Below, one piece after another: positions 1-64,000 of a stretch of 64,000 nt of DNA. How positions within the stretch are numbered: position 1 is the stretch's first letter; every line of letters begins with the position of its first letter. The position numbers were made by a program, and so were the translations under genes. The notes under the pieces are model-generated. The model was not told the DNA's origin. It saw only the letters and a program-made list of their open reading frames with translations, and ran no database searches. This stretch comes from a virus (taxonomy: Duplodnaviria > Heunggongvirae > Uroviricota > Caudoviricetes), in the IMG/VR virus record IMGVR_UViG_2579778694_000005; one strand, given 5' to 3'.

Positions 1-3000
1 TTCGTTCATATCCCCTTCACCAAACAGCGCCAGCTGTGGAGAATCAGCGATGCCACCTTTCTGATACGCACGCAGCGGAACCACGCCGTCTTTCCCGAAA
101 ATGCCGCCTTTGGCGAACTTCGGAATTGCCGGGATGCCGCCAGTACCATCAGATGCCGATCCGGTGAGATTGTTGAATCCGGAGTTAGAGCCGGAGGAAC
201 CAGATCCGATGTTGTCGAAGCCACCACCAGCCCAGGCCGACACCAGCCCGGAGGCAATGGTAGCGCCGAAGCTCAACCACTTATTGCCAGAGCCGGACAT
301 GTTTGCGCCCAGCATGGCAAACGCGGCAGAAAGCGCCCCAGTGACAGAGCTAAGGTTCTGCATGGAGAAGATGGATGTCTTCACCGCTTTGGTTTCCGCG
401 TCTTTGGCTTCAGTACTGGTGAACAGTCCATTTACCCAGCTGCCGATCGCGTTGGTTGCAGATCCAATCGCGCTGGTCGTCTGCTGAGTGGTCTGCCCCA
501 GACCGGAGACCGAGCTGGAGGTCTCTTTCGTCGCCTCACCCACGCTCTTATCGCCGTTGACCGCATTCATCCGGACGCCCTGGTTGGCAACCGCTGACGC
601 GACACCAGAAAGCAGATTGCCGCTCTGAGAGCTGCCCGCTGCCGTCGTTCCCATCCCCAGCATGTTCATGAGAGGCAGGGTGATCTGCGTCTTCACAACC
701 ATGTTGGTGATGTCACGGAGGATGGATTCTGCCAGGCTGGAGAAGTCCATTTTCCCCTTCATGACGAAGTCGGTCAGCGTATCCGTCATGTTGCTGAACA
801 GGTTGCTCCAGCTATTTTCCAGCTGATCGGCCAGATTCTCGTACTCAAGCGCCAGCTTCTGTGTCGCCGTACCCGTCTCTTTGATGAGAGCGGTGTTGCC
901 TGCCGCCACCAGCTGGTTAATCTGCTTGGTGTAAAGCGCCACGATTTTCGGATCAGAAGCCTGGTCACGCAGATCCATCAACGCTTTCAGGTTACGGTTG
1001 TAGGTGTCGTTGAAATCGACCACCTTCTCTTCACGAGACGGCTTGTAACCCGCGCTGATGATAGAATCGGATTCCGGCGCCCAGGTGGAGATCATCTGCT
1101 CGACGTTGCGGCGGTTGAACATCTCGCGATAGTCGTCGCTCGCGTTCGCCAGGTCAGCCAGGCGTGACTTGGCTTTGTCGATCATCTCCTGAGTGATGAA
1201 CTCATTCGGTACGGCGTTGGCCAGTTCGGTCAGCGATTTGGTGGTATCGCGGAGAGACTGATCAAACGACACGGTCGCTTTTGAGCTTTCACCCATCTGC
1301 CCCATAAGCTGATCGGCTTTATCCAGGGCTTTCTGGTAGCCGGCCGCCAGCTTACGCTGCGCATTTTCTTCCTTCCTCGCGGCACGCTGAGAAGCATTGG
1401 CAGTACGCTGCCCGGCTTTTTCCGCTGCTGCGGCGTCCTGCTCACGCGCTTTGGTCAGTGCGGCGATCGCGGCTGCACGTTCCTCGTCGCTCATTTTCTC
1501 CAGAGAGCTGGCGCTGGAGGCTTTCTGCAGGTTCAACTGGGTTTTGAGCTGTTTCGGCCCGATGATCGGCTTGCCTTCGAAGTCCAGCATCGCCGTACCG
1601 TCTGGCAGTGTGCGCTGGTAGGTCGCGGAGTCCATCTGGTTCCGCATATACTGCGCCAGTGCTTTCTGAGCCGCTTTATCGGTCGTTCCCAGCCCCAGAA
1701 CGGTTCCCTGGTTGGACATTACGCCCTTACCGGTTTTCGCCGCGCTATCACGCTCGAACTCCGCCTGAGTCAGCTCCTGAGCAACAGCTTCAAGATGCTC
1801 CTGATACCCACGGATGCTGCCTTGTAGCTTCTGAACCTGCTCGGTGTTCCCCTCTTTCTTCGCTTTCTCCAGCATGTCGCTGAAGTGGGCAATTTGCTTC
1901 TCGGTTGCGTTTTTGCGAGAAGACAGGTCGTCGACCAGCTTCTGCGCCGGTTCCAGATAGGACTTGTTCACCTTCTCGCGAAGCGGTGCGAGCAGCTTGT
2001 TCTTCTCGTCGTCCGAAAGCGATTTGTCGTCGTTGATTTTCTGGATCTTATCCAGAGCCTCCTGACGGGCTTTCACAAACGTCGCAGAGAAGACCTGGTT
2101 ATCTGCCCGGATTTTCTCAATCTGGGATTCAGCAGCCTCTTTTGCCAGCCGTTTGGCCACCGCGCCATCACCCAGCGCCATCGTGCCTGTGGTTCTTTCG
2201 TACTCTTCCTGATTTTTCTTCAGGCGAGCCTCAACAACCTCTTTGGACTCCTTCACGGCGACAGGGCCAGCCGCTGTGGAGTAGTAGTTCACGCTTTCGC
2301 CGGTTTTAAGCGCCTGCTGGTCTCGCTGGATCTGCTTTTCAAGCTCGGCTGCACGCGCTGCCATCTGCGCACGCTTGGCCGCCGTCATCGCCTCCGGGAT
2401 TTTGCGGATCTCATCCACGACTTTGGACGTTTCGCTGCGGAGCATGGTCATATACGTGATAAGACCGGCTACAGCCACGGTAGCTACGGTGAACGCTGCA
2501 CCAATGGGGTTTGCTGCAATGAACGCAGTTAGCCCAGCAAACGCGCCCTGAAGCCCCGTAATCGCGCCACGGATAGCGAAGATCAGCGATGGGATTGGAG
2601 CCAGCCCCATACGAGCCGCACGATTAAAGCGGGTGACAGCTGTCGCGCCCAGATTGAACGGAGCCTGGAGAACGGTCGACATCTTGGTAAATGTGTTAAC
2701 CATTTGCCCGGCAGTGCCAATCACGCCTGCAATCCCGGCACGCATCAGCTTGAACGCCACCATTGCAGCAACGACTTTGCCCAGGCTGATAACCAGTTCC
2801 TGGTTTTTAGCCAGCCACTGCGCCAGCTCGCGTAAGCCGTCGATCGCCGTGGAGAGTCCGGAACCCAGCGAGTTAGCGAACGAAATGCCCTCTGCGCTAT
2901 TCATGATGGAGGCCAGCTCTTTCATCCCCTTTGAGAGAGAATCCAGATAGCCCGCCTGACCGACACGATCGGCAAACAGCGTAAAGGAGGTTTGCAATTG

Positions 3001-4314
3001 CGCCAGCGCACCAGTGTAGGTTTGCATCATGTCTTTGGCGGCGTTTTCGTTCTCCGCACGCAGACCAACGAACATCAGCGATAGCGCCTGTTTCGCTTCC
3101 ACAGTACCGGTGGAGACTGCTTTGGTCAGTTCCCCCATAGTGATACCGGCAGCGTCTGCCATCGCCTTCATCGCGTTAGGAACGGCTTCACCTAATTGCT
3201 GACGCAGTTCTTCCATCGACACGACGCCCTTACCGGACATCTGCTGGACAGCCACGGCAGCACGTTTAAGCAGCTCGCTATCGCCGCCGAAGCGTGCAAC
3301 GGAGTCCACCAGTGCTTTCAGCGATCCGTCAGTAGGATCGAGACCTGCCGAGCGGAATTTAACGAAGGAATCGGTCAGCGCCTGCATCGCAAACGGGGCG
3401 TTTTGCGCCATATCCACGATGTACTGCATATCCTCTGCGGCTGCTTTGCCAGGGTTGGCCTTGTCCTTGTTCAGCCCGCGCAACATGACGCGCATACGCT
3501 CCATTTCGGAGGCGGCTTCGACGATTGGCTTCTGCCAGCCAAACAGGATGTCAGTTACCGTTCTTGCTGCATCACCAATCTCGCCCAGCAGGAAAATATT
3601 GCCGCGCAGACCAGAGAAAACGCCATTTTCAGCACCGCGCCAGCCGTGGCCATTTGTGCCGCCACGTCGACCGCCACCGCCCTCACCGTAGCCGCTGGTG
3701 CGCACACGTACCGGCTTGCTGATCAGTTGCTGGCGGCCAATCACGGCATCCATCTGATCGCGGACTTTCTTCAGCCCCTCGGCAGCCTGGCTCGCTGTGA
3801 CACCCCAATTACTGAGACGCTTCGTCGTGGTGTTAAGGCGCGTATTCATGCCACTCACGGAGGAAGAGGCTTCTTTTACCTCCGTACCGAAGCGGCTGGC
3901 GCTCTTGCCAGCGAACGTTGCCCAATCGGAAAACTCGTTGAGTTCAGACTGAACCTTGCGCAGCGATGTGGTGAGTTTATTAACGGATGAGGTGGTTGTG
4001 TCGACGCGCTCAATCAGGGTTTTGAGACCTGAGTTGAGGCTGGTAATGTTGCCTCGCGTCTTGCGCGAAACATCAGACACAAGCTCGAAGCCGGCAGCTA
4101 CATCCTGTAGTTTGTCTGCCGTGGCATCGAGCTTGGACTCCAGAACGCCGATGATGCGGGAGACCGAACCCAACGAGCGTTCCAGATTGTTAATTTTCTG
4201 AGCGGGCTTTGTGGCCTGCTCCCCGAATCTGGTAAGTAGCTTACCCGCCCGGTCGATTGACGCTGTAAACTGCTTGTCTTCCAGCGACAGGATAAACTCT
4301 ACGTTTTGTGACAT
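1..4314 (-). CDS. tail tape measure protein (C-terminal end beyond window start)
   Basis: Minus-strand frame open from ATG at 4314 (RBS AAGGGA just upstream) to position 1 without a stop, so it is not in the ORF track. Over 1430 aa, Ala/Gln/Lys-rich helical N-terminal part and Gly/Ser-rich distal part. Sits between chaperone genes and the window edge. The plus-strand ORFs listed in 100-4200 are antisense artefacts. Confidence 0.8.
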   Translation of the reverse strand, partial: MSQNVEFILSLEDKQFTASIDRAGKLLTRFGEQATKPAQKINNLERSLGSVSRIIGVLESKLDATADKLQDVAAGFELVSDVSRKTRGNITSLNSGLKTLIERVDTTTSSVNKLTTSLRKVQSELNEFSDWATFAGKSASRFGTEVKEASSSVSGMNTRLNTTTKRLSNWGVTASQAAEGLKKVRDQMDAVIGRQQLISKPVRVRTSGYGEGGGGRRGGTNGHGWRGAENGVFSGLRGNIFLLGEIGDAARTVTDILFGWQKPIVEAASEMERMRVMLRGLNKDKANPGKAAAEDMQYIVDMAQNAPFAMQALTDSFVKFRSAGLDPTDGSLKALVDSVARFGGDSELLKRAAVAVQQMSGKGVVSMEELRQQLGEAVPNAMKAMADAAGITMGELTKAVSTGTVEAKQALSLMFVGLRAENENAAKDMMQTYTGALAQLQTSFTLFADRVGQAGYLDSLSKGMKELASIMNSAEGISFANSLGSGLSTAIDGLRELAQWLAKNQELVISLGKVVAAMVAFKLMRAGIAGVIGTAGQMVNTFTKMSTVLQAPFNLGATAVTRFNRAARMGLAPIPSLIFAIRGAITGLQGAFAGLTAFIAANPIGAAFTVATVAVAGLITYMTMLRSETSKVVDEIRKIPEAMTAAKRAQMAARAAELEKQIQRDQQALKTGESVNYYSTAAGPVAVKESKEVVEARLKKNQEEYERTTGTMALGDGAVAKRLAKEAAESQIEKIRADNQVFSATFVKARQEALDKIQKINDDKSLSDDEKNKLLAPLREKVNKSYLEPAQKLVDDLSSRKNATEKQIAHFSDMLEKAKKEGNTEQVQKLQGSIRGYQEHLEAVAQELTQAEFERDSAAKTGKGVMSNQGTVLGLGTTDKAAQKALAQYMRNQMDSATYQRTLPDGTAMLDFEGKPIIGPKQLKTQLNLQKASSASSLEKMSDEERAAAIAALTKAREQDAAAAEKAGQRTANASQRAARKEENAQRKLAAGYQKALDKADQLMGQMGESSKATVSFDQSLRDTTKSLTELANAVPNEFITQEMIDKAKSRLADLANASDDYREMFNRRNVEQMISTWAPESDSIISAGYKPSREEKVVDFNDTYNRNLKALMDLRDQASDPKIVALYTKQINQLVAAGNTALIKETGTATQKLALEYENLADQLENSWSNLFSNMTDTLTDFVMKGKMDFSSLAESILRDITNMVVKTQITLPLMNMLGMGTTAAGSSQSGNLLSGVASAVANQGVRMNAVNGDKSVGEATKETSSSVSGLGQTTQQTTSAIGSATNAIGSWVNGLFTSTEAKDAETKAVKTSIFSMQNLSSVTGALSAAFAMLGANMSGSGNKWLSFGATIASGLVSAWAGGGFDNIGSGSSGSNSGFNNLTGSASDGTGGIPAIPKFAKGGIFGKDGVVPLRAYQKGGIADSPQLALFGEGDMNE

Positions 4315-4321
4315 TCCCTTG

Positions 4322-4591
4322 TCATCCTCTGCCAAAAATTTGCATCAGTTGCTCTTTGGCGTCAGGGTCTGCCTTATCCTTGCGTGGATCGTAGACTTTA
4401 TCGGTTACGACTGGTCTTCCAATCCTGAGTTGCAAACCCTCCATGAACGCCTTCACGCCCTCGCCATCTGCCTGGGCAGCGCGAGCGACTTGCAGGTTGC
4501 GGACATCCTCTTCCGCGCGCAGACGGTCGATGTTGCGACTGAGCATCCAGAACATCGTTAGAGGGACGCCCAGCAGCTCTAATGGCGACAC
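4322..4591 (-). CDS. possible tail assembly chaperone T-segment (gpGT-like -1 frame extension)
   Basis: 89-aa ORF in the -1 frame relative to the upstream chaperone ORF. Its frame stays open up to ~4677, overlapping the end of 4672-4989, in the canonical position before the tape measure gene. Confidence 0.35.
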   Translation of the reverse strand: MSPLELLGVPLTMFWMLSRNIDRLRAEEDVRNLQVARAAQADGEGVKAFMEGLQLRIGRPVVTDKVYDPRKDKADPDAKEQLMQIFGRG

Positions 4592-4671
4592 GGCGTAGTG
4601 AGCAACTACACGACTGAAATAGAATCCGAGATCTATCGATACGGTCTTTACCCCGGATTCATCGCGGGAAA

Positions 4672-4989
4672 TTACTTTGCCCCTTCACCAGCCGCTTTTT
4701 CGTTCTCTTCATCAATCACTTCCATAGCGAAGGTGAAGATCTGCTGGAGCTGCGGAACAGTCAGTTTTTCCAGTACAGCGTCCGGCACGGATGGGATGAC
4801 CTTGCGAACCAGGTCGGCGTAAGCAGTTACCTGCTCAACAGGCGACATGTTCTGAAGGTCTTTGCCTTCCATCTGCTTGATGGAGACGAACAGGCCAACA
4901 GTCATTTCAACGATGGGGTATTCCTGACCGCCGAACTTGATGCTTTTCTTCGGAGGCAGAATGGAGTCGAGATCGAGTAATTTGGTCAT
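4672..4989 (-). CDS. tail assembly chaperone (gpG-like)
   Basis: 105-aa acidic protein in the conserved position between major tail and tape measure genes. Confidence 0.5.
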   Translation of the reverse strand: MTKLLDLDSILPPKKSIKFGGQEYPIVEMTVGLFVSIKQMEGKDLQNMSPVEQVTAYADLVRKVIPSVPDAVLEKLTVPQLQQIFTFAMEVIDEENEKAAGEGAK

Positions 4990-5048
4990 TGGTTAAAGTC
5001 CTTTTAAAAGAGAGGCTCTTCCTGAGCCTCTGCTTAGTTGCGTCGCGA

Positions 5049-5795
5049 TTATTCGGCAGAATTAACCGTTACTGCTTTGGTCGCTTTCTTGCCGCCGCTA
5101 TTGCTGGTAAAGGAGATATTTGCCGAACCTTCAGCTACTCCGCGAACCAGACCAGTCTGGTCAACGGTTGCTTTCTCCTGATTGTCGGATTCCCACACAC
5201 CGGTTTTATCGCCGGCATCTGCAGGGGTGATCTGGGCAGTCAGCTGCACGGTCTCACCGGCTTTAACTTCCGGAGATTCCGGAGAGATAGAGACGGTTTT
5301 AACCGGCTTTGGGCCGCTCATTTTCCCCAGCACGCCGTCGTCATCCGGGTAAGCGGTGAACTGAACGGAGAACACACGAACATCATCAGACTGGTAGGTC
5401 ATGGTGAAGTTACCTGCGGTCGCAGCTTTCGGGATGGTCAGAACGTAGTCGGTGGTATCCTGCGGGGTCAGAACCAGCTCTTTGGCTACGTCGATCAGGT
5501 TGACGCCCTGTGCGGAGGTGATGGTCACAGCGTTATCTTCTTCGCTCAGGGTAGATCCCGGCATCAGATCGACCATATTCTGCAACACAGACTCGGCCAG
5601 CGGCGCAGTGATAGTGATGTTACGACCCTGCACCAGCTCGGAGATGGTGGTCTGCCCCAGCTGGTCTACGGTGACTTTCAGAGTTTCGGTCGCAACTTCA
5701 ACCTGAACACCGCCTTTGGTGTAACCCAGATCAACGCCACCAAACGACACTTTGCAGGCGCCAAGTTTGATGTTTTTTACATGGGTATTGGACAT
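5049..5795 (-). CDS. major tail protein with C-terminal bacterial Ig-like (Big_2) domain
   Basis: 248 aa. The C-terminal ~80 aa has a Big_2-like pattern (TVSISPESPEVKAGETVQLTAQITPADAG...VWESDNQEKATVDQTGLVRGVAEG). Position upstream of chaperones/TMP. Strong RBS. Confidence 0.65.
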   Translation of the reverse strand: MSNTHVKNIKLGACKVSFGGVDLGYTKGGVQVEVATETLKVTVDQLGQTTISELVQGRNITITAPLAESVLQNMVDLMPGSTLSEEDNAVTITSAQGVNLIDVAKELVLTPQDTTDYVLTIPKAATAGNFTMTYQSDDVRVFSVQFTAYPDDDGVLGKMSGPKPVKTVSISPESPEVKAGETVQLTAQITPADAGDKTGVWESDNQEKATVDQTGLVRGVAEGSANISFTSNSGGKKATKAVTVNSAE

Positions 5796-5869
5796 TGTTG
5801 GAAAACTCCTTTTTCCGTTAAATCAGCACCTTCATGGTGCCAATGGTAAGTATATACTCACTTATTTTA

Positions 5870-6253
5870 TTAATTCAACAAATAGCCCGCAAATTCAATC
5901 GGGATACCCGCTTCAATCAACGAACCTTCGTTTTTGGGATAAGTAATCGGCATCGACATTGGCCGAACCAACCGGAAGTAAACGCCCTCCGACACGGTTT
6001 CTTCGACCGGGAACATGTCCATGATCTTATTGGCTTTCGCCACCGCCTTTGTGATCGTCGCATTACGCACGATGACGGTGAAAGAGTCGTGATAGAAGCC
6101 TTTTAACTCATGGTCAATGGTGATCCCCGTATTGGGAGTAACCAACAGAACACCGGACTTCACATTGGCTGGCATGTAGTGACAGAAAATGTCAGTGCCG
6201 ACTGTACCGATCTTCGCCTTCTGCATCAGGCTCGCAAATGCTTCAATAAACAC
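5870..6253 (-). CDS. hypothetical virion (neck/tail) protein
   Basis: 127-aa ORF in the structural operon, tightly packed with neighbours. Confidence 0.4.
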   Translation of the reverse strand: MFIEAFASLMQKAKIGTVGTDIFCHYMPANVKSGVLLVTPNTGITIDHELKGFYHDSFTVIVRNATITKAVAKANKIMDMFPVEETVSEGVYFRLVRPMSMPITYPKNEGSLIEAGIPIEFAGYLLN

Positions 6254-6254
6254 A

Positions 6255-6728
6255 TCAACCTCTCGTAAAACCTGCTTTCCTTGCCGCTTCTGCTATCGTC
6301 TGAGTGAACTGCTTCTCACTGATCTGCACGGCTCTCTCAAGGAACAAAGGCCCAACTCGTGGCTTCACACCAGCGACTGGCGGGTTGGTGACGCTCTTCA
6401 TGCGGGAGAGATAGCCTAGACGATACTTGCCCAACTCCATGTACTCCGCATAATCGCCAACCTCAACGCCCTGATGCCCTTCGCGTGGTTTGGCTCCAGA
6501 TACCGATAACTCAATACGCAGCCCGGTATAGCCTTCTTTGACCACTCTCGCGAAGATCGCGCTTTCGAGTGAGCCGGTCTCCAGCGGGGCCATTGCCCGC
6601 GCCAGACGCTCAACCAGACGCGCCAGCTTCTCCATGTCACGGATGAGATAACGCTTAAAGGCTTTCTGGCTGTTATTGAGCCTGTCGCCAGCACGCTTAA
6701 ACTGATGTGCGTCGTACTTCAGACCCAT
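6255..6728 (-). CDS. hypothetical head-tail joining protein
   Basis: 157-aa ORF. Stop/start overlap with neighbours. Position between capsid and tail genes. Confidence 0.4.
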   Translation of the reverse strand: MGLKYDAHQFKRAGDRLNNSQKAFKRYLIRDMEKLARLVERLARAMAPLETGSLESAIFARVVKEGYTGLRIELSVSGAKPREGHQGVEVGDYAEYMELGKYRLGYLSRMKSVTNPPVAGVKPRVGPLFLERAVQISEKQFTQTIAEAARKAGFTRG

Positions 6729-7177
6729 ATGTTTGCCCCTACTTCCAGATGCCCAGGGCGCCCACGCAGTCCCCAGCGACGATGCACGCTGGATACCTTC
6801 AGCTTTTGCCCCTCCAGAATGAGAACGTCATCAAGCTGCACTGCGGCCTCAAGTGGGATCACCAGAACAGCATCGAACAATTCCAGATTCGCTTTACCGC
6901 GACTGCCGGAGCTGTCCGCACGTACCGATGACTTCTCGTTACTTTGCTCAAACTTAACGACGCCGACGTTCGTCTTCCTGACGAACTGCAATTGCGCTTC
7001 ACCGTAGACGTTCTTCGAACCCAGACGGTAAATCGCTATCTCTGCTTGCCATGAAATGTTCATGCACTCTCCCTGTGGTTGGCAGCCGCACTCATTACCA
7101 GGCGAAGGCGCGATTGCTCGTCTTGAGCCTTTCGACCAGAAGTAAATAATGCGACTGGCGTCACGCACGGCGAACAA
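6719..7177 (-). CDS. hypothetical head-tail connector/completion protein
   Basis: 152-aa ORF, overlapping starts and stops typical of morphogenesis operons. Confidence 0.4.
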   Translation of the reverse strand: MFAVRDASRIIYFWSKGSRRAIAPSPGNECGCQPQGECMNISWQAEIAIYRLGSKNVYGEAQLQFVRKTNVGVVKFEQSNEKSSVRADSSGSRGKANLELFDAVLVIPLEAAVQLDDVLILEGQKLKVSSVHRRWGLRGRPGHLEVGANIWV

Positions 7178-7994
7178 TCATGCGGTTATTGATGTAACTG
7201 ACCAGCAGTCGCCAGGTACTGCGAGCCACATGCACATTTGCCGCTTTGCCGGTGCGGTACATATTGGTCGTTTCACCAATGGACTCAGACAGAATGCCGT
7301 CCTCGCGGGCTGCCGCTACGTCATTACCGTTAGCGATTTCGCAGGCTTCATTAACCACGGCCAGCATTAATGCCTGTTTGAAGTAGTCCGGGAACTCGTC
7401 GAATTTCTCCGGCGTCATCTGCTCCCAATCGATCAGATCGTGACGATATGCCCCGTCAGCACCCCACGGAATGTCATAGACGTTCAGCATGTTTTGCGGG
7501 CGGTCGTAACGGTCGAAGTCGATACGCAGGACTTTGCGGATTGAGAACGGCAGCGTTTTGACGCGTCTGGTGGCCTCAATGAGACGTTTGCGCATCAGCC
7601 CTTCGCCATCAGCTAACAGGGTGTCGCCGTTCAGCATATCGATAGCTTGCATCTGGGCGTCTGCGACCGTTGCGAATGACTGGCCTGGAATTGACAGCTC
7701 GAAGCTATTCAGCAGAACGTACATCTTGCGCTCTTCATGCGTCAGCCCGGATGCCACCGCTTTGACAATGACGTGTCGCAGATCGCGCTCTTTATCTGAA
7801 AGCAGGTTGTGTTCGGCCGACACGACAACCGGAATGGACATCTGCCCCTCAGTAATATCGAGAGGTTCGTTATCGACGATGATCGCACCTGCGCCATCTC
7901 TGACGGTATACGTGGCCGACTCAATATCCAGAACGTTAAATGCAAACGACAGGGAAACTGCTTCCCCGCTACGGTACGTGTCGATCTGCGCCAT
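7161..7994 (-). CDS. hypothetical structural protein
   Basis: 277-aa ORF in the late operon. Confidence 0.4.
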   Translation of the reverse strand: MAQIDTYRSGEAVSLSFAFNVLDIESATYTVRDGAGAIIVDNEPLDITEGQMSIPVVVSAEHNLLSDKERDLRHVIVKAVASGLTHEERKMYVLLNSFELSIPGQSFATVADAQMQAIDMLNGDTLLADGEGLMRKRLIEATRRVKTLPFSIRKVLRIDFDRYDRPQNMLNVYDIPWGADGAYRHDLIDWEQMTPEKFDEFPDYFKQALMLAVVNEACEIANGNDVAAAREDGILSESIGETTNMYRTGKAANVHVARSTWRLLVSYINNRMIVRRA

Positions 7995-8440
7995 TACTCA
8001 CCGCCCTGTGCTTTCAGGATGCCTTCGATCATTTCAACGATACCTTTGGCTTTCACGCCAATCTGGTTGCCGATCTGACGCAGACCCGCAATACCTTCAC
8101 AGTCCGCAATCGACTCCAGCTCTTCACGAGTAAAGCGCTGTACCGGTTTGGCTTCCACTTCAGCCGTACCACGTTTCATTGGCACAATATCCGGGGCCGC
8201 CGTCTCGACAATGTCGTCCGCAGTCAAATCATTGCGGCTGCTGTACGCGGCAGAAGGAGATACATTTTTGCCTTCAACGGTAGTGGCACGCATGGAGGCA
8301 CAAATCCGCTGCTGATCGATGAATGGCAGTTCGGCAACCGAGATGCCGTCGACAAACTGGATACCGCAGAGAATGCCCGTGTACCCCAAAAATTGAGGCT
8401 CCAATAAACGAATTTTTGCTGGTTTCATTCTTCTTCTCAC
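7994..8440 (-). CDS. hypothetical structural protein
   Basis: 148-aa ORF. ATGA overlap with the upstream gene. Confidence 0.4.
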   Translation of the reverse strand: MRRRMKPAKIRLLEPQFLGYTGILCGIQFVDGISVAELPFIDQQRICASMRATTVEGKNVSPSAAYSSRNDLTADDIVETAAPDIVPMKRGTAEVEAKPVQRFTREELESIADCEGIAGLRQIGNQIGVKAKGIVEMIEGILKAQGGE

Positions 8441-8471
8441 TTAATGGGCGGCATCGCCGCCCATGTGTTGG

Positions 8472-9395
8472 TTACGCAGCCGGTGCTGCGGTCACTTCAA
8501 CGGTCGCAGTGGCTTTGTGGCTACCGTCTTCCGTGGTGACTTCGATAGTGGCAGTACCTGCAGCCACACCGGTCACAAGTCCAGTTGCGCTATCAACCGT
8601 CGCGAACTCGGCATTTTTTGACGCCCAGGTTACGCGCTTATTGGTTGCGCCAGCCGGTTCGATGTTCGCGGTCAGCTGTACCGTTTTGTTGGCTTCAACG
8701 CTGGTGGTGCTCGGATCGACAGAGACGCCAGTAACAGCAACGACAGGCTCAGTGACTTCAACCGTAGCAGTAGCTTTATGGCTGCCATCCTGCGAAACCA
8801 CTTCAATGGTTGCCGTACCAACGGCTACGCCAGCTACGTTACCGTTCTGGTCAACGGTCGCTTTGTCGTTATTTTTGGAAGTCCAGGTGACTCTTTTATT
8901 TGTTGCGTTTGACGGTTGTACATCAACGCGCAACTTGACCGATTTCCCCTTCTCAACAGAGGTAGAGTCTGGCGTTACCGTAACGGACTCCACGCTGACA
9001 GGCTTAACGGTCACTTCGACTGACGCAGAAAGCTGAGTCTGCTTATCGGTGGCGGTGATCTTCACTTTTCCCGGAGTCACGCCAGTAACCAGACCCGTAC
9101 CGCTGACTGTGGCGACCTGGTCATTGGCCGACGTCCAGGTGAATGAATCTGCGCTTTTGCTCATGGTGATACCTGCACTAAGTTGAACGGTTTTACCCAC
9201 CAATACGGACGGCGCAGCCGGTGTAATGGTGACAGACTGAGTGAACGGAATTGCCCGGAAGCAAGCCGCAAGATGGTTCTGCTGGCGCTCGCTCAGAGGC
9301 TCGTTGGAGATGGAATTGGTGAATCCGGCACGGCACATATGCCCCGTGAAATCCGCAAACGCCTCTTCCGTGATCTTCATCTTTTGTTCTGGCAT
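8472..9395 (-). CDS. head decoration protein with tandem Ig-like (Big_2) domains
   Basis: 307 aa. Two to three repeats of the Big_2-like pattern (VTVTPDSTSVEKGKSVKL..., VSVDPSTTSVEANKTVQLTANIEPAGATNKRVTW...). Immediately downstream of the major capsid gene. Confidence 0.55.
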   Translation of the reverse strand: MPEQKMKITEEAFADFTGHMCRAGFTNSISNEPLSERQQNHLAACFRAIPFTQSVTITPAAPSVLVGKTVQLSAGITMSKSADSFTWTSANDQVATVSGTGLVTGVTPGKVKITATDKQTQLSASVEVTVKPVSVESVTVTPDSTSVEKGKSVKLRVDVQPSNATNKRVTWTSKNNDKATVDQNGNVAGVAVGTATIEVVSQDGSHKATATVEVTEPVVAVTGVSVDPSTTSVEANKTVQLTANIEPAGATNKRVTWASKNAEFATVDSATGLVTGVAAGTATIEVTTEDGSHKATATVEVTAAPAA

Positions 9396-9408
9396 TTCTC
9401 GCTCCTAC

Positions 9409-9436
9409 AAAAAGGGTGGGCGTATAGCCCACCCTT
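9409..9436 (-). terminator. rho-independent terminator/attenuator after major capsid gene
   Basis: Hairpin AGGGTGGGC-GTATA-GCCCACCCT followed by a T-run on the minus strand. Confidence 0.5.
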
Positions 9437-9469
9437 AAATGGTAGATAATTACTTACCTACTATACTGA

Positions 9470-10345
9470 TCAAATTTTTACGTTGGTCAGCGCGGCGATA
9501 GCCTTGTCGTGCTTGTTCGCCAGAGAGCAGTACCACTTAACGCGGGTACGGGTTGCGTCTTTGTTCTGAACAGTACCGATGTTCTCAACAACGATACCGG
9601 CGTTTTCACCGCCATACAGACCAGTCACACCGTTCTCTTCGGACAGGTGCAGGCAGTAGATGCTTGCTTTGCCAGAATCAGTCGGGATGAAGTCGTTCAC
9701 AATGAACGGTACACCGTTGTGGCACAGCATCGGACGACCGAAGTTTTCCATCATGATTTCGGACGGGCCGAGGCTAACGGTACGCAGCAGAGCGCGATAA
9801 GCACGCAGGTGCTCGGAACGCATCATAATGCAGTCTGCGCCCAGATCTTTCACCGCGTCGACCAGCTCGTCGAACATGGAGAAGGTCATGGAAGCGCCTT
9901 CGATGTCGATCTTCTGATCGTCGTGCATCAGCTTCGGAATACCGTCGAACGCTTTGTTGTTGGTGCTGGAGTCGCCCAGAATCAGGTTGCGGCGGAATGC
10001 GCGAGCCAGACCTTTCACCTTCTGACGAACCTGGATTGCCAGCTGGTTGTTGGTGTCGGACATAGTGGTCGCCAGGAATTTGTCGACGTCTACGTCGCCT
10101 GCCAGGATACGCAGCTTCGCAACGTGTTCGGTGAAGGTTGCAGCGCCTTCGGTGATGGTGTCGTTCACATCGATGAAGGTTGCTTCGCTCAGGGTAGCTT
10201 CGCGGTTGTAGAGGTATGCCTTAGAATTAATCTTCATGAAAGGCAGAACAGCGAACAGGTCATCGCGATCGATGATGGTCTCGATCACACCCTGCTCAAG
10301 TTCGTTGTTAGACAGCTTTTCAGCTTCATCACGCAGTAATGGCAT
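9470..10345 (-). CDS. major capsid protein (HK97-fold)
   Basis: 291 aa. Follows scaffold and portal. Composition and length typical of HK97-like MCPs. Strong RBS AAGGAG-like. Followed by a terminator. Confidence 0.7.
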   Translation of the reverse strand: MPLLRDEAEKLSNNELEQGVIETIIDRDDLFAVLPFMKINSKAYLYNREATLSEATFIDVNDTITEGAATFTEHVAKLRILAGDVDVDKFLATTMSDTNNQLAIQVRQKVKGLARAFRRNLILGDSSTNNKAFDGIPKLMHDDQKIDIEGASMTFSMFDELVDAVKDLGADCIMMRSEHLRAYRALLRTVSLGPSEIMMENFGRPMLCHNGVPFIVNDFIPTDSGKASIYCLHLSEENGVTGLYGGENAGIVVENIGTVQNKDATRTRVKWYCSLANKHDKAIAALTNVKI

Positions 10346-10371
10346 CTTTCATTTCCCTATGATTTAAGATG

Positions 10372-11268
10372 TTACTTGAGTCCGATTTTCCCCAGGCCGG
10401 AGGTCAACTTATCCATAGTCGACTTGCTCTTCGGCTGGTTTACTTTGTGGGTCGGTTTGCTATTGGAACCAGCACCCTGCTTGGCTTCGCTGCGCAACAG
10501 TGCGTCAGCTTCCGGATCTGCACGCAGAATGCGCTCAATCGCGGATTCGAACGGTAACGGTTTGCCTTCACCGTCAACCAGAACTGCACGTTCTTTCTGA
10601 CCGGCTGGCTTATCAAAGCCCACAACACTACCGTCTTCACCCACTTCGAAATGAGAGCCGTAGATAACGCGAGCCTTAGCCGGAGTCATCAGAACTTTGT
10701 CACGCAGGAAGGCAGAGCCGCTGAAGGAAGCGCCAACAGTCATTTCGACCAGTTGAGCCTTCAGTGCGGCGTTCTCGCTCTCCAGAGTGGAGTAGCGTTC
10801 GTCGCGCTGTGCCAGTTCAGCCTGGTGCGCTTCGATCATCTGCTTTTTCACAGCATCGAACTCACCACGGCGTTCCAGTTCAGCCTGCTCCGCCTCCCGA
10901 CGTGCGGTTTCTGCGGCTTGTTCAGCTTCGAGAAGCTGGCGAGCACGTGCCGGGTCAATATCACCGTACTGAGCCAGCTGATCGGCCAATGTGCGCTCTT
11001 TCTCCTTGCGCTTCATGTTCTCTTTCAGCAGGTCAGCACCGGCTTTCTTGGACTTACGCAGTTCTGCCAGCAACTCTTCCTGAGTCATACCGGCATACTC
11101 GTCGTCGTCACCCTTCGGTTGCTCTTTTTGCTCGCCCTGTTTGCCTGGGTCTTGATTGCCCTGCTCATTGTCTCCAGCAGGAGCACCGCCACCAGCGCCT
11201 CCGCGCTCATGCGCTTCAGCTACATCCATCAGGCCACGACGGGCCATAAGCATTTGCCACAGATTCAT
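10372..11268 (-). CDS. scaffolding protein
   Basis: 298 aa, highly charged coiled-coil (EAEQAAETARREAEQAELERR...), between the portal and capsid genes. Confidence 0.6.
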   Translation of the reverse strand: MNLWQMLMARRGLMDVAEAHERGGAGGGAPAGDNEQGNQDPGKQGEQKEQPKGDDDEYAGMTQEELLAELRKSKKAGADLLKENMKRKEKERTLADQLAQYGDIDPARARQLLEAEQAAETARREAEQAELERRGEFDAVKKQMIEAHQAELAQRDERYSTLESENAALKAQLVEMTVGASFSGSAFLRDKVLMTPAKARVIYGSHFEVGEDGSVVGFDKPAGQKERAVLVDGEGKPLPFESAIERILRADPEADALLRSEAKQGAGSNSKPTHKVNQPKSKSTMDKLTSGLGKIGLK

Positions 11269-11283
11269 AGAAATTCCTTTTCG

Positions 11284-12864
11284 TTACTTATCACTCGGTC
11301 TCTTGAGTAGATGAGTCCCCATTCCTCGGGGTTGATCTTGCCCGCTTTCTTGGGCTGCATCTTGATCATAAGTAAGTACTGACTTATTTTCAAGGGTGTT
11401 AAGATCATTTTTTGGAGGAAATTTCAAGAGATCTTTTTGAAATTCCTTTTGCATCGCCTCGGAAATGTTCGGGAAGACCTTCTCGATGAGCATTTCCATC
11501 TGATGACGACGAACAGAATCAGGCGCCTGAAGCAGCGACAGTTTCTCGGCAACGGCAAACTCGTCAGTCAGACCGCGAATGTCGAAACTTTCCGGGTATG
11601 CGATCAGAGAGTGGTCTTCATCCAGTTCGACACCCATCCATTTCGCTGCCAGCTGCATCATCTGGCGCTCTGCCCTTTCGAGGCGCTCTGCTTTTGTCAC
11701 CAGCAGACTGTTAACGCGCTGGAAGTCGTACATCTTCGCTGCGCCCGAAGAGTTATCGATGCCCTGCGCGTTATCCTGCTTGGTTCGCTCACCTGCCACA
11801 CCAACGGAATGGTAGATCTCGTTAATCACCGTCTTAATCGTGGTGATGATCATCTGAGCCTGTTTCGGGTCTGGAGACAGGTAGAATGGCTGATTACCGC
11901 TCTCAGAGTCGAAGGTGAAGACGCGTTTTGTCCCCATTTCGAGCACTTTGGTGTGGTTTTCATCGCCCGGCAGCAGTGACTGAACCGGGATCGCCAGCTG
12001 GCTGAATGTCTGATCCTGAATAATCGCGTCAAGGTTCGACAGGTAGTTGGCCACGGCGCGGTCAAGATAGGCGATATCGTCAATCAACGACGGGCTGAAA
12101 TACGGAGACTCGCTTTCGCCAATGCAGTCCACCGGAAACACCGGCACCACGCCCAGATTGTGCTGGCCGCTATCCTCCAGAACGACTTTGGCCTGACGAC
12201 GACCGCTATTTCCGGAACCTTTCTTCACTTCTTCACGGAACAGATACCACTCGTTTTGCGTCCACAGACGGTAACGCTGGTATTCCTGCCCGGTTGACGT
12301 GAACGGATCTTCGTCGTCGCGCGCGATTTCAACAATCAGCGCCCACAACATATTGCCGTCTTCGTCCCAGGCAACATCAAGCAGCTGCTGCGGCGAAATC
12401 CAGTAAGCGTAGGCACGCGCATCATTTTTCTTCTCGTCTGCAACAGACTCAACATCGACGTTCATGGTGCTGTCCACGACAACCCAGATACGGCCATAAA
12501 TGGATGATTGCAGATCGATAGCCGCCATAAACGCATCGATGGAGGTGTTCTGGCGCGTGGCTCGCTTCCAGAAATTGCGGATCTGCTCCGGCGCTTCATC
12601 AGTGTTGCGGTGAATGACCTCTTTGAAGAGGTATTTGTTGATGAGGTTTACCACTTCACGAGTGTGGTTGAAGCGATAAGCGCGTTCCAGGCGCTCTTTG
12701 AACTCCTGATCGCCCTCTTTGAAGTAACGGAAGATATTGTCGTTGAACCAGGCACGCCCGCCAGCGTAGGTGCTGGCGAGGAAGTCCCAATGTTCTTTTT
12801 TCTTCTCATATTCAGGGTGGCGTCGTGCCACAAGGTCTTTGATTTGCTTGTCAGTCAATTCCAT
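11284..12864 (-). CDS. portal protein
   Basis: 526 aa, directly downstream of the terminase large subunit. Size and position canonical. Confidence 0.75.
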   Translation of the reverse strand: MELTDKQIKDLVARRHPEYEKKKEHWDFLASTYAGGRAWFNDNIFRYFKEGDQEFKERLERAYRFNHTREVVNLINKYLFKEVIHRNTDEAPEQIRNFWKRATRQNTSIDAFMAAIDLQSSIYGRIWVVVDSTMNVDVESVADEKKNDARAYAYWISPQQLLDVAWDEDGNMLWALIVEIARDDEDPFTSTGQEYQRYRLWTQNEWYLFREEVKKGSGNSGRRQAKVVLEDSGQHNLGVVPVFPVDCIGESESPYFSPSLIDDIAYLDRAVANYLSNLDAIIQDQTFSQLAIPVQSLLPGDENHTKVLEMGTKRVFTFDSESGNQPFYLSPDPKQAQMIITTIKTVINEIYHSVGVAGERTKQDNAQGIDNSSGAAKMYDFQRVNSLLVTKAERLERAERQMMQLAAKWMGVELDEDHSLIAYPESFDIRGLTDEFAVAEKLSLLQAPDSVRRHQMEMLIEKVFPNISEAMQKEFQKDLLKFPPKNDLNTLENKSVLTYDQDAAQESGQDQPRGMGTHLLKRPSDK

Positions 12865-12897
12865 TTGCTTTTCCTTTCCTTTTAGGTAAGTGCTTAC

Positions 12898-14154
12898 CTA
12901 TCTAGATCCACCAAGAATAACACGATTTTTCACCGGATACCTACGATGAACCGGATAACCCAACGCATCCGCACTGTGTTCGATGCCGCCAGTCTTATCC
13001 ATATCGCGTGAGCCTGGCTTGTAGATCACCTTCTCCAGCGAGTCGATGAGGTGTTTGCACTTCGGATCGATGTACAACCGGGTTTCGCCCGAGGCACTCA
13101 TCAACATGCGATTCACTGCGTTAACACGGTCTGCGATCGGCGGGTGCTTCTTCGGATAATCGACTCGAAGGAAACCTTTTTCCTTGAAGATATCGACGTC
13201 CGATTCACCGCGTGCGTGCTGGCGATACGCACCTGCCGGGTCAGGGAAGATAGTGACCTGAGACTTCCAGCGCCAGAAACGACGCTCCAGCTCATCACAC
13301 ACTTCAGCCGTGTTGGATGAGAACAGCACAACCTCGTCCACGGCCCACAGCTCACCATTTGGCTGCGGCTGCAGGATGACCGATGACATAGGGTCGATGT
13401 TGAAGTCCTGACCAACCCAGATCGGCAGTTTCGGATTGAACTGGAGTGGCTTCACATGCACATTGCGGTCGAACGGGTAGTAAACGCGTCCGGACATGTT
13501 TTCGAAGCTGGCCAGGTATTCCTGCGCGAACGATTTAGGGTCCATATCGTTCTTCGCCGCTTCGATTTCCGCGCTCGGTACGAACGGAGAATCGGCCGTA
13601 ACGAACTGCCAGCTCTTCCACTGCCCTTTGCGTTGCAAATCTTTGTTCTGACCGATAGTCCACAGCTTGTGGAACTCGGAGAAGCCTTTTGGCGTACCGA
13701 TGATCAGCGCACCGCCACGGGTAGAGGACAGTGTCGGACGCAGTACCTTGTACCAGGTGTCAGGCTTCATATCCTGAAATTCATCGAGCACCACGAAGTG
13801 CAGTGCCACACCACGAAGCGTATCGGGCTTATCCGCACCTTTCAGCGCGATTTCAGAGCCGTTCTTCAGCACGATGGTCATCGTGGTGTCGTTTTTCTTA
13901 CGAACCCATTTACGAGGCAGAACTTCCTGCAGGTCATCCCACAAGATCTGGCGAGCCATCTGGTAAGTCGGTGCGACGTACCAGACACGTTGCTTTTTCT
14001 CTTTGGCTGCCGCGCGGATGATGGTGGAGATCGACAACCGGGATTTACCCCAGCGTCGACCCGCACACACCACTTTGAAACGATGTGGCGACTGGAAGAC
14101 TTGCATCTGCCCAGAATGCAGCTGTACGAGACTCAGAGACGACGGGATGGCCAT
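12898..14154 (-). CDS. terminase large subunit
   Basis: 418 aa. N-terminal ATPase Walker A (CAGRRWGKS), Walker B (VVLDEF), C-terminal nuclease-like region. Follows the small subunit. Confidence 0.85.
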   Translation of the reverse strand: MAIPSSLSLVQLHSGQMQVFQSPHRFKVVCAGRRWGKSRLSISTIIRAAAKEKKQRVWYVAPTYQMARQILWDDLQEVLPRKWVRKKNDTTMTIVLKNGSEIALKGADKPDTLRGVALHFVVLDEFQDMKPDTWYKVLRPTLSSTRGGALIIGTPKGFSEFHKLWTIGQNKDLQRKGQWKSWQFVTADSPFVPSAEIEAAKNDMDPKSFAQEYLASFENMSGRVYYPFDRNVHVKPLQFNPKLPIWVGQDFNIDPMSSVILQPQPNGELWAVDEVVLFSSNTAEVCDELERRFWRWKSQVTIFPDPAGAYRQHARGESDVDIFKEKGFLRVDYPKKHPPIADRVNAVNRMLMSASGETRLYIDPKCKHLIDSLEKVIYKPGSRDMDKTGGIEHSADALGYPVHRRYPVKNRVILGGSR

Positions 14155-14156
14155 AG

Positions 14157-14798
14157 TTAGACGCTCCCATCACTTTCATCACCAGACGCGTCAGAATCGC
14201 CCTCTGCTTCGCTCAGTGCTTCCTCTTCGAGTGACTCAAGCAGATCGTCATCAATCAGATCCGGCTCATCATCTTCCTTACGCAGCTGCGCCACCTGGGA
14301 AGGCGTAAGTTCGCCAAATACCAGGTTCGGGATTTCGTCTTCTTCGTTCTCAGCGCGATCCATACCGAGCGCTTTCGAGGATATTTCGAAGCACTTAGCG
14401 AGTGTGCCGCTGGCACGCTGGAGACTCTTCAGGTCATCTTCGATGGTTGCGAGTGGCTTGCCGTCCTTCTTGGCTGTGGCCACCTCATGCATCACCATCC
14501 GACCGAGTGCGAATGCCCAATCGTCGTAACGAGTCCGGCGCTCTTCGATTTTCTCTGCACGCGCCTTCGCACGCAGCTCTGCGTCGGATTTGAGCGACTC
14601 GCGCACCATCTTCCCAACGGAGTCCGCGCCTTTCTCTAATCCACGCTTTTTGAAATGTCTGGAGAGCGTTTCACGACGAATGCCGTACTCTTCCTCCAGC
14701 TTGGAGAGTGTGTATTCGCCGGAAGTCCACTTTGCTTCGGCTTCTGCCCACTCAGCTGGCGTCAGGCGAGTTTTGCTCTCGTCTTTTTCTACAGTCAT
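14157..14798 (-). CDS. terminase small subunit
   Basis: 213 aa. N-terminal HTH-like segment (YGIRRETLSRHFKKRG), acidic C-terminal tail. ATGA overlap with TerL. Confidence 0.6.
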   Translation of the reverse strand: MTVEKDESKTRLTPAEWAEAEAKWTSGEYTLSKLEEEYGIRRETLSRHFKKRGLEKGADSVGKMVRESLKSDAELRAKARAEKIEERRTRYDDWAFALGRMVMHEVATAKKDGKPLATIEDDLKSLQRASGTLAKCFEISSKALGMDRAENEEDEIPNLVFGELTPSQVAQLRKEDDEPDLIDDDLLESLEEEALSEAEGDSDASGDESDGSV

Positions 14799-14837
14799 AG
14801 ATCCCTCTAAAACACTCAGAGCGCATCCTTGCGCTCC

Positions 14838-14893
14838 TAAACAACTTGTTTAATTCTGTGCCTAACCAATTTGTTTTCTGGGTGTTTAAAACC
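14838..14893 (-). promoter_or_regulatory. motif-A promoter/operator element upstream of terminase operon
   Basis: AAACAACTTGTTT...CAATTTGTTTTCTGGGTGT is a copy of the conserved TTGTTTTCTTGTTGGTGTAATTATCGC family (see findings). Confidence 0.4.
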
Positions 14894-14993
14894 GGGCTGG
14901 GGAGTATTCAGAACCTGCTTCCGTATATATTTAATAAGTCACTTAGTATTTATATATACGGAAGCAGGCTCTCAAACTGGCTCCCAGACCGAC

Positions 14994-15260
14994 TTACATC
15001 ACCAGTAATTTGGCTCTGGCACGACCTAAAGTGGTCAGTCCCAGCGTGCGACGGTGGTAGCCGGAATCACCGCGCTGGCGGCACATTCCTTTCTCCACCA
15101 GCCCCTTTTTCACCAGTGCGCGGATAGAGAACTGCATACTCTGTTTGGTCGTTTTGTACGGCAGCACTTCAAGCAGCTCGTCCAGATCGAGCAGATACCC
15201 ACGCTCATGGCCTAAATTGATGGTTTTGATGATGTCTTTTTGTTTGTCGGTCAACGTCAT
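14994..15260 (-). CDS. hypothetical small basic protein (possible DNA-binding)
   Basis: 88-aa ORF with lysine/arginine-rich helices. Confidence 0.4.
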   Translation of the reverse strand: MTLTDKQKDIIKTINLGHERGYLLDLDELLEVLPYKTTKQSMQFSIRALVKKGLVEKGMCRQRGDSGYHRRTLGLTTLGRARAKLLVM

Positions 15261-15269
15261 GGCAAATCC

Positions 15270-16169
15270 TTATGCCGGTAATGCAATTTCAAGAGGTTTA
15301 TTCAAAGGCTGTTTGTCGAATGCCAGCAGTGGCAGCGTGTCCGGCAGCTGACGACCAAAGTCCGGGTTTCGGTACACGCCATACAGCGGAGACGTGAAGC
15401 TCAGGTTGTGAATGTCCTTGAGCAGCTTCACGATGCTGGCCTCGTCCACCAGACTGTCGGCAATGTCCTGAATCGTCGTGCCACGATTACGCCCGGCTTT
15501 GGCCAGGGAACTGTTCTTGTGGTAGTCAGCGACCAGATCACGCAGCGCACGACGACGGCGAGACTCGCTCATGGCGAACAGCTCTTTGACGATCGCTTCG
15601 TTGTCGCCAGGGTCGGAACGGAAATGACGCTGGAAGACGCGCAACGCACTCTCATAGCTCTTCGGACGCTCCGGACGGATGAACTGGAACCCTGCTTTCA
15701 TGGCGAACGGGTTGTATTTGCTCATCGACGACTGGATCTCGATGATTGGCCGGTCGTGCATCCTGCTAACCAGGTTAATCATTCGATAGGAGACGCCGAC
15801 GCCGCGGTACTGAGTGTCCACAACGGAACGGCTGATCACCGCAAAGTTGTTGTTCACGTACCGCCCCCAATACTGGTTGGCCACGGTGGTATTGGTGGTT
15901 GGCTTCAGCTTAGGAAACATGCGATGGCGAGGCGCCAGCAGCAGTTTCGGGTAAGCCATAACCACGACGCCCACCAGCCGGTCGTCCAGTTCGCAGCGAT
16001 AATACGTTGGCGCGAACGGCTTACCATCCGTCTTGTAGTGCAGCGACTTCAGCGCGTGCCAGTCTTCAACCGTGCCTTTGGTAACGGTCATACGCTCCAG
16101 AAAGTCCAGATGACGCGGGAACTCTTCCGGGCGGTAGCGTTTGATGATGATGTCTGTCATGTCGATCAC
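15270..16169 (-). CDS. hypothetical protein (299 aa) of ATPase/ParB cluster
   Basis: ORF with 4-bp overlap to the downstream gene. No motif recognised. Confidence 0.5.
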   Translation of the reverse strand: MIDMTDIIIKRYRPEEFPRHLDFLERMTVTKGTVEDWHALKSLHYKTDGKPFAPTYYRCELDDRLVGVVVMAYPKLLLAPRHRMFPKLKPTTNTTVANQYWGRYVNNNFAVISRSVVDTQYRGVGVSYRMINLVSRMHDRPIIEIQSSMSKYNPFAMKAGFQFIRPERPKSYESALRVFQRHFRSDPGDNEAIVKELFAMSESRRRRALRDLVADYHKNSSLAKAGRNRGTTIQDIADSLVDEASIVKLLKDIHNLSFTSPLYGVYRNPDFGRQLPDTLPLLAFDKQPLNKPLEIALPA

Positions 16170-16420
16170 CTGCGCTCGATATTGGCATTGATGAAGTCCA
16201 GGCGAAGCGATTCCATCGCCCCAACCATGACGTATGGACGCCCACCGTTATGCCAGCAATCCAGAACACTGCCGTCGTTGTTGATCATCAGCAGCGCCAG
16301 GCTCTGGCTTTTGCCTTCTCTGGCGTACTGGAGTGCTTCTTCCAGCAGGCGGATGACTTCAACGTTGTTGTTGTCAGCCTCTTTCGATGGCTTCAGCTCT
16401 ACGATCTTCAAATCAGGCAT
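16166..16420 (-). CDS. hypothetical protein (84 aa)
   Basis: Overlapping stop/start with both neighbours, operon-embedded. Confidence 0.45.
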   Translation of the reverse strand: MPDLKIVELKPSKEADNNNVEVIRLLEEALQYAREGKSQSLALLMINNDGSVLDCWHNGGRPYVMVGAMESLRLDFINANIERR

Positions 16421-17051
16421 ATTCCACCTTCACGCGTTCTTTGTAGTGCTTGGTGATCTGCATATCCGGGCGCAGCGCGTTCTTCAGGTCTTCGTGGGTC
16501 GTCGCCACCATTACCGTCGCACCAACCTTACGGGCGGCACGCTGGAGGTTCGACGCCACAACCTGAGCGGTTACACGGTCGAGAACAGCGCCAAATTCGT
16601 CGGCCGCCCAGACTTTCGCGCCGGACTCGATCAGCTTGGCGATCTTGAGACGGTATTTCTGGCCGTCAGACATCTCGGATGGCTTGCGCACAAAGAGATA
16701 GGCGTCATTCAATCCGGCCATAGACAGCAGCCCCAGCGCTTCGCTGGTGGTATTGCCCAGCTGGTCGATGACGTTAACCTCATTGTCGAAGGTAAAGTCA
16801 TCGATGGAGGCTACAGAAAGCCCTTCATCCTTCATCTGGCGTTGCAGCTCGCGCAGCACAACGGATTTACCGGAACCGGATTGGCCGGTGATGTACACCA
16901 CATCGCCCTGCTTCACTTCCAGCTCCAGATTGTCGTAAAGCGTCCACTCTTTTTCGTCCAGGCCAAGACCGAACGATTCGGCAATCTCCAGCGTGCGCGT
17001 GGTTTTGTTCACGCGGGTCTGAAACGATACGTTGATGGTGTATTTGCTCAT
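16413..17051 (-). CDS. small ABC-type ATPase (soluble, no TM partner)
   Basis: Walker A GQSGSGKS, ABC signature-like MSDGQKYRL, Walker B VWAADEF, H-loop-like ATTHE. Confidence 0.7.
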   Translation of the reverse strand: MSKYTINVSFQTRVNKTTRTLEIAESFGLGLDEKEWTLYDNLELEVKQGDVVYITGQSGSGKSVVLRELQRQMKDEGLSVASIDDFTFDNEVNVIDQLGNTTSEALGLLSMAGLNDAYLFVRKPSEMSDGQKYRLKIAKLIESGAKVWAADEFGAVLDRVTAQVVASNLQRAARKVGATVMVATTHEDLKNALRPDMQITKHYKERVKVEYA

Positions 17052-17749
17052 GCAGCCAGCTCCCCAGAAGAAACTTTCTCCGCATACGCCACGAAAGCGT
17101 CTACCCCGCTCTCTCCCGTGATTTCTTCCATGTGGGCAAGCAAATCCCCAACCACAATGGCAGAGCCTGCCGGGAGCGTTTTAAAGCCCAATACGTCGAT
17201 GACGCGGACTTCTTCAGCGGCCACTTCGCGACTGATCTCGGTGTGCTCTTCTTTCTGACGTTCCGTCTCTTCGCCCAGATCGAGCACCAGAGAGCCGGTT
17301 TCCATCTCTTCGGTCATGCTACCGACAAGCACGTTCAGCTCGCGCTCTTCAAAACCGAAGACCTCGACCTCTCCCAGCACCAGGGATTCCAGTTCCTGCT
17401 GCAATTTGATGGCGTCGTAGTCAATACTGGCCAGGCGGTTGTCTTCCAGACGCTTCGCCTTCACTTCTTCTTCGCTCAGATCGTCGCGAACGATGACCGG
17501 CACACGCTCCAGACCAGCCAGAAGAGCCGCCTCGCGACGACCGTGGCCAGTAATGATGACGTCGTGCTTGTCGACCGTGATCGGCTGGTCAAAACCGCGC
17601 TTTTTGATGGCGGCCGCCAGGTCGCGGATCTGCTGTTCGTCATGTTTTTTGGCGTTCATCTCATACGGGATGAGTTCTGCCGGGTTTCGATAGACGATTT
17701 CAAAGTTTTTGGTCATTACATACGCTCCTTGTAGTAGTCGACCAGCCAC
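17048..17749 (-). CDS. ParB/Srx-like nuclease domain protein 1
   Basis: ParB N-terminal box motif ITGHGRREAALLAGLERVPV. Confidence 0.65.
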   Translation of the reverse strand: MAGRLLQGAYVMTKNFEIVYRNPAELIPYEMNAKKHDEQQIRDLAAAIKKRGFDQPITVDKHDVIITGHGRREAALLAGLERVPVIVRDDLSEEEVKAKRLEDNRLASIDYDAIKLQQELESLVLGEVEVFGFEERELNVLVGSMTEEMETGSLVLDLGEETERQKEEHTEISREVAAEEVRVIDVLGFKTLPAGSAIVVGDLLAHMEEITGESGVDAFVAYAEKVSSGELAA

Positions 17750-18414
17750 ACCAGGGCTTCCCCGGCGTTCTCCATTTCGTTACCGGTATTGATTCCCTGC
17801 TCTTTGATGATGGTTTTGATGGTGTCGGCGACGCGATCTGACGCATCAAACGTCACTTTGAAGCGCATCGTCTGGTGTTCAGCGCCGACTCGCTCGGTTT
17901 TATCGCGTTTGTCCTCATCGACCGGCTCGTCATCGCCACGGGAGAGCGCTTCCAGCGCTTCAAGATCGATAACGGACGCTTTGGCGAGTGTTGCCGCCAT
18001 TTCGTCGTCATATGGGGCGATATCGGACAACCGGTAGTCGATTTCAGACTGGATTTCTTCGATTAAGCGCTGCAAAGCGACCTGATCGTCTTCGCCGTAG
18101 CGCTCGTTATCGACGAGGGACATCTGTTTGGCCACCAGGTCGTTAATTTTGCCCACGGAGATGACGGGAACCGTTGAAATGCCCTGCTCCATCGCGGCAC
18201 GCCAGCGGTGTTCGCCACCGAGGATCTCAAAAACGCCCCCGTCCAGCTCCCGCGCCAGAATTGGCTTAAAAAAGCCCAATTTTTTGATAGAGCCTTTCAG
18301 TTTTTCGAAGTTTTGCGCCCCAACGGAGTTGGTATTCCAGGGATTCGGACGCAGGTTCGCGACTTCCACCTGCAGAATCGTAATTTTCACATCCATAATT
18401 CTGATACAATCCAT
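17716..18414 (-). CDS. ParB/Srx-like nuclease domain protein 2
   Basis: ParB box ILGGEHRWRAAMEQGISTVPV. First gene after the divergent promoter region. Confidence 0.65.
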   Translation of the reverse strand: MDCIRIMDVKITILQVEVANLRPNPWNTNSVGAQNFEKLKGSIKKLGFFKPILARELDGGVFEILGGEHRWRAAMEQGISTVPVISVGKINDLVAKQMSLVDNERYGEDDQVALQRLIEEIQSEIDYRLSDIAPYDDEMAATLAKASVIDLEALEALSRGDDEPVDEDKRDKTERVGAEHQTMRFKVTFDASDRVADTIKTIIKEQGINTGNEMENAGEALVWLVDYYKERM

Positions 18415-18478
18415 TGTATAAGTACTTACTTACTATAATAGCCAATTACCATACAAAAGGCACGAAGGAAAGAGGTTT
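18415..18478. promoter_or_regulatory. divergent promoter region with TAAGTACTTACTTAC palindrome and TATAAT (18434-18439)
   Basis: -10 TATAAT followed by RBS AAGGAAAGAGG and the ATG at 18479. Contains the recurrent GTAAGT/ACTTAC palindrome. Confidence 0.5.
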
Positions 18479-20038
18479 ATGACAGTTCGGATTGTATCGA
18501 ATGCAGTCAATGCGCTGATTTCTGGCGCTGATGACAACGTGAAACGGCTCGTTCAGGAGATGTTGAGCTATGAAGTGGAGGCTGGTGACTGGAAAGGAAC
18601 CAGCACGATGTTCAACTGGAGCAAAAACGCATTCCCGGCTGGGTTTGCGAAGCCAGTAGCAGCCAACCTTCTGAAAGCTGGCATAAAATGCGTGCATGTG
18701 CGTAAGGAAAAAGCCCCCGCGCTGGGCAAGCCGAACCCGGTAGTTAACCCATTCCCGTATAACCCGGACTATGCGTATCAGGATCAGACTGTGGAAACAC
18801 TGGTGCGCGAAGGGATGATGATTGCCCAGATTGCGACGGGTGGCGGTAAATCGAACGTAGCGTGTAAGGCAGCTGCTCGCATTGGTCGTATGACGCTGTT
18901 TTTAACCACGCGCTCGGTTCTGATGTTCCAGATGGCAGAGAACTTCCAGAAATCCATCGATTACCGCGCGGAGAATGGCGAGCCGTGGCTGAAAGGCCAG
19001 AAAGTTGGGGTGATTGGATCTGGTGAGTTCCAGGTCTCGCGCCATATCAACGTTGCCACGGTGCAGACCCTGGCCAGTTTTCTCGAAGAGCCACCGCGCG
19101 ACGCATCACCGGAGAAAAAACAGTACCACCTGAAGCGCCGGGAACTGGTTAAGCGCTTTCTGTCCAGCGTTTCTCTGCTGATTCTGGAAGAGGCACACGA
19201 ATCATCTGGTTCAAACTTCTACGATATCGCCCGGTTGTGCATCAATGCCGATTACCGTCTGGCGCTGACAGCTACGCCGTTCATGAAGGACTCGACCGAG
19301 GCAAATATGCGTCTCATGGCCGTTGCCGGCCGCATTGAGATAAAGGTAACGGAGAAATATTTGATCGATCGAGGTATTTTAGCGAAACCATACTTTCTAT
19401 ATCATAAAATCGCGTACACTCCAGACGAGGTGCGGATTAGGGCTGAACTTGCTTCGAAACACCTGAACTTTCGGGTTGGAATGAGTACGGCTTACCAGAA
19501 AGCCTATCAGTTAGGCATCGTTTACAATCTGGGCCGCAACGAGGCTATTGTGCGCGAAGCGTTAATGTACAAAAGTCACGGTCTGAACTGTATGACGCTG
19601 GTTCGTTTGAAGCGTCATGGTCAGATTTTGATGGAAATGATGAAGGAAAGCGGCCTGAAGGTCGATTTCATCTACGGAGAATCAAACCAGACTACCCGAC
19701 AAGCAAAGCTCAACAGTCTGGCGGCAGGCAAGATAGATGTTCTGATTGGTTCAACCATTCTGGATGTTGGTGTCGACGTTCCAAGCGTAGGGGCGGTGAT
19801 TCTGGGTGGTGGCGGCAAAGCCGAAGTTGAGATGCGCCAACGTGTTGGTCGCGGTCTTCGAGCCAAAAAGAATCAGGCTAACGTGTGCTTTATTACCGAC
19901 TTTATCGACGTGAGCAACAAATATCTCATGTCGCATTCATATGAGCGGAAGCACATTATCGACACGACGCCTGGGTTTGCCGAGGGCGTTTTGCCGGTGG
20001 GTAGCACATTCGATTTCACTGTTTTGAATAGAGAGTAA
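18479..20038 (+). CDS. SF2 (DEAD/DEAH-box type) helicase
   Basis: Walker A TGGGKS, DEAH-like LILEEAHES, motif VI QRVGRGLR. Confidence 0.75.
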   Translation: MTVRIVSNAVNALISGADDNVKRLVQEMLSYEVEAGDWKGTSTMFNWSKNAFPAGFAKPVAANLLKAGIKCVHVRKEKAPALGKPNPVVNPFPYNPDYAYQDQTVETLVREGMMIAQIATGGGKSNVACKAAARIGRMTLFLTTRSVLMFQMAENFQKSIDYRAENGEPWLKGQKVGVIGSGEFQVSRHINVATVQTLASFLEEPPRDASPEKKQYHLKRRELVKRFLSSVSLLILEEAHESSGSNFYDIARLCINADYRLALTATPFMKDSTEANMRLMAVAGRIEIKVTEKYLIDRGILAKPYFLYHKIAYTPDEVRIRAELASKHLNFRVGMSTAYQKAYQLGIVYNLGRNEAIVREALMYKSHGLNCMTLVRLKRHGQILMEMMKESGLKVDFIYGESNQTTRQAKLNSLAAGKIDVLIGSTILDVGVDVPSVGAVILGGGGKAEVEMRQRVGRGLRAKKNQANVCFITDFIDVSNKYLMSHSYERKHIIDTTPGFAEGVLPVGSTFDFTVLNRE

Positions 20039-20040
20039 GC

Positions 20041-20319
20041 ATGAGCGAGAAACGCGCTATACACTGCCAGGTTCAGTTAACCGAAAAAGCAAACGACAAG
20101 CTGGAAACCTTTCAGAATCGACTGCGTGAACGCAATATTAAGCTGTCAAAGGCAGACATCATCAATCTGGTGCTGTCCAACATGACGATGGCTGATTTTG
20201 ATAAGGCAGCTACGTCATTAGAGGCTTCTGCAAAGGCCCGTGAAAAGGTCATGAAGATTTACGAATCCTCTGGCATGACCAAAGAAGATCTGGCCGATAT
20301 TCTCAAACGTCTCGATTAA
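20041..20319 (+). CDS. hypothetical protein (92 aa)
   Basis: ORF starting 3 nt after the helicase stop. Confidence 0.5.
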   Translation: MSEKRAIHCQVQLTEKANDKLETFQNRLRERNIKLSKADIINLVLSNMTMADFDKAATSLEASAKAREKVMKIYESSGMTKEDLADILKRLD

Positions 20320-20378
20320 GCATTAAGGGCGTCGCAAGACGCCTTGTTCGTTGAAGTGATAAGGATTTAGTTCAAGCC

Positions 20379-20801
20379 ATGAAACACGTTCTACTTCCAC
20401 TGATTACCATCCCCGTTTTACTCCTGAGTGCATGTTCATCCCGCCCTGTGTCTGTAGCCGATGCAAAACCGGCGCCGCAGGCCAGAGTTTTCAAATACCA
20501 GACGTCTGCACCAACCACGCTGGTGGTTATGAGGGACAAAGGTATGATAGGTGCGGGCTGTGACGCGTCCATCTTCATCAATGGTGAGACGGTTGCAAAG
20601 CTGGAGACCGGTGAAAAAGCGACGTTCCATCTGGATGCCGGGCAATGGATTGTTGGCGCTTCACTGGAAGGCGCCGGACTGTGCGCACTGAACCCTGCTC
20701 GTCAGGAACGCGAGACCATCACCAAAGCTGGCGAGACGAAAGTCTTCCGGGTGTTCACCAGCAACGCAGGTGACATCGATATCCTACCAACGACACTGTG
20801 A
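20379..20801 (+). CDS. lipoprotein (possible superinfection-exclusion type)
   Basis: Signal peptide with lipobox LLSAC (MKHVLLPLITIPVLLLSAC). Confidence 0.55.
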   Translation: MKHVLLPLITIPVLLLSACSSRPVSVADAKPAPQARVFKYQTSAPTTLVVMRDKGMIGAGCDASIFINGETVAKLETGEKATFHLDAGQWIVGASLEGAGLCALNPARQERETITKAGETKVFRVFTSNAGDIDILPTTL

Positions 20802-21333
20802 CGATATGACGAATATTACTGACATCACCTACGGGATTCCTGCAGAAGTCTGGCCGCGCGATTACACCAACGTGGAGAAGGCGCTGATGTTCTGGCGTAA
20901 GTCTCTCATTCCTGTAAGGGTCACGATGGAAGATGGTCAGGTGTTCTGCATGTACGTTCAGGGTCTCATGTCGTCGCGCAACAAAGTCGATCTTTGCCCT
21001 GCCCCGTTCGACAAAGAAAATCGTATAAGGCTCCCACTTGAGCGAATCAGTACGATTGAATCAGGTGTGACAGAAGGCATTGCGCACGATTTCACGGGTC
21101 GGACAACGGTACACCCAGACTATGTGGACAATCGGCCATCTCGCCGTGATTTCTTCAAAATTTGTCGCCAGGCTCATGAGATGCAGAAGTCTATAAGGGT
21201 CTACATGGCGGATGGCCGTGAAATTGAGGGTGTGTCTTCAGGCGTTGACGCTTGCCAGGTCACGCTCAACATGGGGGACGGACGGAAGACAGTCGTCATG
21301 TTCGATTGGGTCGAACGGATTTTACCGTTTTAA
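20770..21333 (+). CDS. hypothetical protein (true start possibly ATG at ~20806)
   Basis: 187-aa ORF. Followed by the terminator hairpin at 21345-21376. Confidence 0.5.
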   Translation: MTSISYQRHCDDMTNITDITYGIPAEVWPRDYTNVEKALMFWRKSLIPVRVTMEDGQVFCMYVQGLMSSRNKVDLCPAPFDKENRIRLPLERISTIESGVTEGIAHDFTGRTTVHPDYVDNRPSRRDFFKICRQAHEMQKSIRVYMADGREIEGVSSGVDACQVTLNMGDGRKTVVMFDWVERILPF

Positions 21334-21344
21334 ATCTATAAGGG

Positions 21345-21376
21345 TAATAACCGGCTAAGTCCGGTTATTATTTTAT
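21345..21376 (+). terminator. rho-independent terminator
   Basis: AATAACCGG-CTAAGT-CCGGTTATT followed by ATTTT. Confidence 0.55.
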
Positions 21377-21655
21377 GTGTCACTTCCCGTTATATTTATT
21401 TCCCCTAATCCCTATTCCATTTTAAATATATAAGGGTGAATGACCGAATAGGGAATTTATTTAGGCAACACCTTCGAGAAAACGCGTTTTATTTCTAAGA
21501 CTTTGATTTTTATTGAAGAAAAATTTTTTCGTTCCCGCGTAAAAAACTCTTGATTTTAATTTCTGTATATCGATAATTGGTCACATCGAAAGCGAACACG
21601 CTAACGATAAACAAATAACAAATTAAGTTATCAATATTACATAAGGATTAAAATC

Positions 21656-22306
21656 ATGTCTAACGTTGCTATCTCTAAAAAATCCATCATCGACGCTGCT
21701 GTAGTTATCGCTAATGAATTACAAGTTGCAGCCAATAACGCTACTCAGACTTATAACAATCATTATCAGAATGGTACGCACACAAAAGCAGATAAAGCTA
21801 ACATGCTTGCAGCGACTACCAAACTTGCATACTTCACCAACAACGTTTTAAACGCTGTTAATGATGAGAAATTAGCTGGTGTCTTTTACTACGCGATTAA
21901 AGCAAGCAAACAAGCGCCAGAAGTGTTTTTCCGCGAAGCTATGACCAATAGCTATTCACTCGAAAAATTGGTTTATCTGGTTAAGTCTATCAAGTCTGGT
22001 AAATGCGTTTATTCCGTCGCTGATATGTCCGGATCTCGCGTATTCGCATTAATCGAAATGATTAATGATGAATTAGAAACATTCACAAATGGCGCTGTAT
22101 TCGATTTAATGAATGAAGCTAAAAAAGCATGTGAGATTAAATTAGACGCTGGCTACACTCAAGCCAATCAGCTTATCAATTTGTGTGAACGTCTCGGACT
22201 GGTCGAGAAAATAAAAGGAATGGGCGCTGCTAAAAACGGATCGCAACAATATCGCTTTATCAAGAATGATTTTTATAACTATCTGGCTGATGCTTTCAAA
22301 GCGTAA
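21656..22306 (+). CDS. hypothetical protein (216 aa) in low-GC moron
   Basis: AT-rich codon usage clearly unlike its neighbours. Own RBS (AAGGA). Followed by hairpin AGCGCCCACTATGGGCGCT. Confidence 0.6.
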   Translation: MSNVAISKKSIIDAAVVIANELQVAANNATQTYNNHYQNGTHTKADKANMLAATTKLAYFTNNVLNAVNDEKLAGVFYYAIKASKQAPEVFFREAMTNSYSLEKLVYLVKSIKSGKCVYSVADMSGSRVFALIEMINDELETFTNGAVFDLMNEAKKACEIKLDAGYTQANQLINLCERLGLVEKIKGMGAAKNGSQQYRFIKNDFYNYLADAFKA

Positions 22307-22316
22307 TTAGATGGAT

Positions 22317-22343
22317 ATAGCGCCCACTATGGGCGCTAGTTTT
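22317..22343 (+). terminator. hairpin terminator AGCGCCCA-CTAT-GGGCGCT + TTTT
   Basis: Perfect 8-bp stem, T-run. Confidence 0.5.
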
Positions 22344-22356
22344 AAGGATAAAAATC

Positions 22357-22560
22357 ATGATTAGTTATGACCAGATCCGCGCGGAATATCGCGCAAAATA
22401 TCGCGCTTATAAACTTGAATTAATCGGCGACTTAAAAGCGCAACGTGACAAATTAAATTTTACGTTTTCTGATTTGCTTAACAGCAAAAGAGACTGTAAA
22501 CGCAAACGTGAATATTTGCGCTTGTCTGAAATGATCGGAAAACTGCAAAACAGCATTTAA
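22357..22560 (+). CDS. hypothetical coiled-coil protein (67 aa)
   Basis: Second moron gene, RBS AAGGATAAAAATC-ATG. Followed by the mirror-image hairpin. Confidence 0.5.
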   Translation: MISYDQIRAEYRAKYRAYKLELIGDLKAQRDKLNFTFSDLLNSKRDCKRKREYLRLSEMIGKLQNSI

Positions 22561-22563
22561 GCA

Positions 22564-22590
22564 ATAGCGCCCATAGTGGGCGCTTTTTTC
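22564..22590 (+). terminator. hairpin terminator AGCGCCCA-TAGT-GGGCGCT + TTTTTT
   Basis: Near-identical, loop-inverted copy of the 22317 hairpin. Confidence 0.5.
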
Positions 22591-23204
22591 GTTTCAAGAT
22601 CCGCACATCATAACGCGCCATTGTTGGCGCGTTTTTTATTGTCTGAAGTCAGCCAAAACAGACCCAAAATAAGCGCCATAAACGCGCCAATTTAACGCGT
22701 TTTTATGTGTGGTGGTCATACCCATTACCCACAATAAAAAACACGTTATAGCGCGTTTTACAGCGTTTTAGCGCGTGGTTTATTTTGTCGTGTCGTGGGC
22801 GTGATCGTCTGGCGATAGCTGGCGACGTGATCCGCGCTATCCTTCGGGACGTGTCGGCAATGTTGGCGCTATCCGTGGGCGCTCGCGTATCATTGGCACG
22901 TTGGCGCGACGTGTACGCGCTTGCAGTGGTTTACCCACGGATTCACATAATCACATAGCGAAAGCTATCTGGATGGCTCAGGGGCTGAAACTCCACCAGC
23001 GTTACCCCAGCGCCCCTGCGATATTTTCTGGCAGGATTCTGGACTTCTCCCGCTCTGTTTTCTACATAAAGGCAAACCCAGCCGTTTCCCGAAAATTCCC
23101 TGGCCGTTTCCCTTCGGTTCCCCGGACAGCCCTCTGGCCGTTTCTGAATATCCCTGCGGCAGCTGGTGGACGAAAAGAAAGGGGCGTTTCCAGCCCCTCC
23201 CCTC

Positions 23205-23687
23205 TTACTTGCCAGTCAGGATGTGAATGCGGTTCTTTCCGTACACCTCTTTCACGTATTCCCCGCACGAGACACTCCACGAGTCGATTCCTGCTTCGTA
23301 GGTGACGTTTTTGCACTTGATGGCATTGTTGGCGATACGCATCCCCTCCCCCACTGCTTCCTGTTCGCTGAAGTCGAACCCGGATTCTGTTTTAACCCAT
23401 AGCGCGATCTGCGTGGCGAACTCGATGAGTTTTGACTGGCAGAAGCGACCGCTGCGTACCGGGAAGATGAATACGCCAAATCCCGAAGTGGAGACATACG
23501 CTTTTTCAAATACGCGTTTATGGCGACGGTTGCAGATAATGTCATTGGTGATCTGCTGTTTCTCTTTCCCGGACAGCTCGATGGTTACATTGTCACGCCA
23601 GGCTCCCAGCACGCTTTTCTCGTTATCAGAGAACGTCACAGAAATATGGCCATGCGCAGGGGTGTTAACAGTAGCGATAAAGTTCAT
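23205..23687 (-). CDS. hypothetical early protein (160 aa)
   Basis: RBS AAAGGA, ATG at 23687. Preceded by a motif-A copy (23701-23735). Confidence 0.6.
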   Translation of the reverse strand: MNFIATVNTPAHGHISVTFSDNEKSVLGAWRDNVTIELSGKEKQQITNDIICNRRHKRVFEKAYVSTSGFGVFIFPVRSGRFCQSKLIEFATQIALWVKTESGFDFSEQEAVGEGMRIANNAIKCKNVTYEAGIDSWSVSCGEYVKEVYGKNRIHILTGK

Positions 23688-23700
23688 GGTGATAATCCTT

Positions 23701-23735
23701 TAAACAACTTGTTTTCTTGTTGGTTTAATTATCGC
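23701..23735 (-). promoter_or_regulatory. motif-A element
   Basis: TAAACAACTTGTTTTCTTGTTGGTTTAATTATCGC. Confidence 0.5.
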
Positions 23736-23892
23736 TACGCGCATAAGGCGTCCAAGCGTTCTGTTCCGGCAGCTGGTGGCCGGCAGGGAGTCGGAGGGTT
23801 GTTCGGTAGCCTGGCGACAAGAGGTGGGTGTTTTTAGCCTGCGGGAAACAGGATGGTCATTTAAGGCCACCGGCGTGGGTGGCCTCGTTCTC

Positions 23893-24180
23893 TTAGTGGA
23901 GCAGACCGACGTCGATGGTATCGCCGGAGCCATCCACGCGGATCATCAGCATGGCGAAGGCATTTAATGGGTAGCCTGCGTGCCAGTCCGGGAAGCGGTC
24001 ATCGCGCATGAAGTCGGCAATATCATAAACGCTGTCCTCAAAGCGGAAGAAGCGGGCATCACATTGTTCGTCCTGTTCAACGTGATCCATTTCCTGCTGT
24101 TCTTCCGGCGACAGGTCGAGCCAGGATTCCAGCCATACGTTTTCAGCTTTAGGGGAGATAGTGAAATCGGTCATGTGCAT
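23893..24180 (-). CDS. hypothetical early protein (~96 aa, start MHMTDF)
   Basis: Likely start at 24180 rather than the upstream M of the ORF track. A motif-A copy sits at 24193-24227. Confidence 0.5.
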   Translation of the reverse strand: MHMTDFTISPKAENVWLESWLDLSPEEQQEMDHVEQDEQCDARFFRFEDSVYDIADFMRDDRFPDWHAGYPLNAFAMLMIRVDGSGDTIDVGLLH

Positions 24181-24192
24181 ATCCTCAATGCG

Positions 24193-24227
24193 TAAACATC
24201 TTGTTTTCTTGTTGGTGTAATTATCGC
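24193..24227 (-). promoter_or_regulatory. motif-A element
   Basis: TAAACATCTTGTTTTCTTGTTGGTGTAATTATCGC. Confidence 0.5.
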
Positions 24228-24300
24228 ACTGTGGATAAGGCAAAAAACATTTTGTTATCGGGGATAAGAAAATGGCGCGGGGTACGCGCCATTGGAGGGA

Positions 24301-24696
24301 TTAAGCGAATACGCTTTCCGGGATGTAGTTTTCAACCGGTTCGTTGGACACGATGCGCAGACCGTATTGTCCAAGCCAGGTGTTGCTCGGGTTCAAGTAG
24401 GAGGTGTACAGCTCGTCTGCTTTCACCATCATCTTCTCAAACATCTCTTTGTCTACGCCGCGGAAATACGTTTCCAGTTTCAGCAGCATTGGTTCGGATG
24501 CGTCGCTGATGCTCTGGAAGCCTACGGTGTACACCCAATCCTCTTCTGTCCCGGTGCGGATCAGGGTGGTGGTGAGCACTTCAGTCCCGTTCGTGCTGTC
24601 ACGCAGAATAGCGGTCAGTTTTGCAACTTTTCCGCCTGAGGTTGTTTCTGACGCATAGTACAAATCAAGAACCAGGTTTTCACGAATTACAGTCAT
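24301..24696 (-). CDS. hypothetical early protein (~132 aa, start MTVIREN)
   Basis: ATG at 24696 with RBS CAGGGAGA. The ORF-track start at 24747 overlaps a promoter-like palindrome. Confidence 0.5.
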   Translation of the reverse strand: MTVIRENLVLDLYYASETTSGGKVAKLTAILRDSTNGTEVLTTTLIRTGTEEDWVYTVGFQSISDASEPMLLKLETYFRGVDKEMFEKMMVKADELYTSYLNPSNTWLGQYGLRIVSNEPVENYIPESVFA

Positions 24697-24824
24697 TTTT
24701 GGTCTCCCTGTTGTTGACCTGATTATATTATTGTCATAGGTAAGCACTTACAATACGGGCAAGCAAAAAAGCCCCGAAGGATGGACGGGGCTGTCGTAGT
24801 GACGACTAATCGCTTTTGCACATG

Positions 24825-25136
24825 TCAGGCTGTCGCCAGGAGAGAGGCACGCTGGATTTCTTGCTGGGCTACTTTGTTCGCTTCCAGTAGCGCCTGTTCC
24901 AGCTCTCCTTCCGGCCAGATGATCTGTTTTGCCATCCACCCTCTCCCACTCTGGCGACGCACACTCATTACGTAACGCGTGCGGGAACCATTGTCGAACG
25001 AGACCAGCGTCTCTTTGAACAGGCGAATGGCAGTGCCGTTGGCGATGATATCGAGCAGGGTCAGCTGGCTCATTACGGTTGGTTTTTCTTTACGTGGCTG
25101 GCCCGCGCTCAGTTTGGTGATCATCGCGTTTTTCAT
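24825..25136 (-). CDS. hypothetical early protein (103 aa)
   Basis: RBS GGAGTG, followed upstream by motif-A 25148-25183. Confidence 0.55.
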   Translation of the reverse strand: MKNAMITKLSAGQPRKEKPTVMSQLTLLDIIANGTAIRLFKETLVSFDNGSRTRYVMSVRRQSGRGWMAKQIIWPEGELEQALLEANKVAQQEIQRASLLATA

Positions 25137-25147
25137 AATTCACTCCG

Positions 25148-25183
25148 TAAACAACTTGTTTTCTTGTTGGTGTAAACAATTCC
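25148..25183 (-). promoter_or_regulatory. motif-A element
   Basis: TAAACAACTTGTTTTCTTGTTGGTGTAAACAATTCC. Confidence 0.5.
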
Positions 25184-25276
25184 AGCGAGAAAACGGCTAC
25201 AAAGCATAGCGTTACGGTGCTGCGCTGCCCCGGAGGTTGCAAACAGCAAAAAGCCACCGTGCTGGTGGCCTCACTC

Positions 25277-25495
25277 TTAATCTTCGTCGTCCGGGAACTC
25301 GATGTGTACCGCGTCCACCAGCTCCCGCTGTTCATCTTCACTGAGCAGTTGCCAGATATCCTTCCCTTTGGGTGATTCCCCTTCAGCCGGGACGAAAGAC
25401 CACAACTTGCGGTACAACTCCGGCCCCACAGCATCCAGACACTCAGCCAGTGAATCCACGCCCCACACCTCAACCATCACAGGCATCTTAATCAT
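25277..25495 (-). CDS. hypothetical acidic small protein (72 aa)
   Basis: ORF with 4-nt spacing to the upstream gene. Confidence 0.45.
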   Translation of the reverse strand: MIKMPVMVEVWGVDSLAECLDAVGPELYRKLWSFVPAEGESPKGKDIWQLLSEDEQRELVDAVHIEFPDDED

Positions 25496-25499
25496 CTCT

Positions 25500-25733
25500 T
25501 CACCCTAACTTCGTTTCTGACGTCGTGCAGTTCCACGCGACGGACATTGGGTTGTCCTCGATATGGAAATCAAACGTCCCTTTTCTATATCCTTCAGAGA
25601 TGAGCGTCGCCACGCGACCAGCAACATCCTGGGAACGGATAACGTCATCGAGGGAGATCTCACACTCGGGGGACTCTTCCTCGCCACAGAGGGTGATGCT
25701 GATATTCAGATGCTTGTACATGTGTTTCTCCAT
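25500..25733 (-). CDS. hypothetical small protein (77 aa)
   Basis: RBS GGAGAAACAC-ATG. Motif-A at 25738-25772 upstream. Confidence 0.5.
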   Translation of the reverse strand: MEKHMYKHLNISITLCGEEESPECEISLDDVIRSQDVAGRVATLISEGYRKGTFDFHIEDNPMSVAWNCTTSETKLG

Positions 25734-25737
25734 TGTC

Positions 25738-25772
25738 TAAACACGTTGTTTTCTTGTTGGTGTTATTATCGC
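25738..25772 (-). promoter_or_regulatory. motif-A element
   Basis: CTAAACACGTTGTTTTCTTGTTGGTGTTATTATCGC. Confidence 0.5.
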
Positions 25773-25863
25773 AATAAGAAATCGGGGAAAAAGAATTCCT
25801 TAAAGGCTGATGTGCTTGTGCCGATTTATTGCTATGTATGTATCTGGCTAACTCAGAGGGAAT

Positions 25864-26109
25864 GTGATGAGCACTAAAGACTACACAGACGGGTACTTCA
25901 GCATCGACGCCGAAAGAGGCGAGTTGCTACATGGCGGCATCGCTGTCGGACGCGTCGTTTTGGTTAACGGTCAGATTTACACAGAGCTGGACGATACCAG
26001 TTCAAGCGCACCTGTCGTCTCCGGCCCCTTCGGGACAAGAGAAGAGGCGCTCGATGATTTGTGGGACAACAGGGACGATGCGAATCAGGGCAGTGAGATT
26101 TTCGAATAA
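25864..26109 (+). CDS. hypothetical acidic protein (81 aa)
   Basis: RBS GAGGGA 7 nt before the ATG. It is the lone plus-strand gene in this block. Confidence 0.45.
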   Translation: MMSTKDYTDGYFSIDAERGELLHGGIAVGRVVLVNGQIYTELDDTSSSAPVVSGPFGTREEALDDLWDNRDDANQGSEIFE

Positions 26110-26139
26110 ACGTCCTCGGCGATTTCACCACCAAAACCC

Positions 26140-27380
26140 GTAACCCTTTACACTAGATCTAGCTTCCCGATATGAGCGTGCGAAGCTGATCTGGTCCCAA
26201 CGCTCAACTGCGGGATTCACCAATTCCCGCACTCTTCAGGTGAATGAGGAAAAGGCATACTCCCGCAGCCGTCCCTCGCTCTGTACCGGGATGTACCCGT
26301 TTCCCGACCGGCAGCCAGCCTTTTCCCGGTTCGTATAGCGGGATTCCCACCGTTTCCCTGAAAACCTCCAGCCTTTACCCTGCGGCGATGCTCCCGTTCG
26401 TGAAAAGGGAAACGGCCTTTTCCCTGGATGGCCCGAAGGCTGACCGAAGGGGTGGAGAGAGACATTACGGGTGACAAAAACTATGGCTTGAATTTCTACG
26501 AAGAAAGTAGCGATACCTCTCTTCCCCTTCCCACTTATACCTCCAGTTCAATCTCTACGGATTTTCTCTCCTGTGGACGTGCAAACCTTCCCCCTGATAA
26601 CGCTCTATACGGCAAGTATTCCTTTGGGTGAAATGGGTGGTTTGTTCTCTCTATCGGCGTATGTGGTTTCGTTGTTCTTGAGGTGGTTCTTCTCTGTGTT
26701 TTCGTCTGGGTTGTTCTCGTCGTTTTGGTGAGTGTTCTTCTCCGTGTATGGAGTAATGGCAGGTGCGCTTTTCTCTTCGTTTACGTGAAATGATGGAAGT
26801 GTGGGTAATGGCAGTAGGGCGCTTTTGCTGTTCTCCGCATGTGAAGTAATGGCGTTCCCTGCTATTCAGGAATTTGCGCTCTCTTTCGGGGTAATGGTGG
26901 GTAAACGAGATGGCGACGGTTCCTGTTCTGGTCTGGGGTTGTACGGGGTTTCGTTCTGACTGTTCTTCTCCGTGTATTGGGTAATGGCGTGTAGAGGTTT
27001 ACGTGCGCGAGCTGCGTTCTCGGTAGCCTGGGAAGATTAGGTGGGTGGTCTGTAGCCTGTGGCAAAGAGGTGGGTCTTTTCGGTAGCCTGACAGGAAGAG
27101 GTGGGTGTTTCCGGGATTGCGGCTAATGGCGTCTCTGAGTTTCCTGTGGGTGTGGTTAACTTGTTTTCTTGTGCATGAAAACAACTTGTTTAGACGTCCA
27201 ATATAACGCAACGGGAGCGCTTCTGAGCGTGTTTGTTTTTGGGTGGTATCACTAGTCGTTTTTGACGTTTTGTCGCAGGGAGATGGATTCTGGTGCGCAG
27301 GATTTTGCGTATAAGAGATGGCGTGTGAAAACGTCAACTTTTTAGACCAAATCAGGGGGAAGCGTTGACTTTTCGTTGAT
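26140..27380. repeat. 1.2-kb gene-free repeat-rich region (CCGTTTCCC, GTAATGGC, GTTCTTCTCCGTGTATKGRGTAATGGC and CGGTAGCCTG..AAGAGGTGGGT repeats)
   Basis: No credible ORF. At least 7 spaced copies of G(G/T)AATGGC. A ~29-bp direct repeat at ~26730 and ~26965. Two to three copies of TTCGGTAGCCTG-N-AAGAGGTGGGT. A cluster of TTTCCC motifs at 26290-26450. Confidence 0.6.
27155..27195 (-). promoter_or_regulatory. motif-A element (split/duplicated form)
   Basis: GTTAACTTGTTTTCTTGTGCATGAAAACAACTTGTTTAGAC. Confidence 0.4.
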
Positions 27381-27384
27381 GTGT

Positions 27385-27416
27385 TATTTATTTGTTTTCT
27401 TATGGGTGTAATTGGC
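27385..27416 (-). promoter_or_regulatory. motif-A element (degenerate)
   Basis: TATTTATTTGTTTTCTTATGGGTGTAATTGGC. Confidence 0.35.
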
Positions 27417-27543
27417 TTAAATGCCTTGTCACGCCTGGGCCGGGGTAGGTTGGATGGGTGGGGAAAGTGGCGATCAACGGATTCTTATAGAAATCCTCAA
27501 TTTGTGACCGCCAATGTCAACGGATTGATTAAGCTAGTTGTGC

Positions 27544-27763
27544 TCAAACATCTCCGTTCTTAATCCACTGCCTGATTTCCTCGTCTCGTGCGACTTCTTT
27601 CTCGTGTTGGGTAACATACAGGTCGGGTAAAAGAGGTGGAGCGAATTCTGGCTCTGTCGAACACCACTTTTCATATGCCTCACGCATAGATTTTTCTACA
27701 TCCCAATGTTCCAACTCTTGGTATTCAATCGGCCAGTTATCCTGCAATTTCTTCACAGCTTTA
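27544..27763 (-). pseudogene. C-terminal fragment of a phage gene truncated at the IS boundary
   Basis: The frame is open from the IS end (27764) down to the stop at 27544. Protein-like sequence (...REAYEKWCSTEPEFAPPLLPDLYVTQHEKEVARDEEIRQWIKNGDV). The upstream part of the listed 118-aa ORF is IS sequence. Confidence 0.45.
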
Positions 27764-27781
27764 TGAATCGCCACGGATAAT

Positions 27782-28594
27782 CTAGACACTTCCGAGCCGT
27801 TGATAATACTGGTTTTCATATTCTGTCGGTGACATCTGTTCGCTAGAACCATGCCGACGCTTACTGTTATAAAACATTTCGATGTAATCAAAAATATCAC
27901 TGCGGGCTTCTTCCCGCGTTCCGTAGATCTTTTTCTTTATCCGTTCACGTTTCAACAACTGGAAAAAACTTTCTGCAACCGCATTATCATGGCAGTTACC
28001 GCGACGGCTCATGCTACCCTCCAGGCCGTGTGATTTCAGGAACGACTGCCACTCATGGCTTGTGTACTGACTGCCCTGATCCGAATGAACCAGCACCTGT
28101 TTTTCGGGATTACGCCGCCATACAGCCATCAGCAGTGCGTTCAGGACAATGTCCTTTGTCATCCGGGATTGCATGGACCAGCCGATAATTTTGCGTGAGA
28201 ACAGATCAACAACAACGGCAAGATACAGCCAGCCTTCGTGGGTCCTGATGTAGGTTATGTCCGTTACCCAACGCTCATCAGGAGCATCCGGATTGAACTG
28301 TCGCTGGAGCCTGTTGGGTGACACGATACTGGCCTCGCCTTTACGTGCCCGCGGGCTTCGGTATCCGACCTGAGCCTTTATTCCGACACGTTTCATCAGT
28401 CTCCAGACTCTGTTTACTCCGCACTGTTGCCCGCTGTCACGCAGATCCAGATGGATTTTGCGATAACCATAGACGCATCCCGATTCCAGCCAGAACTGTT
28501 TAATCTGTCCTGTCAGTCTCAGGTCTGCCTGATGGCGTTGTGAATGCGGCTGCTGAAGCCAGGCGTAAAAACCACTGGGATGAACATCCAGCAC
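27782..28594 (-). CDS. IS3-family transposase OrfB (DDE catalytic domain; expressed as OrfAB by -1 frameshift)
   Basis: Motifs DITYIRT, HSDQGSQYTS, CHDNAVAESFF. The frame is open upstream to the slippery site. Confidence 0.8.
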   Translation of the reverse strand: MLDVHPSGFYAWLQQPHSQRHQADLRLTGQIKQFWLESGCVYGYRKIHLDLRDSGQQCGVNRVWRLMKRVGIKAQVGYRSPRARKGEASIVSPNRLQRQFNPDAPDERWVTDITYIRTHEGWLYLAVVVDLFSRKIIGWSMQSRMTKDIVLNALLMAVWRRNPEKQVLVHSDQGSQYTSHEWQSFLKSHGLEGSMSRRGNCHDNAVAESFFQLLKRERIKKKIYGTREEARSDIFDYIEMFYNSKRRHGSSEQMSPTEYENQYYQRLGSV

Positions 28595-28650
28595 CCGACA
28601 GAGCAGGCGAACAGGCCAGCAACAGGAGTTGTCACGGATAAAGGCGTACC

Positions 28651-28935
28651 TCAGTCGGACAGCTTTGCGAAGTACGCCGCGGCTTTTTTTAATATGTCCC
28701 GTTCGTCGGTAACCCGTTTCAGCTCTTTCTGGAGACGGCGGATCTCGGCCTGAGCATCTGACTGTTCTTTATTAGTGGAAGAATCCGGACCGTACTTCTT
28801 TATCCAGGCATAAAGGCTGTGGGTGGTGATATCGAGACGTGTTGCAACGCTGGCAACAGAATAACCGCGATCAACAACCTGTTTGACTGCTTCAGTTTTA
28901 AACTCTTCAGGATAACGCTTACCGCTCATGGGCAC
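28651..28935 (-). CDS. IS3-family transposase OrfA (HTH + leucine zipper)
   Basis: 94 aa ending ...ILKKAAAYFAKLSD. A AAA AAG-type slippery heptamer (TTAAAAAAAGCC, on the minus strand near 28685) for the programmed -1 frameshift. Confidence 0.75.
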   Translation of the reverse strand: MPMSGKRYPEEFKTEAVKQVVDRGYSVASVATRLDITTHSLYAWIKKYGPDSSTNKEQSDAQAEIRRLQKELKRVTDERDILKKAAAYFAKLSD

Positions 28936-28992
28936 CTCTCTTTAAGTCATCTTAAATGACTCTGAGGTGTCTGTTAAACGCGTGGCGATTCA

Positions 28993-29155
28993 GAGCTGAA
29001 AGAAGTGCGCCGTAAGAATGCTGATCCGAAGAAGCTGGAGTCCTACACTGAACGCGATCCGGACGGCACTATTCGCAGCTACAGCTTCTTGAACGGCAAG
29101 TCGTGCGAATCCATCGTATACCCAGACGGCACAGGCAAAACGACCTGCGATTAAT
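28993..29155 (+). pseudogene. C-terminal fragment of a gene truncated at the other IS boundary
   Basis: Frame open from the IS end to the stop at 29153-29155 (...DPDGTIRSYSFLNGKSCESIVYPDGTGKTTCD). No start codon with RBS. Followed by the terminator. Confidence 0.4.
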
Positions 29156-29164
29156 TCTTCAGAA

Positions 29165-29187
29165 GCACCTCATATGGGGTGCTTTTT
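29165..29187. terminator. bidirectional rho-independent terminator
   Basis: GCACC-TCATATGG-GGTGC flanked by an A-run and a T-run. Confidence 0.55.
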
Positions 29188-29680
29188 ACTTTGGATCGCG
29201 AAACAGCATCTGCGTGCCTTTGGGTGACGTGTCGAAAAGGTGAAAACCTCTGCGTTTTAGCATGTCGGCCATTTGCGAGGATTTGACGTAGCACTTCGCC
29301 ATCATCGGCTGGCTCGGGTTTGAATCGATCATGTCGGACACCAGCATTGACCCATAGCCTTTCCCGCGCAGCTCTTTGACGATACTGACGGCACGGAGTT
29401 CAAGTCGTGGCGCACCGGTTGGATCGAGTGCGGCACAGAACCAGATTAGCCCTGCTTTTTTGTCATCAGAACGGCGCAGCAGGATGTAGATATAATGCCC
29501 GGAGTATTGGCCCTGCTCGTTCGTCTGGATGGCCAGCCTGGTCTGCTTCTCAAAGGTTTTACCACCCTTTGATGTGAGGATCTCTTCGTAGAAGTGACCC
29601 TTGCGTGCGCCGTCTTCGAACTCACCCATGATAAATGGCATGTCTGCCACAGTTGCTGCCCTTGAATAAAATTCACTCAT
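29186..29680 (-). CDS. GNAT family N-acetyltransferase
   Basis: Acetyl-CoA binding motif (IVKELRGKGYGSML). Confidence 0.65.
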   Translation of the reverse strand: MSEFYSRAATVADMPFIMGEFEDGARKGHFYEEILTSKGGKTFEKQTRLAIQTNEQGQYSGHYIYILLRRSDDKKAGLIWFCAALDPTGAPRLELRAVSIVKELRGKGYGSMLVSDMIDSNPSQPMMAKCYVKSSQMADMLKRRGFHLFDTSPKGTQMLFRDPK

Positions 29681-29755
29681 GTATTAATCCCTAAAGCTCT
29701 CAGTGTCTTTCTAAGACACCATATTTTATGCCCCGGTAAAACCATGAGTTTACGT

Positions 29756-30400
29756 TTAAAACGTCTCAGGGGGCTTCTGACGCGCTACGCTGATGTCGAT
29801 TACCCCAGCTTTTGGGCGAGGGTCGACAAGATTCAACTCTTCAGCACTGTGATACTCCGTATCGAACTCCCGATCGACATGGCGAATGTAGATGGCCGTA
29901 AGAAGGCTGTCGTCGTTCAGGAAGTGTCCGTAGGATTTGCGGATCACTTCGCCAACCTTCTCGATCTTCTCTCCACCCATGCAGAGATGGTTAAACCGGC
30001 TGTGTTTCCGCAGCATCTCATCCACCGGGCCGGAGTAGACCTTATCGACTCTCCCGAACCGGATGATATTTCCAGTATCAGCCTCAACCAGACAAACGAG
30101 CTTGCCAGGTTCGACCCGGTCTCGCCATGTTACGCCAGAGCGGAATGTGTTGAAGTAGGGTGCGTCTAATCCGATGATCGGTTTACGAAATGCCAGCAGT
30201 GGCACGTAACGTATGCAGCTGTTCAGGTGGAAGTGCGCCCCGGCGTCGTGGAGTTTGAGCCGGGTTTCGTTAATCGGGCACTTCGACGCAATGCCGCACA
30301 GGTCGCAGAGCAACTTCTGTTTGTTCAGGCTAGTGTTCGATTCAATGGTGTAGGAGCCATCTTCAAGACGGCGAACCCAGCGCGTGCGTTTGAGATCCAT
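29756..30400 (-). CDS. hypothetical protein (214 aa)
   Basis: ORF with reasonable codon usage. No motif recognised. Confidence 0.5.
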   Translation of the reverse strand: MDLKRTRWVRRLEDGSYTIESNTSLNKQKLLCDLCGIASKCPINETRLKLHDAGAHFHLNSCIRYVPLLAFRKPIIGLDAPYFNTFRSGVTWRDRVEPGKLVCLVEADTGNIIRFGRVDKVYSGPVDEMLRKHSRFNHLCMGGEKIEKVGEVIRKSYGHFLNDDSLLTAIYIRHVDREFDTEYHSAEELNLVDPRPKAGVIDISVARQKPPETF

Positions 30401-30486
30401 AATTCTTATTCAAATAGTTTTGTCCGGGGCAACGATAACTGACAAGGCGCACCGATGTTTGCAAATGCCTGTTTTACTTATACCCA

Positions 30487-30560
30487 TTATTCACAGGACC
30501 GATCCAATAATTAGATCCCCAGAGAGATCCTACAGAAGATCAAAAGAGATCCCCGATCGT
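30487..30560. promoter_or_regulatory. origin module copy 1: DnaA box TTATTCACA plus cluster of 6 GATC sites
   Basis: TTATNCACA consensus at 30487-30495, followed by CGATCC, AGATCC, AGATCC, AGATC, AGATCC, CGATCG within 70 bp. Confidence 0.6.
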
Positions 30561-30594
30561 CTCCAGCCGTTGCGGTTACTGGCCTGAGAGGGGT

Positions 30595-30715
30595 TTACTA
30601 TCCACTATGGGGAGGAAAGTAACCTCTGTAGAGAGCATAATAACCGCTATGAAGAGCAAAACAACCTCTCTGGAGAGTGGTCGGTATCCACTGTAGTGAG
30701 TAGGATACATTGTCT
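30595..30715. repeat. iteron block 1 (about 5 copies of the ~19-bp CCACTGTAGAGAGTA-type repeat)
   Basis: ATCCACTATGGGGAGG, CCTCTGTAGAGAGCA, CCGCTATGAAGAGCA, CCTCTCTGGAGAGTG, TCCACTGTAGTGAGTA. Confidence 0.65.
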
Positions 30716-30861
30716 TAACTGGATAACTCAGTGCCTGTTTTTCTACGTCAGGTGGCTGATATTCATAGAGATGTTGAAAGTTTTGCGTTCAGGCGTGTTT
30801 GTTTCGACCACACATTATCCCCAGAAGGGGAGTGATGGCTGGTTTTGCAATTACCTGATTT

Positions 30862-30935
30862 TTATACACAGGCCCGATCCAGTAATTCAGATCCCAAAGA
30901 GAACCAAAGAGACCCACAAAGACCCAAAAAGATCC
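30862..30935. promoter_or_regulatory. origin module copy 2: DnaA box TTATACACA plus GATC cluster
   Basis: TTATACACAGGCCCGATCCAGTAATTCAGATCC..AGATCC. A paralogous copy of 30487-30560. Confidence 0.6.
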
Positions 30936-30974
30936 CCGCACCCAGCAAACCGTTGTGCCACATGGCCTTAGAGG

Positions 30975-31105
30975 TGATCGATATCCACTATAGAGAGAAG
31001 ATCAGCCACTATGAAGAGCAAGCCAACCACTGTAGAGAGTAGAAAAACCACTATAGGCGGTAGGATAACCGCTGTGATGAGTGCTACTATCCACTGTAAT
31101 CAGCA
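30975..31105. repeat. iteron block 2 (about 6 copies) immediately upstream of repA
   Basis: TATCCACTATAGAGAGAAG, GCCACTATGAAGAGCA, ACCACTGTAGAGAGTAG, ACCACTATAGGCGGTAG, ACCGCTGTGATGAGTG, TATCCACTGTAATCAG. Confidence 0.65.
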
Positions 31106-31144
31106 AAGGCCACCAAAGCGGTCGAATAAAAAGAGACACTTGGA

Positions 31145-32200
31145 ATGAGCGAAAACGGTAATAAAAACATAGCGATCGTTGAAGCATTCTCAGAAACAGA
31201 CAAAAAGACCGGTGAAGTTGTTACGTTAGTTCCTAACACCAACAACACAGTTCAGCCTGTTGCTCTGATGCGTCTTGGTCTCTTCGTTCCGACGCTGAAA
31301 TCGACCGCCAGGGGCAGAAAGGGGCAAATGGTCTCTATGGACGCCTCTGCTGAACTCAAACAGCTGTCTCTGGCCAAAGCCGAAGGGTACGAGGACATAA
31401 GGATCTCCGGCGTTCGTCTGGATATGGATAACGACTTCAAAACGTGGGTAGGCATCATCCACGCGTTCGCCAAACACAAGGTTGTTGGCGACACCGTCAC
31501 GTTACCGTTCGTCGAGTTCGTCAGGCTCTGTGGCATACCAACGGCCAGATCGTCCGCGAAGTTACGCAAGCGCCTGGACAGTTCTCTAACTCGTATTGCT
31601 ACAAACACTATCTCATTCCGCAGTAAAGGCTCTGATGAGTATTACGTGACGCACCTTGTGCAGACAGCAAAGTACAGCACAAAGAACGACACGGTCTCGC
31701 TGCAGGCTGATCCTAAGATTTTCGAACTCTACCAGTTCGACAAAAAGGTTCTTTTGCAACTCCGGGCAATTAACGAACTCTCCAGAAAAGAATCCGCGCA
31801 GGCGCTCTACACCTTCATCGAAAGTTTGCCACCTGACCCGGCACCAATCTCGTTGGCTCGCTTACGCGCCAGACTTAACTTAACCAGCCGCACCATTACC
31901 CAGAACGCGACAGTCAGGAAGGCGATGGAGCAACTTCGGGAGATCGGCTATCTCGATTACACCGAAGTGAAGCGCGGCAGCTCGGTCTACTTCATCATCC
32001 ACTATAGGCGGCCGAAGTTACGCCCGTCATTGCCACCAACTAAAGCTGCGCCTGAAGAACCAGAAGACATCTTGCCTGGTGATGATCAGGAGGACATTAT
32101 CGATGTTGTTCCTGAAGAAAAAGAGGGTGAGATGGTCATGTTGAGCAAGGAAGAACTGGCGATTCTCGAAGAGCTACGCAAGGCAAAAGCTCGCAAATAA
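31145..32200 (+). CDS. repA: plasmid-type replication initiator RepA (P1 RepA/RepFIB-like, iteron-binding)
   Basis: 351-aa basic protein flanked on both sides by iteron arrays cognate to its gene. Preceded by DnaA boxes and a GATC cluster. C-terminal acidic tail. Confidence 0.7.
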
Positions 32201-32204
32201 CCCA

Positions 32205-32760
32205 ACCACTGTAGAGAGTAGAAAGGCTCACTATCCACTGTAGTGAGCCTTTTGTTTATCTGAAATCCGCTATCCACTGTAGTGAGTAACAACAACCGAA
32301 GAGTAGCCACTGTAGGCAGTGGCGCTCAAATAGCGAAATAAATGTTAGTGGTTACAAACCTAGATGAAACAAGGGCTGCGAGGTTAGTGGTCACTGGGTA
32401 TCTTGTTAGATCCACTCTCTATAGTGGTTATCGTTGTTCCCGTAGTTATTGGCTATCCACTGTGGAGAGCAGAATCGGTTGGCCGTATTTACTAACCACT
32501 GTAGTGAGTAGATATCCGCTGAAAACAGTGAAGGTTTACTCTCCATAGTGGATACCCGCTGGAGAACGCATTCCATCACTCTCTATAGTGGTTGTTTGCT
32601 GCGAATGAACGCCTGTTTACTCCCTACAGTGGATAGCGACGTCGATAATCGCCACTTTACTCACTACAGTGGATACCGGATATCACGGCAGCCGTTTTAC
32701 TCACTACAGTGGTTATGGGCCGGATACGCACGCGGTGAGCTGGCTACTCACCGCAGTGGT
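32205..32760. repeat. downstream iteron array (incA-like), at least 14 copies in both orientations
   Basis: CCACTGTAGAGAGTAG, CTCACTATCCACTGTAGTGAG, CTATCCACTGTAGTGAGTA, TAGCCACTGTAGGCAGTGG, TTACTCACTACAGTGGATA and further copies of the same core at irregular spacing. Confidence 0.7.
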
Positions 32761-32768
32761 TAGTGTTA

Positions 32769-32984
32769 TCAGTGGATTTTCTTCAGCAGACCCCAGAGTG
32801 TCCCGGCCTTCGTCGTGAGCTTACCTGTTTCCGGATCGTACATGCGCCATTCGCGACGCTGGTGGACAATGACACCGTCCTCACGTTCCAGTCGCTCCAG
32901 CACGCCGGGTTGCTTAAACCCTTTGGCACGCCAGTAGCCGCTTGTTTTTTCGATTTCCAGACCTGCCAGTGTAACCGCCATCAA
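32769..32984 (-). CDS. hypothetical protein (71 aa)
   Basis: ORF with 4-bp overlap to the upstream gene. Confidence 0.4.
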   Translation of the reverse strand: MMAVTLAGLEIEKTSGYWRAKGFKQPGVLERLEREDGVIVHQRREWRMYDPETGKLTTKAGTLWGLLKKIH

Positions 32985-33316
32985 CCAACCTCCTTGCAGT
33001 CATCGAAAAGGTAGCTGGCGTTCTTCGCGTGAACGCCGTAGACATCACCTGATTTGTTGTAAACGAACTTATCTTCACCCACGCCAGACAGTTTGCCGTT
33101 ACGTTTGGTGAGATAGGGGGAAGACAGGACGCGATCATCGCGAACAACATAAAACTGTTCGCCGCTGTCCACAACCATCGCGCCGTAGCTGGCTTTGACG
33201 ACATTGCGGATCACGTCGTTTTTCACTTCGGCCACTGACATCTCACACTCATAGACGTGCGTGTCCGCGTAGACAGGGAGGGAGAGCAGCGCCAGAGCCA
33301 GGGCTATTTTCTTCAT
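32981..33316 (-). CDS. secreted/periplasmic hypothetical protein
   Basis: N-terminal signal peptide MKKIALALALLSLPVYA. Confidence 0.55.
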   Translation of the reverse strand: MKKIALALALLSLPVYADTHVYECEMSVAEVKNDVIRNVVKASYGAMVVDSGEQFYVVRDDRVLSSPYLTKRNGKLSGVGEDKFVYNKSGDVYGVHAKNASYLFDDCKEVG

Positions 33317-33495
33317 GCCACGACTCCTTTGATAACGCCGAATGCTGAGTCGAATACCAGCACTACGGCCAGCGCATTAACCATCGCGCCATTAACAGGC
33401 GCCAGCGCTTTACGGATTGCTCCGGTGAAGATGCAATCGAGCACAAAAGCTATCGAGACAATAAGTAATAAAGTGTCTAATACAGTTTTCATGAT
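33316..33495 (-). CDS. small membrane protein (59 aa; below ORF-track cutoff)
   Basis: Translation of the minus strand gives MKTVLDTLLLIVSIAFVLDCIFTGAIRKALAPVNGAMVNALAVVLVFDSAFGVIKGVVA, two hydrophobic helices. Stop overlaps the next start. Confidence 0.4.
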
Positions 33496-33532
33496 AGGTA
33501 GATACTAACTTATATATTTTTTGCTGTAAATA

Positions 33533-33808
33533 TCACTCAAAAGTGCTGATGCCTAAGATACGCTCAAGATGAGCCGCGTCTTCATCGCTTACCGGCATCG
33601 TGTAGTCGACGTACCAGCAACTACCGTTGTGCCAACAAACACCGTCATCATCGACATACACAGAATCTGCATCAATGCCAGTGTACTCAACGAGATTGCG
33701 CTCAATTGCCGCTTGAATTTCTTCATCGTTCAGCCCATCGCACTTGACCATGAATAGCGGGTAAACGTCATAGTCGGTGCTGGCTGAAATGCGAACCAAA
33801 ATCTTCAT
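33533..33808 (-). CDS. hypothetical protein (start MKILVRIS at 33808)
   Basis: RBS AAGGAG 7 nt upstream of the ATG at 33808. The ORF-track N-terminus extends through the promoter region. Confidence 0.45.
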   Translation of the reverse strand: MKILVRISASTDYDVYPLFMVKCDGLNDEEIQAAIERNLVEYTGIDADSVYVDDDGVCWHNGSCWYVDYTMPVSDEDAAHLERILGISTFE

Positions 33809-33876
33809 GTGTTTTCTCCTTGTTGGTAAGTGCTTATTTATATTAATGTGCGCCATGCGGCGCACAATCATTGTGT

Positions 33877-34287
33877 TCAGGCTGGTGGGAAGAACTTCTC
33901 CAGCGTCCGGTCGACAGCCTTATCAATGTGCATCAGATGCCAGACGACCATATCTTTGCTTCCCAGACCGCGGGTGTAGATCACGTCGAACTTACGCCAG
34001 GCGGCGTGAAACCAGTGCGGTGTATCATCAACCGGCAGATTCTCTCCAGCCTCCTTGAAGTACTTGAGCAGCATGGCCTGTTCAGCGGTGGGCGTCGGGC
34101 CAATCTCTTCCGCGTACATTCTGATGAAACGCTGCCAGTCGGCTTCATCTTCTGAAGGTTCCGGTGCGTTCATCTCTGCAATCGCCTCACGCAGCTGCGT
34201 CGCCCATTCTGGCTCCGGGAAGCCCTGGGCAATTTCGGTATCCACTACATCCAGCGCAGCGTTGGCCGCGTCATACAGTTTCTTCAC
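33877..34287 (-). CDS. hypothetical protein (136 aa)
   Basis: ORF in the operon, overlapping the upstream gene by 17 bp. Confidence 0.45.
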   Translation of the reverse strand: MKKLYDAANAALDVVDTEIAQGFPEPEWATQLREAIAEMNAPEPSEDEADWQRFIRMYAEEIGPTPTAEQAMLLKYFKEAGENLPVDDTPHWFHAAWRKFDVIYTRGLGSKDMVVWHLMHIDKAVDRTLEKFFPPA

Positions 34288-34660
34288 GCTTTTTCTCCTG
34301 CATTAAAAGGAACACGGTCATTGCCGCTCTGAAAGGGTTAGGGTTCTGGATCAGATGTTGTGGCGTTGAGCTATCCACCTTTCTGTGGGCCGCCCTCCAC
34401 TCGCCAGGCTGTCTGGCAGGGATTACGCCGATTCTGTGCCGATAAATAATGTCCCACGCATCTTCCGGATCGTTACACCAGTCGAAGGTTCCGGCTCCGT
34501 TCGGGCCGATGGCGACCACTGCTGTGTAATCGCCTTCCTGTGAGCCTTTCCAGCCATATTGTGAGATAAGCGGTCGATGGCCGGTGGCTTCCGCGACCAG
34601 GCAGTTAATCTCAAAGTCCGTCATCTCGCTGTAATTTTTCATTCCCGATCTCCTTCTCAT
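34271..34660 (-). CDS. hypothetical protein (129 aa)
   Basis: First gene after a motif-A element (34726-34758). Confidence 0.45.
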   Translation of the reverse strand: MRRRSGMKNYSEMTDFEINCLVAEATGHRPLISQYGWKGSQEGDYTAVVAIGPNGAGTFDWCNDPEDAWDIIYRHRIGVIPARQPGEWRAAHRKVDSSTPQHLIQNPNPFRAAMTVFLLMQEKKREETV

Positions 34661-34725
34661 CCGTTGCCGAACAACTATGTGGCGTTGTCACTTTGTACTT
34701 CTACGGATGGTAATTCCGTATTAGT

Positions 34726-34758
34726 AACCAATTTGTTTTCTTGTTGGTGATAATACGG
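34726..34758 (-). promoter_or_regulatory. motif-A element
   Basis: TAACCAATTTGTTTTCTTGTTGGTGATAATACGG. Confidence 0.45.
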
Positions 34759-34762
34759 AAAT

Positions 34763-34786
34763 AAAAAAGGCGTCCAAGTGGACGCC
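34763..34786 (-). terminator. rho-independent terminator (GGCGTCC-AAGT-GGACGCC family)
   Basis: Hairpin + T-run on the minus strand, directly after the SPFH gene stop. Confidence 0.55.
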
Positions 34787-34804
34787 GTATCTTTGAAAAG
34801 GCTG

Positions 34805-35635
34805 TTACTTCAACGCGATAAACGGAGTATTGGCCCCTTCAGTCATGTACTGAGGCAACTGACCATTCCATTTGTTGATGGCTTCCAGCTCCATGACGTT
34901 CGGGTTCTGACGTAATGCTTCACCGCGCAACTTGATGGCATCAGCTTCTGCTTGAGCACGCTTGCGGATAGCGTCGGCTTCACCTTCGGCTTGTTCACGC
35001 AGCATGTTCGCTTCTGCCTTGCGCTGCTCAACTTCCTGCTGGCGCTGGAGCGTTTTCTGGTTCGCGGTCACTTTGGCATTGATAGATTCGATGACAGTGT
35101 CCGGGTAGTCTGGTTTGCCCACCCATGACAGGCTAATAACCTCAATACCTACCGGTGACATTTCTGCCTGAATGTCTTTCAGCGCATTGTCGAGCAAAGA
35201 CGCCTTGCCACCGTCGATGAACGTGTCGGTAGTCATGCGGCTGGCCAGACGGTTCAGTGAGTCCGCAATCTTCTGGCGCAGATCAGTGTCGGTAATGTCA
35301 TCAACACCTTTGCGATAGGTCTGGAATACGGTAGTTACTTTGTCGCGATTAACCAGATATGCCACACCAATTTTGTGGCCGATGGCTGTACCGTCGCTCA
35401 TCTGGAATGTGAACGGCTCATCGTAGGTTTTCATCTGTTTGAAAGTGGGGAAGGTGTACAGCTCGGTATTCAGACCAGTCCACTGACGGCCAACGCCGAC
35501 AACTTCACCGATACCTTTGTCTTCACCCAATTTGTTTACCTTAATGCCAACGTATCCCGGTTCCACGCGATCGCAGCCGGTCAGACCCATTGTGCAAATA
35601 GCAGCCAAAGCCACCGCCAGTAAACCTTTCTTCAT
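34805..35635 (-). CDS. SPFH/band-7 (prohibitin-like) domain lipoprotein
   Basis: Lipoprotein signal MKKGLLAVALAAICTMGLTGC. C-terminal coiled-coil with HflC/stomatin-like AEAxAxxxxAEA repeats. Confidence 0.6.
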   Translation of the reverse strand: MKKGLLAVALAAICTMGLTGCDRVEPGYVGIKVNKLGEDKGIGEVVGVGRQWTGLNTELYTFPTFKQMKTYDEPFTFQMSDGTAIGHKIGVAYLVNRDKVTTVFQTYRKGVDDITDTDLRQKIADSLNRLASRMTTDTFIDGGKASLLDNALKDIQAEMSPVGIEVISLSWVGKPDYPDTVIESINAKVTANQKTLQRQQEVEQRKAEANMLREQAEGEADAIRKRAQAEADAIKLRGEALRQNPNVMELEAINKWNGQLPQYMTEGANTPFIALK

Positions 35636-35638
35636 TAC

Positions 35639-35839
35639 TTACTTCTCCTTAATTTTATTGAGTGAGTTGATATACCTGCGGCCAGCTTTTAACAAGGCAA
35701 CCGGGAAGACTACAGCGATGGCAAGTCCGATAAATAAGGCCAGATCGCTTTTAGCTGAGATAAGCGATGGAACCAGTAAACCGTAGATAAAGCAGACTGA
35801 TATCACCGCTGAAACAGCCATGAGATAACCCTTGATCAT
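35639..35839 (-). CDS. small membrane protein (66 aa)
   Basis: Two predicted TM helices. 4-nt gap to the SPFH gene (NfeD-like partner position). Confidence 0.45.
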   Translation of the reverse strand: MIKGYLMAVSAVISVCFIYGLLVPSLISAKSDLALFIGLAIAVVFPVALLKAGRRYINSLNKIKEK

Positions 35840-35901
35840 GTGTTTCCTTTTGTCGTTTTGGTGTAGAAATGATAAGTAAGTACTTATATATTTTCAAGTA
35901 T

Positions 35902-35924
35902 AAAAAAGGCGTCCAACGGACGCC
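35902..35924 (-). terminator. rho-independent terminator (GGCGTCC-AAC-GGACGCC)
   Basis: Hairpin + T-run on the minus strand after the recombinase gene. Confidence 0.5.
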
Positions 35925-35930
35925 CTGTGA

Positions 35931-37007
35931 TTACGCTTCTTCTGTTTCGGCTGGGGTCGACTCTTTCGCTCGACGCTCGTCTATCGCCTGGAGTGCTGCG
36001 ATGATTTCCGGAAGTGGCTTCTCGCGGTACATCTCGACGATCTGCGATTTGGTGTATTTCTTATCGCCAATTTCCACACGCCCGCTGGCGTTCTTGGGCA
36101 GGTATCCTTCCTCCAGCATGTACTCAACCAGCGATTCGATGACGTCCAGCCCGCGAGTCGGGTCGAAGTAGAATTTCCATGAGCATTTGCCAAACGGAGG
36201 CGCGACTTTGTTTTTAATGCACTCGGCGCCAACGTCCTGTCCGATCTTCTCTTTGCCATCCTTCATGACGGATGCGCCCAGACGGATACGCACCGACGCG
36301 TAGAACTTCGGAGAGTCACCACCCGGAGACGTAGTCGGATCGCCAAACATCACGCCAATTTTGGTACGCACCTGGTTCAAGAAGATGATGCACGCGTTGT
36401 ACTTACGCGCCCAGAGCGCCAGAGTAGGGAAGTTCGCACTCGTCGCGCGCGCCAGCGCCGTGTTGTCGTTCATGTTCAGCTGATCTTTGTCCTTCGCAGT
36501 GCCTTCTGCCATCTTGTCGAACTTCTCAGCCTTCGAGTTCGGAACCATCGACGCCAGAGAGTCGGCAACGATGCAGATAGGGGCTGTTTCCGGGATAAGC
36601 TCTTCGTCGCGCACCAGCTTGAGGATTGTGCCGATCAGCTCGACGGAGTCTTCGAAGGTATCCGGCTGTTTGTAGACCCACTGACCGTCGTCTTCGTCGG
36701 CGTTCAAGCCATTCGCCACCGCAAGACCAACGTCGAAACTGTTTTCGTGGTCAAGGAACACGGCCAGACCATCCTGTTTTTGTGCTGACACCATTGCAGC
36801 CGTCGCCAAAAAGGTTTTACCAGCGCTTGGTGGCCCGAAGACTTCAACGATACGCCCACACGGAAAACCACCGTCGTAACGTCCGGAAATGGCTTTGTTC
36901 AGTGGGGGAAAACCGGAGTCAATCCAGTGGGAGACTTTCTGGATCTCGTCATTGCTGCCGATTTTCTTTTTCAGCGCCAGTGCCAGTGCGGATTTGCCTT
37001 TTGCCAT
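35931..37007 (-). CDS. RecA/UvsX-family recombinase
   Basis: 358 aa. Walker A GPPSAGKT and Walker B LAVFLDHENS in RecA-like spacing. Confidence 0.7.
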   Translation of the reverse strand: MAKGKSALALALKKKIGSNDEIQKVSHWIDSGFPPLNKAISGRYDGGFPCGRIVEVFGPPSAGKTFLATAAMVSAQKQDGLAVFLDHENSFDVGLAVANGLNADEDDGQWVYKQPDTFEDSVELIGTILKLVRDEELIPETAPICIVADSLASMVPNSKAEKFDKMAEGTAKDKDQLNMNDNTALARATSANFPTLALWARKYNACIIFLNQVRTKIGVMFGDPTTSPGGDSPKFYASVRIRLGASVMKDGKEKIGQDVGAECIKNKVAPPFGKCSWKFYFDPTRGLDVIESLVEYMLEEGYLPKNASGRVEIGDKKYTKSQIVEMYREKPLPEIIAALQAIDERRAKESTPAETEEA

Positions 37008-37009
37008 GA

Positions 37010-37276
37010 TTAGGCTCCTTTTGATTCGTTGATTCGCTTCGAAGCAGCGGCTTCGTCAAACTTGATTGCGTCGTGGTTCAGGTGTTTGGCGACGCGAGCG
37101 ATGATCTTCACGACCTGCTCGCTGACCAGCGCGAACTCACGCTCAGTAGCAGAAATGCCAGCAGCGCCCAGAATGTTCGGCAGCGCCACCACAGCGTGCT
37201 CGCCGTGGCAGAAGACAATCTCTTTAGCCAGCATGGTTGGCGTAGTTGCCCCGCCATTAATGATGGATTTCAGCAT
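37010..37276 (-). CDS. hypothetical protein (88 aa)
   Basis: ORF between the recombinase and the nuclease gene. Confidence 0.4.
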   Translation of the reverse strand: MLKSIINGGATTPTMLAKEIVFCHGEHAVVALPNILGAAGISATEREFALVSEQVVKIIARVAKHLNHDAIKFDEAAASKRINESKGA

Positions 37277-38271
37277 CAGCAGTACCTCTCAAATGGCAGA
37301 ACAAACACTTCCAGATCTTCCAGAAACGACCGGAAGTTCAGCTCGTAACACATCTGTTCGAAGGCATTCATGTCGCGTGCGCCTTTAATCGACTCGATTT
37401 CGCTGGGTGGGAATTTTGTGTCGATAAGGTTCATCAGCATCATGTTGCGCTTAAAGGCTTCGAGCATCCGGCAGCCCGTCTTCTCGTTGAAGGCATTCTT
37501 TGCCAGTTTGTTGAATGCCGTCTTATAGCGACCTTTGTTGATGACAATGGAGCCGTCGTTAATGCCGCGTACCATTGCGGCCACGCTTCCCCATTCATGA
37601 AGCAGCTCTTTCGCGCCACCATCACCAATGCCACCGACGCCTTTGATGTTGTCCGAGTTATCGCCCTGCAACGCTTTCGCTTCCAGAAACGCGCGTGGCG
37701 TCGGCAGACCAGTCAGCTCTGCGAACTGTTCGAAGTTCACCTGTTTGTGCTTGGCATCTTCACGCAGGCTTACCCAGCTCACGTTCTCGCGAACCAGCTG
37801 GAGCCAGTCGCCATCACCTGTCAGCAGGTAGATATGGTCAACGGTCGGCTGCGGTGCCAGGCGAGAGACCAGCATTCCAGCCAGGTCGTCCGCTTCTGCA
37901 TCCTTTGCAATGAGTTGGTTAACGCCCAGCGCGGTCATCATTTTCAAGATGTACGGCTTCTGGAGAGCAAAGCCTTCTTTCATCTTCTTCATATCCGGGT
38001 CGTCATCGCGATTCGCTTTGTACTCCGGGTAGAAGTCGCGACGTTTGTCGCTGAATCCATCCCACAAGATCATTGGGCGGGCATGGAGAATTGAGGCGTA
38101 ACGACGAACGTTCTTCACGAAGCCAAAAGCCGCCTGAACTTCCATCTCGCCGTTGTGTAATTTGTCGGATTGCTGGTGGTAATAGCCCAGGCTGTTACCG
38201 TCCACAAAGAGATAATTCACCGGTACACTCCTTCCAAAAAGTAAGGCGTCCGTAGACGCCTTACTGGTCAC
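37276..38271 (-). CDS. flap endonuclease / 5'-3' exonuclease (T4 RNase H / T5 D15-like)
   Basis: N-terminal DG motif (LFVDGNSLGYY). Helix-3turn-helix motif GDNSDNIKGVGGIG. Confidence 0.8.
   Translation of the reverse strand: MTSKASTDALLFGRSVPVNYLFVDGNSLGYYHQQSDKLHNGEMEVQAAFGFVKNVRRYASILHARPMILWDGFSDKRRDFYPEYKANRDDDPDMKKMKEGFALQKPYILKMMTALGVNQLIAKDAEADDLAGMLVSRLAPQPTVDHIYLLTGDGDWLQLVRENVSWVSLREDAKHKQVNFEQFAELTGLPTPRAFLEAKALQGDNSDNIKGVGGIGDGGAKELLHEWGSVAAMVRGINDGSIVINKGRYKTAFNKLAKNAFNEKTGCRMLEAFKRNMMLMNLIDTKFPPSEIESIKGARDMNAFEQMCYELNFRSFLEDLEVFVLPFERYC
38236..38264 (-). terminator. rho-independent terminator after SSB gene
   Basis: GTAAGGCGTC-CGTA-GACGCCTTAC + T-run on the minus strand. Confidence 0.5.
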
Positions 38272-38280
38272 GTTATGGGA

Positions 38281-39309
38281 TTACAGAGCGTCCAGTTCAG
38301 CCAGCAGGTCGTCGAGACCTTCGTCAGCTGGTGCAGATGCAGCGGCAGCAGATGCTGAAGCACTTGCAGCTGCGGCGGCTTCCGGAGCTTTAACTTCTTC
38401 CGGTTTAGTTTCCGGTTTGAACTCAGCTTCAGCGGCACGCAGGATCTCTTCATCAACCAGGCTGGTGGACTCTGGAGCCGGAGTGTGTGCTGTAGCGACA
38501 GCAGCTGCACCTTCCGTATGACCAGTGATAGAGCCAAAGCCTGGCAGTTCAGCAGCAGCTGATTTTGCAGCGGAAGAAATGGCCGGAGAGGACATTGTTG
38601 CTGCCGGAGCCGCGATACCAATCAGACGACCCATAGTGCGAGCCGTAGACAGCAGACGGGTTTCGTCAGCCTGGTTCGCGTATGCGATCAGATCGTGTTG
38701 GGTAGTCCAGAGCTTCTCAGGAATGTCGCCTTTGTAGACTTTACGTTTCGGGGATACGTCGTACTTGGTGTCACGACCGGAACCGGTACGCTTAATCAGG
38801 AACGCATAGCCTTCTTCTTTGCTCAGTGGATTGCCGATATCATCCGCAATATCTTCGGACATCACTTTGCAGATATCGTCGAAGACCGTAGACGGTAGCT
38901 CAATCAGCTGGCATTTCTCTGCGTCCGCAAAGTCTTCACGCGCAGACAGAACACCGTTGACCAGATAACGCGGTGTAGCACGCATACTGTTAATGCGCTC
39001 TTCCATCGCTTTGTTGCCCTTAAAGCGAGCACGACCTTCCATAACCATCTCACACAGCTGGCAAGCGTGGCCGTGGGTGTGCTGTTCGCAGATGTAGGCG
39101 GTGGTTACATCTTTGCCTTCCTCATTCTGATGCTTAACGTAGTGCATACCGAAAGTCTGGAAGAACACGCCATTCGGGTCGTCCTTGTTCGGAAAAATGC
39201 GCAGATAGTTATTGCCGTCTTTCAGACGGGTCAAATCAACGTTATTGCCACGTTTAGAAGCAATATCGCCACGGGTCTTGTTAAGCAGATCAAGTAATGA
39301 CTTAGACAT
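38281..39309 (-). CDS. gp32-like single-stranded DNA-binding protein
   Basis: Zinc motif C-x2-H-x5-C-x2-C (CEQHTHGHACQLC). Ala/Glu-rich linker. Acidic C-terminal tail (DEGLDDLLAELDAL). Confidence 0.6.
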   Translation of the reverse strand: MSKSLLDLLNKTRGDIASKRGNNVDLTRLKDGNNYLRIFPNKDDPNGVFFQTFGMHYVKHQNEEGKDVTTAYICEQHTHGHACQLCEMVMEGRARFKGNKAMEERINSMRATPRYLVNGVLSAREDFADAEKCQLIELPSTVFDDICKVMSEDIADDIGNPLSKEEGYAFLIKRTGSGRDTKYDVSPKRKVYKGDIPEKLWTTQHDLIAYANQADETRLLSTARTMGRLIGIAAPAATMSSPAISSAAKSAAAELPGFGSITGHTEGAAAVATAHTPAPESTSLVDEEILRAAEAEFKPETKPEEVKAPEAAAAASASASAAAASAPADEGLDDLLAELDAL

Positions 39310-39428
39310 GTATTTCTCCTTGTTGTGATTGTGGCCATTGGCGCTATGCGCGTTGGGCGTTCGTTTATTCGTGGCTCTTTCGAGCGAGAAGAATGATAGA
39401 TCAGTACTTACTTATGATCTAGCATAAA

Positions 39429-39902
39429 TTAACGGGGAGAGTGGAAACGTTCGGCGCCCAAACGCTCAATCTCCACGATAGCCATTTTGGACGCCTGGAC
39501 AATCATGTCGCGGCGGTGGGAAAAGGCGACAACAGCGTGCTTGTACAGATCAGCAACGTGCCGGGCATCGTCGAGTTTCTGGCGCTTCGCGAGGTATTGC
39601 GGGTTGGTTCTAACCTTCGCCTCCAGTACGGACTCATTAAACTTAATGCCGTTCATACTCAGGTTCTTACGCTCATTGTCGTAGATTTTCGCCTCAATCG
39701 CATCGAGGGAGAGTTTTGCATCTGCGACTTCGCGTTCTGCCCGCGCCAGCTTAGAGCCGTACTCCATCAACAGGCGCGGTTGCTGACGCCAGACTTCCTC
39801 AAGATTGTCGCGGTCGAACTCCAGATCGGACATGATTTTTTCGTAGATATCTGCACTCATTTTGATAGGTTCCAGATTATTTCTATATATCAATTTTATC
39901 AT
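39429..39902 (-). CDS. hypothetical replication-module protein
   Basis: 157-aa ORF (likely start at MSADIY). Coiled-coil. Confidence 0.4.
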   Translation of the reverse strand: MIKLIYRNNLEPIKMSADIYEKIMSDLEFDRDNLEEVWRQQPRLLMEYGSKLARAEREVADAKLSLDAIEAKIYDNERKNLSMNGIKFNESVLEAKVRTNPQYLAKRQKLDDARHVADLYKHAVVAFSHRRDMIVQASKMAIVEIERLGAERFHSPR

Positions 39903-40061
39903 AATGGAAACAGGCGGTGGAGATTATGACACGATGAAATGGAGGTTATGAGATAGGTAAGCCAGTGAAAAATCAGGTGGTTCTGGTACTCTATGCCCCG
40001 TTAAAAGCTGGCCGTAGACAGCGTACGACAATGTGGTGGGGACACGGACGGAGGGATTTCA

Positions 40062-40108
40062 CTTGCCGTTGACAGTTGTCAACACCGAACATATAATATG
40101 CCGGAGAT
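40062..40108 (+). promoter_or_regulatory. sigma70 promoter with operator palindrome (TTGACA 40069-40074, TATAAT 40092-40097, 17-bp spacer)
   Basis: The perfect inverted repeat GTTGACAGTTGTCAAC (40068-40083) overlaps the -35. Confidence 0.65.
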
Positions 40109-40111
40109 AAA

Positions 40112-40342
40112 TTGTATCTGAAGAAACATACTAATAAGCACATTCAAGCGGCCATTGAATATGCTGTAACTCAGGGCTGGGTTTGGGTTCCACCAGGCGA
40201 TTCTGCACACTGTTTTTGCAAATTGCGCTGCGGCAGTCCAGAAGGTGAGCACCGAGATCACCAGATGAGCGTATGGTCGACACCGAGAAGTGCTGAAAAC
40301 CATGCCAAGCAAATCATTCGTATGGTAGATCGCTGCGATTGA
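40112..40342 (+). CDS. HicA-like small toxin candidate
   Basis: 76 aa, basic, GW...SAH...HQ pattern loosely matching the HicA/YcfA fold. First gene of a 2-gene operon with an HTH partner. Confidence 0.35.
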   Translation: MYLKKHTNKHIQAAIEYAVTQGWVWVPPGDSAHCFCKLRCGSPEGEHRDHQMSVWSTPRSAENHAKQIIRMVDRCD

Positions 40343-40423
40343 TTTTGCCCGGTAAGGAGTTGCGACAACAACTCCTTACCGAATCAATAAGAGAATACTC
40401 TGAATACTAAACGAAGAGGTACT

Positions 40424-40987
40424 ATGGCGCTTTATAACTTCACTCTGACACTCTCAGGCGTAACGTATGAGACCGAAGGACTGGAAGACGCGCTGTACGA
40501 AAGCGGCTGTGACGATGCGCTGATTTGCGCATATGGAAACTCCGTCTATGTTGAGTTCGACCGCGAAGCTGAATCGCTGGATGCCGCTATTGCATCAGCG
40601 GTCGACAATATCGAATCAGCCGGAATCGGCGCTATTGTTGAATCTGTCGACTCTGCCCTTGTAGGCTTGAGCGACATTGCAGAAATAACAGAAATGTCTC
40701 GCCAGGCGATTGCGATGCTGAAAGATGGCACTCGTGGTAGCGGAGACTTCCCTTGCCCTATCCAACGAATCAAAGGCCAATCCCCACTTTGGGATTGGGC
40801 TGATGTAGCCGAATGGCTACTAAAGAACGGTCGATTAAAAGAAGACAGCAACTTGGTAAATAACGCTCGTGTGCTGAGTAAATGGAACCTTGCCTTACGT
40901 GCAAGCGCTTCAAAAGATTTTCAAGAAGTTGAGTCGATCGCGGTAGCTCTTATCGCACGTCGACGTCATCACGCCGAATGCGCATGA
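40424..40987 (+). CDS. HicB-like antitoxin candidate (C-terminal HTH)
   Basis: 187 aa. C-terminal HTH LSDIAEITEMSRQAIAMLKDG. Followed by a strong terminator. Confidence 0.4.
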   Translation: MALYNFTLTLSGVTYETEGLEDALYESGCDDALICAYGNSVYVEFDREAESLDAAIASAVDNIESAGIGAIVESVDSALVGLSDIAEITEMSRQAIAMLKDGTRGSGDFPCPIQRIKGQSPLWDWADVAEWLLKNGRLKEDSNLVNNARVLSKWNLALRASASKDFQEVESIAVALIARRRHHAECA

Positions 40988-41018
40988 AAAAAACCCGCCA
41001 ATCGGCGGGTTTTTGCTT
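40988..41018. terminator. bidirectional rho-independent terminator
   Basis: AAACCCGCC-AATC-GGCGGGTTT flanked by A- and T-runs. Confidence 0.6.
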
Positions 41019-41461
41019 TATGCGACTTTCTTACCAAAAATGTTGGATAGCGTGACTCTGGTCTGGCGTTTCAGCCTGTACTGTCTCACATCGCCAATCT
41101 TGTTCACTTCCATAAACTCTTTGGCCACCTTCAGCACCAGCCGATTGCGGAACACTTTGAACGCCTCCAACTGTTCCTCTGGATTATCCGATTCGTAGAT
41201 CTCCAGCAGATACTGGCACGCCTTCGGATCTTGCGTTTTAAGCGCCAGCGCTCTGGCACATTTACGCAGACGACTGACTTTATCGGCACCATCCAGCCCG
41301 GCGAACGCCAGCGCCAGATCTAACGTGACCGGGCAGTCGATGATTTCCCAGAACTGCGACCGCATGGTGGCCGCAACAGCTTTATCCTGAAAATCCGCTG
41401 GGATAGCCGCCAGCGCTTGTGCAATCTTCTGTGCCTCGTTCATGGTGTTCTCTTTATTCAT
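41018..41461 (-). CDS. hypothetical protein (147 aa)
   Basis: 4-bp overlap with the polymerase gene. Confidence 0.45.
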   Translation of the reverse strand: MNKENTMNEAQKIAQALAAIPADFQDKAVAATMRSQFWEIIDCPVTLDLALAFAGLDGADKVSRLRKCARALALKTQDPKACQYLLEIYESDNPEEQLEAFKVFRNRLVLKVAKEFMEVNKIGDVRQYRLKRQTRVTLSNIFGKKVA

Positions 41462-44400
41462 TTGCTAATAGTCTCCGCTACCTCTGCCAGAATTGCTTCC
41501 AGCTTTTCGCCTTCTTCTGGGCGAAAGTACAAAATGTTCGGGTTAAATCCGTAGAAAACGGTCACATCCAGCTCTGGCAGATACTCTTTGCGTCCAACCA
41601 GGTCGGATGGTTTGCTCTTGTTGTTGAAGAGTGACGTCGCCCGGCTGCCACACGTCAGCACATAGGTCGGACGCACCAGATTGATCTCTTCACGCATAAA
41701 GTCGGTGAACTGGCCGATCTCGTCTTTGGTGTAGTCCTTCTCTTTGTCCTTCACCTTTTTGCACACGCCGGTGACGTAGAGATCGCCCATGCGCAGATCG
41801 CCTGCAGTAAGCAACTTCGCTTTAAAGTCGTCGTAGCCGTTCTCCATGAAGTAACCGGTACGCCCATCATTGCCGTTCGCGTTGTCCAGAATGACCATGA
41901 TTTTCGGCTTAATGCCAATGCTTGGGCGGATCAGGTCGTCTCCCAGACCCATTTCGGCCGCCATGCGAGTCATCAGTACATTCACTTCAGCAGAGCGCTT
42001 AGGGTTCATCTCGAACGGTCGAGAGGCTTTTACAGCGTCGATCACCAGATTGCCCATCAACTCTGCCTGGTCGCGCAGTCGTTCCGGATCTGTCGCTGGC
42101 AGACTGCCAGGCTCAATCGATGCGAACGCACCTACTTTTTGCAGTGACTCGCGTACCCGGCTGTTGCACGCACGCTTCTCGACCGCTTCCTCAAATTGCT
42201 CAAGTGACTCGAATTTGCCGCCAACTTTCTCTCTCGCTCTCATGATGGCCTGGCAACCATTCTCAGAGCAGCCTTTCACAGCAGAGAAGGGCGCATACAG
42301 TACCTGGCTGCCGTCTTCCAGCGTGCGGATCTCAATTCGGTTAGATGACACGTTAACGTCTGGTGGCAATACGCGAATGCTATAGGTCAGCGCATCCTTA
42401 ACCAGCCCCTGGTGCTTATCCTCGCCCAAAATGGTGAGCGCAGCTGCGAAGAACTCAGCGGGGTAATGCGTTTTTAGCCACATAGACTGATAGCTGATCA
42501 GCGAGTAGGCAACGGAGTGTGATTTGTTGAACTGATACGCACCGTTCTTCTCGAAGGCATCCCAGATCTCCTTAGCTTTCGTCTCAGACAAGCCGGGTTG
42601 TGACCCTGTAACGCGTACAGCAGCCATAGGCAATTTCACACCTGCCTCCAGCGCTTCTTCGACCGTCCGCAGTGCGCCGTCCTCACATTTGAAGTGTTCC
42701 GCGCGGTGAATGCGCTGCGTTGTGCCGTCTTCCATCTCAACGTCGATCCAACCAGCTTGAGCCTGAACGACGAACTTCTCGCCCATGCTCTTCATCTTTT
42801 CCATATCCTTTTTACCGATCGCTTTACGCACACCATCTGCTTCGGCCATCGTGAAGCCGGCCAGCAATCGTGTCGCGTTCATCGTCTGTTCCTGATACAG
42901 AATCACGCCGTTGGTTTCCGCGGTAAGTTCGTCCAGTACCGGGTGCAGCGACTGTGGAGCCATGAAGCCTTTGGCCACCGAGACATAGTCGTCCAACATG
43001 CCGGATTGAATCGGGCCAGGTCGGAAGAGTGCGGTCGTGGCGACAACGGTTTTGAAGCTCATTGGTTCAATGCCACCGCCCAGATCTTTAAGCAGCTTGC
43101 GCATGGGGCCGGACTCCAGCTGGAATACGCCCTGCGTGTACCCTGCAGCGAACCCATCCAGAACCTTGCGATCGTCCAGTGGGATAGCATCGAGATTGAT
43201 GTCTTCCCCGGTACTCTCTTTGATGTAGCGTTTCGCGCTATCCAGCAGATCCAGTGTGGCCAGACCGAGAACGTCCAGCTTAATCAGCCCCATCGCCTCG
43301 CAGTAACGTTTATCGAACGCAATACAGCGAGCATTGCCACGCAGCTCGACGGGCGTGCGCTCTACCAGTGGAACGCCAGCGACGATCATCCCCGCAGCGT
43401 GACGACCAAAACCACGCATCAGGCTTTGCAGCTTACAAGCCGCTTTGAACGCTTCCGGGTTTTTCGTGGCGTATTTGTCCAGGCTGGCCAGTTGCTCGCG
43501 CAGCTCTTCCAGAGACAGGCTATCGTCTTCCAGATTCTTGAACTCTTTGGATACCGCCATATCCGCAGCGTCGACACCGTAAATACGCGCAGTGTCACGC
43601 AGCGCAGAAGCGGCGCCCAGATAGGTGAAGTTCGGAATACCGGCAACGTAATCTTCGCCATAGCGTTCATTCAGATACTCGATCACCTCATGACGACGTG
43701 CCTGGCTGAAGTCCAGATCCGCATCCGGTAAGTCGAGACGTTCAGGGTTGATGAAACGCTCAAACAGAAGACCGTGACGGATAGGATCGACGTTGGTTAT
43801 GCCTATACACCACGCCACCAGAGAACCGGCAGAGGAACCACGACCTGGCCCGACAGGAATGCCAGTTTCACGGCTGTGATTCATCAGGTCGCGCACCATC
43901 AGGAAGTAACCACAGAAGCCCAGGCGGGTCAGTGTGTCCATTTCGTACTTCAGGCGATCAACATACACACGGTGCTCAGAAGCCGGTGGTGTGTAGCCAA
44001 ACTCTTTGGTAGTAAGACGCTTACGCAGCCCCGCGACAGCCAGCTTCATCAGCGTTGCAGGCTCGTCGTCTGCCATCTTGGGCAGTGCTGGTGGCAATTC
44101 ATGCCAGCGCCATGTGCAGGCTTCAATAATGGTGTCCTGCGTTGTTGAGGCCATTGCAGCTGTTACCGGCACATCCATTCGAACGGAGAAGGCTTTCAGC
44201 GCTTCAAGGAGATGGCGGCGACCATTAACGGCGTTATCTCGCTGGTGGGGAATACGCAGACGATGCGGCTGATCGATTTTGATGTTGTTCGTAACCATGT
44301 GCGCAATGTCTTTAATGTCAGCGTCGTCGACCGCTTCGTAATAAGCGGGGTAGAACGCCACTGGCTCTATTTTCAGTGCGCTCGCCACTTTCATCGCCCG

Positions 44401-44976
44401 GACGTTAATCTGGTCGTAGAATGGGGTAGGGTGCGGATAAACCACGCTGTAGAAGTTATCGCGTCCTCCAGCTGTGACCAGCGTCCCGATAATCTTTGCG
44501 AAGTCCTGGCGCTGGAATACACTGCCAATGTCAGACGTCAGCAGGATGATGTTGCCTTTGGCATATGCGGCCGCCAGCTGGTCAAGCGCCAGACGCGGGA
44601 CAAAGTAGAATTGCTCGCGCTTGTTGGCTAAGGTCATCAGTTCGCACACGTCGCGATAACCTTGCTCATTCTTTATCAGTGCCGTGAAGCAGTAGCTGCG
44701 ATCACGTACCAATGATTCCATACATCCCCCTGACTCTTTCGCAAGGCGGGCGCGGTGCTCGTATGTCGGATCGTCGACAACATTCAGCTTAACACCACAA
44801 ATAACCGCCATGTCGTCGCCAGCGGCACGCTGCAGGGGGATCACACTGGCAATGTTCATGCTGTCAGCGGAAATGACAGCGGTGTAGCCAGCGTCTCTCG
44901 CGATTTTCACCGCGTTTTCTGCTTTTAGAGCCGACTCTCCCAGGGAGAAGTCAGTTCTGACCATCAGAGCCTTCAT
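41458..44976 (-). CDS. DnaE-type DNA polymerase III alpha subunit (PHP + polymerase core)
   Basis: 1172 aa. N-terminal PHP domain pattern. Large central Pol IIIalpha-type core. C-terminal OB-like region. Confidence 0.8.
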   Translation of the reverse strand: MKALMVRTDFSLGESALKAENAVKIARDAGYTAVISADSMNIASVIPLQRAAGDDMAVICGVKLNVVDDPTYEHRARLAKESGGCMESLVRDRSYCFTALIKNEQGYRDVCELMTLANKREQFYFVPRLALDQLAAAYAKGNIILLTSDIGSVFQRQDFAKIIGTLVTAGGRDNFYSVVYPHPTPFYDQINVRAMKVASALKIEPVAFYPAYYEAVDDADIKDIAHMVTNNIKIDQPHRLRIPHQRDNAVNGRRHLLEALKAFSVRMDVPVTAAMASTTQDTIIEACTWRWHELPPALPKMADDEPATLMKLAVAGLRKRLTTKEFGYTPPASEHRVYVDRLKYEMDTLTRLGFCGYFLMVRDLMNHSRETGIPVGPGRGSSAGSLVAWCIGITNVDPIRHGLLFERFINPERLDLPDADLDFSQARRHEVIEYLNERYGEDYVAGIPNFTYLGAASALRDTARIYGVDAADMAVSKEFKNLEDDSLSLEELREQLASLDKYATKNPEAFKAACKLQSLMRGFGRHAAGMIVAGVPLVERTPVELRGNARCIAFDKRYCEAMGLIKLDVLGLATLDLLDSAKRYIKESTGEDINLDAIPLDDRKVLDGFAAGYTQGVFQLESGPMRKLLKDLGGGIEPMSFKTVVATTALFRPGPIQSGMLDDYVSVAKGFMAPQSLHPVLDELTAETNGVILYQEQTMNATRLLAGFTMAEADGVRKAIGKKDMEKMKSMGEKFVVQAQAGWIDVEMEDGTTQRIHRAEHFKCEDGALRTVEEALEAGVKLPMAAVRVTGSQPGLSETKAKEIWDAFEKNGAYQFNKSHSVAYSLISYQSMWLKTHYPAEFFAAALTILGEDKHQGLVKDALTYSIRVLPPDVNVSSNRIEIRTLEDGSQVLYAPFSAVKGCSENGCQAIMRAREKVGGKFESLEQFEEAVEKRACNSRVRESLQKVGAFASIEPGSLPATDPERLRDQAELMGNLVIDAVKASRPFEMNPKRSAEVNVLMTRMAAEMGLGDDLIRPSIGIKPKIMVILDNANGNDGRTGYFMENGYDDFKAKLLTAGDLRMGDLYVTGVCKKVKDKEKDYTKDEIGQFTDFMREEINLVRPTYVLTCGSRATSLFNNKSKPSDLVGRKEYLPELDVTVFYGFNPNILYFRPEEGEKLEAILAEVAETISK

Positions 44977-45154
44977 GTGTTTTTACCTTTCTGGTTTTCT
45001 TGATTTTGTCATTGGGGAAGCCAACGAACTTCCCATACATCGAAATCGCAACCTCTTTGGCTGACTGGTGGCACTCGGGCCTATCCGGACACGCCAGACA
45101 AGCCCGGCCAGTTTCAGACGCTGCGATAAGAGAGCCGAAACATCCTTTACGCAC
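44951..45154 (-). CDS. small zinc-ribbon protein (67 aa)
   Basis: CxxC...C..H cysteine pattern (CLACPDRPECH). Overlaps the DnaE start. Confidence 0.35.
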   Translation of the reverse strand: MRKGCFGSLIAASETGRACLACPDRPECHQSAKEVAISMYGKFVGFPNDKIKKTRKVKTHEGSDGQN

Positions 45155-45156
45155 GA

Positions 45157-46392
45157 TTAACCGAAGATCTTCTGAACCACTTCACGCGCTGCCTGTGCAG
45201 ACGTGGATGGAAGTTTATTGATAAACGACTTTTCGATGCCGGCAGAGAAATCACCGCGCATCATTCCGATTTTTGCGGACAGCAGCAGCTCGCGAGGGCC
45301 GATTGGCTGGCTGATCAGATGCTGTTCATAACCTTCACGGACAAGATTCGCGAATTTCACCATCTTCTCGGCGTATTCGCGGATGACGCCAGCCTCAGCC
45401 AGCATGTTGACTTCAGCCTTAGTGCTCATGTACTTCACGTTCGAAACAATGCCGAAGCGCGAGAAGTTCGCCGCGTTCTGGATGTTCGTTCCTTGATAGA
45501 GACCCGTTTCGTCGCCAGAGCCGTTAGTGTTGCCAGTGCCAATGAAGGCAAAGCGTTTATGCGGAGTGATACGGCGCCAGTCCGGAGTTGCCTCTTTGAT
45601 GATCAGCGGTTCTCCTTCAAGAACTGGCTGGTACACACCCAGAATCTGCGGGAACGCGAAGTCATATTCATCAGCGAGGTACACCCAGCCATTTTTCATC
45701 GCCAGCGCCAGCAAACCAGGCTCGAAGTAGGTGGAGCCATCGCGAGCGAGGATCTGGCCTGTAACGTGTGCTTCTTCCATAGACGCCGTATGCTGGGCGC
45801 GGATCAGTGGTCGATTCAGCAGGGCGCATAGCTGCGTAGGAAGAGAAGATTTACCGGTTCCTGCATGACCCCAGAGATAGCCTGGGATTCCGATTTCCAG
45901 CATCATGAAGATGTCTTTAATCAGGTCGAAGTCGCCATACACATAGTTCTTCTTCGCTTCCGGTACGAACTCCGGATATGGCGTGTTGACGTTGACTGTC
46001 ACCTGTAGTGGTTTTCCGCGTGGCGTTCCCAGCTCTTTGATCGTTACGCCAAGCAGCTCGTGCGCGGCCACCAGTTCGGTCTTGTATTCGACCGTTCCTG
46101 CGTAGCCCGGATGTGCGCTAATGTCCGCCACTTTTCCTTCACCTGAATGCTTTTCGGCACGCTTCTCATTGAGTTTGGCCAGTGCCGTGCGAGAGATCGT
46201 TGGTTCATCCGGAAACGCAGTAGTGTACATTTTCACCACCTCGTCCACGTCCAGACCTTTCGCGGACTCAGGAATGTTCTCGCAGCGGCCCATAGAGATA
46301 TGGGATTTCAGGTAATGAAAGGATTTGCCACACCACTTGCAGACGATGGCTTCTGGCAAATGTTCTTCTTGCTGTAGTGCAGTAGCGGTCAT
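45157..46392 (-). CDS. MoxR/CobS-like AAA+ ATPase
   Basis: Walker A GHAGTGKS and Walker B VYLADEYD. N-terminal Cys/His zinc-finger-like segment. Paired with a vWA protein. Confidence 0.65.
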   Translation of the reverse strand: MTATALQQEEHLPEAIVCKWCGKSFHYLKSHISMGRCENIPESAKGLDVDEVVKMYTTAFPDEPTISRTALAKLNEKRAEKHSGEGKVADISAHPGYAGTVEYKTELVAAHELLGVTIKELGTPRGKPLQVTVNVNTPYPEFVPEAKKNYVYGDFDLIKDIFMMLEIGIPGYLWGHAGTGKSSLPTQLCALLNRPLIRAQHTASMEEAHVTGQILARDGSTYFEPGLLALAMKNGWVYLADEYDFAFPQILGVYQPVLEGEPLIIKEATPDWRRITPHKRFAFIGTGNTNGSGDETGLYQGTNIQNAANFSRFGIVSNVKYMSTKAEVNMLAEAGVIREYAEKMVKFANLVREGYEQHLISQPIGPRELLLSAKIGMMRGDFSAGIEKSFINKLPSTSAQAAREVVQKIFG

Positions 46393-46488
46393 GTGTTTTT
46401 CCTTACTGTTTGTCGTTCGTGGGGTATATCTTATATAAATATATTAGGCTGTATAGTAAGTGATTACTTATTTTTACGGGTAAACCAA

Positions 46489-48924
46489 TTACCCAAGAAT
46501 GATACGAGATAGCTCTGTGACGACTGACGGCCCTAACTCTTCTACGCTGTTTACCAGTGCGTAATTTTTGTAGTAACGCCGTGGTGCGTCGGTCAGAACG
46601 CCGATAGCCATCAAATCGATGTCACTCAACGTCTCAATTTCTTTGGTGACGGTTCGCAAATGCTGATGGAACCCATCGCCTGCAGCACATGGCGCCCCGT
46701 CGCTCATAACCAGCATGATCTTCTTGTCCTCCATTCGCCCTGCAAACAGAGTCGCCAGCTGCGCGACGCTCTCACCATCGACGTTATTGAGCAGGGGGAA
46801 CGTCTCACACACGCAGCCCATGCGGGCGCGGATCTCTGGAGAGTTGGCTTTCTCATTCCAGTTTTTGATAATGGGCAGCATTAGCGCCTCGAAACGAGTA
46901 AACCCGCGCTTCGACATGGTTTCATAATCTGGGCTACCAAACGTGGTAAAGCCGGTGATGATGTTAGGCACATTGATACGATCCAGAGCATCCGCAATGG
47001 TGTAGGCGCTGGCGAGTGCCAGTTGAATCTTCCTGCCGCCCATTGAGCCGGACAAGTCGATCACCTGCTGGACGCACGCGTTCACCGCTCTGTGGTCTTC
47101 TTTCTTGCGGAACACGCGGTCGTCGTTCATTGCCAGACGATACAGGTTCGCGCCATGTATCCGTCCACGTCTCTGGCCTGGGATAAACTGGACTCGATTG
47201 CGGCTGGCGATAGCTCGCTCCAGGTCTTTGGCCAGAGTCGAAGAAACGCCTGCTGACAGATGTTTTTCGATTTTCAGTTCAAAGAGCCTTCTGCCTTCCG
47301 GAACCATGCGGTAGCGATCGACCGGTGAGTGCATTGGGATTGCGCCAAACGTCTTTCTGGTGCGCTTTACATGCTCTTCAGCCTCATCAATCAACCCGAT
47401 AAAGTCGTATGAACGATCGTATGGGCGATACTCAGAAAGTGAGGTGCTCATAAGCTCTTTGCTGATGGTGGCCGACAGTGCGTCTTCGGTCATTTCGCCT
47501 GTTCCGTCTTCCATCTCGTCGAGCGCCTTGAGTGCGTCCTCCAGAGTCATTTCATCCGGAGCAGGAACAAAGCCTGACTCACTGTCTTCAGGCGCTTCCG
47601 CGGCATCCTCATTTTCTTTACCTTCGCCGTCTGTGTGATCGGCGGCGTCATCTTCCTCTTCGCCTTCTCCTTCCGACTCCCCGTGACTGGCATCGGAGTC
47701 TTCGCCGTCATCACCATCACTATCGCCAGCGGCGCCAGAGCCATAACCATCGGAGTCATCGGCGTCTTCGCGAATGCCATCACCAGGCGTTGGAGAGCCA
47801 GTGTCATCACTACCACCTTCGTCATCAGAATCACCTGATTCCATGCCGGCATCATCGGATTCTGGGGTGTCTCCTGATTCTTCTTCGCCTGCTTCTGTAT
47901 ATTTACTTTCTGTATCACTAATTTCTTTATCCTCTGTAGGTAAGTCCTTATCTACTGATTCAGGCAAATCAGAATCCCCAGACTCTTCCTCTTCTGAGGC
48001 ATCATCTTCTTGCTCTTCCTTGTCGTCGTCTTCGCCTTTGGTACGCTTTGGTGCTGATTCACTATGAGTCGGTTCGTCACCGGCTTCTGGGGTTTCCTCT
48101 GACTCGTCCTCACTCTTCGACGGCTTCCTAGCAGACGATTTAAGCTCTGGTAATTTGCCCTCTGGCTTGTCTTTCATATCCTGCATGATTTGGGCGATAG
48201 CAGCTGCGACCTTCACGCAGTCTTCTGTGTTCGACATATTGCGAACGGCCACGTCGATACCATGCTCTTTGAGCAAGGCTACAGGCTTATCGATGAGGTG
48301 CCAGTGTTCTTCCATAAAGTCGATGAAAGGGCTTTGGCCATCCCAGGCGCGAACGACCGGGCAAAGGAAGAATTTCAGGAACAATTCACGCTGGTCGCCG
48401 TGGCAGATTGAAACCGCCTCTGACACTTTGCCCTTGAAGTATTTGTCGATCACCAGGTTCTGTGTGGCCAGCAAATTGCGACGAGTTCCGTTGAATACCT
48501 GTCCCATTCTGCGTTCAATAAAAACGTCTTCCAGCGCGTTCCAAAGCCCGGTAGACGGAGCCTTTCCTCTCTCGCGCATCTTCATTGCGACTTTCGGATC
48601 AGTAAAGAGGATATGGGCTACCTCATGGTCGAGAAAACCACGTACTGCGTTCATGAGGGTTGGTGACGCGTCGTCCGGTATAGATGGGATGTTTACCAGC
48701 ACTGGTTCGCCGCGCCGGTTGTAGCGGACATATGCTTCATTGCCTCGCTCTGCAACAGGTATCTGTTTGCCTGATAGCATCGCTACAACTCGTTTTACGC
48801 AGTCGCGAAAGTCCTGTACCTCTTTCAGCACAGATCTGGTCATGGCTTTGGACATGAGAATTTCCTTGTTATTAAAACAATTTGTTTTCTGATGTGCGTA
48901 ATTTATCACTGTACGAACAGGCAA
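46489..48924 (-). CDS. vWA-domain protein (CobT-like) with long acidic low-complexity region
   Basis: C-terminal vWA MIDAS motif DLSGSMGG. ~200-aa D/E/S-rich stretch (coordinates 47550-48100). N-terminal region shows no recognised motif. Confidence 0.6.
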   Translation of the reverse strand: MPVRTVINYAHQKTNCFNNKEILMSKAMTRSVLKEVQDFRDCVKRVVAMLSGKQIPVAERGNEAYVRYNRRGEPVLVNIPSIPDDASPTLMNAVRGFLDHEVAHILFTDPKVAMKMRERGKAPSTGLWNALEDVFIERRMGQVFNGTRRNLLATQNLVIDKYFKGKVSEAVSICHGDQRELFLKFFLCPVVRAWDGQSPFIDFMEEHWHLIDKPVALLKEHGIDVAVRNMSNTEDCVKVAAAIAQIMQDMKDKPEGKLPELKSSARKPSKSEDESEETPEAGDEPTHSESAPKRTKGEDDDKEEQEDDASEEEESGDSDLPESVDKDLPTEDKEISDTESKYTEAGEEESGDTPESDDAGMESGDSDDEGGSDDTGSPTPGDGIREDADDSDGYGSGAAGDSDGDDGEDSDASHGESEGEGEEEDDAADHTDGEGKENEDAAEAPEDSESGFVPAPDEMTLEDALKALDEMEDGTGEMTEDALSATISKELMSTSLSEYRPYDRSYDFIGLIDEAEEHVKRTRKTFGAIPMHSPVDRYRMVPEGRRLFELKIEKHLSAGVSSTLAKDLERAIASRNRVQFIPGQRRGRIHGANLYRLAMNDDRVFRKKEDHRAVNACVQQVIDLSGSMGGRKIQLALASAYTIADALDRINVPNIITGFTTFGSPDYETMSKRGFTRFEALMLPIIKNWNEKANSPEIRARMGCVCETFPLLNNVDGESVAQLATLFAGRMEDKKIMLVMSDGAPCAAGDGFHQHLRTVTKEIETLSDIDLMAIGVLTDAPRRYYKNYALVNSVEELGPSVVTELSRIILG
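48874..48909 (-). promoter_or_regulatory. motif-A element upstream of the AAA+/vWA/polymerase operon
   Basis: AAAACAATTTGTTTTCTGATGTGCGTAATTTATCAC. Confidence 0.4.
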
Positions 48925-48964
48925 CTAAGCTGTTCGTACAGGCATCTATAGGCAGGAATGTGTT

Positions 48965-49177
48965 TTAAATGGTTCTCACGGCAAGGGAGCCGCAACCAGT
49001 ATTGATGAGAGTGAAATGTTTATTTTTTAGCTCAAAAGTGAAAACCGTCGTATCAACCATCTCCACGGGAAGCTCTTCAGATTCTAGTTCTGTCAGGATC
49101 GTCGCGACGCCATCTAGTCCAATCGCATATGCGTGTCCAACCTCAAGGGCGGTCAATTTAGAAGTTATATTTTTCAT
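48965..49177 (-). CDS. hypothetical protein (70 aa)
   Basis: ORF with upstream AT-rich promoter-like region. Confidence 0.35.
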   Translation of the reverse strand: MKNITSKLTALEVGHAYAIGLDGVATILTELESEELPVEMVDTTVFTFELKNKHFTLINTGCGSLAVRTI

Positions 49178-49440
49178 TTCATATCATCCAACTGAACACA
49201 TTTGAAAGTTCGGCAATACTACTACCTATTGTATCAATATGGAATGCACCTATATCAGATACGTCTTACTTTTTTCTGTAAGCGAATAGTGACAAATTGC
49301 CTAAAAACCATAGTATAATGGCGGTATGCCGGGGTTTTGTGCCTATCGAAATTAAATAGATAAGTCTTTACAACCCTGGCCTTTGCTGTAATATCAGTAA
49401 GCACTTACCAGAGATAAACAAAACACGCAAGGTTCACTAC

Positions 49441-49827
49441 ATGGCTACCAACGAAACAGAGATCAAACAAGGTCGCTACGCAGCTTACATTGACTCGTTA
49501 ATCACAATCTCGCCTAAAAGTCAGGCTACCATTGCCAAAGAGGTTGGGTACAAGAACGCCAACAACCTCTCTCTCATCAAAAGCGGCAAAATCCCACTTC
49601 CAGTCGATAAGGTTCGAGCTTTAGCCGAAGCACTGGAGGCAGATCCGGTTCGACTGATGCTGATGGTTCTGGAAGAACGTCATCCTGAGCTGCTTGAGTT
49701 TTTTCGCGAAGAGGGCACTGCACCTCTCTCCGCTGATGAAAAACTCGTTCTAGAAGCGTTCCGTAACCGTTTTGACGGTCAACAGGGTGCGTCAGAAAAG
49801 GTGGTAGAGGCCATCAAGTCACTGTGA
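49441..49827 (+). CDS. HTH DNA-binding protein (XRE-like; regulator or excisionase-like partner of recombinase)
   Basis: HTH QATIAKEVGYKNANNLSLIKSGK. Promoter GTGACA-N19-TATAAT (TATAAT at 49314-49319) upstream. Converges on the recombinase gene. Confidence 0.55.
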   Translation: MATNETEIKQGRYAAYIDSLITISPKSQATIAKEVGYKNANNLSLIKSGKIPLPVDKVRALAEALEADPVRLMLMVLEERHPELLEFFREEGTAPLSADEKLVLEAFRNRFDGQQGASEKVVEAIKSL

Positions 49828-51000
49828 GAAATTTACACGAATAAGCTCCGTGGCTAGACGATCTCCCTTGAATTTGTGGTCTATCTCGTCTAAGTCTGTT
49901 TGATTAACGATAGATGCGATGTACGTTGAGAAGTTATTCAAGGCGTCTCGCATCTCATCCATATAATCGTGGCGATCATAGACGCGATCTATCCCTTCAA
50001 GACTGTGGTTCATAATCTTACGGGCCACCTCCTGATTAATCCCCAGAGCAGGGAAATAACTACGCGCTGTACGTCTCAGATCGCGTGGGGTGAATGACTC
50101 AACCTCCATCAACTCAGGTCGTTCCAGTATCCTTCTCAGTGCCTGGGCAATTGCCACCTTAGACATTGGCGTATCTACGCCCTTCTTCTTATTCGAAGGA
50201 ACGAGCCACTGGCTGTCTTTCCCGTACTCGAACAACTCTTCCACGCATTGACGCATCAATGGGCTTAACGGCAGCGCGTGCTGTCTGGCCGATTTGTTTC
50301 GCGTACCTTGATTCCATACATCACGTTGAAGGTTGAACTCATCCTTTCTGGCCCGGAGCACTTCATCGGGTCGTCTGGCAGCGACAAGACAGAGCCTGGC
50401 CGCCCACTTTGTGCCTTCGCACACATTGAAGTAATCCCAGACGTTCCAGAATACCCAGACCTCGGCGTCCGTCAGCTTACGTTCGCGCGGCACTGGCTTT
50501 GCGCCACCGGCAACTCTATTGAGCGATATATCATTCAACGGTGATGTATCAATCAGCCCCTGAAAGGCGCACCAGCTCAGGAACTGTTTCATCAGGGAGA
50601 ACACGCGTCTGCCCTGGACGATCTTGCCTTCCAGTATCAGTGGGTTCACCAGCTGGTTGACCAAGACCCTACTTATATCACTTACCTTTACATCAGAGAT
50701 ATGCGGCATTACATGTATCAAAACACAATGAACGGCTATTTCAGGTCGACGCCTCGTTATCAGTAAAGATAAGCGAGTGAATAACATGAAGGCGGAAGAA
50801 AACGACATGTCTCCGTCGAATTTGGCGGTCGACACTGCCGACAAACCGGAAGCGCGTTCGAGGTACTCGATGGCTTCCCGAGAGGTGTTTTCTGCTGCGC
50901 GTGCTTTATCAAAGGTGTTTTTCATCGTCCACTCACTGAGTGAAGCCCTTTTTACTGTATACATAAACAGTATATTAGGCATAAGTTTTTGTATGATCAA
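49819..51000 (-). CDS. tyrosine site-specific recombinase (integrase/resolvase)
   Basis: C-terminal catalytic motifs RDLRRTARS, KIMNHSLEG, RVYDRHDY with the catalytic Tyr. Confidence 0.75.
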   Translation of the reverse strand: MIIQKLMPNILFMYTVKRASLSEWTMKNTFDKARAAENTSREAIEYLERASGLSAVSTAKFDGDMSFSSAFMLFTRLSLLITRRRPEIAVHCVLIHVMPHISDVKVSDISRVLVNQLVNPLILEGKIVQGRRVFSLMKQFLSWCAFQGLIDTSPLNDISLNRVAGGAKPVPRERKLTDAEVWVFWNVWDYFNVCEGTKWAARLCLVAARRPDEVLRARKDEFNLQRDVWNQGTRNKSARQHALPLSPLMRQCVEELFEYGKDSQWLVPSNKKKGVDTPMSKVAIAQALRRILERPELMEVESFTPRDLRRTARSYFPALGINQEVARKIMNHSLEGIDRVYDRHDYMDEMRDALNNFSTYIASIVNQTDLDEIDHKFKGDRLATELIRVNFSQ

Positions 51001-51098
51001 CCATAAAATAGCCTGTTTTGTACAATGATTCCATACTTAATAGGTATGGAATCATTGAGAGTCGATTTTTTTAAATCTGAGAAACAAGCAAGATGATT

Positions 51099-51515
51099 TT
51101 AGCGGTTGTGAAAATCTTCAGCACAGGCTGAAAAGTGGGAGATTAACTGTGTGTTGGCGGCGCTCATGAGATCGTGTGCTGGGGTAACAAGTGCAAGAAT
51201 GGAGTATCTGTCCGGATTCCACAAATGCTGTGCATAAACTAAATAAGTATTACTCTTCTTCTGCCGATCTGGAGTGCGAGGTGGCCAGGGTTGTTCGTCG
51301 GGTAGCTTGATGTGGATGCGAGCGAGTTGAGCGTCTACGGCATAAGGTGGAAAAGTGAAGACGGCGTCATTGCCGAAGATATCCGTTGTGGCGTTGTGCT
51401 CCTTGCAGTAAATAAATTCGTCTATGAGCTGCTGTTCCAATCCAGGGAACTTATTGAAAGTGGGGTCTAAAAATTCGGCGCGTGTATCGGGGTTGATCTC
51501 GACAATCAGAGCCAT
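51099..51515 (-). CDS. hypothetical protein (138 aa)
   Basis: 10-bp overlap with the upstream gene. Confidence 0.45.
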   Translation of the reverse strand: MALIVEINPDTRAEFLDPTFNKFPGLEQQLIDEFIYCKEHNATTDIFGNDAVFTFPPYAVDAQLARIHIKLPDEQPWPPRTPDRQKKSNTYLVYAQHLWNPDRYSILALVTPAHDLMSAANTQLISHFSACAEDFHNR

Positions 51516-52030
51516 TTGGTCGAAGCCTCTGTGCCACTGGCTGCCAGAACAGCAAGAGCCGCATGGCTAATTTCTGATTCGCGAAGAGGGCTAACTGTCA
51601 GGATCTGATTAACCAGATTATCGAGATTTTTGGCCCCGTGACGCATCTCAGCGACAGCCCTGCATAGCTTGTATTCAGTGGAGTTTTTGTCGTAAGACCG
51701 GATGATCGACATCTCTGGTAATGCCTGGAATAAGAACTCGGCAATTGCCAGGGAGCCAATTACATCAGCACGCAAGCCTTCTGCGGCAAACTTTGCCTGC
51801 TCAAAATCATGTTCTGCTAGCGCATCCAGTCTGGCGTAAATTTCACGGCCATCAGCGGTGACTTCCTGGATTTTACCCACACTTTCGCGCAGTTCTGCGA
51901 GGGATGGTGCGCTCGCCCCTGAAGTAATAGCGCTGCGTTCATGGGTGTGGTCTTTGGCATAAGATCCGTGTGACAGGCTGCTTAGTGCCAGTGCCACAAC
52001 CATTGCGATTTTGGTGATTGAGTCTTTCAT
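51506..52030 (-). CDS. secreted hypothetical protein
   Basis: Signal peptide MKDSITKIAMVVALALSSLSHGSYA. Confidence 0.5.
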   Translation of the reverse strand: MKDSITKIAMVVALALSSLSHGSYAKDHTHERSAITSGASAPSLAELRESVGKIQEVTADGREIYARLDALAEHDFEQAKFAAEGLRADVIGSLAIAEFLFQALPEMSIIRSYDKNSTEYKLCRAVAEMRHGAKNLDNLVNQILTVSPLRESEISHAALAVLAASGTEASTKWL

Positions 52031-52126
52031 GATTTATCTGCCTGCTTTTTGCTGGCTCGTAACTAAGTGTACGCGTTCCCTGAAACTGCGACAAACAGAA
52101 ACGGCCCCAAAAGGAGCCGTATTGTA

Positions 52127-52375
52127 TTACAGGGTGCTCGCAAAAGCAGCAAATTCCGTATAACCCCCGATAGGTTCGCCATTTACGAACACCTGCGGTA
52201 TGGTTTCCACCGGCTTGCCAACCAGGTCGCTCAACTTCTCTTTGTCGATCCCGGCAGACACAATATCGATGTATTCATAATCGCCAAAGCCGTGGCCGTG
52301 GAGCTGCTTCGCCAGCTCGACCGCACGTTTGCAGTATGAGCAATTATCCCGTCCGTAGATAACGACCTTCATCAC
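52127..52375 (-). CDS. glutaredoxin/NrdH-like redoxin
   Basis: CxxC active site (RDNCSYCKRA), ~80 aa thioredoxin fold length. Confidence 0.7.
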   Translation of the reverse strand: MMKVVIYGRDNCSYCKRAVELAKQLHGHGFGDYEYIDIVSAGIDKEKLSDLVGKPVETIPQVFVNGEPIGGYTEFAAFASTL

Positions 52376-52737
52376 TTCACCTCGTGCAGCTGCTGCTTGA
52401 GAAGATAGCCTTCCAGGGGCCAGATTTTGGCAATCGCGTTCTGGCGTGCAATTTTACGTCCGATCTCCGGATCAAAGTTCTCCGGGCTGGCGCACGCAGA
52501 CTCGCCGGTTACGGTGTAGCCGTTCTCCAGCACAAGAACGCAGAAGGTCAGCAGTTCGAGTGATTGCGGGGCCGGTTCAGGCTCTTCCTGCTTCAGCCAC
52601 AACGGTGAGCTGCGATATCCGTCCGCGCCGGTAAAGTAAAACTCGCCTGAGATAACAGCTTCAATGCGTTCCGGGGTAACACGCGCGGCCGTTTTGCCTT
52701 TGGCCACAATCTCGTTTTCGATATCCATATCGGTCAT
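52372..52737 (-). CDS. hypothetical protein (121 aa)
   Basis: Overlapping start/stop with the glutaredoxin gene. Confidence 0.45.
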   Translation of the reverse strand: MTDMDIENEIVAKGKTAARVTPERIEAVISGEFYFTGADGYRSSPLWLKQEEPEPAPQSLELLTFCVLVLENGYTVTGESACASPENFDPEIGRKIARQNAIAKIWPLEGYLLKQQLHEVK

Positions 52738-52752
52738 TTTGGTTTCCTTACG

Positions 52753-52950
52753 TTAAAAACGAGCGATCCGAGCACGAAGAATCAGGTCATACGCCTTCAT
52801 CGTGTCCAGCTGCTTAATGAGGATGATGCGGTCGACATACAGCAGGCGAGCAAACTCGTCGCCGGCAATGTACGCCTCCAGTTCTTTGATGCGGCCACAC
52901 AGTTCTTCGTGTTCATCCATGACACGTTTCTGGTGTGGCAGGTACTCTTT
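52753..52950 (-). CDS. hypothetical small protein (likely start MTKEYL)
   Basis: The ORF-track version overlaps the PhoH 3' end. An internal start with RBS is more plausible. Confidence 0.35.
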   Translation of the reverse strand, partial: KEYLPHQKRVMDEHEELCGRIKELEAYIAGDEFARLLYVDRIILIKQLDTMKAYDLILRARIARF

Positions 52951-52966
52951 GGTCATTGGCTTTCCC

Positions 52967-53800
52967 TTACTGATAGGCTTCCAGTGCGACTTTGCATAGC
53001 TCAGAACGCACGCAGTCTTCGGTCGCAAACTCAATAAGGCCAACATGGGAGGAAGGTTTAAAACGCTCCAGTGCATCTTCCAGACCAGACTTAACATTGC
53101 CTGGCAGGTCGCATTGCGTCACATCTCCGTTCACAATGACGGTTACGTTCTCGCCCATACGGGTCAGAAACATTTTCATTTGTGACGCTGTAACGTTTTG
53201 CGCCTCATCGAGAATGACTACAGCATTCTCGAACGTGCGCCCACGCATGTAAGCGAAGGGGGCAATCTCTACTTTGGCCACCTCTGGCTTTAAGCAATAT
53301 TCAAGGAACGAGCCACCCAAACGCTTCTGTAGCACGTCATAGACGGGCCGGAAGAACGGAGCGAACTTCTCGCTCATGTCGCCCGGAAGGAAGCCCAGAT
53401 CTTCTTCTGCTTGCAATACCGGACGCGTCACGATGATCTTCCCGACTTCCTTATCCAGCAGACGCTGCGCTGCGACGGCAGCAGCCAGGTAGGTCTTGCC
53501 GCAACCGGCTTCACCAGTGGCGAACGTCAGAGGTTTGGTATCGAGAGAGATAAGATAGTGGGCCTGGGCCTCGTTACGCGCTTCGATGGGAGAGTTGTCG
53601 CGTTTAGGTTTTGGTGGCAGAGCAGGGGCGGCGGCCAGCTCGTCAAAGATGATTGTGTCAATTTCGTAGCCGTGGATGCGTGGTTTTGACTTCAGAGCCT
53701 GACGAGCTGCGCGACGCGCCTGTTTACGTTTGTTTCCCATATTGAGTCCTTTCAAGTGAGTAACTGAAAGAACTATACCGACAAATAATAGGTAAGTCAT
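52967..53800 (-). CDS. PhoH-like ATPase
   Basis: Walker A GEAGCGKTYLA, Walker B VILDEAQN, PhoH-family length. Confidence 0.75.
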   Translation of the reverse strand: MTYLLFVGIVLSVTHLKGLNMGNKRKQARRAARQALKSKPRIHGYEIDTIIFDELAAAPALPPKPKRDNSPIEARNEAQAHYLISLDTKPLTFATGEAGCGKTYLAAAVAAQRLLDKEVGKIIVTRPVLQAEEDLGFLPGDMSEKFAPFFRPVYDVLQKRLGGSFLEYCLKPEVAKVEIAPFAYMRGRTFENAVVILDEAQNVTASQMKMFLTRMGENVTVIVNGDVTQCDLPGNVKSGLEDALERFKPSSHVGLIEFATEDCVRSELCKVALEAYQ

Positions 53801-53853
53801 TACCTATTTTGCGTGTGTTATCCCTCTACCATGTAGAGGGGTATCTTCATGAC

Positions 53854-54645
53854 TCACGGCAGTTTTGCTCTAATTTCGAGTAATTTTTGTGCCGCGACAC
53901 TGATGTCATACGCCAGATCTTGGGTTTCGTTAATTATATCGTAATGGCGTTCAACCTCATCAGGGCGGAACTGTCTGATTTTGGGTATGTCTATATAGTC
54001 ATAATACCCGCCATACCCTCCAGCGCAATGCTGTCTGAACAGCGCCCGAAAGTTGTTAACTTTGCCGATCAACGCTATACGAAGTCCTTCTAAAACAACA
54101 TCATTGAAGCTGTAAAAGGGATTGTTTGCAATATCATCAAAAGCGTAGAGAGGGTCGGTAATGTTGGTACTTACTTTTACTCGGAACTGCTCGTTCTTCA
54201 GTATTTGGAGGTAGTTGTAATTAAAAATATCAGTAATAGAATTTAGAACACCGATGTCTCTTTCTGAGTAATTGTTTTGGCTCACCTGGTGCGTCATCTG
54301 GAGCAGTAGAGCTTGCTGAGTTTCGGCCTGCTGTTTCCAAAGTTTCAATTGTGGAGTGGAATAGACAACGTAGTCAGAGTCGATGAGTGCGGCATGTGAA
54401 CGACACATCCATATACCGTTATCAATCGAGCTTCTCTGTTCTTGGGTCAAACTAGAGTCATATCTCGGGCCGCCTTTTGCAGCTGCCGTAATATGGGCCG
54501 CAATCCCATTATTAATCCTGCCGTTTGGATTGCTGCTATCCGGGCCAACTGTTACCTGGTTGCAGCCAAGAAAAGAGCATTTCCAGCCTACGCGTTCGGC
54601 CAGTGTTCGCTTCACCGATTGGGGAAAATCATCTCTGTTACTCAC
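53854..54645 (-). CDS. HNH-like endonuclease domain protein
   Basis: Cys pairs (CSFLGC ... CRSH) and conserved His/Asn (AAHITAA...NGIWMCRSHAALID). Confidence 0.45.
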   Translation of the reverse strand: MSNRDDFPQSVKRTLAERVGWKCSFLGCNQVTVGPDSSNPNGRINNGIAAHITAAAKGGPRYDSSLTQEQRSSIDNGIWMCRSHAALIDSDYVVYSTPQLKLWKQQAETQQALLLQMTHQVSQNNYSERDIGVLNSITDIFNYNYLQILKNEQFRVKVSTNITDPLYAFDDIANNPFYSFNDVVLEGLRIALIGKVNNFRALFRQHCAGGYGGYYDYIDIPKIRQFRPDEVERHYDIINETQDLAYDISVAAQKLLEIRAKLP

Positions 54646-54685
54646 GTTTAACCTCGCTGTGTTTAAAAAATCATATGGTTGTTTG

Positions 54686-55267
54686 TTAGTGGCGTTTGTC
54701 TTCTTCCAGACGCGCCGTTTTTAAGTGTTTGTCGGTAAAGGTAAGTAACGTTACGCCCTCATCTTTATTCATGAAACCGGCACCGTTTATCATCATGATC
54801 AGGCGCTCTTTGCCGCGGAATACCTCATAATACTTTCCCGCTGCACATGACATTGTCTTGGCGCATTCCAGTCCATTCAAGGCTGTCTCATCAAATACCT
54901 GGTCTTTAGTGGCAACCGGCTTACCGTATTCTTTAGTAAGCATTTCGTCGAGCTGCATGAAGGTATATTTGCCGACGTTAGTAGTCATGCTCGACTCAAC
55001 TTTGCCGTCAATTAATCCACCAGTGGTATGCGGTTCCTTGCCTTCAGCCGCGGTTTTATCGAACAGAGCGAAGGCTTCGATGTTTGGGGTTCGTTTTTCA
55101 AAGTGGGTTTTGTACTGGCTCTCAAGAGCGTTTTTGTCTTGGCCTATCAGCGTGATTTTATCTACTTCAGACTCGTTACATCCCGTCAGAGCGAGCGCGA
55201 TCACCAGAGATGCGAGAATATTGAGGTTGCGCTTTTTCATTGGCTTATCTCCATGTTTTGCTGCCAC
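54686..55267 (-). CDS. lipoprotein
   Basis: Signal + lipobox ALALTGC. Confidence 0.55.
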   Translation of the reverse strand: MAAKHGDKPMKKRNLNILASLVIALALTGCNESEVDKITLIGQDKNALESQYKTHFEKRTPNIEAFALFDKTAAEGKEPHTTGGLIDGKVESSMTTNVGKYTFMQLDEMLTKEYGKPVATKDQVFDETALNGLECAKTMSCAAGKYYEVFRGKERLIMMINGAGFMNKDEGVTLLTFTDKHLKTARLEEDKRH

Positions 55268-55365
55268 ATCCTATCACCCACATGCAGGCAGTCTAATGCT
55301 GCCGTTGCTAAATGAAGGCCCAAAGGTGGTAAAACCATACGTGGAAATATTCTGGAGTCAACCCA

Positions 55366-55397
55366 GCAAAAAAGGGGCCGAAGCCCCTTTGATTTTT
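55366..55397 (-). terminator. rho-independent terminator downstream of tRNA
   Basis: GGGGCTTCGGCCCC followed by TTTTTT on the minus strand. Confidence 0.55.
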
Positions 55398-55458
55398 GCG
55401 CTAAAAAGTGTTGGTACAATGCTAGGAATCAATGGTTAAGAACGTCTGCCGTGTCTAT

Positions 55459-55541
55459 CACAGCGCTGAACGGTCTGGCGATATTTGCGGAGTCTTTCCG
55501 TTCGGACGGTGGTGGCGAACTCCAAACCGTTCAGCGCTGTG
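55459..55541. other. long hairpin: perfect 15-bp inverted repeat CACAGCGCTGAACGG/CCGTTCAGCGCTGTG enclosing a 53-nt loop with internal CCGTTCGGACGG stem
   Basis: Arms at 55459-55473 and 55527-55541, ending at the 3' end of the tRNA gene. Confidence 0.55.
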
Positions 55542-55542
55542 T

Positions 55543-55617
55543 TGGCGATGGTGGGTGGACTCGAACCACCGACCAGTTGATTAACAGTCAACCGCTCTAC
55601 CACTGAGCTACACCATC
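55543..55617 (-). tRNA. tRNA-Asn (anticodon GUU), CCA encoded
   Basis: Minus-strand cloverleaf: acceptor GATGGTG/CACCATC, D-arm GCTC-AGTGGTA-GAGC, anticodon stem GTTGA/TCAAC with loop CTGTTAA, 5-nt variable loop, T-arm GGTGG-TTCGAGT-CCACC, discriminator G + CCA. Confidence 0.85.
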
Positions 55618-56368
55618 ATTTTTCGCGGCGGTACTTGTTCATGGACAACCAGGCAACCAAGAACTTTCCCGCAACTTGCACTTTACGTTAGTGCCAGACG
55701 AGGCTTGTGGCTCGCTCACATAGAGCGAAGATCTGGAATCCTTCTCGGCGGTTGATGGCCGCCAGACTCTTCGATCTTATTGGATGTATGGAATCATCCA
55801 TGTTGTGAAACCAGGGTTACATAGGCAACAATGATTTCACCAGAGGGTTAAAGAATCCTGCTTTCACAACGTTGAGGCCACTGAACCGATTTATGTTCGA
55901 CCCAACATATCGATCAGTCACTACAGCTCTGTGGAATCACCTGTATGATTAAAAGAAAAACAGTGACCTCAACGTTGTGCGCTGGCTAACCAAGCCAGCC
56001 GGGTTACGTCGCCGCTTTTAACCCAAGATTAAACGACATAAGTAATGGAAATGACGTAACAGGATGGACGGTCAGCTGGCTGAAACCGGGATGATGGAAT
56101 GGAATGAGGAAAACCAACCGCCCATCCTGTTACTTCATCGAATAGGGCATGGGTGGTGCAACATGCCCTATCCTGCGTTCTGCAATCACACTCGCTCAGT
56201 GTGTCCCATTTCGGTGACGAGGCTGGAAACTGACCTCGCTGGTGTTTGGCTTCTTAGGCTACTGCCAGGTACGTATCTTCGTTTGCAGTTATATTTAACG
56301 TTCAAACAGTCGCGTCTCAACGAAAACAAGTGAATCTTATACACATTAGATAAGTAAGTAAATACTTA

Positions 56369-56671
56369 TTATTCTGTGACTCGTTCAGTTGCTATCTTTT
56401 TGATCAAACTCACCTTCTGTTCCGGCGTTCTCGTGATGATGGCCGTAAAACGCTTCGCTTGAATAGTGATAGTTTCGTTCTCCTTGAGTTCGCCGTAGTG
56501 AGTCTCCAGCAGAGAACCCAGGCGCCACAGACCGTCGTCTATGCGTTTATGGCTGGCAAATCTGATCAGCAGTAGCTTTACGATTAACTGACCAATGTAA
56601 AAGGCATATCCGAAGCCGGCCGCCACAAGGTAGGTTGCCAGCCACCAGTCGAATGAGGTCAAATTGCTCAT
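56369..56671 (-). CDS. membrane protein (100 aa; 1-2 TM)
   Basis: Hydrophobic N-terminus WWLATYLVAAGFGYAFYIGQLIVKLLLI. Confidence 0.45.
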   Translation of the reverse strand: MSNLTSFDWWLATYLVAAGFGYAFYIGQLIVKLLLIRFASHKRIDDGLWRLGSLLETHYGELKENETITIQAKRFTAIITRTPEQKVSLIKKIATERVTE

Positions 56672-56820
56672 TTCTGCACTCCCGTCTCGTGAACAACCCG
56701 ATACAGACGCTTACCGATGCGAAGCGTTTTGGTTTTCAGTTCCTGCCTGACCAGATCGCGACAGATACTGAAGCCGAGGGCCACGCCCCCAGCAAAAGAT
56801 AACAGGATGTATGGAATCAT
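56668..56820 (-). CDS. small membrane protein (50 aa; below ORF-track cutoff)
   Basis: MIPYILLSFAGGVALGFSICRDLVRQELKTKTLRIGKRLYRVVHETGVQK from minus-strand translation. Overlapping stops/starts. Confidence 0.4.
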   Translation of the reverse strand: MIPYILLSFAGGVALGFSICRDLVRQELKTKTLRIGKRLYRVVHETGVQK

Positions 56821-57032
56821 CAGAACGCCCCCGCCTCAGTCAATTGCTGTAACAGTGAGTGTCCTTTTTCAGTGAGTTGATAGTTCTCCACACATCCTTT
56901 TGGCGAAACGTTAGCGACAAGATTCATACGTTCCAGTTTGGCGCGGGTCTTTGGCTTCCAGTTGGCGTAGAACTGTTTCCACTGGCTGATTTCACGCAGA
57001 GTTTCTTTCTCCCGTTTACTTAACATGATCAT
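56820..57032 (-). CDS. hypothetical protein (70 aa)
   Basis: ATGA overlaps on both sides. Confidence 0.4.
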   Translation of the reverse strand: MIMLSKREKETLREISQWKQFYANWKPKTRAKLERMNLVANVSPKGCVENYQLTEKGHSLLQQLTEAGAF

Positions 57033-57196
57033 CCTTAATCTCCTTCAGTGTGTACGTGATATCTACAATGCGGTAAATGCGGCCGCGCCTCTGCATGACA
57101 CCGGCTTTTACGTAATCGTTGATGCAGCTGGACATAACCAGACTGCCGATAACAATGCCGACGACCAAAAATACAATCATCCAGCCGAGCATCAGT
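57023..57196 (-). CDS. small membrane protein (57 aa; below cutoff)
   Basis: MLGWMIVFLVVGIVIGSLVMSSC... from minus-strand translation. Overlaps the ligase start. Confidence 0.35.
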
Positions 57197-58514
57197 CTTT
57201 ATCTCCAATACGGTCTTCGGTATCTCGCAGACATTTCGGCCACTTCAGACGTGGGTGGCGTAAGCTACCGTCTGGCGTTTTCTCATGGCAGTGAACCTCG
57301 ACGATGCGTCCACGATACTTCTCCTGATTGTTCCAGATTTCATCCAGGTACTTATGCTTGATACCGCTGGCACGAACGATGACGCCGTTCTCCAGACGAA
57401 TCACTATCTTGCCCAGCGTATGTGCAAAGCCTGAGTCCGGGTCGCCTGGCTCGAAGTCGATGATTTCACCGTCTTCGGAATCCTCATCTTTCAGCTTCCA
57501 CCAGCTGCGGGTACGCTTGAACTCGTAAACAGAATCCGGATCTTTGCCCATCTCCCCCTCTTCGTTCTCGTCCAGGCGCTTCATGAAGCGTTCGATAAAG
57601 TCTTCATGGCTATGGATGATGTAGAACGGATGCAGGTGGATATCTTGCGCGTAATCTTCCCCGCAAGTGTTGCGGAATAACGCCACCAGCATAGCCAGGC
57701 GCTCTTTCAGCTTCATGCCGGTCTTCAGGTACTCTTTGCTTTTTGCCTGAGCACGCCACTCCGGTAAGAAGAAATCGAAGATATGGTAAACGGCACCAAT
57801 GGCTGTCACGTTCTTCTTGCGAAGCGCCGACACGGACTGGTTGAACGTACCTGCAGTACCCTCACCATCGAAAAAGATGTGCTTGAAACCGGAGAGTCTG
57901 CCTCGCTCAAGCATGGCTGGTTTAAGGTGATCGAGTGACGTAATCGGATTGCCGGTACGCGTCAAGAAGTTCACCTCTTCCTCGTCAACGATAACTTCGC
58001 AGATAACCCGGAGACCATCGAGTTTGAGGCTGCCGATCATTGGCCACTTGGCCTTTGGGTTTTGTTTAAATGGGTATTTGTCGCCTTTCTCCTTGTACGG
58101 AGACGCCAGCTGTACCTCAAACTTCGGAATTGGGTTTTCGAACACCTTGTTGCACAGGCTAATGCCGACGCCGGCTTTCGGATCTTTCAGCAGGAAGCGA
58201 CGAAACACGTCCTGCCCGTCAGCGCACATTGAGGCAACGAGTGATTCGACAGCAGTAATGGCCGCGTTCCCGGTCAGTTCGCGCGCCGCCAGCTTCTCCA
58301 GCAGCTCGACTACCTTCTGATCGCTGGGTACGGAAGTATCGAGTGGCTCGGCCACTTTGTACTTCTTCACACCGAATCGAATGAATGGGTTGAGCATTAG
58401 CGAGACCATGCTCTGCTCAAATTCATCAAGGTTGGCCAGCGCCTCTTTCTTGGCGTTGGTTCCCATCGTTTTTATGGCATCCAGCTTGTGCTTTAGGGCG
58501 ATCAGTTTTTCCAT
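57192..58514 (-). CDS. ATP-dependent DNA ligase
   Basis: Adenylation motif I KLDGLR (IGSLKLDGLRVI). Length 440 aa. Confidence 0.75.
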   Translation of the reverse strand: MEKLIALKHKLDAIKTMGTNAKKEALANLDEFEQSMVSLMLNPFIRFGVKKYKVAEPLDTSVPSDQKVVELLEKLAARELTGNAAITAVESLVASMCADGQDVFRRFLLKDPKAGVGISLCNKVFENPIPKFEVQLASPYKEKGDKYPFKQNPKAKWPMIGSLKLDGLRVICEVIVDEEEVNFLTRTGNPITSLDHLKPAMLERGRLSGFKHIFFDGEGTAGTFNQSVSALRKKNVTAIGAVYHIFDFFLPEWRAQAKSKEYLKTGMKLKERLAMLVALFRNTCGEDYAQDIHLHPFYIIHSHEDFIERFMKRLDENEEGEMGKDPDSVYEFKRTRSWWKLKDEDSEDGEIIDFEPGDPDSGFAHTLGKIVIRLENGVIVRASGIKHKYLDEIWNNQEKYRGRIVEVHCHEKTPDGSLRHPRLKWPKCLRDTEDRIGDKD

Positions 58515-58548
58515 TAGTGTTTAACCTCCATCGGTCGCTCGGGAGTTT

Positions 58549-59025
58549 TCATGTGTTTTCTTTGGTTGCTTCTTCAATGAGTGCCGCGTACACGTCAGTG
58601 ACGGGCGCCAGTGAATCGGTGGACGTGGTTTCGGGTTTGGCTGGTTCTGTTTTCTTCGTGCGTTTAACCAGACTGTTAATCGTCATGGTGTTGCGCTTCC
58701 GGGTTAGCGTTCTGGCGTGGTCGTTTTGCTCTTCCACTTCTTTGATAAGCGCAGCCATATCGATGAAGTAGAGCTGTTCGCCTTTGCGGATCTCTTCGAC
58801 CATCATCTTCAGCGCCTGGCATTTGCCAGCAGCAATGGCCGCAGCGCAGGACTGGAACGATGTCGCCGGGAGGCGCTTCTCTTTGTAGGCGAGGATGGTG
58901 TGCTGGCAGACTGTATAGCTGCAATGGGCCTCATGGCCGTTGATCTTCACTTCCGGACAGCGCAGCGAATAACCGTTGTTTCCGGAGATAGACGGGATTT
59001 TCGACAAATCTGTTCTTGTGGACAT
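58549..59025 (-). CDS. Cys/His-rich (zinc-finger-like) protein
   Basis: CPEVKINGHEAHCSYTVCQH pattern. Confidence 0.4.
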   Translation of the reverse strand: MSTRTDLSKIPSISGNNGYSLRCPEVKINGHEAHCSYTVCQHTILAYKEKRLPATSFQSCAAAIAAGKCQALKMMVEEIRKGEQLYFIDMAALIKEVEEQNDHARTLTRKRNTMTINSLVKRTKKTEPAKPETTSTDSLAPVTDVYAALIEEATKENT

Positions 59026-59063
59026 GCTTCTAACCGTAGTCGTGTACTTACTTATTAAGCGCA

Positions 59064-59088
59064 GTTTAAAAAAGCCCCACCAGGGGGC
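59064..59088 (-). terminator. rho-independent terminator
   Basis: GCCCC-CTGGT-GGGGC + TTTTTT on the minus strand. Confidence 0.5.
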
Positions 59089-59106
59089 TAAATGGTTTTT
59101 CGAGGT

Positions 59107-59901
59107 TTACCAGGTCGCCCAGCCAGTCATTTTGTCCTGAGCGGCTTCGAACCGGTATGGCTCCAGTAAATCGTTGGCATGGTGGACGGCGTATGATTTT
59201 GCCTCCTGTTTAATCATCGGCAGCTCGTTGGCCAGGCGTGCCACCTGCCCTGCAAAACTGGCGAGCACACCGTCACATGCCTGACCCGCGTCAACAATGA
59301 TGCGCACCAGGTCTAAGTCGCTGCGGCACATATCGCAGATGATGCCGTATTCCACCTCACGAATGCGCTCAACGGCTTTTTTGGTATCGCCACTGACCAC
59401 CAATTCCAGCAAACCAGGCGGTGTTGTCAGATCGGTAACGCGTTCGGTAACTTCAGGCAGTTCGACAATGCTCAGGAACGCCGCGATAGACGGATCATCC
59501 TCTACACCAGCCCTGCCTTTGATCGCGCGAAGAGTTGCGTCGACAATTTCCTCAAATCGTTCACCTTCATCACACACCGCCTGATTGGTGTAGACAACGC
59601 GACCGTCGTACCATGCACCGGCACGTACTTCGACCGTTGCGTCCTTCATTTTGCGAGTGAACGCCACGAGTGCCGCGCGTTTCTGTTTAACACCAGGCAG
59701 CTCCGGGGACTCTCCAAAACGAACCCATACCCGCATGTATTTCGAGCCTTCCCCAAGAGGTGCTGTGCTCACAGACGTGGCGATGTGCTCCAGCGCAGTT
59801 TGGATCGCCTCATCGATAATCTTCTGGCGCTCTTCTGTATCAATTTCTACGCCTGATTTGTCGATAATTTCGGTAACGGACTTCTGAATATCTGCTTTCA
59901 T
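59107..59901 (-). CDS. hypothetical protein (264 aa)
   Basis: ORF with own RBS. Upstream of the terminator. Confidence 0.45.
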   Translation of the reverse strand: MKADIQKSVTEIIDKSGVEIDTEERQKIIDEAIQTALEHIATSVSTAPLGEGSKYMRVWVRFGESPELPGVKQKRAALVAFTRKMKDATVEVRAGAWYDGRVVYTNQAVCDEGERFEEIVDATLRAIKGRAGVEDDPSIAAFLSIVELPEVTERVTDLTTPPGLLELVVSGDTKKAVERIREVEYGIICDMCRSDLDLVRIIVDAGQACDGVLASFAGQVARLANELPMIKQEAKSYAVHHANDLLEPYRFEAAQDKMTGWATW

Positions 59902-59981
59902 AAAGGTTCCTCAATTCCTTCGTCGAGCATATTCTTACAGAAAAATAAGTATGTATCTACTTATCATTAAAGGCGTGCAAT

Positions 59982-60662
59982 TTATACAAGAGCTTTAATG
60001 CCGAGTACCTTGCTTTGTAGCTCCAACTGTCTGGAGTACGGCTTGGCACGATAATAGGCTTTTAGTATCTGCTCTGGCGTCGCGTCGCCGGGGTCGAGAC
60101 CTTCTTCGCCCAGACAGGCCACTTTGACATTCAGTCCGATGCTGGTGAGACGTTTGGCCGCTGACATGGTGTTGCGGATCGCTTGCTTTTCGCTGTCCCA
60201 CATCATGATGACGTTGCGTAATCCACGCGCCTTGAGCGTCAGGAACGCGCCTAACTGATCTTCAGCGTCCTCATTCATATTTCCGGACAAGTGCATCCCG
60301 AACGTGCCAATTGGCTCTACATAATCCCGCAGCGTCTCTTCGTCGAAGATGGCTCGCTTCACGCCCATTACGTCAAATGCCCCTTCACACACAACGACCG
60401 TTTGTTTTCCGACTGCATTGTGGCCGTTGTAGAGAAACTTACCCGACGCCGGCAGCTGCATGGGGAAGAGATAACGGCGTTCTGCTGCACCGGTAATGTC
60501 ACGCCCCTGGAAGGTCTTCATCACGCCATCCAGATCGTAAACCGGTATCAGGATGCGCATATCAAACACCTGCCCTTTGACCTGGTCTGTGTACGGATCG
60601 ACGTATGCGTGCTTGCCTTCGACGCAGTAACGCAGATCGGGGTTTGAGGGCCAACGATGTAA
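59982..60662 (-). CDS. Toprim-domain protein (primase-like); probable GTG start near 60662
   Basis: Toprim motifs VVVCEGAFDVMGV (E) and MMWDSEKQA (DxD). The frame is open upstream of the listed ATG to a GTG. Confidence 0.55.
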   Translation of the reverse strand, partial: LHRWPSNPDLRYCVEGKHAYVDPYTDQVKGQVFDMRILIPVYDLDGVMKTFQGRDITGAAERRYLFPMQLPASGKFLYNGHNAVGKQTVVVCEGAFDVMGVKRAIFDEETLRDYVEPIGTFGMHLSGNMNEDAEDQLGAFLTLKARGLRNVIMMWDSEKQAIRNTMSAAKRLTSIGLNVKVACLGEEGLDPGDATPEQILKAYYRAKPYSRQLELQSKVLGIKALV

Positions 60663-60836
60663 AAAACCACGTTAATAGGTTAACCTATTGTTTTATTTTA
60701 ATTATTAGGTGCTGCATTTACAGCTACTCCAATGATCATGGGGCTGATGGTCGATGGAACGCAATACCAAGTAGATTGATTGCATAAAGTTCCTTCAATT
60801 CCGATCTGCCCTCCCGTTTTCACATCCTACTTCAGT

Positions 60837-62903
60837 TCAATTTTGTTGCCATTCCTTTACAACAGCTTCCCAATTGGCCGTTCTCTCGACCAATTTCCCA
60901 TCAGCATCCTTTCTTGTCCAAACATCCCAGAAATCAGGGTCATCAGAATGGGGTTGCTGCTCTTTCGTCAAATTTTTCATTTTAACTAAGACAGGAAGTT
61001 CAGATGCCCAGCCCATCAGTATTGCATGTTGAGATGGCAATGAAGGCAATTCACGGAGTAATCCTCGCAAATTGTCGGGTACCATTTTATGAACTTGCTC
61101 CTGATCTTTGTCATTGCTAATTCGATGCAGAAGAAAAGTATTACATTGAGATAAAACTGTAGGTGATAATTCTGATGGTCGTTGCGAAGAAATAACCATA
61201 CCGAGACCAAATTTCCTGCCTTCTCGTGCAATTTTCTCAAATACTTGACAGCAAACAGCTGCGACATCCTGATTTTCACTGTCCTCACGATACCGTTTAA
61301 TAAATGTATGTGCTTCTTCAGCAACAAGTACCGTAGGTAAAGATTTGTTATATAGTCGTCTATAACGTTGCAATGATTCAAAAATAATTCTTGAAATGAC
61401 AGCTGTCACAAGATGAGTAATTTCAGTTGGTACTAAAGAAAGATCAATAATTGAAACGCAGCTATCACCATCACCATCTTTCCCAATATATGTTTCTAAC
61501 CAATTAGCCAAGTCAACTCTATGCTCTGAGTCATTGGTTATGGGTTTCATTCTTGTATCCGCAAGCATTGTGCGTATTCTAGCTACTAGATATTCAACAT
61601 ATTGCTCGCTACCATTTTCTTGTGCTAACGCCTCTAAATAGGAGACTAAATTATTTCCGTCAAAAGGGACGGGGATATCCTCGTTTTTAGGAAGGAGTTC
61701 ACACTCATCGCCTCCAAGGCTCTGAAATGAAGATAACACTCCATTTATGATGTTATCAACTGCGCTAACTTTAGCATTGTAATCTGGATATCTGCCTTCT
61801 CTTTGCCCACAAAAATCTTGAATAGAGATGATTAATTTATCTAGCTCAGGGCATGGTGTAGTTAATCTCGCTTTGTATTCTTCCAGACTCTGACGCCAAA
61901 TATTAATTTTAGCCAAAAGATTTTTGGCTCCAGGGAAATCATTAAGTGCCGCTGCTCCTTTAGATTTATCCGCTTTTAAAGAAACCAAAATTGTACCTAG
62001 GTATTTTTTAACTTCTATATCTATATTCTTTTGTAAATCAAATTCTTCATTTCTCATTGCTCTCAAGGAGCGTTTTAGTAATGGAAGTTGTGCTTTAGGA
62101 CTTGCTTGCGTGAATGATGCCCACTCCGAACTATTCCAAAACCATGAGGGTACTTGTAATTGGTTTTCACTGCCTTCAGCCTCAACCTTAAATACTCTAC
62201 CTTTAAATTTCGTCGTTGGCCCCAAAGCACGTGCATACTCGCCGTTGGGGTCTAGGATGATAAATCTGGCATTTGGTTTTATTTGTGATTCCAATGCAGA
62301 TTCGAGTGACCACTGGATTAATCCAGATACAGAGCAAGACTTACCGCTACCAGTATTTCCGAGCACTGCTATATGACGACCAAATAATCTATCAGGATCT
62401 ACAGCTACATTTGCATTGTTCGCAAGTGGACTTTGTCCAATGATCACTCGCCTATTATTTCCAGATTCGACTATTGATCTAAGTTGTAAATCTGTCGGTA
62501 GTAAAATAGCAGCCCCAATAGAAGGAAACGATTCAGAACCTCGTTGAAATCTGAAATAATCAGTACCATCTTTGGACAAACGTTTAAGCATTCCCACCGG
62601 ATTCAAACTTATTTTTTTTCGGGGGAATGGTAGATTTACTAAACCAAATTCTTGAACATCTCTTTGTTTTGGATAAGGCGAATGTTCTACAGCAAGCCAC
62701 TCTATTTGCCCAACTAAGTAACCATTATCACATGATATTAATACATAACTGTTTACTCTTGGAAAGTTTCTAGGCGTTCCTGCATTCAAAGCAACAGTAT
62801 CAGGTGAGTCAATCTCTAATATTGCTCTAATTTCATTAGGTGAAACAAAATCTACAGTGCCGACCCTGAGTTGCTCACCTTGTTCAATCGGAAATGAGTT
62901 CAT
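60837..62903 (-). CDS. herA: HerA-like (FtsK/HerA superfamily) ATPase of SIR2-HerA defence pair
   Basis: 688 aa. Walker A GNTGSGKS. Walker B-like VAEEAH not confidently assigned. Strongly AT-rich versus neighbours. 4-bp overlap with the upstream SIR2 gene. Confidence 0.7.
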   Translation of the reverse strand: MNSFPIEQGEQLRVGTVDFVSPNEIRAILEIDSPDTVALNAGTPRNFPRVNSYVLISCDNGYLVGQIEWLAVEHSPYPKQRDVQEFGLVNLPFPRKKISLNPVGMLKRLSKDGTDYFRFQRGSESFPSIGAAILLPTDLQLRSIVESGNNRRVIIGQSPLANNANVAVDPDRLFGRHIAVLGNTGSGKSCSVSGLIQWSLESALESQIKPNARFIILDPNGEYARALGPTTKFKGRVFKVEAEGSENQLQVPSWFWNSSEWASFTQASPKAQLPLLKRSLRAMRNEEFDLQKNIDIEVKKYLGTILVSLKADKSKGAAALNDFPGAKNLLAKINIWRQSLEEYKARLTTPCPELDKLIISIQDFCGQREGRYPDYNAKVSAVDNIINGVLSSFQSLGGDECELLPKNEDIPVPFDGNNLVSYLEALAQENGSEQYVEYLVARIRTMLADTRMKPITNDSEHRVDLANWLETYIGKDGDGDSCVSIIDLSLVPTEITHLVTAVISRIIFESLQRYRRLYNKSLPTVLVAEEAHTFIKRYREDSENQDVAAVCCQVFEKIAREGRKFGLGMVISSQRPSELSPTVLSQCNTFLLHRISNDKDQEQVHKMVPDNLRGLLRELPSLPSQHAILMGWASELPVLVKMKNLTKEQQPHSDDPDFWDVWTRKDADGKLVERTANWEAVVKEWQQN

Positions 62904-64000
62904 TCAGCATCCTCGCTATTATTTGAAATTGTTGTACGATATAAACCCCTTGATTTCAATAGTTCTGCCATACGAATTGATGATCTGTCTATCGCTGCTT
63001 TAGGAAGATAAAAATCCACTAAATTCTTGATATCTCCAAAGTGGTCACCAAGTAATAAAGATATTTGAGCTTTTCTTCCACTTTCGTTTACAAAGCGCAT
63101 AATTCTACCGAGTGGATCGCCGTAGGCAATTATTACTATATGCGTTGAGGGTATTGTCAGCATGTCAATAATAACACGGTTTATATGTTCATCTCCAAAA
63201 CTATAACCATATGTTACCAAAGTACTATTAGGACGACATGTTGCAGATGCTAAGTCTCTGAATAGTTCAACATAAGGGTATTCTGATGTTTCTCGGTCTT
63301 TAACCGAGTTTGGATAAATCATTAATTGATGATAGTTCGCTGCTCCAGCAGCCTCCACTTGTAAAAAGGGTTCCACCGAACTCGCACCAAAAGGTAATCC
63401 AAATCGCCTTATGGCTCCTTCGGTAGTATACCAGTCCAATGAGCCATGTAATTTAGTAAAGCGCGCCACACCTTCCAAATATCTTGGTTCACCACGAATA
63501 CCCGGTGGATTATAATGATAGTCGACTTCTAGTCGCGAAGATCTGAAAATAGGCGCTATAGTACCAACAAATCTGTCAATTAGTCGAATACCTGCTATTT
63601 CAGCTCCTGCTTCAATTATCCTGTCGTAATTCGTCGTGAAAATATGTAATCGATCCCTTGTCGCTGTTCGACTTGAAAAACTCATCAAAAAACTTACTAA
63701 ATAATTAAACGTTTGTGTTTTTAAATCGTTTTTTGCATCGCGAATTAACTTTTCCCCATTACTAACTGAATCTGAGAATAATTTCAAACATCTTGTTAGC
63801 TCATTATTTAACTCAACTAACTCACTTTTTAAATTTCGATATGGGAGAGCACCAGGAGGCGGTTCTGGAAGTGGGAGATTTTGCGCAGTTAAAATCTCTA
63901 ATCCTTTAATTAACTCATTAATTGAACGGATTTGGTCTTCAATATTACCTCTTCCTCTTCCTGAGGCTTCAGCTGTTTTAGCTACATAACTATCTATTTC
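62900..64000 (-). CDS. SIR2-family (NADase-type) protein, N-terminus beyond window end
   Basis: Sirtuin-fold motifs HIFTTNYD and KLHGSLDW. The frame is open from 64000 with no stop, so the listed TTG start is internal. Confidence 0.7.
   Translation of the reverse strand, partial: EIDSYVAKTAEASGRGRGNIEDQIRSINELIKGLEILTAQNLPLPEPPPGALPYRNLKSELVELNNELTRCLKLFSDSVSNGEKLIRDAKNDLKTQTFNYLVSFLMSFSSRTATRDRLHIFTTNYDRIIEAGAEIAGIRLIDRFVGTIAPIFRSSRLEVDYHYNPPGIRGEPRYLEGVARFTKLHGSLDWYTTEGAIRRFGLPFGASSVEPFLQVEAAGAANYHQLMIYPNSVKDRETSEYPYVELFRDLASATCRPNSTLVTYGYSFGDEHINRVIIDMLTIPSTHIVIIAYGDPLGRIMRFVNESGRKAQISLLLGDHFGDIKNLVDFYLPKAAIDRSSIRMAELLKSRGLYRTTISNNSEDAE

Follow-up and report, generated by a model that had tools for sequence, protein, structure and literature searches.

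A split ParB-ABC-GNAT gene block upstream of the packaging genes in an SSU5/pHCM2-type phage-plasmid

Described systems and the block

TmcA/NAT10 are ATP-dependent RNA cytidine acetyltransferases, which acetylate a nucleic-acid base by means of a GNAT domain with a coupled ATPase. In phages, thymine dioxygenases which act post-replicatively on dsDNA depend on ParB-like activators; these consist of an N-terminal NTP-binding and a C-terminal domain and lack a DNA-binding domain, and clusters of such an enzyme and its cognate activator (5mYOX plus ParB-like protein) often co-occur with terminases (PMC13229309). DpdB has been described as a ParB-like ATPase which partners DpdA (PMC12839542). GTP is bound by a ParB-acetyltransferase fusion, and the nucleotide specificity of the ParB fold is unpredictable from sequence or AlphaFold3 (PMC12704722).

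Here we analysed five co-directional genes at 15270-18414 of a 64,000-nucleotide stretch of viral DNA (the window). As an earlier note on this DNA had stated, all five are present as ORFs on the minus strand. The source element is an SSU5/pHCM2-type phage-plasmid. By analogy to TmcA/NAT10, the block would couple an ATPase to a GNAT domain; base acetylation is the reaction of the former and a proposal for the latter. With the thymine dioxygenase clusters it shares a phage ParB-fold protein without DNA-binding domain alongside an enzyme, there one that acts on dsDNA, yet it has two ParB paralogues, and a predicted GNAT acyltransferase and an ABC ATPase instead of an Fe/2OG dioxygenase. As in DpdA/DpdB and the ParB-methyltransferase fusions, a ParB-like NTPase domain is proposed to serve a DNA-modifying enzyme, whereas the block has neither a transglycosylase nor a methyltransferase domain. 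Mom from phage Mu, a GNAT-fold protein which modifies DNA adenine, acts without ParB or ABC partners and is not related to the block at the sequence level. Archaeal ParB-ABC-GNAT fusions have orthologous ABC and GNAT domains, common motifs and the same order. In contrast, the block is split into genes, and ParB is duplicated and carries extra C-terminal domains.

Genes and protein families of the block

ParB1 is encoded at 17716..18414 (minus strand, 232 aa). ParB2, a paralogue with the same architecture, was first called at 17048-17749 (minus strand, 233 aa); according to ortholog alignments and RefSeq calls this start is over-extended and ATG 17716 gives 222 aa (17048..17716). A soluble ABC ATPase (16413..17051, minus strand, 212 aa) and an 84-aa ORF (16166..16420, minus strand; phrog_796 at 1e-46) follow. 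The last gene had been listed as a 299-aa unknown (15270-16169, minus strand). The gene was confirmed, its length was not: by the same alignments and calls it comprises 296 aa from ATG 16160 (15270..16160, minus strand). Every block gene has a PHROG family match, with E-values between 1e-46 and 1e-166. Judged by sequence comparison, these matches, a protein identity of about 30-50% and a gene order kept at 31/31 loci are far beyond chance. A known defence system was rejected; PADLOC returned weak P-loop or MTase-ParB matches only.

The block had been placed between terminase and a divergent promoter. It does lie upstream of the packaging genes, but not directly beside terminase, because a conserved 88-aa ORF (14994..15260, minus strand; phrog_900 at 5.5e-48) and a TerS-like gene (14157-14798, 213 aa) separate it from TerL. 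The gap before the TerS-like gene contains an inverted repeat with 24-nt arms and an AT-rich centre (14907..14975). The linear records of SSU5 and Cyrano start and finish inside its loop, and distant relatives have long palindromes at the same position. The repeat is a candidate cos or packaging-start site bounding the block. As a side observation, the Nican01 record begins at TerL. At the opposite end, 64 bp (18415..18478) lie between ParB1 and a UvsW-like helicase gene which runs divergently within the window. This intergenic region is the presumed site of the promoter; a consensus scan of 14000-19000 detected no sigma-70-type promoter.

The ParB boxes GHGRREAA and GGEHRWRAA, to which the earlier note had drawn attention, are readable in the translations. 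ParB_N (PF02195) matched both proteins above the cut-off of 26.3 bits, one at 53.5 bits and the other at 35.6 bits. ParB1 (PF02195 at 2.6e-14, phrog_723 at 5e-86) aligns to Spo0J (1vz0), GERR box included. Its N-terminal nucleotide-binding domain is joined by an acidic linker to a small C-terminal domain, which is conserved; PNPWNxN, GGxHR and DNxRYG are invariant in the family. Its AF2 model (mean pLDDT 54.9), calculated from an alignment padded with archaeal fusions, is confident for residues 8-102 only. A homologue search with ParB1 yielded solely near-identical Klebsiella variants. ParB2 (PF02195 at 1e-8, phrog_930 at 3e-115; family invariants NxKxH and GHGR) has an N-domain which is closest to the ParB domain of phage and plasmid ParB-methyltransferase fusions (phrog_498 'DNA methyltransferase', 3.5e-32; PADLOC MTase_II, 2.6e-17). 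That the two are paralogues was borne out by a full-length hhalign comparison of ParB2 with the ParB1 family (probability 99.3%, E 3e-20). The GxxR phosphate-binding box (GGEHR and GHGRR) is conserved across orthologues. By PF02195 and this box, ParB1 and ParB2 are predicted members of the ParB/Srx (ParB-CTPase fold) superfamily.

In both proteins, similarity to ParB profiles is limited to the N-terminal nucleotide-binding part, and the TIGR00180 match ends near position 100 of 186. PF02195 was the sole Pfam match, i.e. an HTH domain was not detected in either protein and the C-terminal domains had no match in Pfam. Direct reading of the sequences showed that the ParA-contact motif [LFI]G[KR]G[LFI] is absent from both. 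An RHH fold of the C-terminal domains was rejected as well (hhalign against approximate sequences of Arc, CopG, Mnt, omega and ParG; probability <=3%).

In the 212-aa protein Walker A (GQSGSGKS), the signature (MSDGQ) and Walker B with the catalytic acidic residue (VWAADE) were read as previously noted, in addition to an H-loop histidine (TTHED), and ABC_tran (PF00005) matched at 4.7e-13. On these motifs it is assigned to the ABC ATPase superfamily. It is orthologous to the ABC domain in ABC-GNAT and ParB-ABC-GNAT fusions: E-values against the archaeal fusions were 1e-37 to 1e-57 (phmmer), compared with 5e-17 for the best curated transporter family and 1e-13 for the best PDB chain, and the family-specific signature SDGQKYR and a VW..DEF.A.LDR motif occur in both. 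An ABC transporter was rejected; all NCBIfam matches were far below the cut-offs (best 62 bits, cut-off 195). The conserved block contains no membrane protein or partner permease.

The 296-aa protein is a GNAT-fold acyltransferase with an intact acyl-CoA motif A (Q/R-x-x-G-x-G/A) and a C-terminal helical extension. It is the predicted catalytic partner of the ABC ATPase. Mom was among its structural matches, but generic GNATs scored structurally equal or better, and neither Pfam nor PHROG produced a Mom match. A PDB sequence search with the GNAT profile gave no match and a first IMG/VR scan with the GNAT alignment retrieved close relatives only. The GNAT fold by itself does not specify the acceptor; a protein, a small molecule and tRNA are all conceivable. 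The first reading of this DNA had missed the GNAT nature of the protein and its unity with the ABC ATPase.

Fusion relatives and distribution

The GNAT protein and the ABC ATPase are the split form of an uncharacterised ABC-GNAT fusion family (COG2401 type). Many viral contigs code for an ABC-GNAT fusion, and in many archaeal viral or proviral regions ParB is part of the same polypeptide. Among 120 homologues of a fused relative, 82 from archaea had at least 580 aa and were single ParB-ABC-GNAT polypeptides of about 630 aa. In all 82, the ParB1 and ParB2 profiles from the phage matched at the N-terminus (E 1e-9 to 1e-15). All 82 likewise matched the ABC protein of the phage, at about 1e-50, as well as the GNAT profile; the GNAT protein matched the fusion GNAT domains at 1e-14 to 1e-34. 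SDGQKYR, HY[KR], RGxG and KYNPF..KAG are common to block and fusions, and the domain order of the archaeal proteins (ParB, ABC, GNAT) is the gene order of the block. By its motifs and matches the block can be assigned to the ABC-GNAT/ParB-ABC-GNAT family, split into separate genes.

The core is also recurrently fused to a TFIIB repeat and, in at least 12 contigs, to a family-B DNA polymerase (1260 aa). Its neighbours in 12 IMG/VR contigs were mostly Rad51/RecA, PolB/PolA, clamp loader, Mre11/Rad50-like, UDG, RNR and primase. At 78/80 IMG/VR loci with the ABC-GNAT core a ParB was not detectable nearby (about 10 kb); thus, ParB is accessory and not obligatory. The archaeal fusions do not adjoin terminase, and in one Bathyarchaeia provirus the fusion gene is located among virion genes, not replication genes. 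A literature search for COG2401 or an ABC-type ATPase fused to an acetyltransferase was negative, although the family is possibly described in the ABC ATPase classification by Krishnan et al. 2020, and a characterised member of the fused family was not found in the literature searched.

The synteny comparison which had been suggested for the block demonstrated an invariant order at 31/31 related loci: a divergent helicase gene, then ParB1, ParB2, ABC, a variable slot, GNAT, small ORF, palindrome, TerS-like gene, TerL and portal. The position of the block is unchanged in lytic-type phages of Pseudomonas (nickie) and Rhizobium (RHEph10), as it is in integrated chromosomal prophages of Dyella, Hyphomonas and Halomonas. 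This shows that it is a fixed component of the SSU5/nickie/RHEph10 siphovirus lineage of about 100-120 kb, whatever the lifestyle. It is carried by 784 PLSDB plasmids and was found in 249 of 5,426 complete E. coli genomes, with all 254 E. coli copies on plasmids. Phage-plasmids of clinical Enterobacteriaceae with this unit are pHCM2 (S. Typhi), pMT1 (Y. pestis) and those of the SSU5 type. A Yersinia pestis contig of about 108 kb has an identical copy of the GNAT gene. Because of the covalent fusions, the identity of domain order and gene order and the invariant order at 31/31 loci, ParB1, ParB2, the ABC ATPase and the GNAT-fold protein can be regarded as one predicted functional unit, a split four-gene ParB-ABC-GNAT machine. 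The covalent fusions define a conserved, uncharacterised enzyme machine of bacterial and archaeal viruses, which extends recent evidence for a ParB fold serving DNA-modifying enzymes.

Candidate functions

Among the functions contemplated in the earlier note, a DNA-modification or anti-restriction module fits the evidence best. We infer, with a confidence just short of even, that the core is an NTP-driven acyltransferase working on viral DNA. This is based on the fusion partners (ParB, family-B polymerase, TFIIB repeat) and on the replication and recombination neighbours; in the window, the UvsW-like helicase gene divergent from the block is a further link to DNA. The outcome could be a modification of DNA or an acetylation of DNA-bound proteins. 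The two ParB-fold paralogues would be nucleotide-gated adaptors or activators which bring the enzyme to double-stranded DNA or open the DNA. A dimer of the ABC ATPase would provide ATP-dependent clamping or base access, and the GNAT domain would move an acyl group from acyl-CoA onto a base of the phage genome. Acylated bases would then shield the DNA of the progeny against nucleases of the host. A protein bound to phage DNA is a less likely acceptor of the acyl group. In ParB1 and ParB2, the small C-terminal domains, missing in the fused archaeal proteins, may dock on the ABC/GNAT dimer and so replace the covalent link. The literature searched contained no report of a modified base in the SSU5/nickie/RHEph10 lineage. 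More doubtful is the general proposition that ParB-ABC-GNAT is a hitherto unrecognised viral DNA-modification machine, NTP-gated and dsDNA-loading, which N-acylates bases of the replicated or packaged genome and is common to bacterial and archaeal viruses.

Alternatively, ParB and ABC proteins might load the enzyme on DNA such that the GNAT domain acetylates proteins bound there, possible targets being nucleoid proteins of the host, defence nucleases and proteins of the phage itself. Phage DNA would thereby be cleared or protected in replication and packaging, or the host be taken over. We consider it unlikely: the neighbourhood is without a conserved candidate substrate, the ParB-dependent precedent is a base-modifying enzyme (PMC13229309), and Mom demonstrates that a GNAT fold is able to act on DNA. 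TerS-like gene, TerL and portal always are immediately downstream of the block, the SSU5 and Cyrano records end inside the long palindrome at this junction, and the ParB/Srx fold includes nucleases (PHROG names). Thus a packaging accessory was considered, in which the ParB-like proteins would recognise or nick cos/pac beside TerS and ABC and GNAT proteins would assist terminase. However, in IMG/VR the core is surrounded by genes for replication and recombination, and a ParB is usually not detectable within about 10 kb. The archaeal fusions are away from terminase, a packaging role is not known for any GNAT enzyme, and TerL already includes a nuclease region (a faint Terminase_6C match in a relative). 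The packaging-associated nuclease set of the earlier note is conceivable, but it is weaker than DNA modification and on the whole quite improbable. KorB-like silencing, i.e. ParB clamps which regulate the late/packaging operon with the enzymes as unrelated passengers, is very unlikely. The block is indeed at a divergent promoter beside the immunity/regulator region, and ParB-fold regulators exist, DndB being described as one (PMC10853773); yet the covalent fusions argue for joint enzymatic action, and a DNA-binding domain was detected neither in ParB1 nor in ParB2.

The proposal of a non-canonical partition system did not find support. Two ParB-fold proteins adjoin an ATPase, in databases and papers the genes go by the names parB or partition protein, and every one of the 254 E. 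coli copies is plasmid-borne. As in type I ParABS, ParB-fold proteins with a GxxR box are present on a low-copy plasmid prophage; they would bind a centromere, e.g. the repeats at 26-27 kb, and the ABC ATPase would replace ParA. Against this, the ATPase adjoining the parB genes is of the ABC type and not a ParA with KGGxGK[ST], and gene fusion ties it to a GNAT enzyme. The ParB proteins have neither a centromere-binding HTH (or RHH) domain nor the ParA-contact motif. Furthermore, presence is not tied to an extrachromosomal lifestyle, with lytic-type phages and integrated prophages carrying the same block. The claim that a canonical parA is missing holds for the window, which is devoid of KGGxGK[ST], but not for this type of element. 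SSU5-type elements possess a ParA-family ATPase with a deviant Walker A (KGGPGKS) and a small partner about 70 kb from the block, found in 11/11 enterobacterial SSU5-like phage records, whereas ParA matches are essentially absent from the Rhizobium, Pseudomonas nickie-like and Stenotrophomonas relatives. With a separate ParA in SSU5-type elements, and none detected in their non-plasmid relatives, the partition reading lacks support. The block probably is not a plasmid-partition system, and a centromere-binding role with the ABC ATPase in place of ParA is the least credible of the readings. This matters as the labels parB and partition protein are in routine use for the block, and parB is a marker for SSU5-type phage-plasmids. 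If these are not partition genes, accounts of the maintenance of SSU5-type elements need revision, and parB-based typing actually tracks a phage-core module. For the function of the block, SSU5 and Cyrano are a tractable E. coli/Salmonella system.

Two small ORFs accompany the conserved core. The 88-aa ORF may encode a winged-helix protein (weak LexA_DNA_bind match, 0.09); a homologue is at the same position in 25/31 loci. The 84-aa ORF lies outside the core and occupies a variable insertion slot, which the first reading had also missed. It is confined to the closest loci, absent in Cyrano, and swapped for other ORFs in a Klebsiella phage and in Ectothiorhodospira.

Organization of the gene block

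The five co-directional, tightly packed ORFs which the earlier note had placed at 15270-18414 were all found, on the minus strand. In transcription order these are ParB1 (17716-18414, 232 aa), ParB2 (17048-17716, 222 aa, or 233 aa from an upstream GTG), an ABC ATPase (16413-17051, 212 aa), an 84-aa ORF (16166-16420) and a GNAT-fold protein (15270-16160, 296 aa; 299 aa if started from GTG). A UvsW-like helicase gene diverges from ParB1 at a distance of 64 bp. Downstream of the GNAT gene, an 88-aa ORF (14994-15260, minus strand) is followed by a gap of 195 bp, a TerS-like 'DNA binding domain' gene (213 aa; annotated as small terminase subunit in the related phage Cyrano), TerL and portal, all on the minus strand. 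Above the curated cut-off, Pfam returned ABC_tran and, twice, ParB_N, which bears out the assignment of an ABC ATPase and two tandem ParB-domain proteins; each ORF matched a PHROG family (1e-46 to 1e-166). Between the ABC and GNAT genes, the site of the 84-aa ORF (16166-16420) is a variable insertion point. It is empty in Cyrano, is filled by an ORF of 183 aa in a Klebsiella phage, and carries Phage_gp49_66 and RyR-domain ORFs in an Ectothiorhodospira prophage. Alpha-proteobacterial relatives have a second gap, between ParB2 and ABC.

The unknown protein of 299 aa in the earlier note is an enzyme with a GNAT fold. In an alignment of 33 sequences, about 40 residues were invariant, among them those of the R-G-x-G acyl-CoA motif; the C-terminal ~125 residues form a helical extension. 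ParB1 and ParB2 are paralogous along their full length (hhalign probability 99.3%). In each, a nucleotide-binding domain bearing a conserved GxxR box forms the N-terminus, and an acidic linker connects it to a small, conserved domain at the C-terminus. Their matches to ParB profiles end after the first ~100 positions, and they carry neither an HTH domain nor a ParA-contact motif; nonetheless, the literature and NCBI names call them parB or partition proteins.

The ABC-GNAT core and its fusions

An exhaustive profile search with the GNAT alignment yielded 860 relatives, of which the remote ones (E 1e-27 to 1e-14) have 450-560 aa, with an N-terminal ABC and a C-terminal GNAT domain, and are named in some phage records 'ABC-type ATPase fused to a predicted acetyltransferase domain'. 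A search started with one such fusion gave 709 homologues. Among the 120 matches listed, 38 were shorter fusions of ABC and GNAT alone and 82 had a length of at least 580 aa. The N-termini of all 82 long forms matched the phage ParB1 and ParB2 profiles (E 1e-9 to 1e-15); the GNAT profile and, with a single-sequence E of ~1e-50, the phage ABC protein were likewise matched by all 82. Where a source is named for the long forms, it is Bathyarchaeia, Thermoproteota or Nitrososphaerota. Their domains follow one another as ParB, ABC, GNAT, just as the genes do in the block, and the unusual ABC signature SDGQKYR is common to the phage ABC protein and the fusions. Curated transporter families (best 5e-17, below cut-off) and PDB chains (best 1e-13) are far more distant from the phage protein than these fusions are. 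What the block encodes is a ParB-ABC-GNAT machine, common to bacterial and archaeal viruses, in split form. The archaeal fusions lack the small C-terminal domain of ParB1/ParB2, which may dock the two ParBs onto the ABC/GNAT dimer. One ABC domain of the family carries an intein.

The archaeal fusion genes lie within integrated elements or proviruses together with phage integrase, TerL, portal, capsid and giant beta-helix proteins, in one case adjacent to an N6/N4 DNA methyltransferase. The ABC-GNAT core is further encoded on 97 IMG/VR viral contigs. Of 80 kept loci, 78 had no match to the phage ParB profiles within the fetched stretch (up to 10 kb on each side). The 150 neighbour proteins from 12 of these contigs were mainly Rad51/RecA, PolB/PolA, clamp loader, Mre11/Rad50-like proteins, UDG, RNR, DnaB and primase. 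Other recurrent fusions join the core to a family-B DNA polymerase (1260 aa, at least 12 contigs) or a TFIIB repeat (665 aa, six members). From these fusions, the proviral context, the IMG/VR neighbours and the lack of a detected ParB at most IMG/VR loci we conclude that the ABC-GNAT core is a virus-borne enzyme tied to DNA transactions, which often, but not always, has ParB as its adaptor.

The polymerase fusions are encoded by single ORFs of 1260-1310 aa, and IMG/VR viral contigs are among those that carry them. In the archaeal metagenome contigs examined, two small overlapping ORFs (~130 aa and 155-186 aa), both without a Pfam match, always precede the ParB-ABC-GNAT gene, and giant NosD/beta-helix proteins and a phage-type integrase are often near.

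Partition or a proposed DNA-directed acyl transfer

The earlier note had considered a partition system. The gene order of the block was examined in related loci. All 31 have a divergent helicase gene, then ParB1, ParB2, ABC, a variable slot of 0-0.9 kb, GNAT, (small ORF), gap, TerS-like, TerL and portal. They include Pseudomonas phage nickie and Rhizobium phage RHEph10, and for Nickievirus isolates a predicted lytic lifestyle and no observed temperate behaviour have been reported. They also take in prophages within Dyella and Halomonas chromosomes and a Hyphomonas prophage with flanking chromosomal genes. A separate ParA exists elsewhere: outside the window, the otherwise identical Enterobacter plasmid NZ_CP114986.1 encodes at 39812-40836 a 221-aa ParA-family protein (GGTKGGPGKST) followed by a 117-aa partner without Pfam match. 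This pair is a candidate for the canonical partition locus of this element type. The ParA was present in 11 of 11 enterobacterial SSU5-like phage records (identity 83-95%), in SSU5 about 70 kb from the block; the organism counts of the ParA search contained no Rhizobium or Stenotrophomonas record, and the only Pseudomonas match listed was an unrelated 39.6-kb phage. Retention of the block in lytic-type phages and integrated prophages, the separate ParA, and ParBs devoid of HTH and ParA-contact motif argue against partition, and this reading is not supported.

Of the readings which the earlier note proposed, DNA modification is, as a hypothesis, the one that fits the evidence best. Among experimentally grounded systems, the closest analogy is offered by phage thymine dioxygenases that depend on a ParB-like protein: they act on double-stranded DNA only with this partner, which has an NTP-binding and a C-terminal domain but lacks a DNA-binding domain (PMC13229309). 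DpdB was described as a ParB-like ATPase serving DpdA (PMC12839542), and in a survey of the ParB-CTPase fold a ParB-acetyltransferase fusion was reported to bind GTP (PMC12704722).

Mom is a GNAT fold able to modify DNA. By analogy with Mom and the ParB-dependent systems, the block may carry out an NTP-driven, DNA-directed acyl transfer. Most likely, bases of the phage genome would receive the acyl group and thereby be protected; alternatively, DNA-bound proteins might be acylated in their place.

The adjacent palindrome and the host element

Between the 88-aa ORF and the TerS-like gene, the gap contains an inverted repeat (14907-14975) whose 24-nt arms flank an AT-rich centre of 21 nt. The linear GenBank records of SSU5 and Cyrano begin and end within its loop. 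In Klebsiella, Dyella, Ectothiorhodospira, Hyphomonas and RHEph10 relatives, too, a long palindrome occupies this position. The repeat is a candidate for cos or the packaging start, in which case the block would sit at an end of the virion DNA. At 20 nt upstream of the TerS-like start codon is a GC-rich hairpin with TGTTTTA after it (14837-14818, minus strand), which is conserved in a Klebsiella phage. It may terminate the transcript of the ParB-ABC-GNAT operon or form a leader structure ahead of the packaging genes.

The stretch matches Enterobacter hormaechei IncFIB plasmids at 100% identity and Salmonella phage SSU5 at 98.4%, and the element belongs to the SSU5/pHCM2-type phage-plasmids. 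The stretch occurred in 784 PLSDB plasmids, Klebsiella, Escherichia, Yersinia and Salmonella included, and in 249 of 5,426 complete E. coli genomes, every copy being plasmid-borne.

By annotation of the identical plasmid, 45922-49616 is a nucleotide-metabolism cluster with a 346-aa 'thymidylate synthase', DHFR, a MazG-like pyrophosphohydrolase and a small kinase-like ATPase. At 346 aa the first exceeds the typical ThyA length; if this ThyA homologue were a hydroxymethylase, it would bear on DNA hypermodification. At 27544-28734, adjoining a repeat region noted earlier, the window diverges from NZ_CP114986.1: the 396-aa ORF which the plasmid has there is interrupted in the window by 16 stop codons, and shorter ORFs are found instead.

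What the first reader, a model, noticed from the sequence alone, without database searches (positions are those of the whole stretch)
60660..64000. AT-rich SIR2-HerA anti-phage defence operon carried as cargo next to a Toprim gene
Two overlapping minus-strand genes encode a SIR2 protein (TTNYD and HGS motifs; N-terminus off-window) and a 688-aa HerA-like ATPase (Walker A GNTGSGKS). The segment from ~60660 onward is far more AT-rich than the flanking phage DNA. That points to horizontally acquired cargo inside a phage/phage-plasmid backbone rather than host chromosome. A mobile virus carrying an NAD-depleting abortive-infection system would use it against competing phages.
Basis: partly seen in the sequence, partly recalled or inferred. 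Interest (0 to 1): 0.75.

Follow-up and report, generated by a model that had tools for sequence, protein, structure and literature searches.

The report
SIR2-HerA defence genes on a transposon
The AT-rich end of the window is a real SIR2-HerA anti-phage gene pair, but it is the cargo of a widespread 7.4-kb Tn3-family transposon that jumped into, and split, the DNA primase gene of an SSU5-like phage-plasmid, so it is a known defence system delivered by an ordinary route.

Summary
herA (60837..62903, minus strand, 688 aa, Walker A GNTGSGKS) overlaps by 4 bp the 3' part of sir2 (62900..>64000, TTNYD and HGS motifs). Both match PADLOC SIR2-HerA models over nearly their full length (E 3.6e-247 and 4e-137). 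GC falls from 51.4% to 38.6% (z = -5.2).

The boundary is sharp, at 60638|60639, not about 60660. At 60639 a 38-bp Tn3-family terminal inverted repeat begins.

The pair is the passenger of a 7,431-bp unit transposon: IR, herA, sir2, tnpR, res, tnpA, IR. Its TnpA is 82% identical to that of Tn1000/gamma-delta. At least 81 PLSDB plasmids carry it, and other copies have 5-bp target duplications.

Here it sits inside the primase (Toprim) gene of an SSU5-like phage-plasmid, at codon 153, flanked by a GATCT duplication. A contig 100% identical to the last 14 kb of the window shows the backbone resuming after the transposon.

So "acquired cargo in a phage-plasmid" is right. The claim that a virus uses it as a weapon is doubtful, because the carrier is a plasmid-hopping transposon and it broke a phage replication gene.

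Activity (phage-triggered NAD+ depletion) is inferred from conserved catalytic residues and dN/dS of about 0.06; it was not shown. This is a known system in a modestly interesting context.

The parts
59982..60638 (-). 3' fragment (codons 154-371, holding the Toprim domain) of the phage-plasmid DNA primase gene. It is cut off from its start codon and zinc-finger N-terminus by the transposon.
   Evidence: The intact 371-aa homologue in pEh18_1 (L003 9983..11098) matches Pfam DNAG_N and Toprim_2. The insertion lies after CDS nt 459. The frame has no start codon until an internal GTG/ATG. Homology to all relatives stops at 60638.
60634..60638 (.). One copy of the 5-bp target-site duplication (AGATC on the + strand, GATCT in primase sense).
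   Evidence: The uninterrupted primase reads ...TACTTTGATCTGCGTTAC.... In L096 and in pFY-1.p1, GATCT is present on both sides of the inserted element.
60639..60676 (.). 38-bp terminal inverted repeat (herA-proximal end) of the Tn3-family transposon: GGGGTTTGAGGGCCAACGATGTAAAAAACCACGTTAAT.
   Evidence: It matches 33 of 38 positions of the inverted copy at the tnpA end, 7,431 bp away. The same ends are found in seven other plasmid copies. Its first 16 nt are identical to the gamma-delta/Tn1000 IR.
60677..60836 (-). 160-bp non-coding spacer between the IR and the herA stop codon. It contains a 16-bp palindrome, AATAGGTTAACCTATT (60674-60689).
   Evidence: Read directly from the sequence. No function was tested.
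60837..62903 (-). herA: 688-aa HerA/FtsK-type ATPase with Walker A K188, D218, and Walker B region VAEEAH (527-532).
   Evidence: PADLOC HerA E 3.6e-247. Pfam DUF87. PDB relatives are HerA of Paenibacillus SIR2-HerA 8WIV (7e-49) and E. coli Nezha 8J4U_M (1e-31). dN/dS is 0.059 against the E. coli variant.
62900..64000 (-). sir2: the 3' 1,101 nt (residues 98-463 plus stop) of a 463-aa SIR2-family NADase gene, with catalytic N221 and H282. The first 97 codons lie beyond the window end.
   Evidence: Translation. PADLOC SIR2 E 4e-137. The full gene was read in identical copies. N221/H282 align with S. aureus Sir2 N226/H287 (PMC11514289). dN/dS is 0.059.

Best explanation
The segment from 60639 to the window end is the herA-proximal arm of a 7,431-bp Tn3-family unit transposon related to gamma-delta/Tn1000. 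Its layout is IR, herA, sir2, tnpR | res | tnpA, IR. Its passenger is a complete SIR2-HerA anti-phage system.

**How it arrived.** The transposon inserted by TnpA-mediated transposition into codon 153 of the DNA primase gene of an SSU5-like phage-plasmid of the Enterobacter cloacae complex. It duplicated GATCT at the target.

**Origin of the cargo (inferred).** The AT-rich cargo was probably captured from low-GC marine Gammaproteobacteria and now travels between Enterobacterales plasmids.

**Expression (inferred).**
- sir2 starts 8 nt after the tnpR stop, and its Shine-Dalgarno lies inside tnpR.
- herA is translationally coupled to sir2 (ATGA overlap).
- The pair is therefore probably transcribed with tnpR from the resolvase-repressed res promoter, at a low constitutive level.

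**Function (inferred from characterised relatives).** SIR2 oligomers dock on a HerA hexamer. On phage infection the complex is activated, SIR2 hydrolyses NAD+ to ADP-ribose and nicotinamide, HerA contributes ATPase and DNA-nicking activity, and the infected cell arrests growth (abortive infection).

**Who benefits.** The beneficiary is the host, plasmid and transposon. The phage-plasmid lost an intact primase and may be impaired as a virus.
For: **Identity of the pair**
- PADLOC hits over nearly the full model length and Pfam hits.
- PDB relatives are all SIR2-HerA systems.
- Catalytic N221/H282 align with the experimentally defined N226/H287 of S. aureus Sir2. Walker A K188 is present.
- sir2 lies directly upstream of herA in 78 of 80 related loci across phyla.
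- dN/dS is 0.059 for both genes against a 94%-identical E. coli variant.

**Transposon**
- 38-bp IRs.
- TnpA is 1002 aa with DDE_Tnp_Tn3 (E 1e-152); TnpR matches Resolvase.
- TnpA is 82% identical to gamma-delta TnpA, and the layout is the same.
- Perfect 5-bp duplications flank 4 of 7 other copies.
- 81 PLSDB plasmids and 32 E. coli genomes hold at least 80% of it. About 28 of the listed plasmid copies, in Serratia, Klebsiella, Enterobacter and Citrobacter, are shown as 100.0% identical.

**Insertion into the primase**
- Homology to SSU5 and to all relatives ends at 60638.
- The intact gene is present in pEh18_1.
- Logan contig L096 is 100.000% identical to window 49982-64000. It reads DnaB, primase N-fragment, GATCT | transposon | GATCT, primase C-fragment.
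- 22 of the 24 contigs read show the same junction.

**Cargo origin**
- GC is 0.39 for herA and sir2 against 0.51 for tnpA.
- Relatives at 73-87% identity in Vibrio, Shewanella, Marinomonas and others lie in 39-46% GC surroundings with no TnpA or TnpR within 7 kb.

**Operon**
- Sequence at the gene junctions.
- No promoter signal above chance inside the unit.
Against: - No expression or activity data exist for this subtype in anything I could read.
- Its closest solved relatives are distant (SIR2 against Nezha E 1e-21, and only over residues 178-407).
- The trigger is unknown.
- What lies beyond 64000 is read from identical or near-identical public copies, not from the window itself.
- Co-transcription with tnpR is inferred from gene spacing only.
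- That the primase is needed for the lytic cycle is assumed. Two relatives carry independent 1-bp deletions in the same gene, so it may be dispensable.
- All morphogenesis genes seen look intact, so the element might still form virions.
Confidence: 0.8

Rival explanations
1. One reading: the phage-plasmid is still a working temperate virus. SIR2-HerA is a phage-borne weapon that excludes competing phages from its lysogen and travels in virions.
For: - The backbone is a true SSU5 relative.
- Terminase, a 526-aa portal ORF, capsid, tape measure and tail genes are intact in the sister plasmid pFY-1.p1, and the window is collinear with that part.
- SSU5-like phage-plasmids carrying transposon cargo can be induced and packaged (PMC9600943).
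- Defence systems on phage-plasmids are documented (bioRxiv 10.1101/2025.09.12.675607).
Against: - The insertion splits the primase between its zinc finger and its catalytic/Toprim part.
- Surveys report that insertions in SSU5-type elements avoid conserved phage genes.
- The same transposon sits in at least 81 plasmids, mostly conjugative or non-phage.
- No record among 50,697 phages holds it or a close HerA.
- The window's plasmid also has an IS-associated 19-kb loss of nrdAB, thyA and other nucleotide-metabolism genes.
- pFY-1.p1 has grown to 138.7 kb against 103 kb for SSU5.
Confidence: 0.2
2. The pair acts mainly as an addiction or stabilisation module for the transposon or plasmid, as proposed for toxin-antitoxin pairs in Tn3-family elements, rather than as phage defence.
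For: - SIR2 NADases are toxic when unleashed.
- The genes sit in the transposition module next to tnpR and are probably co-regulated with it.
- The neighbouring composite in pFY-1.p1 also carries a HEPN/MNT-like pair.
Against: - Every experimentally studied SIR2-HerA behaves as phage-triggered abortive infection.
- The same pair occurs without any transposon in 70 or more chromosomal loci.
- No antitoxin-like labile partner is evident.
Confidence: 0.07
3. The genes are inert hitch-hikers, with no function in Enterobacter.
For: - Foreign codon and GC composition (38.6% against 51%).
- No dedicated promoter was detected.
Against: - Both ORFs are intact in every copy examined.
- dN/dS is about 0.06 across a dS of about 0.5.
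- Catalytic residues are conserved.
- Shine-Dalgarno sequences and translational coupling are preserved.
Confidence: 0.05

Closest known systems
SIR2-HerA / Nezha anti-phage systems: E. coli NCTC 11129 (PDB 8J4U, 8SU9), Paenibacillus sp. 453MF (8WIV, 8W9L, 8WLD), S. aureus (8YHO, 8YHX)
   Same: - A two-gene operon with sir2 upstream of herA.
- SIR2 catalytic Asn/His at the same 61-residue spacing as S. aureus Sir2.
- HerA Walker A/B ATPase.
- Nearly full-length match to PADLOC SIR2-HerA models.
   Different: - A separate sequence subtype: SIR2 against Nezha gives E 1e-21 over the C-terminal half only, and HerA against its best PDB relative gives E 7e-49.
- SIR2 has a longer N-terminal region, about 175 residues with no PDB match.
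- No biochemical data exist for this subtype that I could tie to it.
E. coli Sir2-HerA types I-III (Zhang et al., NAR 2026, PMC13434337)
   Same: - That study mined E. coli genomes for all sir2-herA pairs. A 94%-identical variant of this pair is present in 32 of 5,426 complete E. coli genomes, so it was probably among their eight clusters.
- Their type III HerA mutants K188A (ATPase) and D218A (nickase) coincide exactly with K188 and D218 here.
   Different: - Their catalytic Sir2 mutant is N238A, whereas the conserved Asn here is N221.
- The E. coli variant cannot be extended 17 codons upstream.
- No accession numbers are available. Identity with type III is an unresolved lead, not a finding.
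Tn1000 (gamma-delta) of the F plasmid and the Tn3 subgroup of Tn3-family transposons
   Same: - 38-bp IRs starting GGGGTTTGAGGGCCAA.
- Divergent tnpA and tnpR around res.
- A passenger slot between tnpR and the IR.
- 5-bp target duplication.
- TnpA 82% identical.
   Different: - TnpR is only 46% identical.
- The passenger is SIR2-HerA instead of the 698-aa P-loop protein of gamma-delta or the bla gene of Tn3.
- I found no published name for this transposon.
SSU5-group phage-plasmids carrying transposon cargo (Pfeifer et al. 2022, PMC9600943; bioRxiv 10.1101/2025.09.12.675607)
   Same: SSU5-like backbone that acquires Tn3-type transposons with accessory genes. The sister plasmid pFY-1.p1 also carries Tn3-blaTEM-1 in the usual PhoH-to-ligase hot spot.
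   Different: Here the insertion is in a conserved replication gene rather than the usual plastic locus, and the cargo is a defence system rather than an antibiotic resistance gene.

Membership tests
SIR2-HerA defence system | SIR2-family protein with the catalytic Asn and His of the NADase site | tested here: met
   N221 (TTNYD) and H282 (HGS) align with S. aureus Sir2 N226/H287 and with the same motifs in Nezha Sir2 (residues defined in PMC11514289). PADLOC SIR2 E 4e-137.
SIR2-HerA defence system | HerA/FtsK-type P-loop ATPase partner | tested here: met
   Walker A GNTGSGKS (K188) and Walker B region VAEEAH. PADLOC HerA E 3.6e-247 over residues 5-687. Pfam DUF87. PDB HerA hits come from SIR2-HerA complexes.
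SIR2-HerA defence system | The two genes are adjacent and co-oriented as one operon | tested here: met
   4-bp ATGA overlap. The same arrangement is found in 78 of 80 related loci.
SIR2-HerA defence system | Assembly of SIR2 oligomers on a HerA hexamer into a supramolecular complex | not testable with these tools
   Known for the Paenibacillus, E. coli and S. aureus systems. No multimer modelling is available here.
SIR2-HerA defence system | Phage-triggered NAD+ depletion with abortive-infection phenotype | not testable with these tools
   Needs phage challenge and NAD+ measurement.
Tn3-family unit transposon (Tn3/Tn1000 subgroup) | Terminal inverted repeats of about 38 bp beginning GGGG | tested here: met
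   60639..60676 in the window. The partner IR lies 7,431 bp away in identical copies, matching 33 of 38 positions.
Tn3-family unit transposon (Tn3/Tn1000 subgroup) | TnpA of about 1000 aa with the Tn3 DDE domain | tested here: met
   Off-window, in identical copies: 1002 aa, DDE_Tnp_Tn3 E 1e-152 plus DUF4158. 82% identical to gamma-delta TnpA.
Tn3-family unit transposon (Tn3/Tn1000 subgroup) | Serine resolvase TnpR and a res site between divergent tnpR and tnpA | tested here: inconclusive
   TnpR matches Pfam Resolvase at 3e-39. A 159-bp AT-rich intergenic region is present, but the resolvase-binding sub-sites were not mapped.
Tn3-family unit transposon (Tn3/Tn1000 subgroup) | 5-bp target-site duplication on insertion | tested here: met
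   GATCT at the primase site. AGTGT, TTTAT, TTATG and GTATT flank four other copies.
SSU5-group phage-plasmid (backbone) | Sequence relatedness to phage SSU5, with phage morphogenesis genes and a plasmid replicon on one circular molecule | tested here: met
   96.5% identity to SSU5 up to the breakpoint. The window is collinear at 99.996-100% with pFY-1.p1, which is IncFIB with repA, terminase, portal, capsid and tail genes.
SSU5-group phage-plasmid (backbone) | Production of infectious virions | not testable with these tools
E. coli type III Sir2-HerA (PMC13434337) | Residue numbering of the published catalytic mutants (HerA K188, HerA D218, Sir2 N238) | tested here: not met
   HerA K188 and D218 match, but Sir2 position 238 is Ile and the conserved Asn is N221. 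It is not filed as type III.

The most novel reading that the evidence does not exclude
Gamma-delta/Tn1000-like transposons may form a guild of 'defence transposons'. In this reading the passenger slot downstream of tnpR, expressed from the resolvase-controlled promoter, holds interchangeable immune modules:
- SIR2-HerA in this element;
- two TIR/ThsB-like proteins in a sister element;
- an uncharacterised STAND-like P-loop protein in classical gamma-delta.

By landing in a replication gene of a phage-plasmid, such an element would turn a virus into a defence-bearing plasmid lineage that then persists and spreads.
Probability: 0.25. Interest if true: 0.5.

Novelty: new member of a known kind. 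Interest (0 to 1): 0.35.

Why it matters
- It is a concrete, well-bounded example of an anti-phage system moving on the same Tn3-family transposon traffic that spreads resistance genes among clinical Enterobacterales plasmids. Listed copies in at least four genera are shown as 100.0% identical.
- It shows such a transposon entering a phage-plasmid through a conserved replication gene. This gives a natural test case for two questions: whether phage-plasmids decay into plasmids, and whether an abortive-infection system can coexist with the lytic programme of the virus that carries it.
- It does not reveal a new kind of defence mechanism.

Tried and rejected
1. I first assumed the whole window equals plasmid pFY-1.p1, and noted Tn3-blaTEM-1 as lying in the window. 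A whole-window alignment rejected both. The window lacks that Tn3, and an IS3-family element takes the place of 19 kb of pFY-1.p1. So the 33.3-kb composite beyond the SIR2-HerA unit in pFY-1.p1 need not follow the window.
   - Contig L096, 100% identical to the last 14 kb, shows the simple 7.4-kb insertion.
   - The composite in pFY-1.p1 has a chimeric tnpA with one crossover. This fits later homologous recombination rather than a different insertion event.
2. Identity with the published E. coli type III system: the HerA numbering fits, the Sir2 numbering does not, and no accessions are available. Left open.
3. Promoter and terminator scan across the unit: 14 promoter-like sites against 13.0 expected, so it is uninformative.
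4. Exact search for the primase|IR junction in IMG/VR viral contigs: no match.
   - A HerA search there found one 52%-identical relative at the edge of a contig with moron-like genes. It is not informative for this element.
5. Look-up of the 195-aa GTG-start version of the truncated primase: not on record. The 192-aa ATG version worked.
6. Literature searches for a named Tn3-family SIR2-HerA transposon found nothing. This is absence from the held library, not proof of novelty.
7. A PADLOC scan of the AT-rich stretch at 19-23 kb failed because I used wrong coordinates. I did not repeat it.


Full report
**1. The observation**

The two minus-strand genes exist as described.
- herA is an intact 688-aa ORF at 60837..62903, with Walker A GNTGSGKS.
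- The sir2 frame is open from its stop at 62900 to the window end. That gives 366 residues containing TTNYD and HGS.
- The genes overlap by ATGA, with GAGGA 8 nt upstream of the herA start.
- PADLOC gives HerA PDLC04098 at E 3.6e-247 (residues 5-687) and SIR2 PDLC04079 at E 4e-137. Pfam gives DUF87/HerA and SIR2_2.
- The segment 60639..64000 is 38.6% GC. Equal-sized windows elsewhere have mean 51.4%, sd 2.5% and minimum 44.8%, so z = -5.2.

The boundary needs correcting from about 60660 to 60638|60639.

**2. What the boundary is**

Similarity to Salmonella phage SSU5 (96.5%) and to hundreds of SSU5-like plasmids stops at window position 60638 in every record except one. That position lies inside a gene.
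- In the sibling plasmid pEh18_1 the Toprim ORF is the C-terminal part of a 371-aa primase. It has a zinc finger (residues 41-66), a DnaG-type core and a Toprim domain (residues 235-337).
- In the window only codons 154-371 remain, with no start codon until an internal GTG/ATG.
- At 60639 begins GGGGTTTGAGGGCCAACGATGTAAAAAACCACGTTAAT, a typical 38-bp Tn3-family end.

**3. The mobile unit**

Identical copies show the complete element: IR, 160-bp spacer, herA, sir2 (463 aa), tnpR (189 aa, Resolvase), a 159-bp AT-rich intergenic region, a divergent tnpA (1002 aa, DDE_Tn3 at E 1e-152), and the second IR (33 of 38 match). The total is 7,431 bp.

Relation to gamma-delta/Tn1000 of the F plasmid:
- TnpA is 82% identical, the layout is the same, and the first 16 nt of the IR are identical.
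- TnpR is only 46% identical.

Distribution:
- At least 81 PLSDB plasmids carry 80% or more of the unit.
- About 28 of the listed copies are shown as 100.0% identical. They come from Serratia, Klebsiella, Enterobacter and Citrobacter, mostly on conjugative IncF-type plasmids.
- Variants of 93.6% and 84.6% identity occur in Morganella, Raoultella, Providencia and E. coli. 32 of 5,426 complete E. coli genomes hold the unit.
- Four of seven other copies examined have perfect 5-bp target duplications: AGTGT, TTTAT, TTATG and GTATT.

It is therefore a self-mobile transposon that moves with its SIR2-HerA cargo.

**4. What follows the window**

This needed care. The only PLSDB record with the same junction, E. 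hormaechei pFY-1.p1, is 100% identical to window 55580-64000. But the window is not that plasmid.
- The window lacks pFY-1.p1's Tn3-blaTEM-1. The empty target site is at 55580-55584.
- At 27764-28992 the window has an IS3-family element in place of 19 kb of pFY-1.p1 (SbcCD-like genes, nrdAB, thyA, DHFR and others).

Looking up the truncated primase product (192 aa) in public assemblies returned 24 contigs. In 22 of them herA lies next to the primase fragment. The longest, Logan DRR201994_117 (L096), is 100.000% identical to window 49982-64000. It reads: DnaB-like helicase, primase N-fragment, GATCT | 7,431-bp transposon | GATCT, primase C-fragment, then ligase, PhoH and integrase.

So the most likely continuation of the window is the rest of sir2, tnpR, tnpA, the IR, and then the phage-plasmid backbone again.

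In pFY-1.p1 the same two transposon ends and the same GATCT duplication bracket a 33,314-bp composite. It contains:
- a sister transposon with two TIR/ThsB-like proteins;
- a PLD nuclease and a HEPN/MNT-like pair;
- a mer operon, IS4321 and an ars operon;
- the SIR2-HerA unit.

The composite also occurs on a K. michiganensis plasmid, at 98.8% identity end to end and without a duplication. In pFY-1.p1 the outermost 1.63 kb is 100% the SIR2-HerA transposon, and everything inward is 100% the K. michiganensis type. That is a chimeric tnpA with a single crossover. The simplest history is a simple insertion first, as in L096 and probably in the window, followed by homologous recombination with a composite-bearing plasmid.

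**5. Origin of the AT-rich cargo**

Within the unit, GC is 0.39 for herA and sir2, 0.43 for tnpR and 0.51 for tnpA.

A scan of species-representative genomes found 80 loci.
- sir2 lies directly upstream of herA in 78 of them.
- TnpA and TnpR accompany only the Enterobacterales copies.
- The next relatives, at 73-87% HerA identity, are in Vibrio, Marinomonas, Shewanella, Neptunomonas, Marinospirillum, Glaciecola and similar genera. Their surroundings are 39-46% GC and contain no transposase.

Capture from such low-GC marine Gammaproteobacteria explains the composition step. This is an inference.

**6. Is the pair functional, and how would it work?**

Shown here:
- Both ORFs are intact in every copy examined.
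- dN/dS is 0.059 for each gene against the E. coli variant, at dS of about 0.5.
- SIR2 N221/H282 align with the experimentally defined catalytic N226/H287 of S. aureus Sir2, and with the same motifs in E. coli Nezha.
- HerA has Walker A K188 and an acidic Walker B.

Inferred from characterised relatives:
- SIR2 oligomers bind a HerA hexamer.
- The complex gains NADase, ATPase and DNA-processing activities, depletes NAD+ on infection and aborts it (PMC11472057; PMC11514289; PMC13434337).

Inferred from spacing:
- sir2 (GTG start) begins 8 nt after the tnpR stop, with AAGGA inside the tnpR 3' end.
- No promoter signal above chance lies inside the unit.
- The pair is therefore probably expressed with tnpR from the res promoter. 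In gamma-delta and Tn3 that promoter is repressed by resolvase (established knowledge).

The trigger is unknown.

**7. Relation to known systems**

- This is a known system family, and the subtype already has its own PADLOC models.
- It is distant from the solved examples. HerA against Paenibacillus 8WIV gives 7e-49. SIR2 against Nezha 8J4U gives 1e-21, over residues 178-407 only.
- A 2026 study classified E. coli Sir2-HerA into Nezha plus types I-III. Its type III HerA mutants K188A and D218A coincide with this HerA, but its Sir2 N238A does not fit N221, and no accessions were available. I leave this open.

**8. Consequences for the phage-plasmid**

- The insertion separates the primase zinc finger from its catalytic and Toprim part, so no intact primase can be made.
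- The lineage nevertheless persists in many sequencing runs, so plasmid maintenance does not need it.
- Morphogenesis genes look intact in pFY-1.p1.
- Whether virions are still made cannot be decided here.
- Surveys report that cargo in SSU5-type elements concentrates in one plastic locus and avoids conserved phage genes. That makes this site unusual.
- No phage record among 50,697 holds the transposon or a close HerA.

**9. Verdict**

- The system is a new member of a known kind: a known defence family on a Tn3-family transposon, in a phage-plasmid gene.
- Interest is moderate to low for mechanism. It is modest for mobile-element ecology.

Noticed in passing
window 27764-28992: An IS3-family insertion sequence (OrfA 94 aa at 28651..28935 minus strand, OrfB 270 aa at 27782..28594 minus strand) sits where the sister plasmid pFY-1.p1 has 19 kb of SbcCD-like, nrdAB, thyA, DHFR, methylase and other genes. 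This looks like an IS-associated deletion of the phage-plasmid's nucleotide-metabolism block.
   Followed up: partly
window 55580-55584: The empty 5-bp target site at which pFY-1.p1 carries a 4,950-bp Tn3 with blaTEM-1. The window's plasmid lacks this resistance transposon.
   Followed up: yes
L002 1964-8182 (pFY-1.p1) and L011 12791-18994 (K. michiganensis plasmid): A sister gamma-delta-like transposon carries, in the same passenger slot, a ThsB-type TIR protein (Pfam ThsB_TIR 1e-18), a DUF1883-TIR protein (PADLOC PDC-S66 6e-71, ThsB 2e-43) and a 235-aa protein with no match. This may be a second NAD-targeting defence cargo.
   Followed up: partly
L012 4303-6399 (F plasmid, Tn1000/gamma-delta): Classical gamma-delta carries a 698-aa protein with Walker A GRRGTGKS in the slot where this element carries SIR2-HerA. 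Its only matches are candidate defence models (PADLOC PDC-M36A 2e-11) and weak ORC/CDC6-like and AAA_16 Pfam hits.
   Followed up: partly
L099 and L100 (relatives without the transposon), primase CDS nt 449 and nt 372: Two relatives each have a different 1-bp deletion that splits the same primase gene into 182-aa and 192-aa ORFs. Either the primase is decaying in this lineage or these are assembly errors.
   Followed up: partly
L002/L001, pFY-1.p1 record 1964-35277: A 33.3-kb composite (TIR transposon, PLD nuclease, HEPN/MNT-like pair, mer operon, IS4321, GNAT, ars operon, SIR2-HerA transposon) shares the window's insertion site and GATCT duplication. Its left tnpA is a chimera with a single crossover at about 1.63 kb.
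   Followed up: yes
window 60674-60689: A perfect 16-bp palindrome, AATAGGTTAACCTATT, overlaps the inner edge of the transposon IR, downstream of herA. Its function is unknown.
   Followed up: no
L015 4-2082 (IMG/VR UViG 3300006021_000061): One viral-collection contig encodes a 52%-identical HerA at its very edge. It lies next to a glycosyltransferase, a methyltransferase and a DNA-repair-like gene, and may be a prophage moron region.
   Followed up: partly
window about 19400-23000: The second most AT-rich stretch of the window (1-kb bins at 40-44% GC; minimum 44.8% for a 3.4-kb window). It corresponds to hypothetical genes and a regulator in pFY-1.p1. It was not analysed because my one attempt used wrong coordinates.
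   Followed up: no
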